A DNA stretch of 64,000 bases from a bacterium (GCA_021796435.1 JAJYXM010000016.1:54625-118624), one strand, 5' to 3'; positions 1 through 64,000 are shown, counted from the first letter of the stretch. The notes: a model not told the origin generated them from the sequence alone. Numbers and translations are program-made.

Positions 1-1132
1 CCGTGACGATCGCGACCAGACTCCGCCCCCTTTCGCGCAGCACGGACATGGCCTCGGAGCTGTTCGCTACAGAGATCGTCTCGAATGCCGCCGACAGTTC
101 GCGCTCGAGAAGCCGGCGCATTGCCGCATCGTCATCGACCACGAGGACCCACTGCTTGCCCGGACTGTCGGTCGACGCCTGAAGCGCGCTCCTTGGGACA
201 CTGGGGTCGATCACCACCTCCCGCGGCATGGGATCGCGGATGCTCCCGCAAGGGTTGTCCGCATCAGGACAAGCCGCGGGTTCACCCACATCCCCCTCGC
301 CAGAGCGTGGCAAGACGACCCAGAATCGCGTCCCCCGATTGGTGCCGGGCTCGAACCCGATCCGTCCGCCCATCTCACGCACGACGCGCCGGCAGACGTG
401 GAGGCCGAGCCCCGAGCCGCCCTTCCCACGCCGCGAGGTGACATACGGCTCGAAAATGTGGTCCGCGATTTCCGGCGGGACGCCGCACCCCGTGTCCTCG
501 ACCTCGAAGAGAACCGCACCGTAGGGCTCGAGTGCTGCTCGCACTGTGACGGCATGCCCGGCGGGTTCACCCTCGGAAATGGACTCGGCTGCGTTCAGGA
601 GCAGGTTCAAGAACACGCAGACAAGGTCGCGTTTGCGCCCGCGGACAGCGGGCACAGGCCAAATCTCCTCAACGACCCGTGCCCTCTCGTTGACTCGGTG
701 GCCCGCGATCTTGAGCGCCGTCCGCAGGGTCTCTGCCGGGTCGAACGCTTCTGGCTCACCCACGAAGGGCCGGTGAAGATCTCGGAGTTCACGGACGATG
801 TCCGCGATGTGCTCGACGCCCGTGCTCGCGTCCCGCACGGTCGGGGCAAGGCTCGCACGCAGGTGGTCAGGAAGACCTTCCGCGCCGACATCGCGTTCGA
901 TCACTGCCATGGTCAACTTGAGCCCCTGGAGCACGTTGTTGATCTCATGAATCGCGATATCGGTCATGGCGCCCAAGGTCTCGACTTGGTCCATGCCCGG
1001 CTGCGTGGTCCGGCAATCCGTTTCGCGCGACTCGGGGACGTCGGACTCGAACGCCGTCCGAGGCGGAGCAGTGCGGCCGGCGTCCTCACTGGTGTCAGCG
1101 GTTCGCGCGCCACGGATGAGTTTCCCGTTCAT
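1..1132 (-). CDS. Hybrid sensor histidine kinase (HisKA, HATPase_c and C-terminal receiver). The 3' end runs off the window edge.
   Basis: Hand translation of the minus frame that the ORF track omits. H-box IAIHEINNVLQGL. N-box LVCVFLNLLLNAAESI. G-boxes DTGCGVPPEIADHIFEPYVTSRRGKGGSGLGLHVCRRVV. Receiver start WVLVVDDDAAMRRLLEREL continues past position 1. ATG at 1130-1132 (MNGKLIRG). Confidence 0.8.
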   Translation of the reverse strand, partial: MNGKLIRGARTADTSEDAGRTAPPRTAFESDVPESRETDCRTTQPGMDQVETLGAMTDIAIHEINNVLQGLKLTMAVIERDVGAEGLPDHLRASLAPTVRDASTGVEHIADIVRELRDLHRPFVGEPEAFDPAETLRTALKIAGHRVNERARVVEEIWPVPAVRGRKRDLVCVFLNLLLNAAESISEGEPAGHAVTVRAALEPYGAVLFEVEDTGCGVPPEIADHIFEPYVTSRRGKGGSGLGLHVCRRVVREMGGRIGFEPGTNRGTRFWVVLPRSGEGDVGEPAACPDADNPCGSIRDPMPREVVIDPSVPRSALQASTDSPGKQWVLVVDDDAAMRRLLERELSAAFETISVANSSEAMSVLRERGRSLVAIVT

Positions 1133-1298
1133 GTTCAACCAGTGCGCAGAATTCCCGGGTGAGGGCTTCACATAGAAGCGGCGAATTGTCGAACGATCGG
1201 CTCGAGACTTCAACAGCGACGCGGGGCAAGACAGCCCTACACGCGCAGTTCGGTCGCACTCTTAGCCACGCTGTAGGCAGATGGTGCCAGCAGTCCGC

Positions 1299-1799
1299 TC
1301 AGCGTTCCCTGTCCGAGCCGACGGCAACGACGAGGGTCTCGATGAGTTCGTCCGGGTCGAACGGCTTCGGAAGGCAGGCGAGCGCTGCCTGTTGCAGGGT
1401 CACGTCGGGGAGTGAACTCGGAAATCCGCCCGAGCACAGGATGACCTTGACCGCGGGGTTCACTCGCCGCAGTTCCCGAAAGGTCTCCGCGCCGTCCATC
1501 CCCGGCATCTGCATGTCGAGCACGACCGCGTCGATCGCGGCGTGCAGGGCGCGATAGAAGGAGAGGCCTTGCTCGCCGCTTTCCACCTGCAGAACATTGA
1601 ATCCGTGCAGGCTGAGGACGGTCGCAATGAAACTTCTGGCCTCAAGGCTGTCGTCTATCACGAGCACCCGCCCGCGTGGCACCTCGGCCTTCGGACGCAC
1701 GGAGCTCTCATCAGAGCGCACGCTACCATCATCAATCTGTTGCGATTCCTGGGTGTCTGGGCGTTTCCGCATGGGTCGTCTCGGGGACGAATGAGACAC
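1299..1799 (-). CDS. Response regulator receiver domain protein (CheY-like). True start probably lies downstream of the low-complexity N-terminus.
   Basis: VLVIDDS...LDMQMPGMDG...VKVILCSG receiver motifs. It lies directly upstream of the hybrid kinase on the same strand. Confidence 0.8.
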   Translation of the reverse strand: MSHSSPRRPMRKRPDTQESQQIDDGSVRSDESSVRPKAEVPRGRVLVIDDSLEARSFIATVLSLHGFNVLQVESGEQGLSFYRALHAAIDAVVLDMQMPGMDGAETFRELRRVNPAVKVILCSGGFPSSLPDVTLQQAALACLPKPFDPDELIETLVVAVGSDRER

Positions 1800-1960
1800 C
1801 GCGACACCTTCGCGACGCTCGCGAGAGCCGTCGTTGTGATGTCGTTGTTTTTCTGATCATACCCGAAAATCCGCTCGAGGCCAGCCGAAGACGCGGATAC
1901 ACAGGCAGGTCAGCATGCGGGCGAGGGCCGGCACGCACGCGAAGACCGATTCTCCGTCGA

Positions 1961-2590
1961 CTACATCGCGCGCTCCAGCCAGATGGCCTGAAGTTCCGCG
2001 ATCGCTTTGCGTGGATCGCTCGTGGCGCACACCGCTCGGACCACGGCGAAGTTGACGATCCCGAGGGTAAGGACCCAGCGCAGGTTGCCGGTGTTGATGC
2101 CCCCGATCGCGACTGTGGTGAGGGGCGATGCGAGCGCGATGCGAGTGGCACGTTCGGGGCCGAGGGCCGCGTCGGGAGGCTGTTTCGTTGGGGTCGGAAA
2201 GAACGGGCCGATCCCGATGTAGGCCGGTGAGAGGGCTCGCGCATCCTCCTCCTGGGCCTCGTCGTGGGTCGATAACCCGAAGATCTTGCCCGGCGTGATC
2301 CACCGGCGGCGCGCTTCCGCAAGGCTCATGTCGCCCTGCCCGAGGTGCACACCATCGGCGTCGCACGCTATGGCAACCTCGACATCGTCGTTCACGATGA
2401 AGCGCGTCCCGGTGCCGCGGGTCATGGCGCGCAGCCGGCGCGCGACTTCGAGCACCTCCGCTTGAGGGCGGTCCTTCATCCGCAGCTGGAGGTACCGGAC
2501 GCCTTGCGCGATCGCGGCTTCCGTGCACCGCTCATAGCCCGCTCGCGGATCCGAGAGCACGACGTAGAGTCCGAATCGTTCACGCATCAA
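1961..2590 (-). CDS. thiE: Thiamine-phosphate synthase ThiE
   Basis: 209 aa. Motifs [14 protein letters not shown] and IGGI are typical of ThiE. A 4-nt overlap with upstream thi4 gives operon structure. Confidence 0.88.
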
Positions 2591-3359
2591 GACCCCTCGC
2601 GATGAGGCTCGCAGCTTTCCGTCCGGAGAGCAGCATGCCGCCGAAGATGGGACCCATGCGGGCGCCGCCGCTCGCGTTGTTCGCCGCCATGCCCGAAGCG
2701 TAGAGACCCGCGCAAAGTCGCTTCGTGTTCGTGACGGTCGATGCTTCGCCTTTCTCCATCCACATCGGCCGCTCGCCCATGATGCTACCGGTCTCGGTAT
2801 CGATCCTCACGCCGGCCTTGCGGCAGGCCATGGCTACGACCTCGGCCGGATGTCCCGTCGCATCAAGGACGGCGCGGGCCGTGATGACGAGCGGATCGAC
2901 GTGCATGCCCATCTTCTGTACCGGGGCCCAGTTCACGACGAGCCCGGCGACGCGGTCCTCGCGGAAGACGATGTCCTCGACCGCAACCGCGTTGAAGACG
3001 GCAGCTCCGGCTTGGGACGCGCCGAACACCAACCCGGATGCGAGCTCGACCGAGTCGACGGTGAAGTAGCCGACCTCGAAGGGGCGGGTCCTTACGTGAA
3101 AGTCTTCGAGGATGGGCAGGGCGTCGGACTGGACCACGACTTCGTTCATGAGCATGGCCCCGCCCCAGACTCCGCCACCAGGCGCAAGCGCGCGCTCGAA
3201 CACGGCGACACGCTTGCCCATGGTCGCGAGATCGCGCGCGGCGACAAGGCCCGACGGCCCGGCGCCGACGATCGCAACATCGACGGACAGGTGCGCCTTG
3301 AGCTTCTCGAAATAGCGTCCGACGATAGCCCGGGTGATCGTTTCTTCCATGGTGGTCAT
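2580..3359 (-). CDS. thi4: Thiazole synthase, Thi4 family (sulfide-dependent archaeal/eukaryote type)
   Basis: FAD-binding [11 protein letters not shown]. GxG and HxGP motifs of Thi4/ThiI4. Start chosen at MTTMEET (ATG 3357-3359) behind a GGAGGA Shine-Dalgarno. The track's longer ORF start at 3413 would lie inside the riboswitch. Confidence 0.85.
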
Positions 3360-3424
3360 GAGTCTTCCTCCAGCAACTCGGGACCCGCTTGGGATCCCGT
3401 GCGCTGGGCTCATCGCCCCCGTGC

Positions 3425-3506
3425 TGCAAGGTTCCCTTCGCCGGCATGATCCGGATCAGGTTCGATGGGTATGCTCTCAGCCGCGCAGCAGTGCGCGGCA
3501 CCCCAA
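3425..3506 (-). promoter_or_regulatory. TPP (THI-box) riboswitch in the 5' leader of thi4-thiE
   Basis: The minus strand reads GGGGTGCCGCGCACTGCTGCGCGGCTGAGAGCATACCCATCGAACCTGATCCGGATCATGCCGGCGAAGGGAACC. It has the canonical CUGAGA, ACCUGAUCCGG and GCGAAGGGAA elements. Confidence 0.85.
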
Positions 3507-3650
3507 CCTCTGCGGGTCCACCATTTCAAAGAACGATGGGGTGACTGGCACCGCAACGCCGCGGTGTAAAGGGGGATCCGACGGCATGGTGACGAAGCGT
3601 TTGCAGCGCTGCGCCTCCCAGCTCAAGCTCAAGTAGGCGCTGCCGTTCGG

Positions 3651-4370
3651 ATGGATCGATGCGCCGAGGTGCAATCAAGGGAGAAACAGTTTGTGGTAGG
3701 ACGCCGCCCTTCCGGAGATGAACTCGCGCCGGCTGAGGAACCAGCGCCTGAGTCGCACGCGCGTCCGGCCGCACTCGCAGGCGATCCGGCCGATACGATC
3801 TCGACGCCGATGCCCTGCTCGAGCGAGTCCACGGATCTGGACCTGGCCTCATCAGGCGAGCGCGCGGTGTTCGCCTGGTTGGAAGGCGACGACGAAGAGC
3901 CGCCGACGAGCCAGAGCGACGACACCCTGCGCGGGATGAGGATCAGCCTCGACGTCTGGGGTCGCTACGGTGCCGCAACCGACGACCGGACAGCTACGCG
4001 AGAACGTCGCCTGCACCGCTTGGTGCGGCAGTACGCTGCGAAGGAATACGCAGCGGCGCTCGCGACCGCCGAGAGGATGCTGCGGGACGATTCACAAGAC
4101 TCAGATGCCCTGGGGTTCGCGGATGCTTGCCGTTCCCAGCTCGAGGCAGCGCACCTAAAAGCATTGGGCGGCCGCTCGGCCATCATCCGGCTCGTTGCGA
4201 CCGGAAGGATCCTGAAGGCGCTGGAGGCAGACGAACGGACATCACTTCTCGTCGTGCTCGTTCGACAGCGCCTGCCTTTGAGCATGATCCTTGATCGGCA
4301 CGGCAAGCGGCGACTTGATGTGCTCCTCATCGTAACTCGCCTAGTCGCGGCGGGCGTTCTCGCGCGATGA
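3651..4370 (+). CDS. Hypothetical protein
   Basis: Longest consistent frame between the riboswitch and the next genes. It has an acidic N-terminal half and a helical C-terminal half. No recognised motif. Confidence 0.45.
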   Translation: MDRCAEVQSREKQFVVGRRPSGDELAPAEEPAPESHARPAALAGDPADTISTPMPCSSESTDLDLASSGERAVFAWLEGDDEEPPTSQSDDTLRGMRISLDVWGRYGAATDDRTATRERRLHRLVRQYAAKEYAAALATAERMLRDDSQDSDALGFADACRSQLEAAHLKALGGRSAIIRLVATGRILKALEADERTSLLVVLVRQRLPLSMILDRHGKRRLDVLLIVTRLVAAGVLAR

Positions 4371-4483
4371 TGGCGTCATGCGAAGCCGAGGAAAGGGGAC
4401 CATGCTGCGGACAGGGCACTGCTGAGCGGTCCGTCCAACATCAGCCGCGCTTGCGAGTTACCAGACTCCGGCGCGCAATCAGC

Positions 4484-4600
4484 GCCTCTCCATGTCAGCA
4501 GGCTCGACCTTGTCTCGGCGCGGCAGGAGGCCGATGAGCAGGTTTCCGACGGCAGCTACCACAATCGCACCGATCAGGATTTCGAATAACAGTGACATGA
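4484..4600 (-). CDS. Small hydrophobic (single-TM) protein, about 39 aa
   Basis: MSLLFEILIGAIVVAAVGNLLIGLLPRRDKVEPADMERR. A GGGAGG Shine-Dalgarno sits 7 nt upstream of the internal ATG. Confidence 0.3.
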
Positions 4601-4899
4601 TGCCCTCCCAGTGGCCCGCTGGACCCGTCTCGATTTGCACCGCTGACGGCCCACGACGAGCGAGGTGGGCTCGCAGCAGCCGGCAGTCACGTAACATAGA
4701 GTGTCTCGATACGTGCTGTGCGTCCAGCACAATCACGAAACGTCTTCGACGTTCCTCCAACATGCCGACATCGTGCGGAAAAGCGACTCAGAACCTGTCC
4801 GCTGGCGCGGTCTGACTCAAGCCGCGTTGCCGAACAGCTTCGCGCCTGGCGCTTCCTCTGACGCGGCCGGTATCTTCTATGAGCACGACAGTGCAGCGC

Positions 4900-5691
4900 T
4901 CAGCGCTTCGGATCGAACGCGAGGACCTTCATGCAGAGCACGCGATCCGCCAGGGACATGGCGCGTTCCTGCGTCCGCAACATGGCCTGGTACTTTTCGA
5001 ATGAAGCCCGGTCGAACCCGATGCGTCTGTGCCAGAGCGTCGAGACCTTCTCCACGAGCGAATTGTCCAGAGGGCGTTTGAGCACGAAGTGCAGCTCGAT
5101 CACGTAGTCGAACCACTTGCCATCGCCCGTGAGTTCCGCGGCCTTGAGGGCCTGGGAGCACGCTTCCGTGACCTTGCCAGCCGCGATTCCCCGGCCGTCG
5201 CGAGCGAATTCCAGAAGCTGCCTGAGGTCGCTCGCAAGCGGCCGTTCCGGATCGTCCATCCGCGGTGTGGCTGGGAGCTGATCCGTAAGGGTCTCGGAGG
5301 CGTCGAAGACGGAAGTGCTCTGGACGGGTGCTGCTCGAGAATGGCTCACGGCGGCGGTTGCTTGTCGACTCGCAGGTGACTCTGGCTGCTCCGCGGAACT
5401 CAACAAGCCTCGTCCCCTGTTCCCAGCTCTGATCGCGACGATGGATATCTCAATCGACCCGATGCCGATGATGTCGCCTTCGCGTAGGGGCGTCGGGCAG
5501 GCGATGCGTGCGCCGTTCACGCGTACGCCGTTCGTGCTATCGAGGTCGCGCAATGTGACTGCATTCTCCGTGACCACGATCTTCGCGTGGGTGCGCGACA
5601 CCCGTGCTTCGTCGACCGCCACATCACAGGTTGGCGCTCTTCCCAGGAGCAGCTCTCCAAGAGCGAGCGGGATCGTGCGCCCCTCAAGAAC
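4900..5691 (-). CDS. FHA (forkhead-associated) domain protein. Start is uncertain, possibly the GTG near 5691.
   Basis: TIPLALGELLLGRAPTCDVAVDEARVSRTHAKIVVTENAVTLRDLDSTNGVRVNG is a classical FHA core. The track ORF start at 6039 would abut the rpoD stop and its first 110 aa are low complexity. Confidence 0.7.
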   Translation of the reverse strand, partial: VLEGRTIPLALGELLLGRAPTCDVAVDEARVSRTHAKIVVTENAVTLRDLDSTNGVRVNGARIACPTPLREGDIIGIGSIEISIVAIRAGNRGRGLLSSAEQPESPASRQATAAVSHSRAAPVQSTSVFDASETLTDQLPATPRMDDPERPLASDLRQLLEFARDGRGIAAGKVTEACSQALKAAELTGDGKWFDYVIELHFVLKRPLDNSLVEKVSTLWHRRIGFDRASFEKYQAMLRTQERAMSLADRVLCMKVLAFDPKR

Positions 5692-6039
5692 GAGCGCGAG
5701 CGTGCTTGCGTCGTTCGAAGGAGCCGCCGTCTGTCCCTCCAGATCCGGTTGCGTATCGCGAGGATCGTGCACAGCGTGAGCGTAACCGATCCGACCTGGC
5801 ACCGCGAGGCGCAGCGAACGAGCTTTGGAGGCCTGGGCGTCTGCTGTCGGGGGAAATCTAGCCGTGGATCGCTTCCCGCACTGTTGTGCGCGTGTGCGCG
5901 GGGGTAGGGCGTGATGGGGTTCTGCAGCGACAACAGCAACGCTTCTACCGGACGACCTACGGGCCCCGTTCTCTCCCCGGAACCGGATCTCCCCGCCCAA
6001 CGAATCGCCATGGGCAACTCGCCGGTGTGACCCGGCCAA

Positions 6040-7770
<1,731 letters not shown>

Positions 7771-8069
7771 GGGGCGGAGCGTGTCGGAGAACCGGTTAGA
7801 GGACACGGGTCGGGCTCTTCTCGCCGGCTTGTTCTTTCGCACGCGCCACCTCGTTCCCCTCGGAATAGCACGAATGCTCGGGTCGGGCGCGCGCGTGACC
7901 ATACGCAACGCCGACCTGGCCGGCGCTTGTCGTTCGTCGTGTACCGCGCACCGAGAAGATCCCAGAAGACCACAGGATGACGCAGCCCAAACGGCCACAA
8001 CCACGGCATCTGGCGGTTCCGCCTTCGTGGCCTTCGTCGCCTTGACGCATCCGTGCGCGGGCGATTTAC

Positions 8070-8375
8070 TTGCTCCATATGGCGAGAATGAAATCAGCGA
8101 ACAAATTGCGCACCGCCGCTCCCAGGCGCGTTGTCCCCAAGGTCACCCGCACTCTCCTCTACCGCGTCGACCTCATCGCCGAGGACGACGGGAGTTGGAC
8201 GGTTGACGTGCCGGATCTGCCTGGATGCGTGACCTGGGGGAGGACGCGCGAGGAAGCCCTGATGCACGCGCATGAAGCGATTCTGGCGTACCTCGACGCC
8301 CTCGAGAAGTTGGGCGACCCCGTCCCGAGCGGCGCGCCGCAGCACGAAGCAGTGACCGTCGCGATCACCATATGA
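8070..8375 (+). CDS. hicB: HicB-family antitoxin (UPF0150)
   Basis: About 100 aa. RNase-H-like HicB N-domain pattern ([45 protein letters not shown]). It overlaps the downstream toxin gene by 4 nt. Confidence 0.72.
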
Positions 8376-8653
8376 CTTTGCCGGAATTGCGTGGAATCAC
8401 GCCCCGCGAACTGGTGCGCGCCCTGGAGCGCGATGGCTTCAGGCTCGTGACGATCGTGGGCAGCCATCATGTTTTCGTGGGTGCCGCGGGCCGCAAGGTG
8501 GTCGTCGCATTCCATTCACGCGGCGCCACGTTTCCACCGGGCACGCTCCACGCGATCCTGAAGCGCACGGGCTGGGAGATGACTGACCTTGTGCGACTCG
8601 GCCTCCTGCGTCGCAGGTCGGAGCGACCGGACGACGGGCAGAAGGCGGCGTAG
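8372..8653 (+). CDS. hicA: HicA-family mRNA interferase toxin (YcfA-like)
   Basis: ELVRALERDGFRLVTIVGSHHVFVGAAGRKVVVAFHSRGATFPPGTLHAILKRTGW matches the HicA dsRBD-fold signature (GSHH, PxG). Confidence 0.7.
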   Translation: MTLPELRGITPRELVRALERDGFRLVTIVGSHHVFVGAAGRKVVVAFHSRGATFPPGTLHAILKRTGWEMTDLVRLGLLRRRSERPDDGQKAA

Positions 8654-8668
8654 CGCATCCTCGCCCGT

Positions 8669-9883
8669 ATGCGCTCCCACATCCCAGCGTTCCTCGAACA
8701 CCTCGCTGCCCGCAAGAGCCCCCGCACCGTGAGGTCATACGGCGCCGTACTCGCCGCCTTCGCTGACTTCCGGGTCGCCGCAGGGCATGACCTGGCAGCC
8801 GTCCCATCAGCCTCGCAAGTCGAGGCTTTTCTTGTTCGTCCCTGCGCCGACGGCACTCCGCGATCCCCCGGAACGCAGAACCAGGAGCTCTCCGCCCTGC
8901 GTGCCTTCGGGAAGTTCGCGGTGCCCGAGCTGGGTTGGCCTGACAACCCCGCCGCTGCCGTCCCCTTCATGAAGGAGCCAGAGCGCGACCCGGCTGTGCC
9001 CTCAATCTTCGAGGTACGGCAGCTCTTCCTAGCCGCGTCGAAGATCGCGGAGCCCGTTGCCCGCTCCCGCGCCCTCGCCGTCCTCGCGCTGCTATCCCAA
9101 CTCGGACTGCGCGTACACGAGCTCGTCGCGCTCGATCTCCATCAGGTCGACCTCGTCACGGGCACACTGGTGGCGGTTAGGGGCAAAGGAGCGACCGAGC
9201 ACGACCTGCCCTTGAACAGCCAGTCCGCGGCGCTGCTCGCGGCGTGGATTGCTGACCGTAAAGAGATATCGCGGGAGGGCGAAGCTGCGCTTTTTGTCTC
9301 GTCGCGTGGGACGCGGATTTCGATCCGCACGGTGCAGCGCCTGGTCGAGTCGCTCAGGCGCGCAACCGGTACCCCGAAGCACTTCTCCTGCCACTCGCTC
9401 CGGCATGGCACTGCCACCATCGCCCTCACCATGGGGATCGACATATCTACCGTTGCGGAGCTTTTAAGACATTCGAATTTGAACACCACACGGCGGTACG
9501 CCCACTTGGTGGACGTGAGGCGCCGGGATGCGGTGGACCGCCTGGGAGCCACGGTTCCGCCCGCAGTCCTGCCGCCGCCCATCCGTGAACCAGCATCCGA
9601 GAATTTCGCCGATGCGGCGCAGAATGCCGTTGACGTCCTTGGAGACTTGGGCGACACTCCGCCCTCGGAATTGGCGCCCAAGGCGCCCGACTTGACCCGG
9701 AGCAAAGGTCGCGGTTCTCTCACGTCGAGAAGCCGCGCGCCCGCGTTCCATCCGTCCGAGGGGAACCCAACCGATGCCGCGCGCCACCAAGCCTTCTTCG
9801 CCTTCGGGCTCGCGCTCGGCCTCCTGGTCTGGCCCTCCCGTGCCGCGTTCGGACCTCCGACGGTCATGCCAGCGGGCGGTTGA
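8669..9883 (+). CDS. Tyrosine recombinase/integrase (XerC/XerD-like) with a disordered C-terminal tail
   Basis: Catalytic residues present: R...HSLRHGTAT...LLRHSNLNTTRRYAHL (R-H-R-Y). Confidence 0.85.
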   Translation: MRSHIPAFLEHLAARKSPRTVRSYGAVLAAFADFRVAAGHDLAAVPSASQVEAFLVRPCADGTPRSPGTQNQELSALRAFGKFAVPELGWPDNPAAAVPFMKEPERDPAVPSIFEVRQLFLAASKIAEPVARSRALAVLALLSQLGLRVHELVALDLHQVDLVTGTLVAVRGKGATEHDLPLNSQSAALLAAWIADRKEISREGEAALFVSSRGTRISIRTVQRLVESLRRATGTPKHFSCHSLRHGTATIALTMGIDISTVAELLRHSNLNTTRRYAHLVDVRRRDAVDRLGATVPPAVLPPPIREPASENFADAAQNAVDVLGDLGDTPPSELAPKAPDLTRSKGRGSLTSRSRAPAFHPSEGNPTDAARHQAFFAFGLALGLLVWPSRAAFGPPTVMPAGG

Positions 9884-10007
9884 GGTGCTGAAGGCGCCGG
9901 AACGCAGTGCTCGCGTAAGGAACTACGCGCGAGTTGGGTCACCGGTCCATGCGCCTGCGGCGCGTGCAGCATCCCTGCCCGCGTCCTTTTCGATGGGGAG
10001 AACGGCA

Positions 10008-10646
10008 ATGCTGACAAGGTGGGTACTCGGGTCGATCGCAGTGGTGACGTTGCTGGCCGCGTGCCTCAGTTGCGAGGCCATCCAGAAGAAGCTCCATGAC
10101 ATTCAGTCGGCGCACGGCGCTGCCATCGTGGCAGGGAACAACCAGGCGAAGCCGATGATGCGCGACGCGGAGAAGCCTGACGGCTACGAAATGATCACGA
10201 GCTACGATGCGGGCGGCGGCAAGTTCGATGAGAGCCTGAAGGGTAAGAAGTTCAAGAAGTGCACGCCCGCCTTGTATCGCGTGTTGCCGGAGCCCGGCGA
10301 GATCATCGCGCATTGGGCCAAGGAACCCATCGAGCAGCTTATTCGCGACGGCAAGCTCAAGAGCGATAGGTACTACGCCCTGGACCACATCGGAGAAGGG
10401 GTCGGCGGCGGGGTGTTCGTCTCCATTCCGGCCTCGGAGCGGGCGGAGTTCGTGAAGAACGTGGAGGAGGGCGGCGGACGCATCTGCTACTGGTCCGACG
10501 GGCAAGTCGATTCTCTGCCGTCGCCCAAGGATTCGAAGCCCATGTACTTCGTCGAAGTATCCAAGTGGGACGGGGTGCTGAAGCCTCACGAGCCAATGGA
10601 TACGGGCACGCCAGCCGGTTCTCCGGCCGGGTCTGCAATGCCGTAG
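10008..10646 (+). CDS. Lipoprotein, function unknown
   Basis: Start chosen at MLTRWVLGSIAVVTLLAAC, a lipobox signal peptide behind a GGGAGA RBS. The longer track ORF N-terminus is Arg/Ser-rich noise. Confidence 0.6.
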   Translation: MLTRWVLGSIAVVTLLAACLSCEAIQKKLHDIQSAHGAAIVAGNNQAKPMMRDAEKPDGYEMITSYDAGGGKFDESLKGKKFKKCTPALYRVLPEPGEIIAHWAKEPIEQLIRDGKLKSDRYYALDHIGEGVGGGVFVSIPASERAEFVKNVEEGGGRICYWSDGQVDSLPSPKDSKPMYFVEVSKWDGVLKPHEPMDTGTPAGSPAGSAMP

Positions 10647-10664
10647 TCGGCGCGTGGAGTCGGC

Positions 10665-11921
10665 TTGTTGCGCGGAGGAATGGAGATGCGAGGTTTGGCG
10701 GTGGTCGCGATACTGGTGTCCGGGCTTGGACTTGCCGGCTGCAATCGCTCACCCAGCGACTCCGAGATCTGCAGCGGAGCAGAGGGCGCGGTGGATTCGT
10801 GGAACCAGAGCGTGGCGGCTCGCGTGAGGCTCCAGAACATGTCCTTCATCAAGGGAAAGCCCGCCTGCAAAATGGAGCTGGTTTCCTGCGAGAAGACAGA
10901 TGGCGTCGCGAGCGAAGTGAACGAGATCAAGACATACCGGGCCACGGTTGCAGTGAGGGCGAAGTTCGCCACGAATTGCATGAAATGGACCAATCCCGCA
11001 TGGCACACCGCCGAGTACTACGTTGATGAGCAGGCTCCACCTGTGAGTGAGTACAGCTTGGGCGGGTTCGAGCGCTGCGACGCGACTGAAATCCTCACGA
11101 GTTCCGGGACCGCCTCCTGCATGAAATCGGAGAAGGGATGGAACTGTAGTCTTGCTTTCGAGCTGGGGCCGTTCCCTTCCGCCTCAACAGCGGCGCGGCG
11201 TTCTAGCCAGCAAGATGCCACGCCCGAATCCGGCAGCACTGGGACCGTTCCGCCTGCGGTTCCTCCTCATACAAGCGACTCGGCGGTTCCGGATCCCGAG
11301 GCATTCTGTCAGCGCTACGTGGGGTTCATCAAAGCCGAGCCGACGGCTGCCGACGTCGAGAAATGCAAGGCAGAGATCGACCGGCCAATGGGCAGCAAGG
11401 AACGCGAGAGCATGGCGTGCATCGCGCGCTGCTCCGTGAAAGCTACGGACGCGCAGACCTTCCGCGCGTGCGCTACGTCCGAGTGCCAGTTCAACCCGCC
11501 CGCGCCGTCCGGTCCGGCGGCAAGTGCGGCGGCCACCGGGGACCGGCCCGCGGGATTCCCCGAGGAGATCCCTGCGGAAAGGTCGAAGCCGCCCACGGTC
11601 CAGGAGTGGAACGCGGCCGAAAAGGTGGAGCTCGAACCAAGGGGATGCTTCCGCAAGGTGGTGCGGGAGTGGCTGAAGTTGAACTGCTCACGTGACGACA
11701 ATGTGAATCCCGATCCCCGGGCGTTCCTGGGTCTCGATGCGTTCGGCCGCGAGGGCGGTGACTACTTCGTATGGTCGCGGCCGGGCCAGACCGCAGACGT
11801 CATCGTACGGATGGTCAGAGGGCGCAGAAGCGTGGCGAGCTTGCAGCTCGGCTCGAAGGCCTTGTCTCTTGGATATGATTGGAGCGGCAACGGGCCATTC
11901 CCGCGTCTTGTGTGGGAGTAG
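10665..11921 (+). CDS. Secreted cysteine-rich lipoprotein, function unknown
   Basis: Signal peptide with lipobox LGLAGC. Many paired Cys residues. Confidence 0.6.
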   Translation: MLRGGMEMRGLAVVAILVSGLGLAGCNRSPSDSEICSGAEGAVDSWNQSVAARVRLQNMSFIKGKPACKMELVSCEKTDGVASEVNEIKTYRATVAVRAKFATNCMKWTNPAWHTAEYYVDEQAPPVSEYSLGGFERCDATEILTSSGTASCMKSEKGWNCSLAFELGPFPSASTAARRSSQQDATPESGSTGTVPPAVPPHTSDSAVPDPEAFCQRYVGFIKAEPTAADVEKCKAEIDRPMGSKERESMACIARCSVKATDAQTFRACATSECQFNPPAPSGPAASAAATGDRPAGFPEEIPAERSKPPTVQEWNAAEKVELEPRGCFRKVVREWLKLNCSRDDNVNPDPRAFLGLDAFGREGGDYFVWSRPGQTADVIVRMVRGRRSVASLQLGSKALSLGYDWSGNGPFPRLVWE

Positions 11922-11947
11922 CACTGAGCCCCGGGGAGGAGTGGAGC

Positions 11948-13642
11948 ATGAAACAGGCATTCCTTATCGGTATGTTGGTGCTTGTCGTAGCCGGCGTGGG
12001 CTGCGGCAACAGTGAGTCGAATCCGCCCGGTACCGGCGGAAGCGGCGGGGGGACGGCTGGAACAGGAGGAGCGGCGGGAACTGGTGGCGTCGGGGGGAAC
12101 ACAGGCGACTCCGGCACCGGCTGCGCTTCGGACTGCGACGACGGCTTCAGCTGCACGATCGATAGCTGCGCCGCTGGGAAGTGCACGCACGCGATCGGTC
12201 CGAACACGGGCGACACGGCGTGTCCGACAGGCCAGTATTGCACGGTCGAGCAGGGCTGTATCGCGGCGCCCGCGTGCGCCGACGTCTCCGACTGCGAGAA
12301 GGCGTTCGCGGGAGACGCCTGCAAAGCGAACATCCGATGCGACGCAGCGTCCTCGATCTGTCTCTTCGACATTCTCGACAAGGATCACGACGGACACCCT
12401 CCGCAGGTGTGCGGTGGAGGTGACTGCAACGATAATGATGCTTCCATCCATCCGGGCGCGATCGAGCAATGCGATGGCGTGGATAAGGATTGCGATGGAG
12501 TCGTGGACAACGGCGCAACTTGCTCCGATCCGCTCGAGTCCTGCCAGGCTGGAAGCTGTCAGTGCAGGCCGGAGAACCTGTGTGGGACCGCATGCGTGGA
12601 CAGGCAGGCGGACACGAACAACTGCGGATCGTGCGGCACCAAGTGCGATCCGGGGTACTCGTGCGCGTCAGGATCCTGCACCTGCCCCACCGGTTCCGAC
12701 GTCTGCAGCGGCGTCTGTGTCTCGTTGATGTACGACAATGACAACTGCGGTAGTTGCAGTCACGCCTGCTCCGATCTCGAATTGTGCGATTGCGGCGTGT
12801 GTAAGTGCGGTGACGAGCCTGGCGGGAGCCAATGCGGGGGCGTATCCGTCGGCAAGTCCCCCGGCATCCGATGCGGGATGGCCTGCATCGACCCGGAAAC
12901 GGACACAGCAAATTGCGGTACCTGCGGAACCATCTGCGGTGGTGGCGCTCCGTGCGAGCACGGTGCGTGCCAGGGGGGCGATCCCTGCCAGGACTCGTGG
13001 AACTGCCAATCCGGCCAGGGACTTGTTTGTGATCCTATGACCGCGACGTGCCAATCGGGCCAGTGCTCGGGCAACAACCCGTGCCCCAATGGCTTCGTCT
13101 GCCTCGACCAACAAGCCACCATGTCCGGCGCTTGCTACGCCGCCTGCGCGTATTCAGGGAATCCCGCGTGTCCATCCAACCAGACATGCGTGCCGAATCC
13201 AGAGTGGTTCGAAGATGGGTGGGTCTGCATGAACCAGGGCAGCGCCGGCCCAGGCGCCAGCTGCTCATCGCACGAAATCGGGACTGGATGCGCTGCAGGA
13301 TACCGCTGCCAGAAGTCCGGCGGAGGCGCCTTCTGCGGCAAGGTGTGTGACTTCTGGAACAGCCCGACGTGCCCGAACGGAAGCCAGAAGTGTTCCGTCG
13401 AAGGAGGCTGCTTCGCGAACGGGGACAGCGTCGCGATCGGTGGTACGTGCTCTGCCGGTGTCGGAACGCCCTGTGGCCCCGAGGGGAATCGGTGGGCAGG
13501 GATTTGCGTCGAGGCGGTGGTACCCAGTGACCCGCCCGTGTGCGGGAGGTGGTGTCGGGTTGGATCGAATGCCGATTGCCCAGGATCGACTTGCCAAGAG
13601 GATTTTACCCCGCCGGATGGTGTGGGGTTGTGCGCCTACTGA
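11948..13642 (+). CDS. Cysteine-rich repeat lipoprotein (Myxococcales-type putative metal-binding motif, MopE-like)
   Basis: Signal peptide MKQAFLIGMLVLVVAGVGC, then a Gly/Thr linker. Repeats of DxDxDGxxxxxCGGxDCDDxDxxxxPGxxExCDGxDxDCDGxVD. RBS GGGGAGGAG. Confidence 0.7.
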   Translation: MKQAFLIGMLVLVVAGVGCGNSESNPPGTGGSGGGTAGTGGAAGTGGVGGNTGDSGTGCASDCDDGFSCTIDSCAAGKCTHAIGPNTGDTACPTGQYCTVEQGCIAAPACADVSDCEKAFAGDACKANIRCDAASSICLFDILDKDHDGHPPQVCGGGDCNDNDASIHPGAIEQCDGVDKDCDGVVDNGATCSDPLESCQAGSCQCRPENLCGTACVDRQADTNNCGSCGTKCDPGYSCASGSCTCPTGSDVCSGVCVSLMYDNDNCGSCSHACSDLELCDCGVCKCGDEPGGSQCGGVSVGKSPGIRCGMACIDPETDTANCGTCGTICGGGAPCEHGACQGGDPCQDSWNCQSGQGLVCDPMTATCQSGQCSGNNPCPNGFVCLDQQATMSGACYAACAYSGNPACPSNQTCVPNPEWFEDGWVCMNQGSAGPGASCSSHEIGTGCAAGYRCQKSGGGAFCGKVCDFWNSPTCPNGSQKCSVEGGCFANGDSVAIGGTCSAGVGTPCGPEGNRWAGICVEAVVPSDPPVCGRWCRVGSNADCPGSTCQEDFTPPDGVGLCAY

Positions 13643-13725
13643 TCCGTTGGTTCATTTCGGGACTCGGGCAGTCCCGCTGAACAGGGCCTCGTGCGTTCCC
13701 TGTTCTCACATGGTAACGTCGCGAG

Positions 13726-14943
13726 ATGAAACGCAGATATGTCCGCGTCATTGACGCCACCAACCGCGGTGAAGCCGTCGTTGCGGAAGGGGCATCGTAC
13801 TCGGCGCTGCACCTACCCGACTGTATTTCGGCCGAGATCGGCGACATCCTTGCGCTTGAAGTAGGGCCCGAGCAGGATGTCGTGCGGACCGAACTCGTGG
13901 CGCGTCCGACGCTGCCCTTCGACCCGGAAGGCGACGCCTTGCGCTGGCGGAGGCCGGGCGAGGCGCTCCAACGGATGCGCCGCCTTGAGCTTCGCCACGT
14001 TGCCATGAGGGCCATCCGGGACTACTTCGATTCCCAAGGCTTCATCGAGGTGCATGCACCCCTCATGATCCGCGGCACCTGCCCCGACCTGCATGTTGAT
14101 TCCTTCGAGCTTGTCGCAGGCTACCTGACGACCTCGACGGAGTATCAGATCAAGCGGATGGTCGTGGGCGGCTTCGAGCGCATCTACACTCTCGGCGCAA
14201 ACTTCCGGCCGAATGAATCAAGTGAACGCCACAACCCCGAGTTCACCATGCTGGAGTGGGCTCGAGTCGGCGCCTCGCTCCGCGACATCGAAAAAGACGC
14301 GGAGCTCCTCACGCGGGCTGCTGCCGCGGCGGTTCGCGCTGCCTGCGACCACGACGCGATCCAGCAAGCTACTCAGCCCTTTCTCGCGGCAGAATGGCGC
14401 CGGGTGACCGTGCGGCAAGCGCTGCACGAGGTGCTTGGCGTCGTGGCCGACAACAGGTTCTCGCATGACATGCTGCGAGCTGAGGCGAGCCGCCTTGGGC
14501 TCGACGTTCCGGAGCAAATCGCTGCGGATCGGGGCGACCTGCTCTCGCATCTGATAGATCTCGCGCAGGGAGCGTTGGGTCACGACGTGCCCGTGTTCCT
14601 CACCGAGTGGCCGGTGTCCATGACGGCGTCCGCAGCCTCGAAGGCCGGAATGCCGGAGCTCGCCGATCGCACCGAACTTGTCATCCGTGGCCTTGAGCTG
14701 AGCGACGGCTTCCCGTGGGTCGGGGACGGCACAAGGCAGAAGGTGCTGTTCGACGAAGCGCTCGACCTCAGGCGTTCCGCGGGCAAGCCCCAGGTCGTCT
14801 TGGACGACCGGTACGTCGCGGCGCTGCACCAAGGCATCCCCCCAGGTGCCGGCATGGCGCTTGGGGTCGACCGGTTGATGATGAGTCTCCTTGCAGCGTC
14901 CAGCATCCGCGACGTCGTCGCCTTCGTGTGGGATGAGGTGTGA
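13726..14943 (+). CDS. epmA: EpmA/PoxA-like class IIb aminoacyl-tRNA-synthetase paralog (EF-P lysine ligase family) with an extra N-terminal domain of about 90 aa
   Basis: Motif 2 FRPNESSERHNPEFTMLEW. Motif 3 GMALGVDRLMMSLL. Catalytic-core order matches E. coli EpmA. No C-terminal tRNA anticodon domain is present. Confidence 0.7.
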   Translation: MKRRYVRVIDATNRGEAVVAEGASYSALHLPDCISAEIGDILALEVGPEQDVVRTELVARPTLPFDPEGDALRWRRPGEALQRMRRLELRHVAMRAIRDYFDSQGFIEVHAPLMIRGTCPDLHVDSFELVAGYLTTSTEYQIKRMVVGGFERIYTLGANFRPNESSERHNPEFTMLEWARVGASLRDIEKDAELLTRAAAAAVRAACDHDAIQQATQPFLAAEWRRVTVRQALHEVLGVVADNRFSHDMLRAEASRLGLDVPEQIAADRGDLLSHLIDLAQGALGHDVPVFLTEWPVSMTASAASKAGMPELADRTELVIRGLELSDGFPWVGDGTRQKVLFDEALDLRRSAGKPQVVLDDRYVAALHQGIPPGAGMALGVDRLMMSLLAASSIRDVVAFVWDEV

Positions 14944-15227
14944 CACAAACAGACAACCTGGCTTGTTCACGTGACGCCTGGACAGTAAGCCAGGAGCGTG
15001 TCAGGCTCGCTGGTTAAGAGGTTGCACCATGAAGACGCGTAGGAATCAGCTTGTCCCGGCCAGGCGCCAGCCACTGCCCACGACGTATCGCAAGATCACT
15101 CTTCCCGTGCCGAACCGACCCCGCAACGACTGGGAACGCGCGGGAGTGGTCTGTCTTGGGGCAGCGGCAGTGTTGCTCTTCATTGGAGCTGTGACGGCCG
15201 AAGCCTGATATCGGAGCGGTGCCGGAT

Positions 15228-15926
15228 TCAGGTACGCGCGAGAACGTACTCGGGATCGCTCCCATCAATGTCGAGGGTTCCGACCTTGGACATGCCGAAA
15301 CGTTCCGCGATCCGGACGCCGTCACCCGACACGGCGATGGCGGCGAGCCGCATCTGGCGGGCATCGTCCAGCTCGCGAGCGAGCGTCTGCATTAGCGCCT
15401 TCGACGCTGGTGTCTTCCGGAGCGGCTCGATGATGCTGTAGTTGAAAACGTATGCGGCGCCGCCGGGAGTTGCTCCGCGAAGTGGCGGCACAAAGCGGTC
15501 TTCGAGTTCGTTCGAGTGCCGCGTCAACACCTCGAAGGCTTGGGCGGAAACCGGATACCACGCGGCGTATCCGACAGGCAGGTCGTGGCCATCGGACGAA
15601 CGGCACCACCAGACCCGGAACCCCTGCGGGAAGACATGGGCAACATACAGCAGGCGGTTCAGGTCGACCCTTTCGACAGCGGGTGCATAGCAGGCCCAGT
15701 CCGCTACGAGCACAGCGAGCACATGCCTACGCCATCTTTCGTCAGCGAAGCGGCCGATGCCGGTCTCGAGGTCAGGGCACGCGTAGGCCGTTGACCTCAA
15801 CGAGTCGAGGCGCGAGCGCCAGTCCGCACACTCCTGCATGGCCTCGACGAGCGCATTCACGCGATGGACGAGAGCGTCGAACGGGAGCAGGTCGGGGAAC
15901 CCATCGTCGTTTGTATGCTCGCTCAT
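15228..15926 (-). CDS. Hypothetical protein, possibly an acyltransferase-like fold
   Basis: 232-aa coherent frame. It overlaps the upstream HDAC-like gene by 4 nt. Confidence 0.5.
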   Translation of the reverse strand: MSEHTNDDGFPDLLPFDALVHRVNALVEAMQECADWRSRLDSLRSTAYACPDLETGIGRFADERWRRHVLAVLVADWACYAPAVERVDLNRLLYVAHVFPQGFRVWWCRSSDGHDLPVGYAAWYPVSAQAFEVLTRHSNELEDRFVPPLRGATPGGAAYVFNYSIIEPLRKTPASKALMQTLARELDDARQMRLAAIAVSGDGVRIAERFGMSKVGTLDIDGSDPEYVLART

Positions 15927-16873
15927 CGCTCACCTTCGGGAGGTTGTACGTCATCGTTTGCGGTTTTCGCAGTCAGGACCGAAATGCTGGCAGCCACGCA
16001 TGCCGCCAAGGCGGCGCCATCGTACCCGCCCTCAAGGATGAGCACGAGCCTGCCATGGCAGTGTTCCTCGGCAAACTCACGAATGCGCGCCACGGCCTGC
16101 GCGTACCCATTTGTCGTGATCGCGAGGTCGGACATGGGGTCGTCTTCGTGTCCGTCGAACCCGGCGGAGACGACGATGAACTCAGGTTCGAAACCATCGG
16201 CGCGGCAAAGCGCCCCGTCCAAAGCCTCGATGAAGGCGCGGTCATCGGAGCCCGGTGGGAGGGCGAAGTTGATGTGCTCCGATACCCCCGCGGGATCGGG
16301 CTCGGCGGGGAAGAGTCCAATCTGGTGGATTGATGCCACCAGCACGTCGTTTCGCGCTGCAAAAATCTCCTGGGTGCCGTCGCCCCGATGCGCGTCGATG
16401 TCCAGCACGAGCACGCGGCGCATCCCGCGCGAGAGTGCGAACGCCATCGCGATCGCCGCGTTGTTGAAGATGCAGTACCCGCCGGCCCGGTCATGTCCGG
16501 CGTGATGGCCGGGCGGGCGCACGATCGCGAAAGCGTTCCGTGCCTTGCCCACGATGACCTCGTCCACGGCCTCGATGGCAGCCCCCACCGCACTTAGTGC
16601 CGCGTCAACAGAACCTGCTGAAAGCACTGTCTCATGGTCGAGCGCACCAGACTTGCCGCGCAGCTCGAGGATCCGCGCGACGTACCCCCACGAATGGACC
16701 AAGAAGAGATCTTCGGCTCGGACAAGCCGTGTCGGGACCCGCAGTTCAATCCCGGGCGGAAGAGCACGCAAAGCGGGACCGAGGCTACCCCAGCGCCAGG
16801 GTGATTCCGGGTGTTCAGGTCCCGGATCGTGCTTGGCGAGGTCGGGGTCGAAGAGGATGAGGGTGTGGGACAT
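15923..16873 (-). CDS. Histone deacetylase-family (AcuC/HDAC-like) zinc amidohydrolase
   Basis: HDAC signature FAIVRPPGHHAGHDRAGGYCIFNNAAIA and DIDAHRGDGTQEIF...VSAGFDGHEDD. Start set at MSHTLILFDP (ATG about 16871-16873). Confidence 0.8.
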   Translation of the reverse strand: MSHTLILFDPDLAKHDPGPEHPESPWRWGSLGPALRALPPGIELRVPTRLVRAEDLFLVHSWGYVARILELRGKSGALDHETVLSAGSVDAALSAVGAAIEAVDEVIVGKARNAFAIVRPPGHHAGHDRAGGYCIFNNAAIAMAFALSRGMRRVLVLDIDAHRGDGTQEIFAARNDVLVASIHQIGLFPAEPDPAGVSEHINFALPPGSDDRAFIEALDGALCRADGFEPEFIVVSAGFDGHEDDPMSDLAITTNGYAQAVARIREFAEEHCHGRLVLILEGGYDGAALAACVAASISVLTAKTANDDVQPPEGER

Positions 16874-17273
16874 GTCGCGTGAAGCAGCATACCGAAGCGT
16901 ACTTCGCGGGGGAAGTGGGTGAAACACCTGCTGGCGGAGCGGCATGGCGGGAGCTGCGTCGTTTGGCTGCTTGACCGTCACCGCGCGCGCGTTGTAGCAT
17001 CCGTAATAACATGGGCGAGAACTATCCGTGCATGAGTCACGACGAAAGCGGATGAACTGCCACATGCGTAGCATATGCAATACAACAGAATCAGGAGAAT
17101 CGTCGTCGTGGGTGTAATCTGTGCATCTGCTGCTCGTTGGGCATATGCCGAATACGCCCTGACCGAAACGCGTGCGAGATACTCCAAGCTATACAAAGTA
17201 GCGCTCGATCGCTGCCCTGACGCTCTCATCGTGACGGTCAAGTTGGCGCGCTAACGAAGGAAGCGGTGACGCC

Positions 17274-20200
17274 GTGGATCTTCAGACTCACTCGACTTTT
17301 AGCGGGTTCCTTGCCTGTTGTCTGGCGAGTGCCATGCTCTGTTGTAGCAATGCCTCCGACGAAGACGGTGCGAAGGCAAATTCGCCCGTTACTTCGGATA
17401 GCGCTACAGACGTAGATGGCCTTTTTCCGTCTATTGTGCGCGTGAGAGCGAATGGTAAGTCCTGTTCAGGCTTCAAACTGTCTTGCCGCCAAGTGCTTAC
17501 TGCGGCTCATTGCGTGTGTGATCTGTACAAGCAGGGAGACAGGGAGGTAGCAGACGGTCGGCATTGTGTCGCTGGGGCTACTGTGCGCTTCGAACGCGAC
17601 TCGACTGGACTCGACGTTGTCGAGATCGGGGCCACGGTCTTCCCTTATAGTGAATACTCCGCTGTATTCGGCAAGGATGGCGCAATCGAGGCTATCTCAG
17701 GTGACCTTGCCGTCCTGAGCCTTGATGCCGCGGGACCGAGCTGGGCCCCGAGCGTAGAGATTTCGACTTTTCGTCCCCAGCCTGGGACGAGTGTAATCGT
17801 CGCGGGCTACGGTGATACCCAGTGTCCGCTGGGGATGGATTGGGGGTTCGGCGGAGGCAGGAGGAGATACGGCTACTCAACTGTTCACAGTGTCACAGAT
17901 GAATTCGTCGTCATGGCGAAAGAGCCAGATGACGGCAAAGCCCTGCCGCTCAAAGGAGACTCGGGCGGCCCACTGCTGTCTGCGGCGTCAGTCTCTAGCA
18001 CGACCCCGAAGGCGTTCGGTGTCTTGACGGCGTCCGGTTGTGCGCCAACGTACTTCTTGCACGACACATCCGGAGCGGCGCTCTACACGCGAACGGACTT
18101 GGAACCACGTCGAGAATGGATAGACACCAAACTCACTCATTGTGACTTGATCTCAACTTGCACTGACGGCACGATGAACGGAGATGAAACGGGCGTCGAT
18201 TGCGGCGGAAGCTGTTCGCCCTGTTTCCCCTGCCAGCTGACCGAGACATGCGACAATAACGAAGACGACGACTGCGACGGCCAAACCGACTGCGACGATT
18301 GGAAGTGCGTTACCGAGCATCCCTGCTGCGGCGAGGAGGGTGACCGCTGCTGTTCGACGGGCGCCCCCTGTCTCGTCGACGGATTGACCTGCGACGCGAG
18401 CAAGCATTGCGCTTTGCCTCCTCCCACGGACCCCACCTGCCTCGATGACATTCGCAACCAGGACGAGGTCACGCGTGACTGCGGCGGCGTATGCACCGGC
18501 CTCGCGGGCTACTGCCCGTACGGCCCGGGTTCGAACGGCAAGTACTGCGGCGATCCAGACAGGCAGCAAGACCCGAATAGCGTGTACGTGTGCACTGATG
18601 GGCAGTGGATGTTCTCCGAGTCCTGCGGTAACCTCGGATGCCACAGGGCAAGTCCGTGCTTCCCCGACGACTGTAATCCACCTGCGCTCTGCAAAGACGG
18701 CAAGTGCGAGTCCGAGAAAGGCGAGGACTGCGCGAACTGCCCGTTCGATTGCCGCGTCGCCCCACCGCTCATCAACAAGGCGAGCGTGGGAGATGACGAG
18801 GTGCTGCTTTCCTGGCAGGCAGTAGACTGCGGTCATCGGTACCGCGTGAAGGTCTGTTCGAAAAGCGACATGGATCCGCATTCGTGCATCACGTGCGCTA
18901 CTAGCGATCCATCGGGAACTTGCGAGGTTGAACAGATCGGTGTCCGTGAGATCCCGATAGGGTTCGATCTGCTCGCCAAGAGCAATATCTGGTACTGGCA
19001 GGCGAGCGCCATCGCACTGCCCGAGCCGTCCGGCTGGGGTGCTTGGTCGGCGCAAGGCACGTTCACACTGCCCGATGAGCCTGCGGATGCGGGAACAGAC
19101 GGCTGCACGGATGCGTGCGCCCCTGGTCCTACGACGTGCGGACCGGACCCTGCCAAGGTATATGCCTGCCTGAAAATCAATGGCTGCTACGAGTGGAAGA
19201 CCCTAGATTGCGTTGACCCCTGGTTCGTCTGCTCGCCTGCGAGCGGTACCTGCAACAAGGCGTGCGGCTCCTCCGGGCAGGTGTGCTGTAGCGCGAACTC
19301 GCCGTCCCTCTGCCGACCGGGGCTCGGGCTCACGTGCGCGGGCGGCGTCTGTGCCGACCAAGGCGGTACCGGTGGTTCAGGCGGTTCAGGGACCGGAGGA
19401 TCCGGTGGCTCCTCATGCCAAAACGAGTGTTTCTCCCCGGGCACGTGGCAGTGCAACTCTGAGACGGAAGAGTACAACTGTATTCCGCTCGGGGGATGCA
19501 ACCAGAAGGTTTCGGTCACCGCGTGTGGCACCGGAAAAGCCTGTGTGCCGGGCTTGGGCTGCCGACCGTGCGGCGGCTACGGCGAGCCCTGCTGCGCTGG
19601 AGCCACCTGTACAGGTGGCGGGGTGTGTCAGGGAGACGGCAGGTGCGGTCATACGAGCGCATGTCCGGATGCCGATGGCGACGGGTTCCAGGACGAATCC
19701 TGCGGGGGCACGGACTGCGATGACTCCGTTTGGGCGATACACCCCGGGGGCGTTGAACTCTGCAACGGCAAGGATGATGATTGCGACGGCCAAGCCGACG
19801 AAGGCAACCCGGGCGGGAATGTCTACTGCGACACTGGAAAGCTCGGTCTTTGCAAGAGCGGGCATACGGCGTGCTCGAACGGCAACGTTGTGTGCATCCA
19901 GAACCAACTGCCGAGCCTTGAGCTCTGCAACGGCGAAGACGACGACTGCGATGGTAACGTGGACAACGGGTTCGATCTGTCGGGCGACCCCGTGAACTGC
20001 GGGGCTTGCGGCCACGAGTGCTTGAGCTTCCAGTGGTGCAGTGCTGGTGCGTGTCTTTCACCCGAGGTCTGCAACGGCCAGGACGATGACGGTGACGGGG
20101 TTGTCGATAACGGGAACCCGGGGGGTGGCGGGCCGTGCCAGACCGGCCAGCCAGGAGCGTGCGCCCCCGGGACCAATTACTGCGGCCCCGGAACGAATGG

Positions 20201-21545
20201 CTCGTATGAATGCGTCCCAAGCCATACTCCGACGTTGGAGACCTGCAATGGCGAGGACGACGACTGCAACGGACTCGTCGACGATGGCGATGCAGGAGGC
20301 GGTGCTTCTTGCGATACCGGGAATCTCGGCGTGTGCGCTGCGGGGACGACTGCATGCGTCGGGGGAAGCGTGGTCTGTGTCGAGAGCCTGCCGGCGACGC
20401 CGGAGATCTGCGACGGGCAGGACAACGATTGCGATGGGACGACGGACGAGGGCGTGCTCCTGACGTTCTTCCGCGACGCGGATGGTGACGGCTACGGCAA
20501 CCCCCTTGTGGCCACAGTCGGGTGCACGGCGCCGCCGGGGTTTGTTGGGACCGGTGGCGACTGCGATGACACGAAGAACGTCGTTCATCCGGGCGTGCCT
20601 GAGGTCTGCGACGGAGTGGACAACAACTGCGTCGGCGGAACCGATGAAGGCTGCGCTTGTACGAATGGCGCCACTCGCGCCTGCTACGCCGGGCCAAGCG
20701 GAACCGAGAACGTCGGCGCCTGCCACGGTGGTACGCAGACCTGCGCGGCGGGCGCCTGGGGGAACTGCGTCGGTCAGGTCGTGCCGATCGCGGAGGCGTG
20801 CAACGGATCTGACGACGACTGCGACGGCGCCACGGATGACGGCTTCGAGTGCGTATTCGGCACGAACGAAGCCTGTTCGACTGCATGTGGTCCGGGCACT
20901 CGGAGCTGCTCGGGGTCATGCGCGTGGAGCGCCTGCACGCTGCCCACCGAGACCACCTGCGACAGCATCGACGACGACTGCAGCGGGGTGATAGACGACG
21001 TTGCGAACTGCCCGAACTGCGCCCTTGTCGAGCTTTCGCTTCCTGCGTGGTCCGAGCCGATCGAATTTCGACGTGACTGGACGTGCGCAGGCCCTAATAC
21101 CTGGGAGACCGGCCCGAGCCCGTATCCGACCTCGACATTCAGCGTAGTCGTGGGACCCAACCGGTTGTACCGGTTGAACGCCTGCCCGTGCATCGGGAAC
21201 GCGAGTTGCTCGACCTGCATGGCGAGTGAACCGCAGGACGGCGCTCCAGCCTGGGGACCGCCTGGGAAGCCGGTCGTCACGATGAACGGCAATCCAGTCG
21301 CAGTCGCCGACTTCGACCCCAACCGCACAATCATCCCAGCGGGTACTTGCGCCCTTGTGCACGATTCCCGCGAGTGCACGCCGTCCTGGACCGCGAATCT
21401 CGTATGCACCCCCGGCCCTGAAGCGGCGGAGTGGGACTGCACGAACGGCGTGGACGACGATGGGGACGGCGTTGCCGACTGTCTTGATATCGATTGCCAC
21501 GGGAACCGAAGCGGGCCGAGCACGTTCTGCGGCACCTGCGGGTGA
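17274..21545 (+). CDS. Giant secreted protein. An N-terminal trypsin-like serine protease is followed by about 1100 aa of cysteine-rich MopE-like repeats.
   Basis: His motif LTAAHCV. Ser motif GDSGGPL. Many C-x-DGxDDDCDGxxDxG repeats. Gly/Ser linker GGTGGSGGSGTGGSGGSS. Confidence 0.8.
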   Translation: MDLQTHSTFSGFLACCLASAMLCCSNASDEDGAKANSPVTSDSATDVDGLFPSIVRVRANGKSCSGFKLSCRQVLTAAHCVCDLYKQGDREVADGRHCVAGATVRFERDSTGLDVVEIGATVFPYSEYSAVFGKDGAIEAISGDLAVLSLDAAGPSWAPSVEISTFRPQPGTSVIVAGYGDTQCPLGMDWGFGGGRRRYGYSTVHSVTDEFVVMAKEPDDGKALPLKGDSGGPLLSAASVSSTTPKAFGVLTASGCAPTYFLHDTSGAALYTRTDLEPRREWIDTKLTHCDLISTCTDGTMNGDETGVDCGGSCSPCFPCQLTETCDNNEDDDCDGQTDCDDWKCVTEHPCCGEEGDRCCSTGAPCLVDGLTCDASKHCALPPPTDPTCLDDIRNQDEVTRDCGGVCTGLAGYCPYGPGSNGKYCGDPDRQQDPNSVYVCTDGQWMFSESCGNLGCHRASPCFPDDCNPPALCKDGKCESEKGEDCANCPFDCRVAPPLINKASVGDDEVLLSWQAVDCGHRYRVKVCSKSDMDPHSCITCATSDPSGTCEVEQIGVREIPIGFDLLAKSNIWYWQASAIALPEPSGWGAWSAQGTFTLPDEPADAGTDGCTDACAPGPTTCGPDPAKVYACLKINGCYEWKTLDCVDPWFVCSPASGTCNKACGSSGQVCCSANSPSLCRPGLGLTCAGGVCADQGGTGGSGGSGTGGSGGSSCQNECFSPGTWQCNSETEEYNCIPLGGCNQKVSVTACGTGKACVPGLGCRPCGGYGEPCCAGATCTGGGVCQGDGRCGHTSACPDADGDGFQDESCGGTDCDDSVWAIHPGGVELCNGKDDDCDGQADEGNPGGNVYCDTGKLGLCKSGHTACSNGNVVCIQNQLPSLELCNGEDDDCDGNVDNGFDLSGDPVNCGACGHECLSFQWCSAGACLSPEVCNGQDDDGDGVVDNGNPGGGGPCQTGQPGACAPGTNYCGPGTNGSYECVPSHTPTLETCNGEDDDCNGLVDDGDAGGGASCDTGNLGVCAAGTTACVGGSVVCVESLPATPEICDGQDNDCDGTTDEGVLLTFFRDADGDGYGNPLVATVGCTAPPGFVGTGGDCDDTKNVVHPGVPEVCDGVDNNCVGGTDEGCACTNGATRACYAGPSGTENVGACHGGTQTCAAGAWGNCVGQVVPIAEACNGSDDDCDGATDDGFECVFGTNEACSTACGPGTRSCSGSCAWSACTLPTETTCDSIDDDCSGVIDDVANCPNCALVELSLPAWSEPIEFRRDWTCAGPNTWETGPSPYPTSTFSVVVGPNRLYRLNACPCIGNASCSTCMASEPQDGAPAWGPPGKPVVTMNGNPVAVADFDPNRTIIPAGTCALVHDSRECTPSWTANLVCTPGPEAAEWDCTNGVDDDGDGVADCLDIDCHGNRSGPSTFCGTCG

Positions 21546-21610
21546 AGGGTGAAGGAGAGATCTCTTCGTCCTTCGCCGTCCCGGTACCACACCGGCCGTC
21601 CGCCGGGTCG

Positions 21611-22504
21611 TCACTTTGGAGGTGTGCAGAACAACCGGTAGCTGATCCCGGCCGTTCTGGACACACCTCCCGACGCGACGGGAAGGCTTCTGAGCAACAC
21701 GGGTGCGCTAGCGTGGCTGACCCGCGGCTCAGCACCGACCTGCCGTAGCTTTGCCCGCAAGGCGTCCAGCCGGAGTCTCGCGAGCCATTCGTCTAGCTGG
21801 GCCTTGTGCTCCCAGCGACTCGCTCGACTTGAGCAGAGCCCTTCACAGTCCTTTCCTGCGTTCTTCTCGCACACGGTCTTGCACGTCTCTCTCTTGAATT
21901 GAAGAGGGTCGGACCAGGCGAACTCGACAACATCGAGGATCCTGGTGACTTGTCCAACGTTCGGGTCTGCTCGATCCTTAGGGCACGTCCTCATACATTC
22001 CGAAGGCAGCGTGTCTGGCACTTCAAAGCTGCCCTTCTCGAAGACGACGGAGCAGACGACGTCTTCTACGTGTGGGTACTTCGGGAACAAGGGGGCACCC
22101 GCCAAACGCGGCGGCGCGGTGCCACGTGGGATGAGTAGGGCCGGCGGCACCCCTAACGCCCCAACTCCCCCCAACCGACTTCGCGAGGAGGGACCGGGAC
22201 GAAGTAGCTCGCTCAAGCGCGCGGCGCGTGGCCCCGCCTCCGCCGGCGCTCTCAACACCGACGGGGCGGGGGCGACGAGCGGTGGACGTCCCTCTTGAGC
22301 GGCAGGGAGAGAGGGGCTCGGCTTGAGGTTGGGGGCGCGCTGCAATCCTTCATTCCCCCCAAGTTGGGGCGACGCCAGCAGCGGCGGGCTACGAGCCAAC
22401 GGTGGCGGATAGGCGATCCCGGGCACGGGACGGCTTGCACAACCTGTGAAGGTCGCGAGCAACAGCGATAGTATGCCGAATTTCGTGAAGCGACGGTTGA
22501 CCAT
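21611..22504 (-). CDS. Proline-rich lipoprotein, function unknown
   Basis: Signal peptide with lipobox LLLATFTGC. Cys-containing C-terminal domain. Confidence 0.55.
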   Translation of the reverse strand: MVNRRFTKFGILSLLLATFTGCASRPVPGIAYPPPLARSPPLLASPQLGGNEGLQRAPNLKPSPSLPAAQEGRPPLVAPAPSVLRAPAEAGPRAARLSELLRPGPSSRSRLGGVGALGVPPALLIPRGTAPPRLAGAPLFPKYPHVEDVVCSVVFEKGSFEVPDTLPSECMRTCPKDRADPNVGQVTRILDVVEFAWSDPLQFKRETCKTVCEKNAGKDCEGLCSSRASRWEHKAQLDEWLARLRLDALRAKLRQVGAEPRVSHASAPVLLRSLPVASGGVSRTAGISYRLFCTPPK

Positions 22505-22576
22505 CCTGCCCTGCGCCATTCCGGATGTGAAGCACCAAAGAACCTCCCAGGATCACATCCGTACTCGCTCTCCGAG

Positions 22577-23872
22577 CTACTTCGCCATCTTGCCGAGGAG
22601 TAGCTGTCGTTTCGTGTCCGCTTGCTGCACTCCAATCCCAACGGCACGCGTGCATTGATCCTTCTCCCCAGAGTCACCTACGTGGGAGCAGATCCAGTCG
22701 TTGATCAGCTTCTTCACCTCTTCGGGCGTGCCCCCTGTCGACGCATCCGCATCAGACTCCGGCTGCAACCCGAACTTCAAGGCCATTTCGTAGCCATCCA
22801 TGGCCCAACGTCCCTCGTCGGTCAATCGGATGGTGTAGCCGACGATGCCGGCGTAGATAGCCCTGTTCGCGAGAGACTCGACCTTCGTCTTCTCCTCCCA
22901 ACCCGCGTAGCCGGACGGCACGGCCGGCAACGTCACCGTGAACCCAACAGTCGCTTGCTGCTGCTTGTCCAGGTGGCGCATCACGGCCATCGACATATGC
23001 CCTACTGCCACTTGCGTGACACGACCGACGCAGAGGAACTTTCCCTTCAGCTCGCACGAACCCCCATCTCCGTGTCGAAAAGCGGTTGCAGGGCTGTCGG
23101 AGGACTGGGCGGCGAACGACCAGAGTTCCCGGTGGTGGATGTGGGTCAGAACTTCGGACCTCTGGGCCTCCGACCACTTGACCTTCACCGTCGTGTTGGC
23201 CAGGACCCAAAGGCTCGCTTGGACCCCCAACGCCGATCGCGTGTATTCGTCCCAGGACTCCGCGCTCTCACGGAACGTGCCTGCCTGCACGCGGCAGTCG
23301 TAGTCAGGCGTCACCGGGAACGTGAAGGACGGACACTCCGCCTCTTGCGTTCCTGGAAATGCCGAGCCGACAGGCGGCGCGGTGGCCTTCGGGGATGCAG
23401 AACCCACCGGCACAACTGTCATATTTCCCTTGTGATTGCACCACACGATACTTCTTCCGTCGGTGTCCTGGTCGACCGGCTCGCGGCGATCGTTGTATAA
23501 CTGCGGCGGAGGTTTGTCCCGGTTGCACGACAGGAGTACGGGTAAGCGCTGTGACGTGCGGACAGGCAGGTCGGAATCCTTCTTGCGAACATCGAGATCG
23601 AGTTGTCCATCCAGCGTGACTCGCTCCCCCAGAAGCTGCGCCGGATCTGATTCACTTCCAGTGTACATGTAATAGCGCGTCTCTTCTCCGGTCCCGTGGA
23701 TGCCGACGGTGTCGCTGACCTCCTTGGTTTCAGGCTTCGGTTCTTCAGGCTTCCGCTTGGGTCCGCACGCGAGCGGCGCAGCTAGCACCATAACGAACGC
23801 GACGATCGAAAGGACGAGACCCATGATCCATCGAAGGCGGTAACGGGGCCGGGATGACGAATGGAAGAGCAT
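22577..23872 (-). CDS. Lipoprotein, function unknown
   Basis: Start at MLFHSSSRPRYRLRWIMGLVLSIVAFVMVLAAPLAC (lipobox). The longer track ORF has non-coding-like upstream sequence. Confidence 0.55.
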   Translation of the reverse strand: MLFHSSSRPRYRLRWIMGLVLSIVAFVMVLAAPLACGPKRKPEEPKPETKEVSDTVGIHGTGEETRYYMYTGSESDPAQLLGERVTLDGQLDLDVRKKDSDLPVRTSQRLPVLLSCNRDKPPPQLYNDRREPVDQDTDGRSIVWCNHKGNMTVVPVGSASPKATAPPVGSAFPGTQEAECPSFTFPVTPDYDCRVQAGTFRESAESWDEYTRSALGVQASLWVLANTTVKVKWSEAQRSEVLTHIHHRELWSFAAQSSDSPATAFRHGDGGSCELKGKFLCVGRVTQVAVGHMSMAVMRHLDKQQQATVGFTVTLPAVPSGYAGWEEKTKVESLANRAIYAGIVGYTIRLTDEGRWAMDGYEMALKFGLQPESDADASTGGTPEEVKKLINDWICSHVGDSGEKDQCTRAVGIGVQQADTKRQLLLGKMAK

Positions 23873-24187
23873 GGTCAACGCTCCTTTCCGCCGAGTTCGT
23901 GTCGAAGGACCGCATGTGGCGTCGCGGAGCGGAGGAGGCTGGATTCCGGCGGTGAAGCCTCGCCCTGGTCGCCAGAAGCACATTCCCAACGACGGTCGAA
24001 GAGCCAAGACTCCGAGCACCCGTGGCCCGATGAGATCACGCCGCTCACGAGCAACCTCCGCGCGAGTTTGCCGTCCGAACGGTAGACGTCGTGGCACTGA
24101 GAGGTGTTCAACGAAAACGTCTCGGCTGTCCACGATCGCACCCTGTAAGAACGAATGCGCTGTTACGAAACGGTATGCTAGTGTTCG

Positions 24188-24220
24188 CGTTCGGTTGCAT
24201 TATTACGAAAAGGCGGAGCA
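24188..24220 (-). terminator. Rho-independent terminator that ends the minus-strand mobile-element operon
   Basis: GC hairpin GGCGGAGCAAGTGCTCCGCC followed on the minus strand by a TTTTCGTAATAAT run. Confidence 0.5.
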
Positions 24221-24264
24221 AGTGCTCCGCCTTCGAGTAGGTGTGAGAGGGCGGGCTCCGCGCG

Positions 24265-24465
24265 TCAGTGTCGGTCGCCGCTTTCCGCAGGACCGTCCAC
24301 CCGGATCTGCAGCGTGCCCGACACGGGAAGCGCATCCAGGCGACAGGTCAAGGAACCGTCGCGGTTCACGTACGCGATACCGATCCTCGTCCAGTAGGAC
24401 TTCTCGCCGCGTTCCGTGATGGCGTAGACCGTGCGGGTCTCGGTAGGTCGCCGCTCGTTGTTCAT
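24265..24465 (-). CDS. Small hypothetical protein (66 aa)
   Basis: Strong AAGGAGG Shine-Dalgarno 6 nt upstream of the ATG. Last gene of the minus-strand block. Confidence 0.5.
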   Translation of the reverse strand: MNNERRPTETRTVYAITERGEKSYWTRIGIAYVNRDGSLTCRLDALPVSGTLQIRVDGPAESGDRH

Positions 24466-24476
24466 GGTTCCCTCCT

Positions 24477-25652
24477 TCAGTTCTTCGCGGTCGCGAGGTA
24501 GGTGCCCGTGGCCCGTTCGAGCGCGACGCGCTCCTCAGGGGTGAAGCGCTGGGCCGCGAGAGTCGCGGCCTGCGAGATGCCAAACGCGGTCTCCTCGGGT
24601 TCCTCGCGATACGCGGCCACGAGCTCCGGCAGGAGCCGCATAGGGAGCCTCGCCGAGAGAAGCAGCGAGCGGAGATCGGTCTCGATGTTCGAGATGATGC
24701 GCGTGCGGCCTTGGCGCAGGACCTCCGCGCCCTGCCTGAGCTTGCCAGGGAGGTTTCCGAGACGCTCGATGAGGATGTCCTTGAGCTTGCCCAGGTCGAG
24801 GCCGCGGTGGCGGCGTTTCAGGAGCAGCGCATCAGGCATCGGCGCGGTCATTCCATTTCGGCAGAGCAAACGCGTCAGATGGAGCGAGATGAAGAGACTC
24901 GCATACCCGACGCCGGAGTTCCGCACGAGGAGGCCGCCCCAGACGTCGCCGACGTCGCCAGGGCCACCCATCTTGTAGGGCTCGCCCACGGCGACGACAT
25001 AGCTTGCTGTCCGGTCGGTGACATCGCACCGGATGAGGCGTTGCGCCTGGTCCGAAGGAGCGAGTGCCTGGGCAAGCAGTCCCGCGACCTCGGCGTCGGG
25101 GATCGCGCTGTAGCCGGGCGAGACGATGCCCCGGACGAGTCCGGGTTCGGCGCTGTCGATCGCGCGACGGGTTCGGAGCTTGACCGAACCGATACCTCGC
25201 GCGAACCGGCGGTTGAGCTCGTCGGCTCGATCGCGCGGGCCCGCATTCTCGAACCACTTGTCCCAGCGTAGGCCCAGGAGGCTCGCGCACTGGCGGCGGC
25301 TCCAGTCCGTGAAGGTGAAGTCGCCGAGGCCCGGCACGGCCAGGGTGCCGTCGGGCGAGAGACGCAGGTCGCGGAGCGCCAGGGTGACGTCGGGGTTGTC
25401 CGCCGCCTCTTCTACCGTGAACCGTTCCGCGAGTTCGGGCAGGGTGCGGACGCGGGTTTCGGCCCGCTCTGCCGTACTGCGCGTGCTCGGCAGCTCGCGG
25501 ATCGGGAAGGGCGACGAGCGTCGCAAGGATGTGATGGTGCGATCGATGACGGTCGAGACATGTTCCATGGGATCCTCCAGCCGGCCGTCGGAAAAGAGCT
25601 TCCGGACATGGCCGTCCGAGTCCGCGAGCGAGTCGTGGCTTCGGACGGACAT
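24477..25652 (-). CDS. DUF932-like phage/plasmid-associated protein
   Basis: 391 aa. Architecture and context resemble DUF932 proteins of ICEs and prophages. The assignment rests on weak pattern similarity only. Confidence 0.55.
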   Translation of the reverse strand: MSVRSHDSLADSDGHVRKLFSDGRLEDPMEHVSTVIDRTITSLRRSSPFPIRELPSTRSTAERAETRVRTLPELAERFTVEEAADNPDVTLALRDLRLSPDGTLAVPGLGDFTFTDWSRRQCASLLGLRWDKWFENAGPRDRADELNRRFARGIGSVKLRTRRAIDSAEPGLVRGIVSPGYSAIPDAEVAGLLAQALAPSDQAQRLIRCDVTDRTASYVVAVGEPYKMGGPGDVGDVWGGLLVRNSGVGYASLFISLHLTRLLCRNGMTAPMPDALLLKRRHRGLDLGKLKDILIERLGNLPGKLRQGAEVLRQGRTRIISNIETDLRSLLLSARLPMRLLPELVAAYREEPEETAFGISQAATLAAQRFTPEERVALERATGTYLATAKN

Positions 25653-25743
25653 GGGAGAGTGAGGTGAGGTGGCCCCGGGGAACGCAGGACGCGCGCCCCG
25701 GGACTCTTCAGGTGAGAAGCTGTGGTCAAATTGAAGAGCGAGG

Positions 25744-26598
25744 TCAGCCGGCCGGAAGTGGCTCCGGCTCTCGATCTCTCGCTCGGAGAGGGATGACGCG
25801 GCGTTCGCTTGCCGGGGCGAGATCGCCAGAGAGACAGGCGCTCGCGTATTCGCATTCGTAGCAGAGCTGCGAGGGACTGGGCGGAAAGCGGCCTGCGGCG
25901 ATCGCGTACTCCGTTTCGGCGGCAGCAGCGGTCCACCAATCGTCCTGCTGCTCGCCGCGTTCGACCAGGAACGTCTCGAGCCGCGGTTCGCGCTTGAGCT
26001 TCACGAGCACGTGGATCTCGACTTTGGACGGCCCACCCTCGAGCGCGTTTCGCGCGTAGGAGTATGCGCCGACCTGAAGGTGTCTCGCGAGGTCGTGCTC
26101 GTTCCAGCCGCGGGACGATGTCTTGAGCTCCACGACGCGACCGTCTTCGAGCACGAGGTCGAAGTAGCCCTTCATGGGTCGGGGAAGCAGTTCGCCGGTC
26201 GAGGGATCCACAATATCGACTTGGAACGGCGTTTCCACGGACTTGACCGCGAGATTCCCCTTCTCGGCGAGGTAGACGCGGAGCAGCTTGCGCGCTTCCG
26301 CCTCAAGCGACTCCGGCGTGGAGGTCTTCCAGCGCACCGGGACGCCAGCCGCGCCTGCCTGCAGGTCTGCCGCGAGAACGTTCTCCGCGGTCGTGACGTC
26401 CGGTGTCCTGCCGGCAATACGCTCCTCGAACCACCACCCTATCGCGCTATGCATGGCAGACCCGAGGATGAGCTGGATCGATCGAAACTCGGGTTCGATC
26501 CCGAGAATGTAGCGGCAAGCGAACTTCCGGGCGCACATGGTGAAGCAGGTGAGCTGCGAAGCCGAGGTCGTAGGAGGAAGCCGGATGCTACGCTGCAT
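25744..26598 (-). CDS. Cas4/RecB-like PD-(D/E)XK exonuclease with a C-terminal 4-Cys cluster (phage-type exonuclease)
   Basis: N-terminal QLTCFTMCARKFACRY. Catalytic core GYFDLVLEDGRVVELKTS (D..ExK). C-terminal CYECEYASAC. Confidence 0.75.
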   Translation of the reverse strand: MQRSIRLPPTTSASQLTCFTMCARKFACRYILGIEPEFRSIQLILGSAMHSAIGWWFEERIAGRTPDVTTAENVLAADLQAGAAGVPVRWKTSTPESLEAEARKLLRVYLAEKGNLAVKSVETPFQVDIVDPSTGELLPRPMKGYFDLVLEDGRVVELKTSSRGWNEHDLARHLQVGAYSYARNALEGGPSKVEIHVLVKLKREPRLETFLVERGEQQDDWWTAAAAETEYAIAAGRFPPSPSQLCYECEYASACLSGDLAPASERRVIPLRARDREPEPLPAG

Positions 26599-27340
26599 GG
26601 CTTTCGTCTCCGTGGTTCGACTTGCCGTTGCCCTTCTTCTGCGCGAGAGCGCGCTTCAAGGCGTCAATCGCGCGCGAGGCGTCAGCCCTGGTGGCGTACT
26701 CGAACCGCTCAACCTTGAGCGCGTCGAGCACGCGAGCCGCCGCCGTTTCCCTGGATTCGCCCAGGTCATACGCCAGGCGGAAGGCGAGTTTCTTCTGCTC
26801 ATCGGTCATGGCGCGTCGGTCTGCCGGGGCAGCTTCGGTCGGGTGGTCGTCGCGTCCTCGGAAGCGTTCGGGCGCGGCGTTGCTTGTCGGTCTGCCGGGG
26901 GACGGCGCGGATTGTACTTGGGTGCGCTCCGCCGCGGCCGGCGCCGTCGTCTCCTGCTCCACTTGAACGGTGAGGTCCTCGCCCAGCTCCTCGAGTGAGA
27001 CTTCGCCGACGTTCACCGCGATCCTGAGCGCGCGGGCGATAGCTCTCGTCTCGGCCATGCGGATGATGTGTGGAGCGATCCGTCTGTTCACGTTGCTGGG
27101 ATTCGCGTCTCCGACGCCGCCGAATACGCCCTTGCGGGTGCGGACCGAGGCGGCGACGATAGCCGTACGGCCGTTCGACTCGTCCGGAACCTGCACGAGC
27201 TTGGTGCGCACGGCCTTGAGTCCCTCTTCGTGAGCGAGAGCGAGCAATCCCTTGTAGGTGATAGCCTCGACTTCGCCGACGACCCGGCCATGCTCGTCCT
27301 TGATGGGAATGTGCACGATGAAGCCTTCCTTGCGCAGCAT
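26588..27340 (-). CDS. Putative RecT/Redbeta-like single-strand annealing protein
   Basis: Motif IIRMAETRAIARALRIA resembles the conserved M-x-KTA-x-R-x-L-x-K segment of RecT. An 11-nt overlap with the downstream exonuclease gene gives a classic exo/annealase module. Confidence 0.5.
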   Translation of the reverse strand: MLRKEGFIVHIPIKDEHGRVVGEVEAITYKGLLALAHEEGLKAVRTKLVQVPDESNGRTAIVAASVRTRKGVFGGVGDANPSNVNRRIAPHIIRMAETRAIARALRIAVNVGEVSLEELGEDLTVQVEQETTAPAAAERTQVQSAPSPGRPTSNAAPERFRGRDDHPTEAAPADRRAMTDEQKKLAFRLAYDLGESRETAAARVLDALKVERFEYATRADASRAIDALKRALAQKKGNGKSNHGDESHAA

Positions 27341-27344
27341 GACG

Positions 27345-28049
27345 TCACCCTCCCTTCCGAGCCGGACAAGGCTCGTGAACCGTCATCGTCGAGAGTTCTT
27401 CCGCGGTCGGTAGCAGGTCAGCTTCGAGGAGCGAGAAGAAGCGTTCTCCCGACAGGATCACGTGGTCGACCAGCGGCAACGCGAGCACGCGACCCGCGGC
27501 GGCAAGGCGGTTGGTGAGCAGGACGTCCGCCTCCGACGGCGTCGGGTCGCCTGTCGGGTGGTTATGCACGAGCACGAATGCTCGGGCGCGGAGGCGCACC
27601 AGCGGGGCGAACACGTCACGTGGTTCGAGTGCGGCGAGCGAACCGCCGCCCTGGGCCACAAGCACCAACGCACGGACACTGTTCCGGCCGTCGAGGCCCA
27701 CAGCAATCACGACCTCGACTTCGAGCGCGGCGAAGCCCCGCGGCAGGTGCTTCACGACGTCCGCTGCGCAGGTGATGCACGGAACCGTGCGATCGGCGGC
27801 GCTCTCGTAGAGGGTGCGGGCGGCGACAACGGTCTCCGCGGCTTGGAGCGGTACATCGCAGGTGGCTGCGAGTTCCCGGGCTGACCAGGCTTTGACGCCG
27901 AGTTCACCGGCCCTCTCGAGGACGCGGCTCCCGGCTTCGGCACCGATGAGCTTCGCGAGAGCTTGCCCGAACTCGATGCTCTCGCCCCTCGGTTGGATGA
28001 TGCTTCCTGTACTCCCTTCAGGCGTGTCTCTGTTTTCAAGGTATTGCAT
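27345..28049 (-). CDS. RadC-like JAB/MPN domain protein (UPF0758)
   Basis: Zinc motif HNHPTGDPTPSEAD, typical of the RadC JAMM fold. Confidence 0.8.
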   Translation of the reverse strand: MQYLENRDTPEGSTGSIIQPRGESIEFGQALAKLIGAEAGSRVLERAGELGVKAWSARELAATCDVPLQAAETVVAARTLYESAADRTVPCITCAADVVKHLPRGFAALEVEVVIAVGLDGRNSVRALVLVAQGGGSLAALEPRDVFAPLVRLRARAFVLVHNHPTGDPTPSEADVLLTNRLAAAGRVLALPLVDHVILSGERFFSLLEADLLPTAEELSTMTVHEPCPARKGG

Positions 28050-28190
28050 GGCACTCTGCTCCTTCCGGTCGGCATGGACCGGCAGAGCGCCCCCGGGATG
28101 GGCGAGCTGCCGGTCCGGCTGACCGCGGCGAGTCACGACTGCCGCTGCGGCTCGGAGAGATTGAAGCCCGAGGTACTCGGACTTCCACCG

Positions 28191-29309
28191 CTACGATGCA
28201 GAGCGTTCGATGAGTCTCGCGCGTCCTGCTCCGGTTCGGACCACCATGTCGCCGAGGGACAGGCGCAGCAGATGGGGCGCGGCGTATTCATGATCGAACT
28301 CGCGGGCCACGATCTCGGCGTCGTCGGCGCCGAGCCGGAAGGCGGCGAGCGTGCCCACGGTTCCGAGGAACGCATGACGCGTGTGCTCATCCATGGCCGC
28401 AAGAGACTGCGTCGCGACGAGAAGCGAGATGCCGTACTTCCTCGCTTCAGCCGTGAGCTCGAGGAACGGAGCGGTCGCGAAGCTCGCGGCCTCATCGACC
28501 ACAAGCAGGAATGGGCGACGTTGATCTGTCGGTGTGCTTGCGCGTGCGAAGGCAGCCTTCGCGAACTCACCCAGGACGAGGGCTCCGAGAAAGAGCGCGC
28601 CGTCCCAGCCGATCTCGCCCTTGGGCACAGAGGCGAGAACGATCTTCCCCCGGTCCATGATGTGGCTTGCGTCGAGCCGTCTCCTCGTCTTCGTCACGAT
28701 CGTGCGAACCGCATCGACCGACAGCAGGTTGCCGAGCTTGTTCAGGATGGGCGCGGTGATCTCCGACCAGAGCCGCTTGTCGTACGACGGGAACTCGCGC
28801 GTCCAGAAGAACTTGGGAGCGGGATCCTGGGCGTGTTTCAGCACCCACCTTCGATGTGCGTCGTCGACCAGCATGAGCCGCACATCTTCGAGAGTCGCAC
28901 CGCGGACGTGGTTGAGCGCTAGGATTGCGTGCCGAAGAAGGTGCTCGGACCTCGGTCCCCACGAGTCAGGCCAAAGACGGCGGAAGACAGAGAGCACGTT
29001 CGAGGTGACGAGCCCTGGTGCGCCTTCTGACATGGCACGAAGCGGATTCAAGCCGGGACAGCTTTCGGGCTCAGAAGCGAAGAAAGGAGCGATGTCGTTC
29101 CTGCGTTTGCGGGGAAGGGCATCGTCGACCTCTGCGGCGAGGTCGCCGTGCGGATCGACGAGAAGCAGTCCTCCTCCGCGCTCCGCTTCAGCCAGGCAGA
29201 CCTCACGGAGCAGGCTCGACTTGCCCATGCCCGTCTTGCCGCAGACGAGGACATGATGGGCGCGGGCAGCAAGCAGTGTCTGCGCACGTGTGGTGTTCAG
29301 TTCCAGCAT
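28191..29309 (-). CDS. HerA/FtsK/TraD-like AAA ATPase (DUF87-type DNA translocase)
   Basis: Walker A HHVLVCGKTGMGKSSLL. DPHGD motif (LLLVDPHGDL). Walker B PFLLVVDEA. Confidence 0.7.
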   Translation of the reverse strand: MLELNTTRAQTLLAARAHHVLVCGKTGMGKSSLLREVCLAEAERGGGLLLVDPHGDLAAEVDDALPRKRRNDIAPFFASEPESCPGLNPLRAMSEGAPGLVTSNVLSVFRRLWPDSWGPRSEHLLRHAILALNHVRGATLEDVRLMLVDDAHRRWVLKHAQDPAPKFFWTREFPSYDKRLWSEITAPILNKLGNLLSVDAVRTIVTKTRRRLDASHIMDRGKIVLASVPKGEIGWDGALFLGALVLGEFAKAAFARASTPTDQRRPFLLVVDEAASFATAPFLELTAEARKYGISLLVATQSLAAMDEHTRHAFLGTVGTLAAFRLGADDAEIVAREFDHEYAAPHLLRLSLGDMVVRTGAGRARLIERSAS

Positions 29310-30468
29310 GTAGGTTCAGCCGTCACCGCGAGATCTTGCCGAGAAGTGCCGCCCTCCCGCGTGCCGTGGTCCCCGTCCGGTGCCACGGGGGCGGCATCTC
29401 CAGTACCGCGGGCGAGAGGAGAGCCCGGCGCGGACCAAAGCGTCAGAGCCTGTGTTCGGGCCGTGACGGCGGGAGGGCGGCGCGAGACGGCGGGATCCCC
29501 AGGCATTGACCGTGTGGCTAATTCGCGCTCCAGAGGATTGCCTCCGAGAGGACTGCGACTTGCCTGGGGGTCGCGGCATCCCGCGTTCTTTTCGAAGAGG
29601 GGCACGCGCGCATCTGGAGCGTTGCCGAGCGGACGTGCAACGCGTTCGAGGAGCTTCGACGGCTCCCGGACATCGACCGCTTCGCGTTCGAGGAAGAGCA
29701 AGAACCCGGAGCGCTTGCCGCGGTTCGCCGCGAGCGCGGCGTCGTGCAGCGCACGGCCTCGGCGGTCCTGAGGCGCGATGGTCGCCACCCGCATGGCCTT
29801 GACCCCGAAGTCGCGGATGGGGCCTCCCTGATCTTTCCAGGCGAGGTAACCCGCGTACTTCTCGGCGAGGCGCTTCAACGACGTGGTTCCGCGATCGATC
29901 TCGATCAAGAGGCCGACAGGCCCTTCGCTCGTGTCTGCGACAACGTAGGCATCGGCTTGCAACGCGACGCGCTTGGGCCCGACCCCGGGCATTGCGGTCG
30001 CGACCGAGGTCCCGATCCGCTTGTCGTCGAACTCGACGCCGCGGAGCCGGATGTGCCCAGCTCTCGCGAGGGCAAGGATCGCAAGCCCAGTGTCGCCCAC
30101 CTCTGCGTCGTGTGCGCTCTTGCGGGTCGAAGCCACGCGCTTGGGCGCCGGGATGGGCTGGCCGGTTGCCATGGCGAGTGACCGCGCTCCGGCGCGGCCG
30201 AGCGAGATGCACGAGAGCTCTTGCGCGGTGACGTCGTCGAAGGCCCGCCTCTTGGCGAGGAGTCCCGCTTCGCACCAGGCGTCGACGAGCTCTTCGGTGA
30301 GTCCGCCCGGCGCGAACGCGCCGAGGAGCGAGCTTTCTGTCGCGAGTCGGACGAGCGCGAGCGAGGTGAGCACCTCACGCGCGAGGCACTCGCGTTCGGC
30401 CGGGACCCCGAGGGGACGGGCGGCGGCGAGGAGCGTAGGGACGTGTTGGGATATGGGCATACAAGGTG
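29297..30468 (-). CDS. Replication-relaxation family protein (Replic_Relax-like)
   Basis: Motif YVVADTSEGPVGLLIEIDRGTTSLKRLAEKYAGY resembles the Replic_Relax core (EVDRGTE). Start placed at MPISQHV, about 30466-30468. Confidence 0.55.
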
Positions 30469-30841
30469 TGGGTGATAGCGAGGGATGCGACGCGGGCGAG
30501 CGTCGGAGTAGGGGCGTAGAGTCCGAACTCGGGGTAGAGTTCTCGGGCGACCGGCGCGGGAATCGCGGTGCGCCGCCAGCGAAGCAGCGGAGTAGATGAA
30601 GACGCGGCGGAGCTGATGAGCGATCGACGGAGTATGCGGGAGGCAGCAACGATCGCCGTGGGCTTTTCGCGGAGCACGAGCTTCCGCAGCTCGTGGGGCA
30701 GGGATTCCTTGCTCACGTGAAGCATCCCTGTGCCCCGGATCTCCCAGGGGTCTGCGACGGCCCAAGAAAGGCTGTGCCTTCGCAGGCAGAGGGCGAGCAC
30801 GCGAGGCTCGCGGCGTGGGGGATGGCGGTATGGCATATGGT

Positions 30842-31348
30842 TCAGGTGTGGCGGGATCGATTGGCTTCTGCTTCGTGCTCGCGCAGGTGCGGCAGGCAGA
30901 GCGTCGTGAAGTATGCAGCGCGGGAGCGGCGGACATCCCGGGCGGGTAGGTCGAGGGCGCGCGTCAGGCAATCGCGGATGATGGGGCTCGGAACGATACG
31001 GGCGACGCGGCGGTAGAAGGCGAGGCTCTTCGCGTCGTCGAGCCGTTCGGCGAGGAACGAGGCGAAGTCCCGGTCTTCCTCTTCCCGCCCTTCCCCCCTG
31101 CACCCCCTTTCTCTCCCTTCTTCTTCACGAACGAACGAAACGTTCTCGTTATTCTCTTTCCGGGAAGCTCCTCCCTCCCTACCCTCCCTCCTCTTGTTCA
31201 CAACGTGTGGATGGGGACCCTGGAAGAGCAAACCCAGGAGTACAGGCTCCAGGTCGTCGAACTCGAGAATGGCTGCGAGCTCAGCGGCCTCGAACTCGCG
31301 GTGACGCGTGCCGAGTTCGAGCGTGATGCGCAAGGCGAAGTCGTTCAT
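30842..31348 (-). CDS. Hypothetical protein. The ORF spans a 120-bp homopurine tract and may not be a real gene over its full length.
   Basis: Only frame-length evidence. The central region is low-complexity Glu/Arg/Gly-rich. Confidence 0.3.
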   Translation of the reverse strand: MNDFALRITLELGTRHREFEAAELAAILEFDDLEPVLLGLLFQGPHPHVVNKRREGREGGASRKENNENVSFVREEEGRERGCRGEGREEEDRDFASFLAERLDDAKSLAFYRRVARIVPSPIIRDCLTRALDLPARDVRRSRAAYFTTLCLPHLREHEAEANRSRHT

Positions 31349-32046
31349 GGGCGTCGGGTTTCATCGCGCGTCGCGACAGCGAGCGCAGCGGCGGCGCCGA
31401 GCGCCGCTGGTTCCCAGTAGCGATCTGACTCGGAGCGCGTTCGTTCTCGCGAGACGTGCGCAGCGACGAACGGGTACCGGCGGGCAAGCTCGAGCCGGAC
31501 TGCGACCGCAGTCGTCGCGGAGAGCCCGAGTGTCGTCGCGATTTCCGCACGGCAGGTCTCGACCGGGACGAGATTACGGCGTGCAGCGGCCCGGCGCACC
31601 GCCTCCCTGAGTTCGGCAGGGCGGGACGAAGGATCGGGAATAGCGTCATCGAGCAGCGCAACCGCCACGGGGCAGAATCGCTCGAGGAAGCCAGCGGCCC
31701 AGTCGACGACTCGGGTATGGCTCGCGTCGCTTCCGCGGGCGATTCTTCGCGTCTTCAGCACCACGACCTCGCCCTTTGAAATGACGGCGCAACCGAGGTA
31801 GCGCGAAGTGGCGGCGAAGCCGAGGATGGGGCGCGAATCGTTGCGATTCGAAGGACGCCCGGACGTGTTTGACGTGGGTGGATGGGATGTCGTAAGGTGG
31901 CACCTCCTTTCGGTGAAGTTGTTCGGCAACGAGCGCACCTCCCACCGAAAGGATCGCCCGAAAGGGCGCCCGAGGCGGGACCGTTCATAGCGGCCCGCCT
32001 CTTCGGTTACATGCACTGGTCGCGAGGGAAAGATACAACCTCGCAC
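31345..32046 (-). CDS. Hypothetical protein. True start probably internal.
   Basis: Coherent C-terminal 130 aa (ILGFAATSRYLGCAVISKGEVVVLK...VVDWAAGFLERFCPVAVALLDD). Confidence 0.4.
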   Translation of the reverse strand: MRGCIFPSRPVHVTEEAGRYERSRLGRPFGRSFRWEVRSLPNNFTERRCHLTTSHPPTSNTSGRPSNRNDSRPILGFAATSRYLGCAVISKGEVVVLKTRRIARGSDASHTRVVDWAAGFLERFCPVAVALLDDAIPDPSSRPAELREAVRRAAARRNLVPVETCRAEIATTLGLSATTAVAVRLELARRYPFVAAHVSRERTRSESDRYWEPAALGAAAALAVATRDETRRP

Positions 32047-32304
32047 AATTCAAAACAGGGGGACAACTGGCCCCCTATGTGGATATCTCGACTTGTGCAC
32101 ATACGGGGCTATCTGTCCCCCTGCGAGCGGCATGGTCCTCGGATATCGTTTCCCGTGTATGAATAACACCCACGCCATGCCTTCAGGATCCGGGGCTTTC
32201 CCGATCCGGGTAACAAATGCTACGTTCCATAACGTGCTCTGCGCGGCAGCCTCGACGGGAGATGAATCCCGAGCTGCCGTGCCCGCTCTCGCCCCTTACA
32301 ACCT

Positions 32305-32574
32305 ATGACCGAATCAACAACAACGCAGTTGAGGGAGAGAGACGCTCAGGCTGCGCCGGCACTTCCGACCGACCTCATCTCTGCAGGAGAAGTGGCAATC
32401 AAGCTCGGCGTCGCGAAGAGCGCCGTGTACGAATGGATCGCTCGTCGCGATATCGCATACCACCGGGTGGGTCGCCTCATCCGGATCCGCGAGGCCGACG
32501 TCGCAGCCTTCCTGAACCGCAACCGCGTGGAGTACAACCCGCGCCGCCGCTATGTCCGCTATCCGGAGGCATGA
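32305..32574 (+). CDS. xis: Excisionase/AlpA-family helix-turn-helix DNA-binding protein
   Basis: Motif ISAGEVAIKLGVAKSAVYEWIARRDIAYHRVGRLIRIREADVAAFL matches the excisionase HTH family. It lies immediately upstream of the integrase and overlaps it. Confidence 0.7.
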   Translation: MTESTTTQLRERDAQAAPALPTDLISAGEVAIKLGVAKSAVYEWIARRDIAYHRVGRLIRIREADVAAFLNRNRVEYNPRRRYVRYPEA

Positions 32575-33667
32575 TCGCTCAGACGAGTGGTGGGTGGACT
32601 TCCGCTTCCAGGGCCAGCGCATCCGCAAGCGTTCTCCGGTCCAGACCAGGCGCGGAGCAGAGCAGTACGAACGCTGTCTGCGAAACGACCTCGTCGCCGA
32701 CGTCGAGGCTGGGCGCGACCCTTTCGCAGGACCGCCACCGACCTTCGCGGAATTCGCGGAGCGGTGGATGCGGGAGTACGTCGAGACGCGGAACAGGCCT
32801 TCCGGTCAACTGGAAAAGCGGAGCCGCCTGAACAACCACATCCTCCCGGCGTTCGGAGCGAGACGCATTGACGAAATCGACCAAGCCTCGATCGACAGCT
32901 TCATCGCGGCAAAGCGCAGGGCGGGCCTCGCGCCCAAGACGGTAAACAACATCCTGACCGTGCTGCGCTGTGCGCTGTCGTCGGCTCACGAATGGGGGAT
33001 CCTCAGAAGCGTTCCGCGCGTCCACTGGCTCGTCGTTCCGGAACGACCCTACGCGTTTCTGGGCGTGCCGGAACTTGAGCAGCTCATCTCCGCAACGCGG
33101 CCGGGTTATTGGCGGGTGTTGATCACGACGATCGCCGGGACGGGCATGCGGTTCGGTGAGGCGGCGGCGCTCCGATGGTCCGACGTCGATCTTGACGGGG
33201 AAGCGCCTGCCGTGACTATCGGGCGATCGCTCATGTGCACCGGCGAAATCGGTCCAACCAAGACGGGCAGACTTCGCCGGGTTCCCCTCCCTGCCCGAAC
33301 ATGCGATGCGCTCCGTACCCTTCCGCAGCATTGCGAGCTCGTGTTCGGGAGGCCCGACGGTCGACCACCACGGCCACAGAACTGCCTGCGCCTCCTCCAC
33401 CGAATCTGCGCGAGGGCGGGCGTCAAGCGTGTCGGGTGGCATGCGCTACGACACTCTTACGCGACGCTGCTCTGCCAGCGTGGCGTTCCGCTTCGGAACG
33501 TCCAGGCTCTGTTGGGCCACACCACGATCATGATGACGAGTCGATATGCTCACGCCAGCGACCAAGACCTGGCGCAGTGGGTTCGTCGGGCAATGACTCC
33601 CGACGCTCCAGGCGCAGATGGTCACCAAGTGGACACCAACGAGCTCGATGCCGGGGACGAGACATGA
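32552..33667 (+). CDS. int: Site-specific tyrosine integrase
   Basis: Catalytic residues present: R...HALRHSYATLL...LGHTTIMMTSRYAH (R-H-R-Y). It lies next to tRNA-Ala. Confidence 0.85.
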   Translation: MSAIRRHDRSDEWWVDFRFQGQRIRKRSPVQTRRGAEQYERCLRNDLVADVEAGRDPFAGPPPTFAEFAERWMREYVETRNRPSGQLEKRSRLNNHILPAFGARRIDEIDQASIDSFIAAKRRAGLAPKTVNNILTVLRCALSSAHEWGILRSVPRVHWLVVPERPYAFLGVPELEQLISATRPGYWRVLITTIAGTGMRFGEAAALRWSDVDLDGEAPAVTIGRSLMCTGEIGPTKTGRLRRVPLPARTCDALRTLPQHCELVFGRPDGRPPRPQNCLRLLHRICARAGVKRVGWHALRHSYATLLCQRGVPLRNVQALLGHTTIMMTSRYAHASDQDLAQWVRRAMTPDAPGADGHQVDTNELDAGDET

Positions 33668-33727
33668 AGCCGTGGCGGTCGCGGCTGACAACATAGCGAA
33701 AAATCCGGCGCATGCCGGATTTCTTCA

Positions 33728-33804
33728 TGGTGGACCTTAAGGGATTTGAACCCTTGACCTCTTCCATGCCATGGAAGCGCTCTAGCCAACTGAGCTAAAG
33801 GCCC
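33728..33804 (-). tRNA. tRNA-Ala (anticodon GGC)
   Basis: 77-nt cloverleaf GGGCCTTTAGCTCAGTTGGCTAGAGCGCTTCCATGGCATGGAAGAGGTCAAGGGTTCAAATCCCTTAAGGTCCACCA. G3:U70 Ala identity pair. T-loop TTCAAAT. Encoded CCA. Confidence 0.9.
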
Positions 33805-34026
33805 TTGATATTTAGTTTTCCATACAACTATCAGCCGACCTCCCCGATGTCAATCGGGACACTTTAGCCAACTGAGCTTCCGCCAGAGGTGGATCAGCCT
33901 GTGGCTGAAAAGGCTCTGGTTATGTGGCAGTAGATTGCCACAATAAAATAGGACCGTCAATGACGTAGATTGGGGGTGGGTGCCGTTGACGCTAAGTGCT
34001 GCAACAGGTAGTCTTGATGCACTCAT

Positions 34027-35121
34027 ATGCCTCTACAAATCGGTATCGTCGGTCTCCCCAACGTGGGCAAATCGACGCTTTTCCAGGCCATCACAAAGAA
34101 GGCCGTGGATTGCGCGAATTTCCCTTTTTGCACCATCGATCCGAACGTGGGTGTGGTCGAAGTGCCGGATGAGAGGCTTGAACCATTGGCCAAGATGTCC
34201 AAGTCGGGCCGTATCGTGCCGACAGTAATCGAGTTCGTGGATATCGCCGGGTTGGTGAAGGGCGCTTCGGAAGGACAAGGGTTGGGGAATAAATTCTTGG
34301 CCAATATACGCGAGTGCGACGCTATCGCGCAGGTTCTGCGGGTTTTTGATGATGAGAACGTGATCCACGTGGATGGGACGATAAATCCGGAGAGGGATGC
34401 GGAGACGATCGGCATCGAATTGGCCTTGGCTGACCTGGAGACCGTATCAAAAAGGACGGAGAGCGTAGCCAAGCAGATGAAGGCGGGGAAGACGAAGGAG
34501 CTTGAGGCGCTGCAGACGGCTTTGGCGAAAGCCAAAGAAGAGCTCGAGAAGGGGACGCAGCTGCGGGACATGGATTGGACCGAAGATGAATCGAAGGAAC
34601 TCAAACAGTTACAGCTCCTGACGTTGAAGCCTATGCTGTATGTGGTGAACGTAAGCGAATCGCAGTTGCAGGATGGGACGTGGAAAGAGCGGATGGGCAG
34701 GTTGGCGGAGACGTCCAGCTGCCGCATCATACCGGTCTGCGTAAAGATGGAGGCGGAATTGGCCTCCATGAACGATGAAGAGAAAAAAGAATATCTCGAA
34801 TCCATGGGTCAGACGGAATCCGGCCTGGATCGCGTCATAAAAGAGGCGTATGACGTGCTGGGACTGATAACTTTCTTGACGACCGGCGAAATGGAGACGC
34901 GTGCTTGGACGGTGCGCAAAGGCGCTAAAGCCCCGCAAGCTGCCGGAGTCATACATACGGACTTCGAGAAAACATTCATTCGCGCCGAGATAACGAACTG
35001 GAAGGACCTGTTGGAGAACGGGGGAGAGGTCGGTTGCCGCGAGAAAGGCCTGACGCGCATCGAAGGCAAGGATTATGTGATGCAGGACGGGGATACGTGT
35101 TTCTTCAGGGTTGGAGCTTAG
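34027..35121 (+). CDS. ychF: Ribosome-binding ATPase YchF/Ola1
   Basis: G1 motif GIVGLPNVGKSTLF. TGS C-terminal domain. 364 aa. Confidence 0.9.
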   Translation: MPLQIGIVGLPNVGKSTLFQAITKKAVDCANFPFCTIDPNVGVVEVPDERLEPLAKMSKSGRIVPTVIEFVDIAGLVKGASEGQGLGNKFLANIRECDAIAQVLRVFDDENVIHVDGTINPERDAETIGIELALADLETVSKRTESVAKQMKAGKTKELEALQTALAKAKEELEKGTQLRDMDWTEDESKELKQLQLLTLKPMLYVVNVSESQLQDGTWKERMGRLAETSSCRIIPVCVKMEAELASMNDEEKKEYLESMGQTESGLDRVIKEAYDVLGLITFLTTGEMETRAWTVRKGAKAPQAAGVIHTDFEKTFIRAEITNWKDLLENGGEVGCREKGLTRIEGKDYVMQDGDTCFFRVGA

Positions 35122-35126
35122 AGGGA

Positions 35127-35284
35127 GGTTTTGTTTTTAGCGCATAACTTTGCCTGCCTTGTCGGCAGACAGGTCGAAACCTGCGTTTGTCGCTCGTCGC
35201 CTGCCTGCCGGCAGGCAGGTACGTTCCAGTATGCCTCGCGATGAGCCTCGGTTTCTTCGCGTTCTGCATTTAAAAACAAAACCT
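35127..35284. repeat. 158-bp structured element bounded by 14-bp terminal inverted repeats (AGGTTTTGTTTTTA and TAAAAACAAAACCT). It holds internal GC palindromes and a downstream T-run. MITE-like or compound terminator.
   Basis: Perfect terminal inverted repeats seen directly. Internal 20-bp palindrome CCTGCCTGCCGGCAGGCAGG. Confidence 0.5.
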
Positions 35285-35323
35285 CTTTTTTTTATGCTTC
35301 ATCCAATCTGCTGGCTTGTTTTC

Positions 35324-35351
35324 GTCATTCCCGCGCAGGCGGGAATCCAGG
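35324..35351. repeat. Hairpin repeat GTCATTCCCGCGCAGGCGGGAATCCAGG. An identical copy lies at 60121-60148.
   Basis: 28-bp exact match between the two loci. Palindromic stem TTCCCGC / GCGGGAA. Confidence 0.7.
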
Positions 35352-35389
35352 AGTCGGCGGATTCGCCTTTTGCGCTATAATGCCTAGGT

Positions 35390-36265
35390 ATGACACAAAA
35401 AGTTCGAAAAGCGATCATCCCTGTAGCTGGATTCGGGACAAGGTTCTTGCCGACGACCAAGGCGAGCCCGAAGGAAATGCTGCCGATAATCGATAAACCA
35501 GTCATCCAATATGTGGTCGAGGAGGCTGTCGCTTCCGGGATCACGGATATCATCATCGTCACGAACCAATCCAAGAGGGCGGTTGAGGACCATTTCGACG
35601 ATAATCCTAACTTGGAAGCTTGGCTCAAGAAAACCGGGAAAATCAAGCAACTGGAAGAGGTGCGCGAGATAGGGAGATTGGCGAACTTCATCTATGTCAG
35701 GCAGAAGGGGCCTTATGGAACGGCGACTCCGGTCATGAACGCCAAAAGCCTGATCGGCGACGAACCTTTCGCGGTGCTGTGGGGAGATGAGTTTTTCGTA
35801 GGGAAGAAACCAAGGTTAAAACAGCTGATCGAGATTTACGAAAAATACGGTGATCCCGTCTTGTGCTCGATCCCGGTGGATGACGAGGGGACGAAAAAAT
35901 ATGGCATCATCGATCCGGCTGCGGAGGTCGAGCGGAACGTATATCAGCTGAAGAACGTGATAGAAAAGCCCGGTCCGACGAAGGCGCCTTCGCGTTTGGG
36001 TTCGGTGGGAGGATATATCCTGACGCCGGACATTTTCGAGGATATCGCCAAACTGAAGCGAGGTCATGGCGGGGAGCTGATATTGTTGGATGCGATACAC
36101 GCATTGATGAAGAAACGTCCGATATACGCCAAGCGCATCGAAGGGACGTATTATGACACCGGTTCCAAGATCGGTTGGTTGCGCGCCAACCTGGAATTGG
36201 CCTTAAGCCGGCCAGATTTGGCCAAGGAAACCAAGGCACTCGTTAAAAAGCTCACGACAAGGTAA
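35390..36265 (+). CDS. galU: UTP--glucose-1-phosphate uridylyltransferase GalU
   Basis: Motif KAIIPVAGFGTRFLPTTKASPKEMLPIIDKP. Confidence 0.9.
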   Translation: MTQKVRKAIIPVAGFGTRFLPTTKASPKEMLPIIDKPVIQYVVEEAVASGITDIIIVTNQSKRAVEDHFDDNPNLEAWLKKTGKIKQLEEVREIGRLANFIYVRQKGPYGTATPVMNAKSLIGDEPFAVLWGDEFFVGKKPRLKQLIEIYEKYGDPVLCSIPVDDEGTKKYGIIDPAAEVERNVYQLKNVIEKPGPTKAPSRLGSVGGYILTPDIFEDIAKLKRGHGGELILLDAIHALMKKRPIYAKRIEGTYYDTGSKIGWLRANLELALSRPDLAKETKALVKKLTTR

Positions 36266-36271
36266 AATACA

Positions 36272-37726
36272 GTGGCTATGTTTTTCGACAGCAGAAACAG
36301 ACTTTCAATTTTCAAACGTATTTTTGCCGTACTGGCCATACTCTCCATCGCCGGCGCGGGTTGCACGAAAGGGCCGGATGCCGCCACGGTAGCGGCTTCG
36401 AAGAAGACGACGCTCACCATCTGGGGAGTGGTGGACGATATAGACGTCTATCAGAAGATCCTGAACGACTATCATGTACTGCACCCGTTCGTCGATCTGC
36501 AGTTCCGGAGATTCAGGCTGGAGGAGTATGAGAACGAATTGTTGAACGCGATGGCGGAAGACCGCGGTCCGGACGTGTTCCTGATCCACAACACCTGGGT
36601 CGGCAAATATATGCCGAAGATCCAGGTCATGCCGTTGACGACCAAAGTCGCGGTGCAGGTAGTGCAGGGGACGCTCAAGAAAGAGCTGGTCTATCAGTTG
36701 AATACGGAACAATCCGTGACGATCAAGCAATTCAAGACGGATTATCCGGATGTCGTGGCGCAGGACATGATACGCACGGTCAACGTGTCGACTGTAGCCG
36801 ACAAGAAGGACCTGCAGCAGCGCGTCGTCGCCATACCTTTGTCCGTCGACACCTTGGCTCTCTATGCGAACAAGGATCTTTTGAATGCAGCCGGTATCGC
36901 GACGATTCCGCAGAATTGGGATGATTTCCAGGCGGCGGTCAAGAAACTGGTCAAATTTGATGAGAACGGAGAAATCACCCAGGCGGGTGCGGCCATCGGA
37001 ACAGGGGTGAACGTAGAACGTGCGCCAGATATCCTCGCTGCGCTCATGATGCAGAACGGCACGGAGATGAGCGGGCCTGACGGTACGCCTACATTCGGCC
37101 AGATTCCGGCAGCCTTGAGCGGACAGCGTGAACAACCCCCGGCTTATCAGGCGTTATCCTTCTATACCGATTTCGCTGATCCGACGAAAGAAGTCTATAC
37201 GTGGAACGCCAAGATGCCGAATTCTTTGGACGCTTTTGTGCAGGGCAAGACAGCGTTCTTCTTCGGCTATTCCTATCACCTGCCCACCATCAGGGCATTG
37301 GCGCCTAAGTTGAATCTCGGCATATCGACGTTGCCGCAGATCCAGAACAATCCTGTCGTGAACTTCGCCAACTATTGGGCTTGGACCGTCTCCAAGAAGA
37401 GCAAGAATACGGATTTGGCCTGGAACTTCATCAACTTCATGCGGACGCCGGACGAGTCCAAACTGTTCTTGGACGCTGCCAAACGTCCGGCAGCATTGCG
37501 TTCGCAGCTGGGAACGCAACTTGAGGATGAGGATGTGGGCGTATTCGCTTCGCAGGTCCTGACCGCCAAGTCATGGTATCGAGGGAATGACCCGAAGGCA
37601 GCGGATGATGCGTTGGTCGAACTCATCGATACGGCTATCGGTTTGGATCCGGAGAAATATCCTCAGGCGGTCAATATAGCGGTAGATAAGATTTCCCAGA
37701 CGATTCCCTACGGCGGCATCCAGTAG
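36272..37726 (+). CDS. ABC transporter substrate-binding lipoprotein (family 1, sugar-type). No cognate permease or ATPase in the window.
   Basis: Lipobox LSIAGAGC. SBP_bac_1-like length and composition. Confidence 0.75.
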   Translation: MAMFFDSRNRLSIFKRIFAVLAILSIAGAGCTKGPDAATVAASKKTTLTIWGVVDDIDVYQKILNDYHVLHPFVDLQFRRFRLEEYENELLNAMAEDRGPDVFLIHNTWVGKYMPKIQVMPLTTKVAVQVVQGTLKKELVYQLNTEQSVTIKQFKTDYPDVVAQDMIRTVNVSTVADKKDLQQRVVAIPLSVDTLALYANKDLLNAAGIATIPQNWDDFQAAVKKLVKFDENGEITQAGAAIGTGVNVERAPDILAALMMQNGTEMSGPDGTPTFGQIPAALSGQREQPPAYQALSFYTDFADPTKEVYTWNAKMPNSLDAFVQGKTAFFFGYSYHLPTIRALAPKLNLGISTLPQIQNNPVVNFANYWAWTVSKKSKNTDLAWNFINFMRTPDESKLFLDAAKRPAALRSQLGTQLEDEDVGVFASQVLTAKSWYRGNDPKAADDALVELIDTAIGLDPEKYPQAVNIAVDKISQTIPYGGIQ

Positions 37727-37739
37727 AGATCCATAGACT

Positions 37740-38117
37740 ATGAAATATCCGAAGCAATTGAATTGGCTACTGGCGCTCGGCGCGGCGCTCTTACCCGTGG
37801 CCGCGAATGCGCAGTCGTATTACCAGGAGACTTTGCGCGTAGGAGTGAAACCGTCTTGTTGGTCGGACGGTAACTGTAGCTTGGATGATATAGTCCTGGC
37901 GGGCTCCGCTTTCGCGAATATCCTGATAGAGCTTTCGGCAGCGTTGTTCTTCGCGACCTTCATCTACGGCGGAGCGATGTACATCTTCTCTTTCGGAAAA
38001 TCCGACTGGGTGAAGAAAGGCACGGATGCGATGAAAGGCGGAGCGATCGGCATGCTCATAGTATTGTCGGCTTGGACGATAGTCAGATATCTGGCGACAG
38101 CCATTAAGGGATCATGA
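37740..38117 (+). CDS. Secreted T4SS-pilin-like (TrbC/VirB2-like) small protein, paralog 1 of 6
   Basis: Signal peptide with AxA site, then two hydrophobic helices and the conserved core F(I/V)YGG..Y(M/I)..G....VKK. Confidence 0.6.
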   Translation: MKYPKQLNWLLALGAALLPVAANAQSYYQETLRVGVKPSCWSDGNCSLDDIVLAGSAFANILIELSAALFFATFIYGGAMYIFSFGKSDWVKKGTDAMKGGAIGMLIVLSAWTIVRYLATAIKGS

Positions 38118-38704
38118 ATATGAGGCTAAACTGCAAAAAGAGGGTGTTTTTTTCAGGCGCGATGGCGTTGTCCCTTTCGTTCATCTTGGCGTCCCAGGCC
38201 TTGGCCATGACTTCGGGCGAATGTACCAACCAGACGAATAAAGGCACATGTAAAAATTATTGCGAATCGACGGAAACGCAGATAGGTGATTGCTCGGACA
38301 ATTCCATCGCGACGGTGTGCTGCAGCAACGCGCCAGCGCAACAGGCCGCGACCACTCCGCCAGCGAGTGCGCCGAGCCAAGGCGGATCATCGATGACCCT
38401 GGCGGATCCTTTGCATGGCATAGGCCTATATGGGATCCTGAATCGCGTCATCATCGCGTTCTTGGGGATCATCGGAGCGGTCGCGCTGCTCGTCTTCGTC
38501 TATGCAGGCGTGGTCTATATGACGGCGGGTTCGAGCGATCGCGTAAAAAAGGCCATGGATGCCATGAAGTATGCGATACTAGGGCTGATCATAATCATGA
38601 TGGCATACATAATCACGAATTTCTATTTCAAGGCACTCACGACCGAACCGGTATCTTCGACGCAGGCGCCACAGGCTCAAGTGACGCTGCCCCAAACTCC
38701 GTAA
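38114..38704 (+). CDS. T4SS-pilin-like protein, paralog 2, with an 8-Cys knottin-like insert
   Basis: Core YAGVVYMTAGSSDRVKKAMDAMKYAILGLIIIMMAYIITNF. Insert CTNQTNKGTCKNYCESTETQIGDCSDNSIATVCC. Confidence 0.6.
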   Translation: MNMRLNCKKRVFFSGAMALSLSFILASQALAMTSGECTNQTNKGTCKNYCESTETQIGDCSDNSIATVCCSNAPAQQAATTPPASAPSQGGSSMTLADPLHGIGLYGILNRVIIAFLGIIGAVALLVFVYAGVVYMTAGSSDRVKKAMDAMKYAILGLIIIMMAYIITNFYFKALTTEPVSSTQAPQAQVTLPQTP

Positions 38705-38708
38705 CGAT

Positions 38709-39089
38709 ATGAAACAAAGACCCATCACTAAACTGGCGCCGCTTATCTTGTTGGGCGGTCTGACTGTGCCGTTCATCGCATTAGCGGATGAAGTGACTGA
38801 CGTGCAGAAGAAATATAACCTGGAGGATCCGATGGGAGGCGCGACAGTTCCGCAGATCGTCAGCAGGATAATCCAGCAGGTCTTGCCGGTGGTCGGCGCT
38901 CTGTTCCTGATCATGTTCATCTACGGCGGCGTGTTGTGGATGACGGCGGGCGGAAGCGGGGATAAGGTCAAAAAAGCCACGCAAACCATGATCAATGCCG
39001 CTATCGGCATGGCGATCGTAGTCTTGGCATATTCGATCGTGAATGAAGTCATAGTCCAGCTTGGTTCGATCATGACCGGTTCGGGCTAG
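38709..39089 (+). CDS. T4SS-pilin-like protein, paralog 3
   Basis: Core FIYGGVLWMTAGGSGDKVKKATQTMINAAIGMAIVVLAYSIVN. Confidence 0.6.
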   Translation: MKQRPITKLAPLILLGGLTVPFIALADEVTDVQKKYNLEDPMGGATVPQIVSRIIQQVLPVVGALFLIMFIYGGVLWMTAGGSGDKVKKATQTMINAAIGMAIVVLAYSIVNEVIVQLGSIMTGSG

Positions 39090-39217
39090 TCGGAGTCGAC
39101 CGTCACGCACAGGAACAGGCCCAGAGGCTTGTTTTTTTCTCGACTATTTAGGCAGAATTTGCTATCCTATGCAGGACGCAATAGCGTTATTCTACCAATG
39201 GAAGGAGGTGACATGAC

Positions 39218-39616
39218 ATGAAGCAAAGTATAAAGAAAGTAATGGCATTCGCCGCTACGCTAGGCATAGCATCGGCCATCGCACTGCCTTCCATGGCTTT
39301 GGCGGCAGATGATCTGAACGCCAATGATTTGGGGGTCAACGCCATCCAATCCACGATCAAGTTAGGGTCTGGAGACATCAGACAGACAGCAGCCCGCATC
39401 ATCAACGTAGCCTTGGGTTTCCTCGGCATCATCGCAGTGGTGATAGTGTTGTTGGGAGGTTTCAAATGGATGATCGCCGGCGGAAACGATGAGAAAACCA
39501 ACGAAGCCAAGAAACTTATCGTTTCAGGCATCATCGGTTTGGCAATCATCCTTTCAGCTTGGGCAATCACAAGCTTTGTCATTTCGCGTTTGGTCACCGC
39601 CACACAAGACCAATAG
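39218..39616 (+). CDS. T4SS-pilin-like protein, paralog 4
   Basis: Core LLGGFKWMIAGGNDEKTNEAKKLIVSGIIGLAIILSAWAITSFV. Confidence 0.6.
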   Translation: MKQSIKKVMAFAATLGIASAIALPSMALAADDLNANDLGVNAIQSTIKLGSGDIRQTAARIINVALGFLGIIAVVIVLLGGFKWMIAGGNDEKTNEAKKLIVSGIIGLAIILSAWAITSFVISRLVTATQDQ

Positions 39617-39638
39617 AGTAGGTCGGGGCGAAACTAAA

Positions 39639-40067
39639 ATGTTTATGGATTTAATCAAAAAAATAACTATAGCGGGACTCTCGGCGGTCATGGTCATGCA
39701 AGTCATGGCCTTGCCGGTTTCGGCCCAAGTCACGGGAAAGATCAGTGAAGGGCTGAATAAGGCGGCAGCCGGTGCGTATGGGACCAATCCACAGCCAATC
39801 GAAAGTCTGGTGGGAGGATTGATCAGCGTAGCTTTGGGCATAGTCGGCCTCCTGCTCCTAGGTCTGTTCATCTATGCGGGTTTCAAGTGGATGACGGCTG
39901 GTGGCGATGCTACGAAGATCAAAGAGGCGACAGCGCTCATCCGCAACGCCATCATCGGTCTGGTGATCATCGTTGCAGCTTATGCCATCACGAGCTTCGT
40001 GGTGCAGAGCTTGAGCAATGTGACTACCGGCACGGGTACGCCGCAGCAGACGCAGCAAACGCCATAG
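39639..40067 (+). CDS. T4SS-pilin-like protein, paralog 5. Start set at the internal MFMDLIKK.
   Basis: Core FIYAGFKWMTAGGDATKIKEATALIRNAIIGLVIIVAAYAITSFV. The longer track ORF overlaps paralog 4. Confidence 0.6.
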   Translation: MFMDLIKKITIAGLSAVMVMQVMALPVSAQVTGKISEGLNKAAAGAYGTNPQPIESLVGGLISVALGIVGLLLLGLFIYAGFKWMTAGGDATKIKEATALIRNAIIGLVIIVAAYAITSFVVQSLSNVTTGTGTPQQTQQTP

Positions 40068-40098
40068 TTATCTAAGGAATGACGAAGTAAATCAGCTT

Positions 40099-40476
40099 AT
40101 GAAGCATCTTAAGACAATCGCAGCGAGCGTCGGTGTAGCTTTGGCCACACCATTCGTAGCTTTAGCGACTAATCCCTTCCAATCGGGCCAGCAGATGGTG
40201 TCTGATGTCGGCGGCAAGGCCGGGATATCAGGTGGAGGCGGGTTGACGGACATCATCGGCAACCTCATCAACATCTTCTTGGGTTTCCTCGGTCTCGTGT
40301 TCCTGGTGCTCATGCTCTATGCAGGTTTCCAGTGGATGACGGCCGGCGGCGACGAAGGAAAGGTCAAGAAAGCACGCGAAGTCATCACGCAGGCCATCAT
40401 CGGTCTGATCGTGGTGGTGGCGGCCTACGCCATCTCAAGCTTCGTGCTCGGCTCGCTCTTCAACGCGACACAATAG
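40099..40476 (+). CDS. T4SS-pilin-like protein, paralog 6
   Basis: Core MLYAGFQWMTAGGDEGKVKKAREVITQAIIGLIVVVAAYAISSFV. Confidence 0.6.
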   Translation: MKHLKTIAASVGVALATPFVALATNPFQSGQQMVSDVGGKAGISGGGGLTDIIGNLINIFLGFLGLVFLVLMLYAGFQWMTAGGDEGKVKKAREVITQAIIGLIVVVAAYAISSFVLGSLFNATQ

Positions 40477-40594
40477 GAGTTCGTTGCGCAACGAACAAGA
40501 AAAGGGGTGCGGAAACGCACTTCTTTTCTAATTGCTGCAACGATAGCTACACCACACCCGCTACCTTCCTTACTTGAGGAGGGGTTGAGGGTGG

Positions 40595-42241
40595 TTGAGA
40601 CTAGCGAGTTTGAGTTTGCTCCTTACTCCCAGCAATGACACAATGCAGAGGCTTATGACGTCCAAGAGATTCCTGAAGGATTTGTTGGTTTTTGCAGGTC
40701 TTACCTTGTGGTTCGCTGTATTGATCCCTTGGTCGGGTTTTGCTGATCCGGACGCTTTTTATCATGCGAAAGCCTCGAGCCTGGTTTGGCAGAGCGGCGT
40801 TATCAGAGCTTTCCCTTGGTTGGATCTGACGCTTCTGGGAAAGCATTACGCGGATCTGCATTTTCTTTTTCATGTCTTGGTCGCGCCAGCGACTTATCTT
40901 TTCGGGATGTTCGACGGTTTGAGGATTGTGACGATCCTGCTTTCGGTTTTGTTCGTGTTTTCGTTCGCGTATTCATTACGTTGGTTGGGTATCCGATATG
41001 CCTGGTTGTGGGCTGTTTTGTTGGCGATGACGCATCCGCTGGTATTTAGGCTGTTGTTGGGTAAGGCCACGCCATTGGCACTTTTTTTGTTCATCATCGG
41101 TCTGGCTGCGGCGTGGAAAAGAAGGCCGTGGATAGTGTTCGTGTTGACGGCGATATATGCCTTATCGCATGGCGGATGGTTGTACTTGGCAGGGTCAGTG
41201 ACTTTGCTGGCGGTGGGTGACGCGATTTTCGATCGAGTAGTTTTTGGTAAAGAGTGGAAAGAAACTTTGCGATCTTCGATGTGGAAAGAAGCTCTGCTCG
41301 CATATGCGGGCGGGCTGGCGGGTCTGTTTATTCATCCTAATTTCCCTGAAGTTTTTTTGTTCGCTAGGACGCAGATATTCACCATCGGCATAGGCACTCC
41401 ATGGCAACATGTGGTGTTGGGGAGCGAGTGGTTGCCGCCGGAAATACCGAAGCTGGTGGCTTCCTTGGGGATCTGGATAATAGCCCTGATCGGTGGGTTC
41501 AGTGCTTTGCTTCTGGCGCCCTCGAAGGATTTGGATAAGAAAAAAGCCTCATTCGTCGTTTCATTGGGTCTGATCGTTGCGGTATTGCTGGCTTTGACGC
41601 TGAAGAGCCGGAGGAACCTGGAATTTTTGGTACCGGTACTTGCCTTGTGGGCGGCGACCATCTGGAGCTGTACAGACGCGAAGAGGTTCATGCTGGATAT
41701 GTTCGATAACTTGAAAAAGCTGGGAAAAGTTTATGCAAGGATTATCTTGGGCATAACAGCCCTAAGCTTGACTGCTTTGATAGGCAAGAACGTGTTGACG
41801 ATTTGGGATGATTTCCATCCAGTGGCATATCCGGATAATGTCTATGCCGCAACGATGCAGGCTATTTCGGAAAGAGCTAAGCCAGGCGAAAGGGTCTTCC
41901 ATACGAGTTGGGACGAGTTTCCCATGCTTTTCGCATCGGATGATCGGTTGAGATATGTCTCTGGATTGGATCCGACTTTTTTGTACGTCGCTTCTTCGAC
42001 TTTGTCGGATGATGTGAAGGATCTGACTTGGGATTTTTCCGGTGTCAGCTCGACAAGAGAGCAGGCATGGGAGCTTATCCATGATCGTCTGGACTCGAAG
42101 TTTGTTTTTGCCAGCAAGCGGAACCATCAACATTTCATCAGTTTGATCGAATCAGACGAAAGATATGAGTTTTTGGCCGAAGACGAGAAAAGCGTGGTTT
42201 TTCGGGTAAAAATAGAATTACGAATGCCAAATGTCAAATGA
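40595..42241 (+). CDS. Polytopic membrane protein, putative GT-C fold glycosyltransferase (PMT/ArnT/YfhO-like)
   Basis: At least 10 predicted TM helices. N-terminal loop motif FADPDAFYHAK. Confidence 0.55.
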   Translation: MRLASLSLLLTPSNDTMQRLMTSKRFLKDLLVFAGLTLWFAVLIPWSGFADPDAFYHAKASSLVWQSGVIRAFPWLDLTLLGKHYADLHFLFHVLVAPATYLFGMFDGLRIVTILLSVLFVFSFAYSLRWLGIRYAWLWAVLLAMTHPLVFRLLLGKATPLALFLFIIGLAAAWKRRPWIVFVLTAIYALSHGGWLYLAGSVTLLAVGDAIFDRVVFGKEWKETLRSSMWKEALLAYAGGLAGLFIHPNFPEVFLFARTQIFTIGIGTPWQHVVLGSEWLPPEIPKLVASLGIWIIALIGGFSALLLAPSKDLDKKKASFVVSLGLIVAVLLALTLKSRRNLEFLVPVLALWAATIWSCTDAKRFMLDMFDNLKKLGKVYARIILGITALSLTALIGKNVLTIWDDFHPVAYPDNVYAATMQAISERAKPGERVFHTSWDEFPMLFASDDRLRYVSGLDPTFLYVASSTLSDDVKDLTWDFSGVSSTREQAWELIHDRLDSKFVFASKRNHQHFISLIESDERYEFLAEDEKSVVFRVKIELRMPNVK

Positions 42242-42357
42242 CGAATTGAAGGCAGTAGGGGAGGATAGTTCTTAGTTCGTATAGTTTTGGCTTAAATTAG
42301 CCAAAATAAATGTTACAAAAATGGCTCATTTTAGCCAAAATTATGTTAGGCTAGGGC

Positions 42358-42386
42358 TTGACAAAAAGGCTAAAAGGTGCTATTCT
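42358..42386 (+). promoter_or_regulatory. Near-consensus sigma70 promoter, copy 1 of 3. -35 TTGACA, 17-bp spacer, -10 TATTCT.
   Basis: CTTGACAAAAAGGCTAAAAGGTGCTATTCTTGTTTGTTC. About 45 bp extended similarity to the copy at 46650. Confidence 0.6.
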
Positions 42387-42553
42387 TGTTTGTTCTGAAC
42401 TGGCAGTGTGCCTGGGCGGAACAAGCAACTTTGGCAATTGAAGAAACCCCCGTAAAAGGCGGGGATAGTGAGTTTTCAACCTGTCACCCACGGCTAAACC
42501 GGGGGCTCTGACAAAACAGGCCCTTGAGGCCGAGGATGACAAGGAGAACGATT

Positions 42554-43579
42554 ATGGCAGACGACGACGAAGACGATGATTTCGACGAGGATGACGATGA
42601 CAGCAGTTTCGTCTCGTCGGATGACGACGATGACGATGACACGGACGACGGTGACGCCCCGCGGGGCAGGAGAAGAGACATGGCTGATACGAGATCTCGC
42701 GGTGGGCGACGTGGCGGCGGCAGTGGCAGGGAGATCGATATCTCTTCTGACCCTGCTTACGTTTGGAGGTTGATCGGGATGATGGTGTCCAGCTTCGCTA
42801 ACGATGTTGGCAAGATGGGCTACAAGCTTCCACCAGTCACTTTAGCTCTGGGTGCGATTCAGACCGTGCTCGGTCCGCAGCTCACTAGCTTCGGGATCAA
42901 TGCCCTTGCGGCGGCGATCCAGAATCCGGAGATCGTGAAGCGCTGGGTGCGGGCGCTGGGCTGGCCGGAGCAGATCAACGCTCTGGGCGACGAGTTCATC
43001 GACGATTTCTTTGAGGGGTTGCGGATGGCATTGCGTGACGACAAGGTCGACGTCAATGCCGCACAGGGTGCCCTCAAAGCAGCGTCGAGCAAACTTCTCG
43101 GGAAGGCTGACAGACTGGCCGTCAAGAGCGTAGAGGACGCATATCTCATGCTCGACGAAGCTGAACAGCTATACTATGAGGCTATGCTACTCGGCTTCAG
43201 TGCAGACGAGCGTAAGACGTTCGATTTGTACACGTCGAAGTTGGCCAATGTGGTGGCGCTGAAGGCTTTGGTGCGTAGGCTGGAAAATGCTGCTGCCATT
43301 GCGACGGCGGCTGCTGTTCTGGGGGAAGACGTGGCGACCACAGTGGGTCGAGTTCAGATGGCATGCAAAACCGCTGCACTTGCCTACCTCCAACGTATCT
43401 ACGGGGAGGTGAAGCCGTCGGACAAGAAGAAGGAGAGCTTCCTTAGCAAGGCGAGAGCCGTGCTCGGAGAGGCGGACAAGGCCATCGTGGATGCCATCAA
43501 GCCGGACGTCGGGCCTGACCCGGTCGTCGACGCGCTGGATGCATTCACGGCGCGGCTTCGTCGCAAGCGAGGCCAGTAG
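42554..43579 (+). CDS. Hypothetical protein with a poly-acidic N-terminus
   Basis: AAGGAG RBS before ATG 42554 (MADDDEDDDFDEDDDD...). The earlier in-frame ATG of the track ORF lies in promoter sequence. Confidence 0.55.
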   Translation: MADDDEDDDFDEDDDDSSFVSSDDDDDDDTDDGDAPRGRRRDMADTRSRGGRRGGGSGREIDISSDPAYVWRLIGMMVSSFANDVGKMGYKLPPVTLALGAIQTVLGPQLTSFGINALAAAIQNPEIVKRWVRALGWPEQINALGDEFIDDFFEGLRMALRDDKVDVNAAQGALKAASSKLLGKADRLAVKSVEDAYLMLDEAEQLYYEAMLLGFSADERKTFDLYTSKLANVVALKALVRRLENAAAIATAAAVLGEDVATTVGRVQMACKTAALAYLQRIYGEVKPSDKKKESFLSKARAVLGEADKAIVDAIKPDVGPDPVVDALDAFTARLRRKRGQ

Positions 43580-43676
43580 TACCAAGCGGACGGAGCGCGA
43601 TGGTCAGTAAGACGTCGCGCGAAGTCCAAGTCACAAGCTCATGCGGACCTGCGCAAGCGGGTCGGGAGAATCTCAA

Positions 43677-45758
43677 ATGATGTTCGTAGCGTCGATTCTG
43701 GTCGTTTCGTTGGTCGCTATCGGCGGCATCCTGTACGCGATTCACGCGGGACAGGGCGCACGCCTCGTGGCTGGCTGGAGGATGTTCACTGGCGTAGGCC
43801 AGGCGCTCGCCAGCGCGGCAAGCCGCTTCTGGTACGGGGATGTCATCCCGTTCTTCCAGCGCCTGCGGCTCGCGGTCGTGGCGGTGCTCGTGCTCGGAGG
43901 CCTCGTGTCCTTCTTCTTCACAGGGAAGCAGTTGGTCATGTCGGCGAGTGCGCGGAGCGGTCTGATCCAGGCGACCGAGGTTCCGTGGTGGACAGGACTT
44001 ATCATCCTGGCCGTCGCGGGCATCGGTGCCTTCGCGGTCTGGTTCTTCGCCAGGCCGCAGCCTGAACAGCGCGGCAAAGTGCAGATCCCGGCTGGTGCGA
44101 CGAACTTGGTGGTGCCCTTCAACATGATTGGGCAGCCTCCGGTCATCGCGGTCCAGCCGTACGATCCGGCACAGGAGTTCGTGGTGGAAGACATCACGGA
44201 TCAGGACTTCACCATCGAGATTCCTGCAGCCCTGCCTGCTCCCGCCATCTTCAACTGGATGGTCAGGGAGAGGCCGGATCACAGCCCGGTCGTCAACGTC
44301 GGCTTGACCACGATCGGTGCCTTGCTCGCGCTTGGTGCGACGTATTTCATCGTCGGCATGACGTTCGAGTCGCGCCTCTACGTGCTGATGAGCATCCCGT
44401 TCGTGGTGATGGCTCTCACGATCGTGTTCCGCGCCTGGCAGCTAGCTGTGAAGTTGGCGGCCTGGACGGCGGATGCGGTCGAAGCTGGGCCGAACGGCGT
44501 CATCAACCTCAGCAAGCTGGGCATCCGCCTCATCGCGGCCCTGTTCACCAAGAACTGGGCCAAGGTCGAGGAGATCTTCAAGCCGGCTGACAGCACGACG
44601 CAGGCCGTCTCGTACGTCAACCAGGAGCAGTGGGAGCGGAACCGGCGGCGCGCGGTGTTCACCACCGTGGCTGGACTGGTCTTCATCTACTCGCTGTGCT
44701 TGCTGGTGCCGACGTGGAGCTGGTTCATCGCGGCGGTCGTAATTCAGCTCCTGACCACTGCCGCTCGGTACGTCATGAGTTGGACCTATGCGACGGAGTG
44801 GAGTTTCTACCAGGAGAATCGCAACCGGCTACGCCACTTCATCGCGACCACCAAAGAGCGCAGCGCCTACGCGTATTACATCGTGGTCGCAGTGCTCGCG
44901 GCGATGACAACCGTGGTCATCCTGGTGCCCGGCGCGGATGAGCGGTTCCAGGCTCTTCGCGAAGCCCTTGCCCTGCTGCTCAACAACAGCACGGACGCGG
45001 CTACCGGCAGCATCCTCATGGGGATGGCGTACTTGGTGGGTATCGTTCTCACCTCGATCGTCATCTTCGCGCTTTGGCCGCGACGGCGTGGGGAGCAGGT
45101 CGTGCACGACGAAAACGGCACGGCCATCACCTTCCCGGCGAGCGAGCCTGCCTTCCCTCGGATGCGCAAGCTCGTCGCAGCGCCGTTCGCGATCATTCTC
45201 CTGGCCTGCGTGGCCGGGTTCGTCTGGACGCTGGTTCAGGGAACGGTGATGGAAGCCTCGGCGAGCATGCTCTCGAGGTTCATCCCTACCGCTTCTGCGA
45301 CCGCGTCACCGGGAGTGCATCTTGGTTGGCCGTCTGTTCCTGGTGCGACGGGCTACGTCATCGAGCGGCGCGAGCTGCACGAGCCGGCGTACTCGACGCT
45401 CAACGAAAACGGGACTGCCGAGGGTGCGTGGATCGCTGGCGCGCCGAGTGCTCCGCGGGTGTTCGTCAAAGGCACCACGGAGTACGAGGACAAGGCCAAT
45501 GTGGTCCGCGGGTCGAAGTATTTCTACCGGATCATCGCGTTGGGCGCAGGCGCTGGTGGCAGAGATGTCATCAGCACCGAGACCAGCGTGGTGGTGCCGG
45601 CAGCGGCCCCTACTCCCCCTACCCCGACGCGGCCTGCGACGGGCGGTGGCACTCCGCACCGCATCCGCACGGCTTGCAGCACGGGCGACTGTGACTCTAG
45701 CGACCCCAACCCCGGACTGACGGCGTACTGTTCGCGTCATCCGGAAGACTGTCGCTAG
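43677..45758 (+). CDS. Polytopic membrane protein with a C-terminal fibronectin type III domain
   Basis: Multiple TM helices. FN3-like PGATGYVIERRELHEPAYSTL...KYFYRIIALG. Start set at MMFVASIL behind a GGGAGA RBS. Confidence 0.6.
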   Translation: MMFVASILVVSLVAIGGILYAIHAGQGARLVAGWRMFTGVGQALASAASRFWYGDVIPFFQRLRLAVVAVLVLGGLVSFFFTGKQLVMSASARSGLIQATEVPWWTGLIILAVAGIGAFAVWFFARPQPEQRGKVQIPAGATNLVVPFNMIGQPPVIAVQPYDPAQEFVVEDITDQDFTIEIPAALPAPAIFNWMVRERPDHSPVVNVGLTTIGALLALGATYFIVGMTFESRLYVLMSIPFVVMALTIVFRAWQLAVKLAAWTADAVEAGPNGVINLSKLGIRLIAALFTKNWAKVEEIFKPADSTTQAVSYVNQEQWERNRRRAVFTTVAGLVFIYSLCLLVPTWSWFIAAVVIQLLTTAARYVMSWTYATEWSFYQENRNRLRHFIATTKERSAYAYYIVVAVLAAMTTVVILVPGADERFQALREALALLLNNSTDAATGSILMGMAYLVGIVLTSIVIFALWPRRRGEQVVHDENGTAITFPASEPAFPRMRKLVAAPFAIILLACVAGFVWTLVQGTVMEASASMLSRFIPTASATASPGVHLGWPSVPGATGYVIERRELHEPAYSTLNENGTAEGAWIAGAPSAPRVFVKGTTEYEDKANVVRGSKYFYRIIALGAGAGGRDVISTETSVVVPAAAPTPPTPTRPATGGGTPHRIRTACSTGDCDSSDPNPGLTAYCSRHPEDCR

Positions 45759-45917
45759 TGTGTTCCTTAGGGGCAAGCGCAATGCTTGCCTCAGGCGCTC
45801 GTTCGAGCGCCACTTCCTGAAGACGGTCATGCAATTCCTCGCATGGCCGTTTTTTCGATTGAATTTTTATGGTTTCAGTCCCTGCCAAGTAAAATGCGAG
45901 ACTGAATCTAGGGTACT

Positions 45918-45946
45918 GAGATCCCGGGTCTATGCCCGGGATGACA
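45918..45946. repeat. REP-like hairpin repeat, family member A1 (GAGATCCCGGGTCTATGCCCGGGATGACA)
   Basis: Palindromic stem ATCCCGGG / CCCGGGAT with a 6-nt loop. Confidence 0.65.
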
Positions 45947-45969
45947 GCTGCGGAAGCACCGTAGGATTA

Positions 45970-45999
45970 TTGACAAAAAGGCATGAAAAGTGTATAAAG
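45970..45999 (+). promoter_or_regulatory. Near-consensus sigma70 promoter, copy 2 of 3. -35 TTGACA, 18-bp spacer, -10 TATAAA.
   Basis: ATTGACAAAAAGGCATGAAAAGTGTATAAAGG, upstream of the 46036 gene. Confidence 0.6.
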
Positions 46000-46035
46000 G
46001 CTAATCCTGTTGAACCTACGGAAAGGAAGGATGCC

Positions 46036-46419
46036 ATGAAGTTTTTTGCACTTTGCATCGTCACGTTGGCGCTCGCCATCGTCGGATGCCACAACAGCAA
46101 TACGGACACGACGCCGACCAAGGAGCAGTCCAACAGCCTCACGGTCTACCCTGGCGGGCAGTCGGTGCAGAGTACGGAAACGCTCGGTATGTCCGACTAC
46201 GAGCTCTGCATGCGGCAGAATCGTGGGATGCCGACGGCCGCGGATTTCTGCACGCAGCAGATCCAGGCCAGAGCGCCGGGCCAGATGCCGAGGTACCCAT
46301 ACGGCTATGGGTATGGCTACAGCTACGGCGGGTACGGCATGCCGCTGAATCCTGGCTACATGCAGATGCCTGGGTGCGTGCGACGCGTGCAGACAGCGAC
46401 GGGCGTGTACTGCTACTAG
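46036..46419 (+). CDS. Small secreted lipoprotein, Gly/Tyr-rich C-terminus
   Basis: GGAAGGAAGG RBS. Signal peptide MKFFALCIVTLALAIVGC. Confidence 0.5.
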   Translation: MKFFALCIVTLALAIVGCHNSNTDTTPTKEQSNSLTVYPGGQSVQSTETLGMSDYELCMRQNRGMPTAADFCTQQIQARAPGQMPRYPYGYGYGYSYGGYGMPLNPGYMQMPGCVRRVQTATGVYCY

Positions 46420-46456
46420 GCGCGTTGAATCGCGCCACCCCTCCACCAAGACGGTC

Positions 46457-46492
46457 TTGAAACGGCCGTCTTTCCTTTTGGCTAAAAATGCA
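46457..46492 (+). terminator. Rho-independent terminator after the 46036 gene
   Basis: Hairpin AAGACGGTCTTGAAACGGCCGTCTT followed by TCCTTTTGG. Confidence 0.5.
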
Positions 46493-46500
46493 CTTTTTTA

Positions 46501-46575
46501 CGTCATCCCGGCCGAGCAGAAACGAGAGCCGGGATCTAAGGGCCATGAGATCCCGGGTCTGTGCCCGGGATGACG
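46501..46575. repeat. Double-hairpin REP-like element A2 (CGTCATCCCGG...CCGGGAT, spacer, GATCCCGGGTCTGTGCCCGGGATGACG)
   Basis: Two adjacent palindromic hairpins. The outer ends GTCATCC and GGATGAC are inverted. Confidence 0.65.
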
Positions 46576-46649
46576 AAAAATGATGATGAGATAAGGGCAA
46601 AAATGTAGTTTTTTTCTTATTTTAGCTAATATTTTTGCCAATCATACAC

Positions 46650-46678
46650 TTGACAAAAAGGGTAATTTGTGTTATATT
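46650..46678 (+). promoter_or_regulatory. Near-consensus sigma70 promoter, copy 3 of 3. -35 TTGACA, 17-bp spacer, -10 TATATT.
   Basis: CTTGACAAAAAGGGTAATTTGTGTTATATTTGTTTGTTC. Confidence 0.6.
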
Positions 46679-46756
46679 TGTTTGTTCTTTGGACAAGTGT
46701 GTCATCAGCCTGATTGAGGAAAAACAACGATTTTTTCACTCCCTTGGTAAATTTTC

Positions 46757-46810
46757 TGTCATCCCGCACTTGATGCGGGATCTAGATCCCGGGTCTGTGC
46801 CCGGGATGAC
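46757..46810. repeat. Double-hairpin REP-like element A3 (TGTCATCCCGCACTTGATGCGGGATCTAGATCCCGGGTCTGTGCCCGGGATGAC)
   Basis: Same architecture as A2. It sits in the 5' leader of the 46909 gene. Confidence 0.65.
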
Positions 46811-46908
46811 AAAGAAGGGTACGAGGTGACAAAGGAGGTTGGTTTCCTGGATCGGGTTGGTGACACTCAGATGGAACAAATTTTTCCGCCACAGGCGGAG
46901 GAGGATTC

Positions 46909-47468
46909 TCATGCATAGCAGGTTCATCGGTTTGGTTCTCGTGGTTCTGGCGATGGTCCTTGGCACGGCGTGTGCTCCGCACAAGGATTCCTTGATTCTC
47001 AACACGCCCAATGGGCACAAGAAGTGCGATGCAACGCGAGCTGGCGTCGAATGCAACATCAACACAGAGCGACAGTATAGCGACTGCATGGCTATGCAGA
47101 CCCCGGAGATGGGTAATTCGCGTGCGGACATGTACTGCCGCAACGTGACGTCGGGCAACCAGCTCGGTGGCGCGTCTCCGATGGGGGTGCCTGGTGCAAT
47201 GCCGGGCAGAGGGGGATACGTTCCTCCGCCGTCGTACGGCGTCATCTCGACGCCGGACTACACGCCTCTGGGTATGGTCAATGCGCAGAACGCTGGAACG
47301 GGAGGCTACGTCTTCCTGCCCGGCGGTTCCGCAACTGGCGCGCCCGTGCTGGGCACCTCAACGACCGATCAGGACGTGCGGGACCTGGGGCGAGCGACGG
47401 CTGCGCAACACAAGGCGTTCTGCCGGCAGTTCCCGAACGATCCGATCTGCTGCGAGCCCAAGAAGTGA
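46909..47468 (+). CDS. Secreted lipoprotein, function unknown
   Basis: GGAGGAGG RBS. Signal peptide MHSRFIGLVLVVLAMVLGTAC. Confidence 0.5.
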
Positions 47469-47474
47469 GCGGCG

Positions 47475-47503
47475 AGAGGATCGAGATCCCGGCTCGTAGG
47501 CCG
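47475..47503. repeat. REP-like hairpin A4 (GAGATCCCGGCTCGTAGGCCGGGATGACA)
   Basis: Stem ATCCCGGC / GCCGGGAT. A second hairpin GACGGAG...CTCCGTC follows. Confidence 0.6.
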
Positions 47504-47602
47504 GGATGACACGGGTGACGGAGTCGGGATGTTCTCGGCTCCGTCAAGAAGGCGATTTGATGAGCGGTTAGACGAAGGTCGATCGCTCGTAGGAGATTCC
47601 CG

Positions 47603-48376
47603 ATGAAGATGTCAGAGAAGATGGTCGGTCTGGTTCTCGTTTTCGCTTCGCTTCTCGTCTCGGCCTGTGCAGCGTCGGTTTCGACGGCGGCTGCTCCCAG
47701 TAGCGATGTGGACTGGCGGCGAGCGTACGTGATGGGTGAGTCGAGGTGCGACCGGAACCAGTCCGGCGCGACGCAGGACGACTATGTGGCTTGCCTCGAG
47801 GAGTCGCAGCGGATTATGAACGAGACCAAGGCGGCAGTGCCTGGCTCGACGCAGAAGAGTCCCGCAACGCCTCCGACGGCAAGCAACCCTCCGCAGCCTG
47901 TGCCGCAGCCGACGACGCCCATGCTTCCACTCCCGGGAGCTGGACCGGTCGCTCCGCAGCCTGTGCCGCAGCCTGTGCCGCAGCAGGGTACGTTGGTGCC
48001 GGTGTGCGACGACTCCCAGGAGTACATCCTGGAGGTCCGCAACCTCACCAACTATCTCATCGAGCCGAGGTCGCCGTACTTGCAGCCGCAGCGTGACGAC
48101 GCGATGTCTGTCTTGTACGCACAGCTGGTGCGGCGGCACGACGGTAGCGTCCAGCCGGTCGCAGTAGTCGGTCCGAACACGACAGCCAAGTTCGTGTTCG
48201 TCCTTCCGAACTGCGGTAGCGGCAGGGTTCGTGTGACCTTCAATGCGTTCCGTTCCGGGCCTGTCCCTGCCCCCCAGATCGGCTGGATGCAGGACCAGGT
48301 CGGTGGCTATGCCGTCCCCAAGAAGGGCGGCTGGTACCAGGAGGTGGAGGACTTCCGCCTCCGCAAGTTCAACTAG
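47603..48376 (+). CDS. Secreted proline-rich lipoprotein, function unknown
   Basis: Signal peptide MKMSEKMVGLVLVFASLLVSAC. Contains PQPVPQP repeats. Confidence 0.5.
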   Translation: MKMSEKMVGLVLVFASLLVSACAASVSTAAAPSSDVDWRRAYVMGESRCDRNQSGATQDDYVACLEESQRIMNETKAAVPGSTQKSPATPPTASNPPQPVPQPTTPMLPLPGAGPVAPQPVPQPVPQQGTLVPVCDDSQEYILEVRNLTNYLIEPRSPYLQPQRDDAMSVLYAQLVRRHDGSVQPVAVVGPNTTAKFVFVLPNCGSGRVRVTFNAFRSGPVPAPQIGWMQDQVGGYAVPKKGGWYQEVEDFRLRKFN

Positions 48377-48746
48377 AGACACGCACGTCTGTGCGGTCCG
48401 TCTCGAAGCGCTGATGTCAATTCTCGACGTCGGCGCTTTTTCGTTTACGAAAACGCTCCGACGTTAGTCGGGGCGTTTCCTCCTGGTGACGCTGCGTCAC
48501 CGCCAAGCATGGGTACGGCGACACGCGCGTCTGTCGGTCGGGAGTCATCCAGAATGATGATGAAGGATGGTTGATGAGATCAAACGATCCTGCTCGCCGG
48601 GCCGCGGTCATGATTATTTTGATCACGCTCGTAGCACGACGAAATTTTTACTGTCTAATTCTTCTCATGCCGCGGAGTTTGCGTCAAGTGCAAGCGGTGG
48701 ATAACTCGATAAAAAAATCCCCGGCAGCGTGGCCGGGAATCTTTTT

Positions 48747-49499
48747 TTATTCCGCTAAGGCGTTGAGCGCGGCTGTCGTCTTTGGTCCGACCAGGCCAGC
48801 TCCGGGTGATGTGCGTGAAGTGATGATTTTTTTGTCGAGTTGGAATCTGATCACCAGCTCTTGCGTCAGCGGACCGAAATAACCGGTGGCGTTATTCTCA
48901 GCGTCGATCTTCTCTTTGAAGTAGGTGAGAAGTTCCTTCTGAAGATCTTGGACACTGGTCGAGCGTTGGCCGCGATGCAGACCGTGGGGGATAAGCTTTT
49001 TGGCTGTCGTCGTCGGTTTGACTGCCGGGGTTTCCGTTTTAGCGACTGTCTCCGGCTCGGCTTTTTCTTCGCTCTCGGATGACGTGACGGCTGCTACTTT
49101 GGTGTTCTTCTTTTGGCCCTTGGCAGCTGTTTGGAATGCGGCTTGGGCACGTTCCATGGTCTTTTTGAAGGAATGCGTGGCAGATGCGTATCCCGGGCTG
49201 CCGTGACCGCAATGCACCTCGGTCATGGCTGCCCATGAAAGCTCGAGAGCTGTCTTATATGAGGTGATCGCTTTGGCCATGTTGGCGTTCTCGGCATAAG
49301 GCGCGATGTCCTTATCCAAACGCGTCAGGTAACCGGAGTAAAGATTCTTGGTTTCGGCCGTTACGCAGAAGCTGACCGTCGGTTCGGCTGGCGTCGTGGC
49401 GGCAAAAGTCGCCAAGGGAACAGCGCTGCCGAGACCGGTGGCAAGTCCTAATGCGATAACGATCGAAAGTCTAGGATATACGATTTTTTTGGTAGTCAT
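48747..49499 (-). CDS. Secreted protein with a C-terminal peptidoglycan-binding domain (PG_binding_1-like)
   Basis: Signal peptide MTTKKIVYPRLSIVIALGLATGLGSAVPLATFAA. C-terminal LHRGQRSTSVQDLQKELLTYF...GYFGPLTQELVIRFQ...GLVGPKTTAAL. Confidence 0.6.
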   Translation of the reverse strand: MTTKKIVYPRLSIVIALGLATGLGSAVPLATFAATTPAEPTVSFCVTAETKNLYSGYLTRLDKDIAPYAENANMAKAITSYKTALELSWAAMTEVHCGHGSPGYASATHSFKKTMERAQAAFQTAAKGQKKNTKVAAVTSSESEEKAEPETVAKTETPAVKPTTTAKKLIPHGLHRGQRSTSVQDLQKELLTYFKEKIDAENNATGYFGPLTQELVIRFQLDKKIITSRTSPGAGLVGPKTTAALNALAE

Positions 49500-49790
49500 A
49501 GAGTGCAATAATGAGCATAGCAAGTATTTCCGGATATGTCATCCTAAAGCGTATATAATGCCGTTTTTCGTCAGTTTTAAGGTTAACATCCGTATAATCG
49601 ATGAATCGCTGACAGAGCTTGAAAATACATGGGCGAAATGATAACCTGCGCAGGCTAAGTGGACGCTAGTGACATGGTGCATGCAGGGTTGCCAGAGTGG
49701 GTTTTGGCCATATGCCGGAACGGGCGAGAAAACGAGCCCCGGCGAACACTCTGCACGAGTTTATGACCGAGGCTTCGCCGAGAATATGGA

Positions 49791-49880
<90 letters not shown>

Positions 49881-50047
49881 AAATACGATGGGATTTTACC
49901 CATCGTATTTTCATATGGTTCGGATGGGTGGGATTCGAACGGGGAGGGTTTGGGAACCGGGAGGTTTCCACTGTTGCCGAGGAGAGCTCACGAGAGGGCG
50001 AAGGCCCTTTCGTGGGACCCCGCCTCTCGCGAGAGGCGGGGGACGTG

Positions 50048-50067
50048 AGATTCCCTCCCTCTCCGCC
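50048..50067 (+). repeat. Direct repeat of the tRNA-Ser 3' end (GATTCCCTCCCTCTCCGCCA), att-like, 168 bp downstream of the tRNA
   Basis: 19 of 20 identity to tRNA positions 49861-49880. It is followed by the 22-bp palindrome CACGTCGCTCGCGAGCGACGTG and a second CTCCGCCA. Confidence 0.6.
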
Positions 50068-50230
50068 ACGTCGCTCGCGAGCGACGTGGCTCCGCCATGA
50101 CAATCTTTTATCGTGCATCCCGAGTGCCTCAAAACGTTCGAGATGTGTGCGATAGAGAAAAACCGCCCGAAAGGGCGGTTTTGTCATAGATGGTAGAAGG
50201 GGCTAAGCTTAGATACAAATCTGTCTTTAT

Positions 50231-53200
50231 ATGGACTCATCCGAAGAATTGTTGCCCTTAAAAGTCACCATCCATACCTCTTTTGAAAAAGCGAAGGAGT
50301 TTTATGATACGGATAACGGTCTATCTCTTTTTGAAAGCGAGGCATCCCCCGATCTGAAGGAGCTGGCTAACGGGTTTCGCAATATTGTTACTGGAGAGCC
50401 TGGCATGGGTAAGACGACTCTGATGAATGAATTGAAGGCTATTTTTGACGAACGAGGATTTAAAACACAGGCTATATTCTTGAAAAGAAGAGATTGCATC
50501 TCCTCGATAGAGACTTTTCTAGCAGGATCAGTCGAAAAACAGAAAGCTCTATTTTTAGATGGTCTCGATGAAGTTAGTGGAAATGAATTAGATGCGGTCA
50601 TAGAAAAAATCAAAAATGTATCTGAATCGTATCCAAAAATCACGATTTATTTGTCGTCACGTTGGAATTTTATAAAGAAGAATCCGGCCACCTTTTCTCT
50701 AGGGTATAGGTTTTTTACAATCTCACCTCTTTCTAAAAGGAGCGTAAGAAGCAAGCTTATATCAATCGGTCATACAGAGTTGGAAGTAGATTCGCTTTTA
50801 AATTCTTTCGTTGCTTTTAATCATGGTTATCTTGTAATTCAGACTCCAAGATACCTAATTTGTTTCGTTGATTTCTTAAAGGAAAGGAATATCAAAGACA
50901 TTAAGACCATTTCTCGTCATGATCTCTTTGAGCATTTTATATACAGCAAGTTAAAGCTCGAGGACGACAAGCAGAAAAGTGAAAAAAGAACTATCGTTAA
51001 AAGACTGCTTGAGAAGCTAGCCTTGGTAATGGAGATTCATCAAACGAATGAGCTGAAGAAGGATGAGTTCATGACGTTCTTGGACGATCTTGAATCCGAT
51101 CTGAAGACGCACGTCCTAGCTCAGATGCCGCTTGAGACTATATTTGATTGTTCGATATTAAAAAACGATGTTGGTTTAGAGAAGATAGAATTTGATAATA
51201 CTGAATTTCAAGAGTATTTGGCTGCAAAAGAACTTTCACGTTTCGCCGATACTCAGAAAGCAGCTTCGGAATTAGCCATCGACCCTGATATACAGCAAAT
51301 TCAACCAAGCTGGTTTAATACATTGAATTTCTTGGTAGATATTGATTCTAAGATATTAGGTCCTCTAATGGATTTCTCTGGAATTAGGAATGAATCCAGG
51401 GTGATCGATGAATCCTTCTTTTCATTTTTAAGCAGGTTGAATACTGAGACGCTGAGTTCAGATTTAAAACAAAGAATTTTTTCTGATGTCTTTGAATATT
51501 ATCAAAGAGTAAAGCAGTGGCTGCCCGGCCAGGTAGCCATAAGCTTGGCAAGATGCTTTGATCAGACACAAATATCGATTCTAAAAAAGTACGCCAATAA
51601 GAGGGCTTTTCAAGACGATGAAGAACGCATTGTTCAATTTGGAAATTTAGGTTACATGGTCGGCGCTCTACTGGAACTTAATTCAAGTGCTATTTTGAAC
51701 GAGAAAGCTTACTGGAATGATTTACTACTAGGGTTAGTTGGTCAGAAGAATAATGGGACCGTGTTACAGCGGCACGCTCTGGAGGCATTGTCCAAATTTC
51801 GAGACTCATCTGTAATAGACGCGTTGCCAAATCTCTTAGACGGAGAAGAACTCGTTGCGAGAGCCGAGCTCTCATTATGTACCGAGGTAGATCCAGATCA
51901 CGAAAAGAGCGTTCAGTATTTCATAGAAGCGACCAAAAAAGATATTTTCTATGGAAAATACGGTCTATATGAGCTATCAAAACCTGAGTCAATAAAGACT
52001 TTTCTCGGAGCTTTGGTGACCGATGAGAACTTTCGTTTTGAATTCTTAGATGATCATCTTGACTCAACTGCAGTGACGGATCAGGTGATTAAGCGCATCG
52101 ATAATGTTTTTGATAACGACATCTCTGAGCTAATCGATAAAGTCATACTCGTTGCATTACAAGGTCATCACTCCTATCGGGGCTCACGATCAAACTTTTT
52201 AGCGAAGATTTTTAGATTAAAGAAATCGAGGGTTACATCATTTATTAATGACATCATCGTTGCTTTATCAAATTGCCCTGATAAGAGTACCTGTTTCTTT
52301 TCAGCTCAACCTCTGCTGGAGCAGGTTTTAGACGAAGCGGACGTCCCGGTATTCATCAATACAATGACAGCCGTGAATGAAAAGAACACCGCTCTCAATG
52401 TACTGATCTCTATAAAAATCACAAGAGGCCCTGAAGGTGAAATGATCTACGAAGCCGGAAGAAGTGACTTTTCTACGGAGTACACTGATTGGGAAAAAAG
52501 AAGATCATCTAATCCAGGCACTGATGAATCTGAAATAAAGTATCAGGAATTTCAACACGCGCTTCAACCCGAACCTGGAAAATACAGAAACGATGTTTTT
52601 GAATTCTTTATTCGAAATCAGAAGATACTCGAACCCAGAATTACGGATGACGATAAAAGACGTTTACGCGAACTAATCAAGGGATCGGTATTTTCTATTA
52701 TTGATCCAGTTGATTTTGTTGCGAGAACCACAGCACAAACTATAGATTCTCGAATACTTATTTTTGGCCCAGCGTTGCTAGCGGCAGAAGTTTTAGAAAT
52801 GAATGTAAGTGAGGATAGACAGAGAATCATTAACTTTATCCCGTTCGCTCATCATGAGCATCTAGATGCGATTTTTAAACTCGTTGCCGGAATTACTACC
52901 CAAGAATTAGCATCTGTTCTTGAAATTTACAATAATAAGCATTCCGATCCCCTGAGATATCCGCCAATTAACTTAGTAAACTTGGCGAAGCAGTATTTCT
53001 TAGTAAACACAGTCCCAGTTCTAAAAGAATTTATCTACGAAGAGGACTATGACTTCTTTTGCAGAAGTAGCGCGCTCGAAGTGGTGGATTTACTTTTGCC
53101 AGATTCTTTATTTTTAGAGCAAATTTTTACTAGTTATAAGGATAGTACGGTAGATAACCAAAGATATTTGGCAGTTATTGCCAATAGTCTACTTATTTCT

Positions 53201-54295
53201 TCTCATGAAAATGCGGAAGCTATTAAATGGAGGGTTGGAGAGATCGTAAAACGAGCCGCCCCTTTCATTCGCGCCAAGGGCGTGCATTCTGTATCCGAAC
53301 TTGAAAATGAATTGAGTCATGAAATGAAGTTTGCGAAGCCGCTAATGAACCTCTCTAAGATTGAGTATGTAGATGAATATCTATACCTTCTAGATGAATC
53401 GGTAAAAATCTGGAATAAAGGAGAAGAGTATCACGAATACGCAAGCTATATTTGGAATATCATCTACTCATATTTTGAAAAGCTCGCGTCTAAAGGATCG
53501 TATAGTCCACTTCAGAAGTTAGACAACGCAAGTTTGAAACTAAAAGACCAGCCAGGTTTGAATTGGTTTTCGGCACGTATACCTAACTTGAGACGGCAGT
53601 ATTTGAATCATATTGCCAAGCCCAAAAATGTTTCAACGGCGATCAAGAAGTATAATCAACTGAAAGATCGCGATAAAAACGGCATCACTGATTCGGAAAG
53701 CCTCTCTCAAGAGCTGCAAGATGCGATCAATACGGATCTCCGTAAATGGGTAGAAGGCGAAGGAGCTTACGAACTGATTCTGGGCGAGAAAGTCTTTGAC
53801 TCGAAGCACCAAGAATACGAAAGTCTTATACAAAAAACGATCAAAACGCAGATCGAAAATATTTTGTTGAGAAGAAACTTTAAGAAGATGGATATTGACC
53901 GAGAAGTCCAGTTGTTAGATGGAAAAAAGGTAGATTTTATGGTTCGTTATGGCTTTATCGGTCCCGTTCTCATTGAAACCAAATTAGCGACTAGCAAAGA
54001 TCTTCAGGGGGAAGCTCTCGATAAGAAGGAATCCTATAAAAGCATGGAAAGATACATGCAGGGATACAGTGCCACTAAAGGTATATTTCTTATAATCGAA
54101 AATGCTCCTACGAACAAAGCGGAGAAGATAAAAGGCGTGTACGAGCAAATTCCCGGTGTCTGCGTATTAGCGATTGACTGCAAAACTGGAATTAAGGAGG
54201 ATCAAAAATCTAAAAGACGACAGAGTCGATCTTCAAGGACGACCAAAGGGTCCATCAGAAGTAAGAAGGCGGTTCCAAAGAAACAAAAGAAGTGA
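50231..54295 (+). CDS. NACHT-like STAND NTPase (1354 aa) with a long helical-repeat region and a C-terminal PD-(D/E)XK (restriction-endonuclease-fold) nuclease domain
   Basis: Walker A VTGEPGMGKTTLM. Walker B / NACHT motif ALFLDGLDEV. C-terminal D...(E)xK core IDREVQLLDGKKVDFMVRYGFIGPVLIETKL. About 38% GC versus about 60% in the flanks. Confidence 0.85.
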   Translation: MDSSEELLPLKVTIHTSFEKAKEFYDTDNGLSLFESEASPDLKELANGFRNIVTGEPGMGKTTLMNELKAIFDERGFKTQAIFLKRRDCISSIETFLAGSVEKQKALFLDGLDEVSGNELDAVIEKIKNVSESYPKITIYLSSRWNFIKKNPATFSLGYRFFTISPLSKRSVRSKLISIGHTELEVDSLLNSFVAFNHGYLVIQTPRYLICFVDFLKERNIKDIKTISRHDLFEHFIYSKLKLEDDKQKSEKRTIVKRLLEKLALVMEIHQTNELKKDEFMTFLDDLESDLKTHVLAQMPLETIFDCSILKNDVGLEKIEFDNTEFQEYLAAKELSRFADTQKAASELAIDPDIQQIQPSWFNTLNFLVDIDSKILGPLMDFSGIRNESRVIDESFFSFLSRLNTETLSSDLKQRIFSDVFEYYQRVKQWLPGQVAISLARCFDQTQISILKKYANKRAFQDDEERIVQFGNLGYMVGALLELNSSAILNEKAYWNDLLLGLVGQKNNGTVLQRHALEALSKFRDSSVIDALPNLLDGEELVARAELSLCTEVDPDHEKSVQYFIEATKKDIFYGKYGLYELSKPESIKTFLGALVTDENFRFEFLDDHLDSTAVTDQVIKRIDNVFDNDISELIDKVILVALQGHHSYRGSRSNFLAKIFRLKKSRVTSFINDIIVALSNCPDKSTCFFSAQPLLEQVLDEADVPVFINTMTAVNEKNTALNVLISIKITRGPEGEMIYEAGRSDFSTEYTDWEKRRSSNPGTDESEIKYQEFQHALQPEPGKYRNDVFEFFIRNQKILEPRITDDDKRRLRELIKGSVFSIIDPVDFVARTTAQTIDSRILIFGPALLAAEVLEMNVSEDRQRIINFIPFAHHEHLDAIFKLVAGITTQELASVLEIYNNKHSDPLRYPPINLVNLAKQYFLVNTVPVLKEFIYEEDYDFFCRSSALEVVDLLLPDSLFLEQIFTSYKDSTVDNQRYLAVIANSLLISSHENAEAIKWRVGEIVKRAAPFIRAKGVHSVSELENELSHEMKFAKPLMNLSKIEYVDEYLYLLDESVKIWNKGEEYHEYASYIWNIIYSYFEKLASKGSYSPLQKLDNASLKLKDQPGLNWFSARIPNLRRQYLNHIAKPKNVSTAIKKYNQLKDRDKNGITDSESLSQELQDAINTDLRKWVEGEGAYELILGEKVFDSKHQEYESLIQKTIKTQIENILLRRNFKKMDIDREVQLLDGKKVDFMVRYGFIGPVLIETKLATSKDLQGEALDKKESYKSMERYMQGYSATKGIFLIIENAPTNKAEKIKGVYEQIPGVCVLAIDCKTGIKEDQKSKRRQSRSSRTTKGSIRSKKAVPKKQKK

Positions 54296-54717
54296 ATTAC
54301 CTTTTCATGAGTGATTCAATACAGTGCATAGTGAGATTGTTAGTTAGAAACAGTTATCCCTCCCGATACCTGCGCTGATGTTCCGATCATGAGATCTGTT
54401 ACGCATGTACTTATTGCACGGTCATCGTCTAATGGGATGATGAGTGTCTTTGGTCGCCGCTGAAGAACCCATGCTTCAACAATGATTCGGATGTTTTTAT
54501 TGCTCGCGAGAATGAATGGATTTTTCAGATTCATTGTTCCTAGCTGACGCAGATCTTCCTGACTTGGAAAAGTTGCCCATGAGTGATTCTCGGTTTTGAT
54601 TTAACTAGCCATCTGCGTTGACAAAAACGTCGATTTATGGTTATTTATCCCATTCCGGAAATGGCTGTGATAGGCATAGCCACTTGACCGGACTCGCACC
54701 TCTACAAAGGGTCTCTG

Positions 54718-56046
54718 ATGAAAGAAAGCAATAAGTGGGCTCGGTTCATCAAGCAGAGAAACCTGAACCGCGTCAACCGCGCCATGCGGAATCTCTACAC
54801 GGACATGGACGTTACCGTGGCTTTCCTCCAAGGTCTCATCGAGTTGTATGTGCGAAGAGAGAGGGATGATTATACCCGGCTCATCACCGCACAGGTGAGG
54901 ATCGTGACGCAGGCCTTGCCGGCGTCAAAACTTGAGTCGGTCCTGGACCGCTTCAAGACCACTGACGAGTTCATGAACCTCGTGGTCATTACGCTCGGCA
55001 GCCAGCTATACGAGAGCGAGACTTCCCTGGTTACGATATCCCGGCTGTTGGAGGTCGTCAGGCGGCAGACCTCGGTCATGGTTGCGAACACCATGCTGCA
55101 TTCCAGTGCGTTGACTGCCCTCGCCGTCCTGATGAGGTCGTCGGCGCGGGGCATGACGCATACCTGGACGAATGCCCTGTTTCAGGCGTATGCGGCTACG
55201 GAGTCGTGTTTTTTCCGCGATTTCGTAACGGCGCTGTGCCGAGGGGATCTGTTCTATCGAGTCGTCCCATACAGCCATACGGACGAGCAGTACGAAATCC
55301 TCCAGTACGATGGGGAACAACGGGTGCTTGCTTTTCCGGCGCCAGATGATCTGGTGTCTTGGACCAAGAACCAGATCGATATCTGGGGCGCAAAGCTGAT
55401 GTCGCGTGAAGAGGGCTTTCGGCGACTAAGCGATGAGCTACGGAGTCGGTTCGCGGAGTACCGCGCGGCCTACGAGGACATGTGGCTGGAGATGATGGTG
55501 GAGCCGGTCTGGGGCATGCGCGAAGGCGGTCTCGATTGCGTAAGGTTCTCGATTCCAGAGCTTCGAGCTTCTGGCCATCGGCTCGTCCGTCTGCAGCCAC
55601 GGGAGCCATTCCCGAATTTCCATGCCACGTACACCATGGAAAAAATGGATGGCAGCATGAGGCAGCTGGAGATTGACCTCGAGCCGTCTGACCTCGAGAC
55701 GGTAAGCCTCGGGCCGTCGGCAGAGGGGTCGATACTCCGTTGGGCCGACCGGCTCTTGGCCTTCATGGCTGTGCGGGCCGCTTGGATGATCGTGATGGGC
55801 TTGACCGGACGCAAGAGCGACGGGAAATGGACCAAGAACGGGAAATCCAATACGGGAGCCGTAATACGTCCACGGTTCCGTCATCTGCCTGAGGGCTATC
55901 ATGCATCGCCCGAGGCGCGGGCACGGGCACTCGCGACCTTCCGCAAGGAACCGCTACCAGGTTTCACGTTCGTGAAGCAATACGAGCGCGGCCCGGTGCA
56001 GAACTCGGGTGAGCCGCTCTTTGCAGTCACGGACGTAGAGCCCTGA
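54718..56046 (+). CDS. Hypothetical protein (442 aa), co-oriented partner of the NACHT-nuclease gene
   Basis: Coherent frame with its own promoter-like TTGACA-N-TTATTTAT upstream. It ends in a strong rho-independent terminator. No recognised motif. Confidence 0.6.
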   Translation: MKESNKWARFIKQRNLNRVNRAMRNLYTDMDVTVAFLQGLIELYVRRERDDYTRLITAQVRIVTQALPASKLESVLDRFKTTDEFMNLVVITLGSQLYESETSLVTISRLLEVVRRQTSVMVANTMLHSSALTALAVLMRSSARGMTHTWTNALFQAYAATESCFFRDFVTALCRGDLFYRVVPYSHTDEQYEILQYDGEQRVLAFPAPDDLVSWTKNQIDIWGAKLMSREEGFRRLSDELRSRFAEYRAAYEDMWLEMMVEPVWGMREGGLDCVRFSIPELRASGHRLVRLQPREPFPNFHATYTMEKMDGSMRQLEIDLEPSDLETVSLGPSAEGSILRWADRLLAFMAVRAAWMIVMGLTGRKSDGKWTKNGKSNTGAVIRPRFRHLPEGYHASPEARARALATFRKEPLPGFTFVKQYERGPVQNSGEPLFAVTDVEP

Positions 56047-56065
56047 ACCTTCCTCTAGCTAGACG

Positions 56066-56138
56066 CCATCTTCGGATGGCGTCTAATCGTTTAGGCAGAT
56101 TTTTTAAATGCAAAGGAGACCCTGGCGGGGTCTCCGAG
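56066..56138. terminator. Pair of rho-independent terminator hairpins between convergent genes
   Basis: AGACGCCATCTTCGGATGGCGTCT plus a T-run. Second hairpin GGAGACCCTGGCGGGGTCTCC. Confidence 0.6.
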
Positions 56139-56155
56139 TGGGGAGCGGGAAGGAG

Positions 56156-56581
56156 CTAGAGGGAGGAAATGGCGTAGGCAAAGCGGATCAGGGCTTTGAA
56201 TCTGTCATCAGGTTTCAGCCGTCCACTTTTCACGTCGGCTCGCTCGGGCAGCTTGGACCAGAGCTCGTGCAAGGGAGCTGAATTGGAGCGCTCGAAGCGA
56301 TGGTCAGCTTTGATGTACCACTGGTCATCGACGTCGCCGAGCAGGGTGAGGCATGCCTGATCCTTATATGGCGAATTGGCGGAGAACACGAGCGCGATTC
56401 CGCCGTCAGAGATGCCCTTGATCTTCAGTTCGTGCGCATCCCGGGTCAGGGTGAGGAGCGTGCGATCGCCGTCGCGCGGCTGTTCGTCGCAGAAGATGGG
56501 CGAGGCGTGATCGTCGGGCAGAAGGTTGTGTATCTCGAGAATCCGTCTGACGAGCTGCAACCGCTCTGGGTATCCGGACAT
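56156..56581 (-). CDS. Hypothetical protein (141 aa)
   Basis: Translationally coupled to the upstream 145-aa gene, with 1 nt between stop and start. Confidence 0.5.
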   Translation of the reverse strand: MSGYPERLQLVRRILEIHNLLPDDHASPIFCDEQPRDGDRTLLTLTRDAHELKIKGISDGGIALVFSANSPYKDQACLTLLGDVDDQWYIKADHRFERSNSAPLHELWSKLPERADVKSGRLKPDDRFKALIRFAYAISSL

Positions 56582-56582
56582 G

Positions 56583-57020
56583 TCAGCCTCCCTGTTTTGC
56601 GGATGTCGCTTGCTTGCTCAGTGCATGTTCGATCGATTCGACGGTGAAGAACTCGTCCGGCAGCTCGGTCATGAGACAGCGCACCAAGCCTTTGCCGGTG
56701 ATGACGCCCGTGTAGGTGCCGATCCAGGTCTGGCCGTCACGTCGTTCGAAGATGTAGTGGATCTTGTCGGGACGGTCGCGATACTTCTTGGTGAAGGCGA
56801 GACCACTGTCCGAGAGCCTGATATCCGAGAGGTCGGCGGTCCCGAAGTGATCGTCGATGACTCCGACGAGACGTTTGTCTGGCGACTCCAGATCTTGCCA
56901 GATCGAGCCGTGGAACATGTGCTGCCCCAGATATTCCTCGACGAGGATCCGGACGTTAGTCGGATCGAGTACTACATCTTGGGCGGGTTGAAAGAACAGA
57001 CCTTGGATCCAGTAGGCCAT
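56583..57020 (-). CDS. Hypothetical protein (145 aa)
   Basis: First gene of a two-gene minus-strand operon of unknowns. Confidence 0.5.
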   Translation of the reverse strand: MAYWIQGLFFQPAQDVVLDPTNVRILVEEYLGQHMFHGSIWQDLESPDKRLVGVIDDHFGTADLSDIRLSDSGLAFTKKYRDRPDKIHYIFERRDGQTWIGTYTGVITGKGLVRCLMTELPDEFFTVESIEHALSKQATSAKQGG

Positions 57021-57118
57021 GGCTACCTCCTGGCCGGAGCTTAGGTGTGCGGGCCACGGCTGTCAATCTTGATAGTTTCGTTAACTTGAGTGGTTTTGTG
57101 TTAAGATGGGCAGGCTTT

Positions 57119-57877
57119 ATGGACGTCCGCGAAATCATGATCCCATCCTCAAAAGGCGGGATTTCCGCCTCGATCCATTCATCCGAAAAACAATCGGATC
57201 GTCTGGCGATCCTTTGCCCAGGTTATTTAGATTCGAAGGATTATGGACATCTTGTCAAACTGGCTGAAGAATTGGCTGAACATGGATACACTGCAGTCCG
57301 TTTTGATCCGACGGGTACATGGGCCAGCGCAGGGGACATAGCCGACTACAACGTGACGCGCTACCTTGAGGATATCGAAGATGTAGTCGGATTCATGTTT
57401 AAAGAACACGGATATAAAACCATCCTGTTGGGCGGACATAGCCTGGGTGGATCGGTTTCGATCCTTCATGCAGCGCGAGACCCGCGTACGTCGCAGGTCT
57501 TGGGGATCATGCCTTCGGCAGAACGTGTGAGCCATGACCAACAACGAAAAGAATGGGAAGAGAGCGGAGTGAGGATCTCCCAAAGGGAGCTTGTCGACGG
57601 TAAGGGAACCAGGACATTCGAAGTCCCGTTCTCTTACATGGAAGACAGGGAGAATTACAGTGTCTTGGAAGATGTGAAAAAGACCCGTGCATCAATCGAC
57701 CTTGTCGCCGGGGAGCTGGACGATGTGGTTTTGCCCGAAGAAGTGCAAGAGATATATGAAGCAGCCAATGAACCTAAGAAATTCGTCGTTTTAGCCGGCA
57801 TTGATCATGATTATCGGCACAACGATATGGAGATCAAGACAGTGAACGATAAATTGCTGGAATTATTAGCCGCTTGA
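57119..57877 (+). CDS. Alpha/beta-fold hydrolase
   Basis: Nucleophile elbow GGHSLGG. Start set at MDVREIMIP. Confidence 0.75.
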   Translation: MDVREIMIPSSKGGISASIHSSEKQSDRLAILCPGYLDSKDYGHLVKLAEELAEHGYTAVRFDPTGTWASAGDIADYNVTRYLEDIEDVVGFMFKEHGYKTILLGGHSLGGSVSILHAARDPRTSQVLGIMPSAERVSHDQQRKEWEESGVRISQRELVDGKGTRTFEVPFSYMEDRENYSVLEDVKKTRASIDLVAGELDDVVLPEEVQEIYEAANEPKKFVVLAGIDHDYRHNDMEIKTVNDKLLELLAA

Positions 57878-58524
57878 TAAAAACATATATGAAACTCTTC
57901 CTTACTTCCTCGTGCATTTCGGAGAATCTGCGGGAGCCGTTCCTCAAATTCCTCGGCAAACCGCCTGGCGAGGTGAAGCTGTATTTCATCCCGACGGCGA
58001 GCGACGTGGAAACCGAAAAATTCTTCATCGTAAAATCGATGGACGATCTGGCTGCCGTAGGCATAAATCCCATCTGGTATCCGTTAAGGCTGAAGACTCG
58101 GGAGCAAGTCGCACAGGAGCTCGCTGATGCGGATGTGATTTGGGTGAACGGCGGCAATACGTTCTATCTGCTCGACGTAGCGCGCAAGACAGGTTTCATG
58201 GAAACGGTAGATGACTTGGTGCGTAACAAAGGCGTGCTGTATGGAGGTACGAGCGCCGGTTCGATCCTTGTTTCACCGTCGATCGAGATCGCAGGCTGGG
58301 GAGAAGATGCGGATCCGAATGATGTCGGGCTGACAGACTTGACCGGATTGGATCTGGCCAGGATTTACACGCAGGTACATTACGAACCTGCGGCGCATAA
58401 GGCGATGTTAAAATCGAAAAAGTGCGAATTTCCGATATATGCCATACCGAACGGTGCAGCGGTCGAGATCGATGGTGATACGATAATCCTGCACGGCGAT
58501 ATCGAGATATTCAGAAATGGATGA
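57874..58524 (+). CDS. Peptidase E / S51 family (type-1 glutamine-amidotransferase-like) dipeptidase
   Basis: LYFIPTAS...VIWVNGGNTFYLL...LYGGTSAGSI are S51 family hallmarks. Confidence 0.8.
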   Translation: MIKTYMKLFLTSSCISENLREPFLKFLGKPPGEVKLYFIPTASDVETEKFFIVKSMDDLAAVGINPIWYPLRLKTREQVAQELADADVIWVNGGNTFYLLDVARKTGFMETVDDLVRNKGVLYGGTSAGSILVSPSIEIAGWGEDADPNDVGLTDLTGLDLARIYTQVHYEPAAHKAMLKSKKCEFPIYAIPNGAAVEIDGDTIILHGDIEIFRNG

Positions 58525-58577
58525 GCGTCCGGACGACTATTGTACGTTTATCGCTTTTCTTTTAACCTATTATCGAT

Positions 58578-58787
58578 ATGGCGACACAAGAAGCATTACG
58601 TCAGCTCTGCCTGGACGAAAAGGGACAGCCTAAGGAAAAGAATGAGTGCAGGGCGGTGATCATCAACCATCTTATCCTGGATGAGGGGTTGGATATCGAC
58701 GAAGCCGAGGAATTGGCGGAAAATACTTTGCGCGAGAGCCATTTTTGGGACGAAACAAAACCGCAAGGCACGGAGCCTGTGGTCTGA
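58578..58787 (+). CDS. Small hypothetical acidic protein (69 aa)
   Basis: Frame only. Confidence 0.3.
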   Translation: MATQEALRQLCLDEKGQPKEKNECRAVIINHLILDEGLDIDEAEELAENTLRESHFWDETKPQGTEPVV

Positions 58788-58832
58788 TGCCGATACGGTT
58801 TAAATAAACAATTTCGTTTTGAGGGGAGCTTG

Positions 58833-60125
58833 TCAGTTCTTTTGGTTTGATTTTTGGATTGACGAGGATCGGGTCGGCAACAATGCGGCCAGGATCCAAA
58901 ATTGGAAGGCAAGATCATTCTTGAAGTATGGGACGTCGACTAGGCCGTGGATCAGGATGGCAAAGAGGGGGAGGATAGAGATGATGGAGGAGGCGTACCT
59001 CGTACCTCGTACTTCGTACTTTAGGGTCAGCCTGATCCAGGTGATGACGATGAGGATGAATGCGAAGATGCCGGGGAGGCCGGTTTCGGTCCAGAGGTTG
59101 AGCAGGATGTTGTGCGGATACTGGAAGATCTCGATGAAGGTTTTCTTGTGATAGGGAGCGAAAGTCGCAGGATAGCCGCCTAAACCGGCGCCGAAGATGG
59201 GACGGTCCTTGAGCATGTCTGCCGTCTCTTGCCACATCCAGACGCGGACACGGCCTGACCAATTCTGGAAAGACAGGGTTTTTATAGTCGGTTCCCTAAG
59301 CTGGGGGACAGAGAAAAGCACGATAGCCCCAAGAAGGATGGCGCCGATCGTCGGAAGGCGTGTTTTTCTTTTCCAGAGCAGAACAAGCAGGATACAAGAA
59401 AGTATGGCGATCGAGCCGCCGACGCTTTTTGCCAGGAGTGTGGCGACGGTGGCGGAGATGAAACCGATGAGAGGGAAAAGACGTTCCGCGTACCGCGTAG
59501 CGCGTGCTGAATGTTGTGGGAAAACGGCGAGGCCGAAGAAGAGAACGGCGAGCGGTGCGCAGTAAAGCGCGACGGCGTTGGGGAAGGGGAAGGGGCCGGT
59601 CGCACGGCGCAGCGAAAGGCCGACGTTCCAGGGGGCGGGTATGCCGATGTTAGTCGTGAACTGGAAAACACTCCAGACGGCGATGAAGATGGTTGTCGCG
59701 ACAAGGGATTTTATGACCAGCCATCTGTCTGATTCGTCGATCAGGTAGCTCTTCAGGAGGATGAGATAGACGATAGGTTCCAGGATGTAGGCGCGCCATA
59801 ACCCGAGGGCTGCGATCTTATCCGGCGCAACGATGACAGCGATGGCGGAAGCCAGGATCCAAAGCAACAAGGCATAGCGCCAAGGTCTGAGCATCTTAAT
59901 GCCGTCGGACCAACGGGTTTTTTTGGTACGTAAAGTCACGGCCAGGACAAGGGCCAGGAATCCGAGTTCCAGAAGGGTCGTGGGAAGCGGACCGATCTTG
60001 GTGCGCAAAAGATAAGCGGGGAGCAAGAGCGGAAACGTCAAAACCGCATATCTAGGATATTTCCAGGCGTAGATGGCGTAGAGTATGGAGAGGGTGATGA
60101 GGATTAAGGACATGTTGTTCGTCAT
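58833..60125 (-). CDS. O-antigen ligase/polymerase family membrane protein (Wzy_C)
   Basis: About 12 TM helices. Motif PHNILLNLWTETGLPG is Wzy_C-like. Confidence 0.75.
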   Translation of the reverse strand: MTNNMSLILITLSILYAIYAWKYPRYAVLTFPLLLPAYLLRTKIGPLPTTLLELGFLALVLAVTLRTKKTRWSDGIKMLRPWRYALLLWILASAIAVIVAPDKIAALGLWRAYILEPIVYLILLKSYLIDESDRWLVIKSLVATTIFIAVWSVFQFTTNIGIPAPWNVGLSLRRATGPFPFPNAVALYCAPLAVLFFGLAVFPQHSARATRYAERLFPLIGFISATVATLLAKSVGGSIAILSCILLVLLWKRKTRLPTIGAILLGAIVLFSVPQLREPTIKTLSFQNWSGRVRVWMWQETADMLKDRPIFGAGLGGYPATFAPYHKKTFIEIFQYPHNILLNLWTETGLPGIFAFILIVITWIRLTLKYEVRGTRYASSIISILPLFAILIHGLVDVPYFKNDLAFQFWILAALLPTRSSSIQKSNQKN

Positions 60126-60153
60126 TCCCGCGCAGGCGGGAATCCAGGCTTTA

Positions 60154-60259
60154 TCGTGTTCTGTCAGCCAAATGCATTTTCAACCTCTGCGGAACTCGGC
60201 TGCAGGATTATTCATGGCAGCCTCAGACAGTCCTCGCGGTTAAAAATGCATTTGGCTGA
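60154..60259. repeat. 17-bp perfect inverted repeats (TCAGCCAAATGCATTTT and AAAATGCATTTGGCTGA) flanking a 72-bp core. MITE-like or long stem-loop.
   Basis: Seen directly. Adjacent to hairpin repeat B2 at 60121-60148. Confidence 0.5.
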
Positions 60260-60276
60260 CTGTTTTGCTTATTTAG

Positions 60277-61736
60277 TCATACATCCATCCCGGAAGATGG
60301 CGTGCCACGGCGGAAAGTGAGGATCTCTTTGATGGTCTGCCGCGAAACGGTACCGGTGATGATGACGAGAAGGCCGTAGATTATGGCCCCGGCAATTATG
60401 GGGATGGGCAGCCACATATCCCTAAGCGGAAGGATAGCCAGTGCCATGGTCGCAGCGCAAGCCGACGCTTTGGTGATGGCGACGGTTGCGAAACCGCTCT
60501 TGGCCATATAGAAAGAGATGGCTGTCGTGCCGACGGCGATCGCGCCTTCGGAAAAAACGGTCAGCCAGGCGGCTGCGTACATGCCGTAACGCGGAATGAA
60601 GATGACGTAACCGGCCAGGGTGACGACGGCGACGGCGATGTAAAGGGGAATGGATTTTCTTTGTGCGTTCAGCGCCACGATGGCGTGGGACGAGACAGTC
60701 CCGAGGTATATGACGGCGGCAGCGAGGATGAGTATCTTGAGGATCATGCCGGATGCGACGAAATCGTCGCCAGCGATGGCGAGCATGATGCGATCGCCCA
60801 TGACGAAGACACCGGCTACCATGGGAGCAGCCAGCAGAGCCATGGTAGATAAGGCATTGCGGTACAGGCGGTTGAACCGTTCTTTGTCTTTTTCGGCCCA
60901 GGCTTTGGCGACCAAAGGAAGGAGGACGCCGCAATACATGAAGGGCAGGGTGATCAGGATCTCCAGCACGCGATATGCGGCGCCGTAGATACCGACCTCG
61001 TTAAGCGGCCGGACGTAAGAGAGGATCAGCGTGTCGGCGCGGAAATATATGAGGTTGAAGAGGATCGAGATACCGATGGGCCAGGAGCGATGGAGCAGGG
61101 TGCGCCAAAAAGCAGGGTCCCAGTTCCAGGCGAACGACGCGTGGCGCCGCCCGAGCACTAGGTTGAGGAGGAAATTGGCGGTGCTGCCGACGCTGACTAT
61201 CAGCGTGAGGCCGACGACACCCAGGCCTGATCCGATGCCGATCAGCAATCCGGCGAGCGTCACGATGCGCCCGACGACTTCGGCCAATGCCGCGTAGTGC
61301 ATCTTGAAGTGCCGTTGTTCGGTGCCGATGACGATCTGGTTCATGACGCTGGAGAAATAGGAACCCCAGATGGCGAAGAAGGCCAGTTTCAATTCCCAGG
61401 GATAATCCAGGAAAAGTCCGATGATTGGCGCAAGCGTAAGGAACGCCAAGGCGGTGACCAGACGGAAGGTGAAGACGGCGCTGGTCGCGCGATCTTCATA
61501 GGCCTTATCTCCAGCGCGTTCACCCAGCATCTGGACGAGCATCACATTGATCCCGAGGTCGAGGATGAGGGCGAAGACCTGAAGGAAGGAGTTGGCTGTC
61601 GTGTATACGCCAAAACCGTCTTGACCCAGGTAACGCGTCATGAGGCCGATGACCACTACGCCGATCGCGGTCGAGAAAACCTTTCCGGTTATCTGGATCC
61701 CTGTGTTCCAAGCTAAGATTTTCGCCTCACTCATAT
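60277..61736 (-). CDS. Wzx-type oligosaccharide flippase (MOP superfamily polysaccharide biosynthesis protein)
   Basis: 14 TM helices. N-terminal ILAWNTGIQITGKVFSTAIGVVVIGLMTRYLGQDGFGVYT is typical of Wzx. Confidence 0.8.
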
Positions 61737-61941
61737 GTTGAATCGCTTCTGTGTTGGATATAGTGGCATGAAACGGCCCATCCATCAATTATTTCACTTA
61801 ACCTAGCCTAATTTTCGTCCTATCAACACCGTAGGGTAACAATTCGTGCTCTTATGTTCTATAATGGTTTTTGAGGCAAAAGGTCCGATTATTTAGCGTC
61901 TTCAGGTCATGGAACATGGTCGGAATGCCTTGAACACTGAA

Positions 61942-64000
61942 ATGAAAAAATACATTCCACAATCGATAGCGAGATTCGTCATGTCCCTGATGCTGGTGGC
62001 GTTGGTTTGCCCAGCGCCATCTACGGCTAGGGCTGCGGCTTATGATTATTATGCGCAGACGAACAACCTCAAAGTCGTGCTCAATGCAGGGGAGAAGAAA
62101 CAGATCACATTGAGCTTCACGAATATCGGGAACAACACCTGGTACGGTTCGCGTAACCAGACCGCCCTGTATCTTTATGGCGATTCATCCATCTTCGGGA
62201 ATGCTTCGTGGCTCACCAACGATCTGCCGGGATTGATCGCACAGAGTTCGGTCAAACCGGGACAGAATGCGACGGCATCATTTTGGGTGCAGGCACCGAA
62301 GACGCCGGGCACATACAATGAGCGTTTCCTTTTGTCCTACGGGATCAACAAATGGGTCAAAGGTTCCGTAGCCTCTGTAGAATTCGATGTAGTCGCAGCT
62401 TCGTCTAATCCGGTGACTGTCCAACCTGCAGCCGCAGCGACCACAGCCGCCACGCCGGCTGATCAACAGGTCGCGGGTTACGCTGCTGTTTTAGTTGATA
62501 AAGGCGGAATCGAATGGCAGATTGCGCCAGGGGGTATGGCGACGGTGAATTTATCGTTCAAAAATACAGGGATAAAGACCTGGTATAACACCGGGAGCAA
62601 TTATGTTTCCGTCTATACCGGTAAGACTGAGCGTAAGAGCCAGTTCGAAGACACGACATGGAAAAACCAGTTCCAGCCGGTTGTGATGAAAGAGGCTTCG
62701 GTAAAACCGGGTGAAATCGGACATTTCACTTTCAAGTTGAAGGCGCCTACGGCCATGGGTCGGTACACGGAATCTTTCCAGTTGGCGGCTGAAGACGCGG
62801 CCTGGATCCCGGGTGGCACGGCGGATTTGCCGATTAAAGTCGCTTCCGCTTCCGCGACCATAACGGATCTGAATACGACGACGGCAGGAGGAAGCCAGAG
62901 CGGAAAATATTCAGGGGTGCTGCTTTTGAGTTCCGCCAGGTCAGCGACGCTATTGGGTAATGGCCGTCAGACTTTGACTTATGGTTTCAAGAATACGGGT
63001 ACGGCGATATGGAATACGCTGTCGATCAAGACGACGGGAGTGAGCTTGGCTTCGGCGGATAATTCCTTGGTCAGCGTACGTGACGAGTCGTGGTATGCGG
63101 GGAATGAAGCGGTGAGGACGAATAACCTGACAGAGCCGGGGCATGTAGGATTCGTAGGCTTCACCATAAAAGCGCCGGCCAAGAAAGGTAACTATACCGC
63201 ACATTTCGTCTTGTATGCCGACAACAATCAGGTGGACGGTGCGACGATCGATATACCGATAACGGTCACGGCAGACGGATACATCGAACCGGAACCGACG
63301 AGCAGCTCGCAGCCTTCGACCCCTTCCTCCAATCAGACGAATGTCGCTCCTTTGGGTGGCGATTACGCAAGCTTGCCGGCCGAGCCTATCATCCGTGTCG
63401 GGTTATATCAGACGAACGACGATACGATGATAGTGCGTGCGGTGTCGGGAGGGTTCAGCCTGCAACAGAATGGATCCGCCATATGTACATTCAACGCCAA
63501 TGAGCAGGTGAAGGTAGTATTCGATCGTACGGCTAAGGTCTATAAAGCCACGGGACCGCGCTGCACCACACAGTCATCCTCATATTATGTGGCAGCCGCT
63601 CCGGATAATTTGGCGCCGCTCGAGATAACCGACATAAGCCGTCCGGTCTCTTGGTTGCCGGGTGCGAACGACAATAAATTCCGCGGCAAGCTGGAATTGC
63701 GCTATACGCCGGCGACGGATCTGGTGTGGGTCATCAATGAGTTGCCGATCGAGTGGTACCTGAAGGGTATCGGAGAGACGTCGAATTCTAGTCCGTTGGA
63801 ATATCAGAAGGCGCTGCTTACCGCCGCCAGGACATACGCCATGTATCACGTGCAACATGCGACGAAACACGCGGACGAGTATTACATTGTGGATGCGAAA
63901 TACGATCAGGTCTATCGCGGCTACGGAGCCGAAATACGCGATCCTAAGGTCGTAGAGGCGATCGACGCGACACGCGGTCAGATAGTCACATACCAAGGTA
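61942..64000 (+). CDS. Secreted multi-domain protein. Repeated Ig/CARDB-like domains followed by a SpoIID/LytB domain. The 3' end runs past the window.
   Basis: Signal peptide MKKYIPQSIARFVMSLMLVALVCPAPSTARA. Three repeats of about 100 aa with an NxGxxxW pattern. C-terminal ELPIEWYLKGIGE...ALLTAARTYAMYH is the SpoIID signature. Confidence 0.7.
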   Translation, partial: MKKYIPQSIARFVMSLMLVALVCPAPSTARAAAYDYYAQTNNLKVVLNAGEKKQITLSFTNIGNNTWYGSRNQTALYLYGDSSIFGNASWLTNDLPGLIAQSSVKPGQNATASFWVQAPKTPGTYNERFLLSYGINKWVKGSVASVEFDVVAASSNPVTVQPAAAATTAATPADQQVAGYAAVLVDKGGIEWQIAPGGMATVNLSFKNTGIKTWYNTGSNYVSVYTGKTERKSQFEDTTWKNQFQPVVMKEASVKPGEIGHFTFKLKAPTAMGRYTESFQLAAEDAAWIPGGTADLPIKVASASATITDLNTTTAGGSQSGKYSGVLLLSSARSATLLGNGRQTLTYGFKNTGTAIWNTLSIKTTGVSLASADNSLVSVRDESWYAGNEAVRTNNLTEPGHVGFVGFTIKAPAKKGNYTAHFVLYADNNQVDGATIDIPITVTADGYIEPEPTSSSQPSTPSSNQTNVAPLGGDYASLPAEPIIRVGLYQTNDDTMIVRAVSGGFSLQQNGSAICTFNANEQVKVVFDRTAKVYKATGPRCTTQSSSYYVAAAPDNLAPLEITDISRPVSWLPGANDNKFRGKLELRYTPATDLVWVINELPIEWYLKGIGETSNSSPLEYQKALLTAARTYAMYHVQHATKHADEYYIVDAKYDQVYRGYGAEIRDPKVVEAIDATRGQIVTYQG

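What the first reader, a model, noticed from the sequence alone, without database searches (positions are those of the whole stretch)
37740..40476. Six tandem paralogous secreted T4SS-pilin-like (TrbC/VirB2-like) genes with no secretion apparatus in the window
Six consecutive genes of about 125-195 aa each encode a signal peptide with an AxA cleavage site. A conserved two-helix core follows (F/L-I/L-YAG-F-x-WMTAGG-D/S-x-x-K-V/I-K-K-A-x-x-x-I-x-x-A-I-I-G-L-x-I-V-x-A-A-Y-A-I-T-S-F-V). This pattern resembles conjugative T4SS pilins of monoderm and candidate-phyla bacteria. The array sits between housekeeping genes (galU, an ABC substrate-binding protein, a GT-C membrane protein). No VirB4, VirB6 or VirD4 gene is nearby. 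A six-fold pilin array suggests antigenic or functional diversification of a surface filament, possibly linked to episymbiosis or DNA uptake.
Basis: partly seen in the sequence, partly recalled or inferred. Interest (0 to 1): 0.7.

Follow-up and report, generated by a model that had tools for sequence, protein, structure and literature searches.

The report
Six-gene pilin-like array in Patescibacteria
Six neighbouring genes in an ultra-small (Patescibacteria/CPR) bacterium encode divergent copies of a conjugation-type pilin, a gene array already described for this phylum in 2023-2025; what is new is its fixed link to a sugar-binding lipoprotein and a protein-glycosylating-type enzyme instead of a secretion machine.

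Summary
Six consecutive + strand genes (37740-40476) all match Pfam PF18895 (T4SS_pilin) above the curated cut-off. Each has a Sec signal peptide with an AxA site and a two-helix hairpin with a basic loop.

The kind is already published. Tandem arrays of 2-11 VirB2-like pilin genes, about 25% identical, were catalogued in 383 Patescibacteria assemblies (PMC12102498). A six-gene array is essential in Southlakia epibionticum (PMC10633639).

What I add:
- 76 of 80 related loci carry arrays of 4-13 genes, most often six.
- The six paralogs are old positional orthologs under purifying selection. This argues against antigenic variation and for a fixed mixed-subunit set. Gene 4 is the best major-subunit candidate.
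- No VirB4/VirD4-sized ATPase lies within 10 kb of any of the 80 arrays.
- Instead the arrays travel with galU, an orphan sugar-type substrate-binding (SBP) lipoprotein (directly upstream in 42 loci) and an unannotated GT-C enzyme whose model resembles STT3/AglB oligosaccharyltransferases.
- The pilin next to that enzyme carries a conserved C-terminal N-x-S/T sequon (15/25 arrays against 17/139 other pilins).

Verdict: a new member of a known kind. The possible pilin N-glycosylation and SBP link is an untested lead.

The parts
35390..36265 (+). galU-type UTP-glucose-1-phosphate uridylyltransferase (NTP_transferase). It is a recurrent upstream neighbour of the array.
   Evidence: Pfam PF00483, E 7e-30. 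The same cluster occurs in 34 of 80 related loci.
36272..37726 (+). Sugar-type extracellular solute-binding protein (SBP_bac_1). It is a predicted lipoprotein (…IAGAGC). It ends 13 nt before pilin 1 and is 'orphan': no ABC permease or ATPase lies nearby.
   Evidence: PF01547, E 1e-26. The closest PDB sequences are sugar, trehalose/maltose and sulfoquinovosyl-glycerol SBPs, E 1e-11. It lies directly upstream of the array in 42 loci and within the flank in 47-48. A conserved G-x-G-C motif follows the signal region, and no Walker-A+LSGGQ ORF occurs in any of the 80 loci.
37740..38117 (+). Pilin-like paralog 1 (125 aa). Signal peptide …VAANA|Q, small C-x5-C loop with an N-C-S sequon, and a two-helix core.
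   Evidence: PF18895, 28.6 bits against a cut-off of 26.6. Positional ortholog in first array position in 23 of 24 tabulated loci. 79% aa identity to L003.
38114..38704 (+). Pilin-like paralog 2 (196 aa). It has a six-Cys module (with an N-Q-T sequon) between the signal peptide and the core, and an S/T/P/Q-rich C-terminal tail. It is the fastest-evolving member.
   Evidence: PF18895, 48.6 bits. Weak beta-defensin-like hit PF13841, E 0.0016, below cut-off. 59% aa identity to L003, dN 0.34.
38709..39089 (+). Pilin-like paralog 3 (126 aa).
   Evidence: PF18895, 38.1 bits. Best sub-threshold TrbC/VirB2 hit (PF04956): 19.8 bits against 27.9, covering profile positions 14-97 of 98. dN/dS 0.14.
39218..39616 (+). 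Pilin-like paralog 4 (132 aa). It is the most conserved member and the candidate major subunit. It is preceded by the only long spacer in the array (128 nt) and by the only canonical Shine-Dalgarno sequence (GGAAGGAGGTGA).
   Evidence: PF18895, 42.7 bits. 97% aa identity to L003 and 81-90% to L004-L008. dN/dS 0.064, with dS 0.34 against more than 1 for most neighbouring genes (0.71 for pilin 6). Spacer and RBS.
39639..40067 (+). Pilin-like paralog 5 (142 aa). It has an N-V-T sequon just after helix 2 and a T/G/P/Q-rich tail.
   Evidence: PF18895, 35.8 bits. NF045849, 40.9 bits against a cut-off of 40. Start confirmed by the independent gene call in L001.
40099..40476 (+). Pilin-like paralog 6 (125 aa). 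It ends in S-L-F-N-A-T-Q. This C-terminal sequon is conserved in the ortholog family.
   Evidence: PF18895, 40.5 bits. NF045849, 40.2 bits. AF2 model: helices 48-80 and 86-124, with most of the hairpin above pLDDT 90. N122 is present in 45 of 46 homologs and S/T at +2 in 41 of 46.
40655..42241 (+). 528-aa polytopic membrane protein with a GT-C glycosyltransferase fold, closest to STT3/AglB/PglB oligosaccharyltransferases. No Pfam or NCBIfam family covers it.
42554..45758 (+). Two conserved downstream genes of unknown function: a 341-351 aa protein with an acidic N-terminus, and a 693-705 aa polytopic membrane protein. Whether they belong to the module is uncertain.
   Evidence: Syntenic in L003 and L005-L007 only. 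No Pfam or NCBIfam hits.

Best explanation
The locus is a chromosomal, vertically inherited operon of a Patescibacteria (Uhrbacteria/Magasanikbacteria-like) bacterium. Its gene order is galU, sugar-type SBP lipoprotein, six VirB2/TrbC-like pilin paralogs (PF18895), then an STT3/AglB-like GT-C enzyme.

Proposed mechanism:
1. Each pilin is exported by Sec and cut after an AxA site.
2. It inserts as a two-helix hairpin with both termini outside and a basic loop inside.
3. The six are non-redundant subunits of one mixed assembly. Gene 4 is the likely major subunit; the others are accessory or decorated subunits.
4. Most likely this assembly is the pilus-like filament of the Patescibacteria chromosomal type IV secretion system. 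That system is essential for epibiotic growth in Southlakia epibionticum.
5. The ATPase and channel genes (VirB4, VirB6, VirB3) would be encoded elsewhere in the 1.52-Mb contig.
6. The adjacent GT-C enzyme probably glycosylates the exposed C-terminal N-x-S/T tail of the neighbouring pilin (gene 6, perhaps gene 5). GalU would supply UDP-glucose for the lipid-linked donor.
7. The SBP lipoprotein is a conserved partner of unknown role, possibly glycan binding at the host interface.

Shown here: family membership, topology features, conservation, synteny, the GT-C fold and the sequon association.
Inferred: filament formation, use of a distant T4SS, glycosylation and the SBP role.
For: - All six genes pass PF18895. 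Close homologs are named 'pilin' or 'MMCAP2_0565 family pilin-like conjugal transfer protein' by NCBI.
- Signal peptide, hairpin and basic loop are present.
- Published precedent exists: 441 arrays of 2-11 VirB2-like genes at about 25% identity in Patescibacteria; the pilin gene lies near virB4 in only 1135 of 1948 assemblies that have both (PMC12102498). A six-gene pilin array is essential in S. epibionticum (PMC10633639; PMC12857230).
- 76 of 80 related loci have 4-13 tandem copies, most often six.
- Positional orthology holds for each paralog, and dN/dS is 0.06-0.26.
- Gene 4 stands out: 97% identity to L003, low dS, the only strong SD sequence, and a 128-nt spacer upstream.
- Synteny with SBP, galU and GT-C is recurrent.
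- The GT-C/OST-like fold is well supported.
- The pilin adjacent to the GT-C gene has a tail sequon in 15 of 25 arrays, against 17 of 139 other pilins in the same arrays (Fisher p = 9e-7). This holds even where the GT-C gene lies upstream, as in L027 and L074.
- The sequon is conserved in 39-41 of 46 gene-6 homologs.
Against: - No VirB4/VirD4-sized Walker-A protein lies within 10 kb of any of the 80 arrays. No T4SS core gene occurs in the native part of the window. The link to a T4SS therefore rests on homology and on Saccharimonadia precedent. I could not search the rest of the genome.
- TrbC/VirB2 (PF04956) hits are below the cut-off.
- The structure search of the pilin model was non-specific; the best hits were generic helical hairpins at E > 0.8. 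The PDB sequence search found nothing.
- Family members exist with large Cys-rich ectodomains on both sides of the hairpin. Others are single chains of 2-17 hairpins. Both are awkward for a classical VirB2 filament.
- Sequons are not enriched across all 511 pilin tails (19.4% against 20.6% after shuffling).
- The sequon test is not corrected for phylogeny.
- N122 lies only a few residues after helix 2, which may be too close to the membrane for an oligosaccharyltransferase.
Confidence: 0.6

Rival explanations
1. T4SS-independent envelope module. The six hairpin proteins, together with the SBP lipoprotein and the GT-C enzyme, form a membrane-embedded or surface assembly that needs no VirB4 machine. 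It could be a fixed hetero-oligomeric ring or tube, or a hairpin anchor for displayed domains. It would serve glycan capture or uptake, or cell-surface architecture.
For: - No VirB4/VirD4-like ATPase lies near any of the 80 arrays.
- The SBP is directly upstream in 42 loci, with a median gap of about 10 nt, and no ABC transporter genes are nearby.
- Glycosylation genes are constant companions: galU, GT2, GT-C, DUF2079.
- The modal array size of six is matched by single polypeptides with six hairpin repeats (P0241-P0243).
- Some members carry large Cys-rich ectodomains.
Against: - There is clear homology to pilin-like conjugal transfer proteins (PF18895, NF045849).
- In S. epibionticum the equivalent array lies inside the T4SS cluster and is essential along with it.
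- In 1135 of 1948 assemblies a pilin gene lies near virB4.
- No known machine of this kind exists.
Confidence: 0.2
2. Antigenic or host-range variation array, part of the first reader's reading. Under this idea the tandem copies are interchangeable variants, diversified to evade recognition or to match different hosts, as proposed for the VirB2 paralogs of Bartonella and Anaplasma.
For: The paralogs are highly divergent (18-43%). Genes 1-3 evolve faster and carry variable extracellular segments. PMC12102498 raises this idea.
Against: - One-to-one positional orthologs persist across genomes.
- Selection is purifying wherever dS could be estimated.
- Paralogs share too little DNA identity for recent gene conversion; the only cross-match is 72.7% over 161 nt between genes 5 and 6.
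- No invertible promoter was found, and no repeats flank the genes.
Confidence: 0.05
3. Pilins of an integrated conjugative element. Under this idea the array is cargo of a mobile element and serves DNA transfer, like the Mycoplasma ICE protein Mbov_0395.
For: There is an NF045849 match. An integrase, a Replic_Relax protein and a T4CP-like ATPase lie 4-10 kb upstream.
Against: - Those mobile-element genes sit in a 64% GC element inserted beside tRNA-Ala. Relatives L003 and L005 lack it yet keep the same pilin operon.
- The operon is syntenic with ychF and galU across genera.
- Most Patescibacteria T4SS clusters lack relaxases.
Confidence: 0.03
4. Type IV pilus or competence pseudopilins for DNA uptake.
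For: Patescibacteria do use type IV pili for competence.
Against: - The signal peptides are Sec type with AxA sites, not class III G|F-T-L-I-E prepilin leaders.
- There are two transmembrane helices rather than one.
- No PilB, PilC or ComG neighbours occur.
Confidence: 0.02

Closest known systems
Patescibacteria VirB2-like pilin arrays (Quiñonero-Coronel et al. 2025, PMC12102498; six-gene essential array of Southlakia epibionticum ML1, Wang et al. 2023, PMC10633639; 'Sec secreted array' of TM7x)
   Same: The family is the same (PF18895), and the genes are tandem, with six here. Paralog identity is low, about 25% on average. The proteins are Sec-type secreted two-helix proteins. The genes are chromosomal and have no relaxase.
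   Different: - In S. epibionticum the array is inside the T4SS cluster. Here, and in all 80 related loci examined, it is more than 10 kb from any VirB4-like gene.
- It is embedded instead between an SBP lipoprotein/galU and an OST-like GT-C gene.
- Neither PMC12102498 (term search) nor the passages of PMC10633639 returned by my term search mention these neighbours. Neither was seen to report positional orthology or the C-terminal sequon.
- The lineage here is Uhrbacteria/Magasanikbacteria-like (class ABY1, from memory), whereas the paper found arrays most abundant in Microgenomatia and Saccharimonadia.
VirB2/TrbC/TraA conjugative pilins of diderm T4SS (PF04956; T-pilus, F-pilus)
   Same: These are small proteins with a long Sec signal peptide and two hydrophobic helices joined by a short basic loop. 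Both termini are predicted to face outside.
   Different: - Only sub-threshold sequence similarity exists (PF04956 at most 19.8 bits against 27.9).
- The organism is a monoderm.
- Six paralogs replace a single major pilin.
- There is no adjacent virB3 or virB4.
- Some relatives carry large ectodomains or are concatenated.
- Filament formation is unproven.
Mbov_0395 / MMCAP2_0565 pilin-like conjugal transfer protein of Mycoplasma ICEs (NCBIfam NF045849)
   Same: Genes 5 and 6 reach the curated cut-off, and genes 2-4 hit below it. The hairpin core is the same.
   Different: The Mycoplasma proteins are single genes on a mobile ICE with a full conjugation module. Here there is a six-gene chromosomal operon with no ICE genes.
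STT3/AglB/PglB oligosaccharyltransferases (for the downstream 528-aa gene)

Membership tests
Pfam PF18895 T4SS_pilin | Score at or above the curated gathering threshold (26.6 bits) | tested here: met
   The six genes score 28.6, 48.6, 38.1, 42.7, 35.8 and 40.5 bits. Precomputed PF18895 hits are recorded on all listed homologs.
Pfam PF04956 TrbC/VirB2 pilin | Score at or above the gathering threshold (27.9 bits) | tested here: not met
   The best scores are 19.8 bits (gene 3) and 15.4 bits (gene 2); the other genes have no hit. One homolog (P0203) carries a precomputed PF04956 hit.
NCBIfam NF045849 Mbov_0395 pilin-like conjugal transfer protein | Score at or above the cut-off of 40 bits | tested here: inconclusive
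   Genes 5 (40.9) and 6 (40.2) pass. Genes 2 and 4 score 34.9 and gene 3 scores 24.8. Gene 1 has no hit.
VirB2-type T4SS pilin (functional class) | Sec signal peptide cleaved by signal peptidase I, then two hydrophobic helices joined by a short polar or basic loop | tested here: met
   Sequence inspection and hydropathy, the alignment, and the AF2 hairpin with helices 48-80 and 86-124. Cleavage itself was not tested.
VirB2-type T4SS pilin (functional class) | Encoded with, or dependent on, VirB4, VirB3 and VirB6 | tested here: not met
   None was found in the window's native part. None lies within 10 kb of any of the 80 related arrays. The rest of the genome could not be searched.
VirB2-type T4SS pilin (functional class) | Fold match to solved conjugative pilins (TraA, VirB2) | tested here: inconclusive
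   Foldseek against PDB gave only generic helical hairpins at E of at least 0.8. The profile search of PDB sequences found nothing.
VirB2-type T4SS pilin (functional class) | Polymerises into an extracellular, lipid-containing filament | not testable with these tools
   This needs cryo-EM, cryo-ET or biochemistry.
Patescibacteria VirB2 array (PMC12102498) | 2-11 pilin genes in tandem, or separated by one gene, with low mutual identity (mean about 25%, maximum 54%) | tested here: met
   Six genes with gaps of -4 to 128 nt and identity of 18-43%.
Type IV pilin / competence pseudopilin | Class III signal peptide (G|F/M-x-x-x-E) and a single N-terminal hydrophobic helix | tested here: not met
   The leaders have AxA sites, and two transmembrane helices lie near the C-terminus.
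STT3/AglB/PglB oligosaccharyltransferase (downstream gene) | GT-C membrane fold plus a C-terminal globular domain of the AglB type | tested here: met
STT3/AglB/PglB oligosaccharyltransferase (downstream gene) | Catalytic motifs: acidic D-x-D in external loop 1, and WWDYG in the C-terminal domain | tested here: inconclusive
   D31-P-D33 is invariant, and W419-D-E-F-P is conserved in place of WWDYG. No residue-level structural alignment was available. The motif definitions are from memory.
STT3/AglB/PglB oligosaccharyltransferase (downstream gene) | Transfers glycan to Asn of N-x-S/T in a secreted acceptor | not testable with these tools
   Only indirect support exists: the conserved sequon on the adjacent pilin.

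The most novel reading that the evidence does not exclude
The operon of SBP lipoprotein, six pilin-like hairpins and OST-like enzyme could be a self-contained, glycosylated envelope device of ABY1/Paceibacteria-type CPR bacteria. In this reading it works without a VirB4 machine. VirB2-like hairpins would form a fixed six-part hetero-oligomer, mirrored by natural six-repeat fusion proteins. One subunit would be N-glycosylated by an AglB-like oligosaccharyltransferase. The orphan sugar-binding lipoprotein would couple the assembly to capture of host-derived glycans.

A weaker version is also open. The proteins could be true T4SS pilins, but with N-linked glycosylation by an archaeal-type OST. 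That would be a new occurrence of AglB/STT3-type protein N-glycosylation in bacteria.
Probability: 0.2. Interest if true: 0.8.

Novelty: new member of a known kind. Interest (0 to 1): 0.4.

Why it matters
The role of the Patescibacteria T4SS and its pilin arrays is an open question. They are essential in the one species tested, but the substrate and structure are unknown.

This locus adds no new kind of element. The comparative results do sharpen the question in three ways:
- The six paralogs are a conserved, non-interchangeable set. That favours a mixed-subunit structure over antigenic variation.
- In a large CPR clade the array is genetically uncoupled from the T4SS core. It is coupled instead to an orphan sugar-binding lipoprotein and to an unannotated AglB/STT3-like enzyme.
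- One specific paralog carries a conserved N-x-S/T tail.

If pilin N-glycosylation by this enzyme were confirmed, it would extend OST-type N-glycosylation to CPR bacteria. It would also give a concrete biochemical handle, with a defined enzyme, acceptor and sequon, on an uncultivated group.

Tried and rejected
- **First genome scan.** The six-paralog alignment A1 had no block conserved enough for the search for related loci. I repeated the scan with genes 4-6.
- **Pilin fold.** Foldseek of the pilin model against PDB gave only generic hairpins. The profile search of PDB sequences gave nothing. The VirB2 fold is therefore neither confirmed nor refuted.
- **General sequon enrichment.** Tail sequons across all 511 pilin ORFs showed none, 19.4% against 20.6% after shuffling. 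'Any sequon in the array' against GT-C presence was not significant, p = 0.62. Only the adjacency-specific test is significant.
- **T4SS ATPases near the arrays.** The only Walker-A proteins of at least 450 aa were DnaA, FtsH and the window's STAND NTPase.
- **Downstream conserved genes.** The proteins of 351, 705, 219, 209 and 257 aa have no Pfam or NCBIfam hits.
- **Cluster c32_461.** It is not related to the GT-C protein.
- **Promoter and terminator scan.** The operon showed nothing above the shuffled expectation.
- **Left boundary of the high-GC element.** No second att-like copy of the tRNA was found in bases 1-34200. The exact rpoD-like protein is not on record elsewhere.
- **VirB4 in the same genome.** I could not look for it.
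- **Literature.** Searches for Patescibacteria with oligosaccharyltransferase, or for N-glycosylation with pilin, found nothing relevant.


Full report

Yes. Six ORFs lie head-to-tail on the + strand:
- 37740-38117
- 38114-38704
- 38709-39089
- 39218-39616
- 39639-40067
- 40099-40476

The fifth gene's true start is 39639, at MFMDL. The longer ORF from 39489 overlaps gene 4, and an independent gene call on an identical contig uses 39639.

All six score above the curated Pfam threshold for PF18895 'Type IV secretion system pilin', with 28.6-48.6 bits against 26.6. Genes 5 and 6 also reach the NCBIfam cut-off for NF045849, 'Mbov_0395 family pilin-like conjugal transfer protein'. The classical TrbC/VirB2 model PF04956 is hit only below threshold, at most 19.8 bits against 27.9.

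Each protein has a basic N-terminus, an h-region and an A/V-x-A site. After a variable spacer come two hydrophobic helices joined by a G-G-x-x-x-K-V-K-K loop. An AlphaFold2 model of gene 6 gives a confident hairpin, with helices 48-80 and 86-124 and most of the hairpin above pLDDT 90. The paralogs share only 18-43% identity.

**2. Whose genome is it?**

The closest relatives of the pilins are in Patescibacteria MAGs labelled Uhrbacteria, Magasanikbacteria, Falkowbacteria and 'Patescibacteria group'. The best match is an 87%-identical gene on a 1.24-Mb contig, JAVHLR010000001.1. The window's own proteins are on record on a 1,522,766-bp contig.

The segment from ychF (34 kb) to about 49.5 kb is syntenic with that relative at 65-86% DNA identity.

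**3. It is a known kind of feature.**

Quiñonero-Coronel et al. 2025 (PMC12102498) searched 3,035 Patescibacteria genomes with PF18895 and PF04956, among other profiles. Their results:
- 441 arrays of 2-11 VirB2-like genes were found in 383 assemblies.
- Mean identity within arrays was 25% and the maximum was 54%.
- A pilin gene lay near virB4 in only 1135 of 1948 assemblies that had both.

Wang et al. 2023 (PMC10633639) showed that a series of predicted pilins inside the T4SS cluster of Southlakia epibionticum is essential. A 2025 review describes that array as six structurally conserved, sequence-divergent VirB2-like pilins (PMC12857230). NCBI already names close homologs 'pilin'.

The profile of this family matches 76,242 cluster representatives at E ≤ 1e-3 among 1.84 billion. 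A six-gene array away from virB4 is therefore not a surprise in itself.

**4. What the comparison adds.**

*(a) Arrays are the rule in this clade.* Of the 80 related loci from GTDB genomes, 76 carry 4-13 tandem pilin-like ORFs, with a mode of six.

*(b) The paralogs are positional orthologs.* Window genes 1, 2, 3, 4 and 6 find their best match at the same array position in relatives. Gene 4 is 81-97% identical across L003-L008 and still 45-68% in most of the more distant arrays, with two outliers at about 40%.

Against L003, amino-acid identity is 79, 59, 72, 97, 82 and 87% for genes 1-6. Where dS could be estimated, dN/dS is 0.06-0.26.

This pattern is an old duplication in which every copy is retained and constrained. 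It fits non-redundant subunits of one structure and argues against antigenic variation.

Gene 4 stands out in three ways, so I propose it, by inference, as the major subunit:
- It has the lowest dN and dS.
- It has the only canonical Shine-Dalgarno sequence, GGAAGGAGGTGA.
- It has the only long upstream spacer, 128 nt.

*(c) No secretion machine is nearby, anywhere.* Among all ORFs within 10 kb of the 80 arrays, the only Walker-A proteins of at least 450 aa are DnaA, FtsH and the window's STAND NTPase. Recurrent neighbours carry no T4SS domain.

*(d) The neighbours are conserved.*
- A sugar-type SBP_bac_1 protein lies directly upstream in 42 loci, with a median gap of about 10 nt. It is present in the flank of 47-48 loci.
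- galU is present in 33-34 loci.
- The SBP is closest to trehalose/maltose and other sugar-binding proteins.
- Most of the SBP orthologs whose N-terminus is clearly called carry a conserved G-x-G-C lipobox-like motif.
- The SBP is orphan: no ABC ATPase signature (Walker A plus LSGGQ) occurs in any of the 80 loci.

A second context, with no SBP directly upstream of the array, has the gene order PBP1A, GT2, a 461-aa protein or a methyltransferase, then a 527-aa membrane protein. This block is transcribed divergently from the array.

*(e) The downstream 528-aa membrane protein.* It lies at 40655-42241 and has no Pfam, NCBIfam or PDB sequence match. It models at pLDDT 95.9 as a GT-C glycosyltransferase.
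- The top 15 Foldseek hits are all STT3, AglB or PglB oligosaccharyltransferases, with E 6e-10 to 2e-6.
- D31-P-D33 is invariant in 52 homologs, and a W-D-E-F-P motif is conserved in the C-terminal globular domain, the domain that carries WWDYG in STT3/AglB (that comparison is from memory).
- The 527-aa protein of the second context is a distant homolog (hhalign probability 88%, E 3e-6 over 451 columns), sharing the DPD, HGG, EWLP and KSRR motifs.
- In all, 33 of 80 loci have a GT-C-like gene beside or near the array.

*(f) A sequon on the neighbouring pilin.*
- Gene 6 ends in S-L-F-N-A-T-Q. In 46 homologs the Asn is present in 45, and Ser/Thr at +2 in 41.
- Gene 5 has N-V-T just after helix 2.
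- Across arrays, the pilin next to the GT-C gene has a tail N-x-S/T in 15 of 25 cases, against 17 of 139 for the other pilins in the same arrays (Fisher p = 9e-7).
- This includes two loci where the enzyme gene is upstream and the first pilin carries the sequon.

Caveats:
- The test is not phylogenetically corrected.
- Sequons are not enriched in pilin tails overall.
- The Asn sits close to the membrane.

**5. Most likely mechanism.**

Shown:
- six Sec-exported hairpin proteins of the VirB2-like family PF18895;
- a conserved operon with an SBP lipoprotein, GalU and an OST-like GT-C enzyme.

Inferred:
- The six proteins form one mixed assembly, with gene 4 as the major subunit. This is most probably the pilus-like filament of the chromosomal Patescibacteria T4SS encoded elsewhere.
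- Gene 6, and perhaps gene 5, is glycosylated at its exposed C-terminus.
- The SBP may act at the host interface.

I give this 0.6 overall. The glycosylation step alone is about 0.35.

The main rival, at 0.2, is a T4SS-independent envelope device built from the same hairpins. Three observations support it:
- the complete lack of T4SS linkage in this clade;
- natural single-chain proteins with 2-17 hairpin repeats, including several with exactly six;
- relatives in which the hairpin is flanked on both sides by large Cys-rich ectodomains.

**6. One correction to 'no VirD4 nearby'.**

The left 33.7 kb of the window is 61-67% GC, against about 53% for the pilin region.
- Next to tRNA-Ala (33728-33804, minus strand) lies a tyrosine integrase (32552-33667).
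- Further left lie a Replic_Relax protein (29297-30649), a small TraD/VirD4-like ATPase (28191-29309; TraG-D_C E 1e-6), RadC and a PD-(D/E)XK nuclease.
- Relatives L003 and L005 have the same tRNA-Ala and ychF but no such element.

This coupling-protein-like gene therefore belongs to an inserted mobile element, not to the pilin operon.

Further left lie a 654-aa RpoD with a non-essential region, MopE-repeat proteins, a histone-deacetylase-family gene and a TPP riboswitch with thi4. This content looks like the chromosome of a high-GC bacterium.

One independent assembly spans the integrase, tRNA and ychF junction (L083). Another breaks at the tRNA (L084). I could not decide between a very large island and an assembly chimera.

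**7. Verdict.**

The finding is confirmed, and its family assignment is right. It is a new member of a kind described in 2023-2025, so the headline is not novel. The antigenic-variation and DNA-uptake ideas are not supported.

The added value is threefold: the conserved partnership of SBP, pilins and OST-like enzyme; the positional orthology; and the sequon. Together they make a concrete, testable hypothesis. Interest is 0.4.

Noticed in passing
window 1-33700: This region is 61-67% GC, against about 53% for the rest of the window. An integrase (32552-33667) abuts tRNA-Ala (33728-33804, minus strand). Further left lie a Replic_Relax protein, a small TraD/VirD4-like ATPase, RadC and a PD-(D/E)XK nuclease (25.7-30.6 kb). 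Beyond those lie a second integrase (8669-9883), a 654-aa RpoD with a non-essential region, MopE-repeat proteins (11879-13642 and 17274-21545) and a histone-deacetylase-family gene. Relatives L003 and L005 lack all of this. One independent assembly spans the junction (L083) and another breaks at the tRNA (L084). It is either a very large high-GC island or an assembly chimera; this is unresolved.
   Followed up: partly
window 33805-33925: The window has a roughly 115-nt insertion between tRNA-Ala and ychF, relative to L003 and L005. It contains a 17-nt near-copy (33862-33878) of the tRNA segment 33780-33796.
   Followed up: partly
window 38200-38330 (gene 2, residues 37-70): A six-cysteine module (C-x8-C-x3-C-x9-C-x8-CC) lies between the signal peptide and the pilin core. 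It gives weak beta-defensin-like Pfam hits below the cut-off. Relatives carry similar C…CC modules at the C-terminus of array members, or much larger Cys-rich ectodomains on both sides of the hairpin (for example L034, L018, L058; proteins up to 773 aa).
   Followed up: partly
proteins P0241-P0243, P0250, P0269 (search of cluster representatives): Many database proteins are single polypeptides with 2-17 tandem copies of the pilin-like hairpin behind one signal peptide. Examples are 552 aa with six copies, 820 aa with eight and 1775 aa with seventeen. These are natural 'poly-pilins'. Several have exactly six repeats, matching the modal array size.
   Followed up: partly
window 39090-39217 and gene 4 (39218-39616): This is the only long intergenic spacer in the array, and it precedes the only perfect Shine-Dalgarno sequence (GGAAGGAGGTGA). 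Gene 4 also has unusually low synonymous divergence from L003, with dS 0.34 against more than 1 for most neighbouring genes (0.71 for gene 6). It may be an internal promoter with high expression, or another constraint on the DNA or RNA.
   Followed up: partly
window 36272-37726 and 47 orthologs in related loci: The sugar-type SBP has an unusual conserved lipobox-like G-x-G-C. It is orphan: no ABC ATPase signature ORF occurs within 10 kb in any of the 80 loci. Even so, its stop codon lies about 10 nt before the first pilin gene.
   Followed up: yes
window 49788-54295: tRNA-Ser(CGA) lies at 49788-49877. It is followed by a 40% GC segment (50-54 kb) that encodes a 1354-aa protein with an N-terminal STAND/AAA-type NTPase (weak nSTAND3, NPHP3_N and AAA_22 hits). 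This is probably a horizontally acquired defence-type gene.
   Followed up: no
window 3416-3515 (minus strand): A TPP riboswitch (Rfam RF00059, 70 bits) lies directly upstream of a Thi4-family gene (2580-3413, minus strand) in the high-GC part of the window.
   Followed up: no
window 58833-61788 (minus strand): A Wzy_C (O-antigen-ligase-like) gene and a Polysacc_synt flippase gene lie here. The same two clusters recur 4-7 kb downstream of the pilin arrays in 10-11 related loci, adding to the glycan-related neighbourhood.
   Followed up: partly
window 42554-48376: A run of conserved genes with no family match lies here. It includes an acidic-N-terminus protein, a 693-705-aa polytopic membrane protein with a beta-rich C-terminus, and three small Cys-containing secreted or lipoprotein-like proteins. 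All are syntenic with L003.
   Followed up: partly
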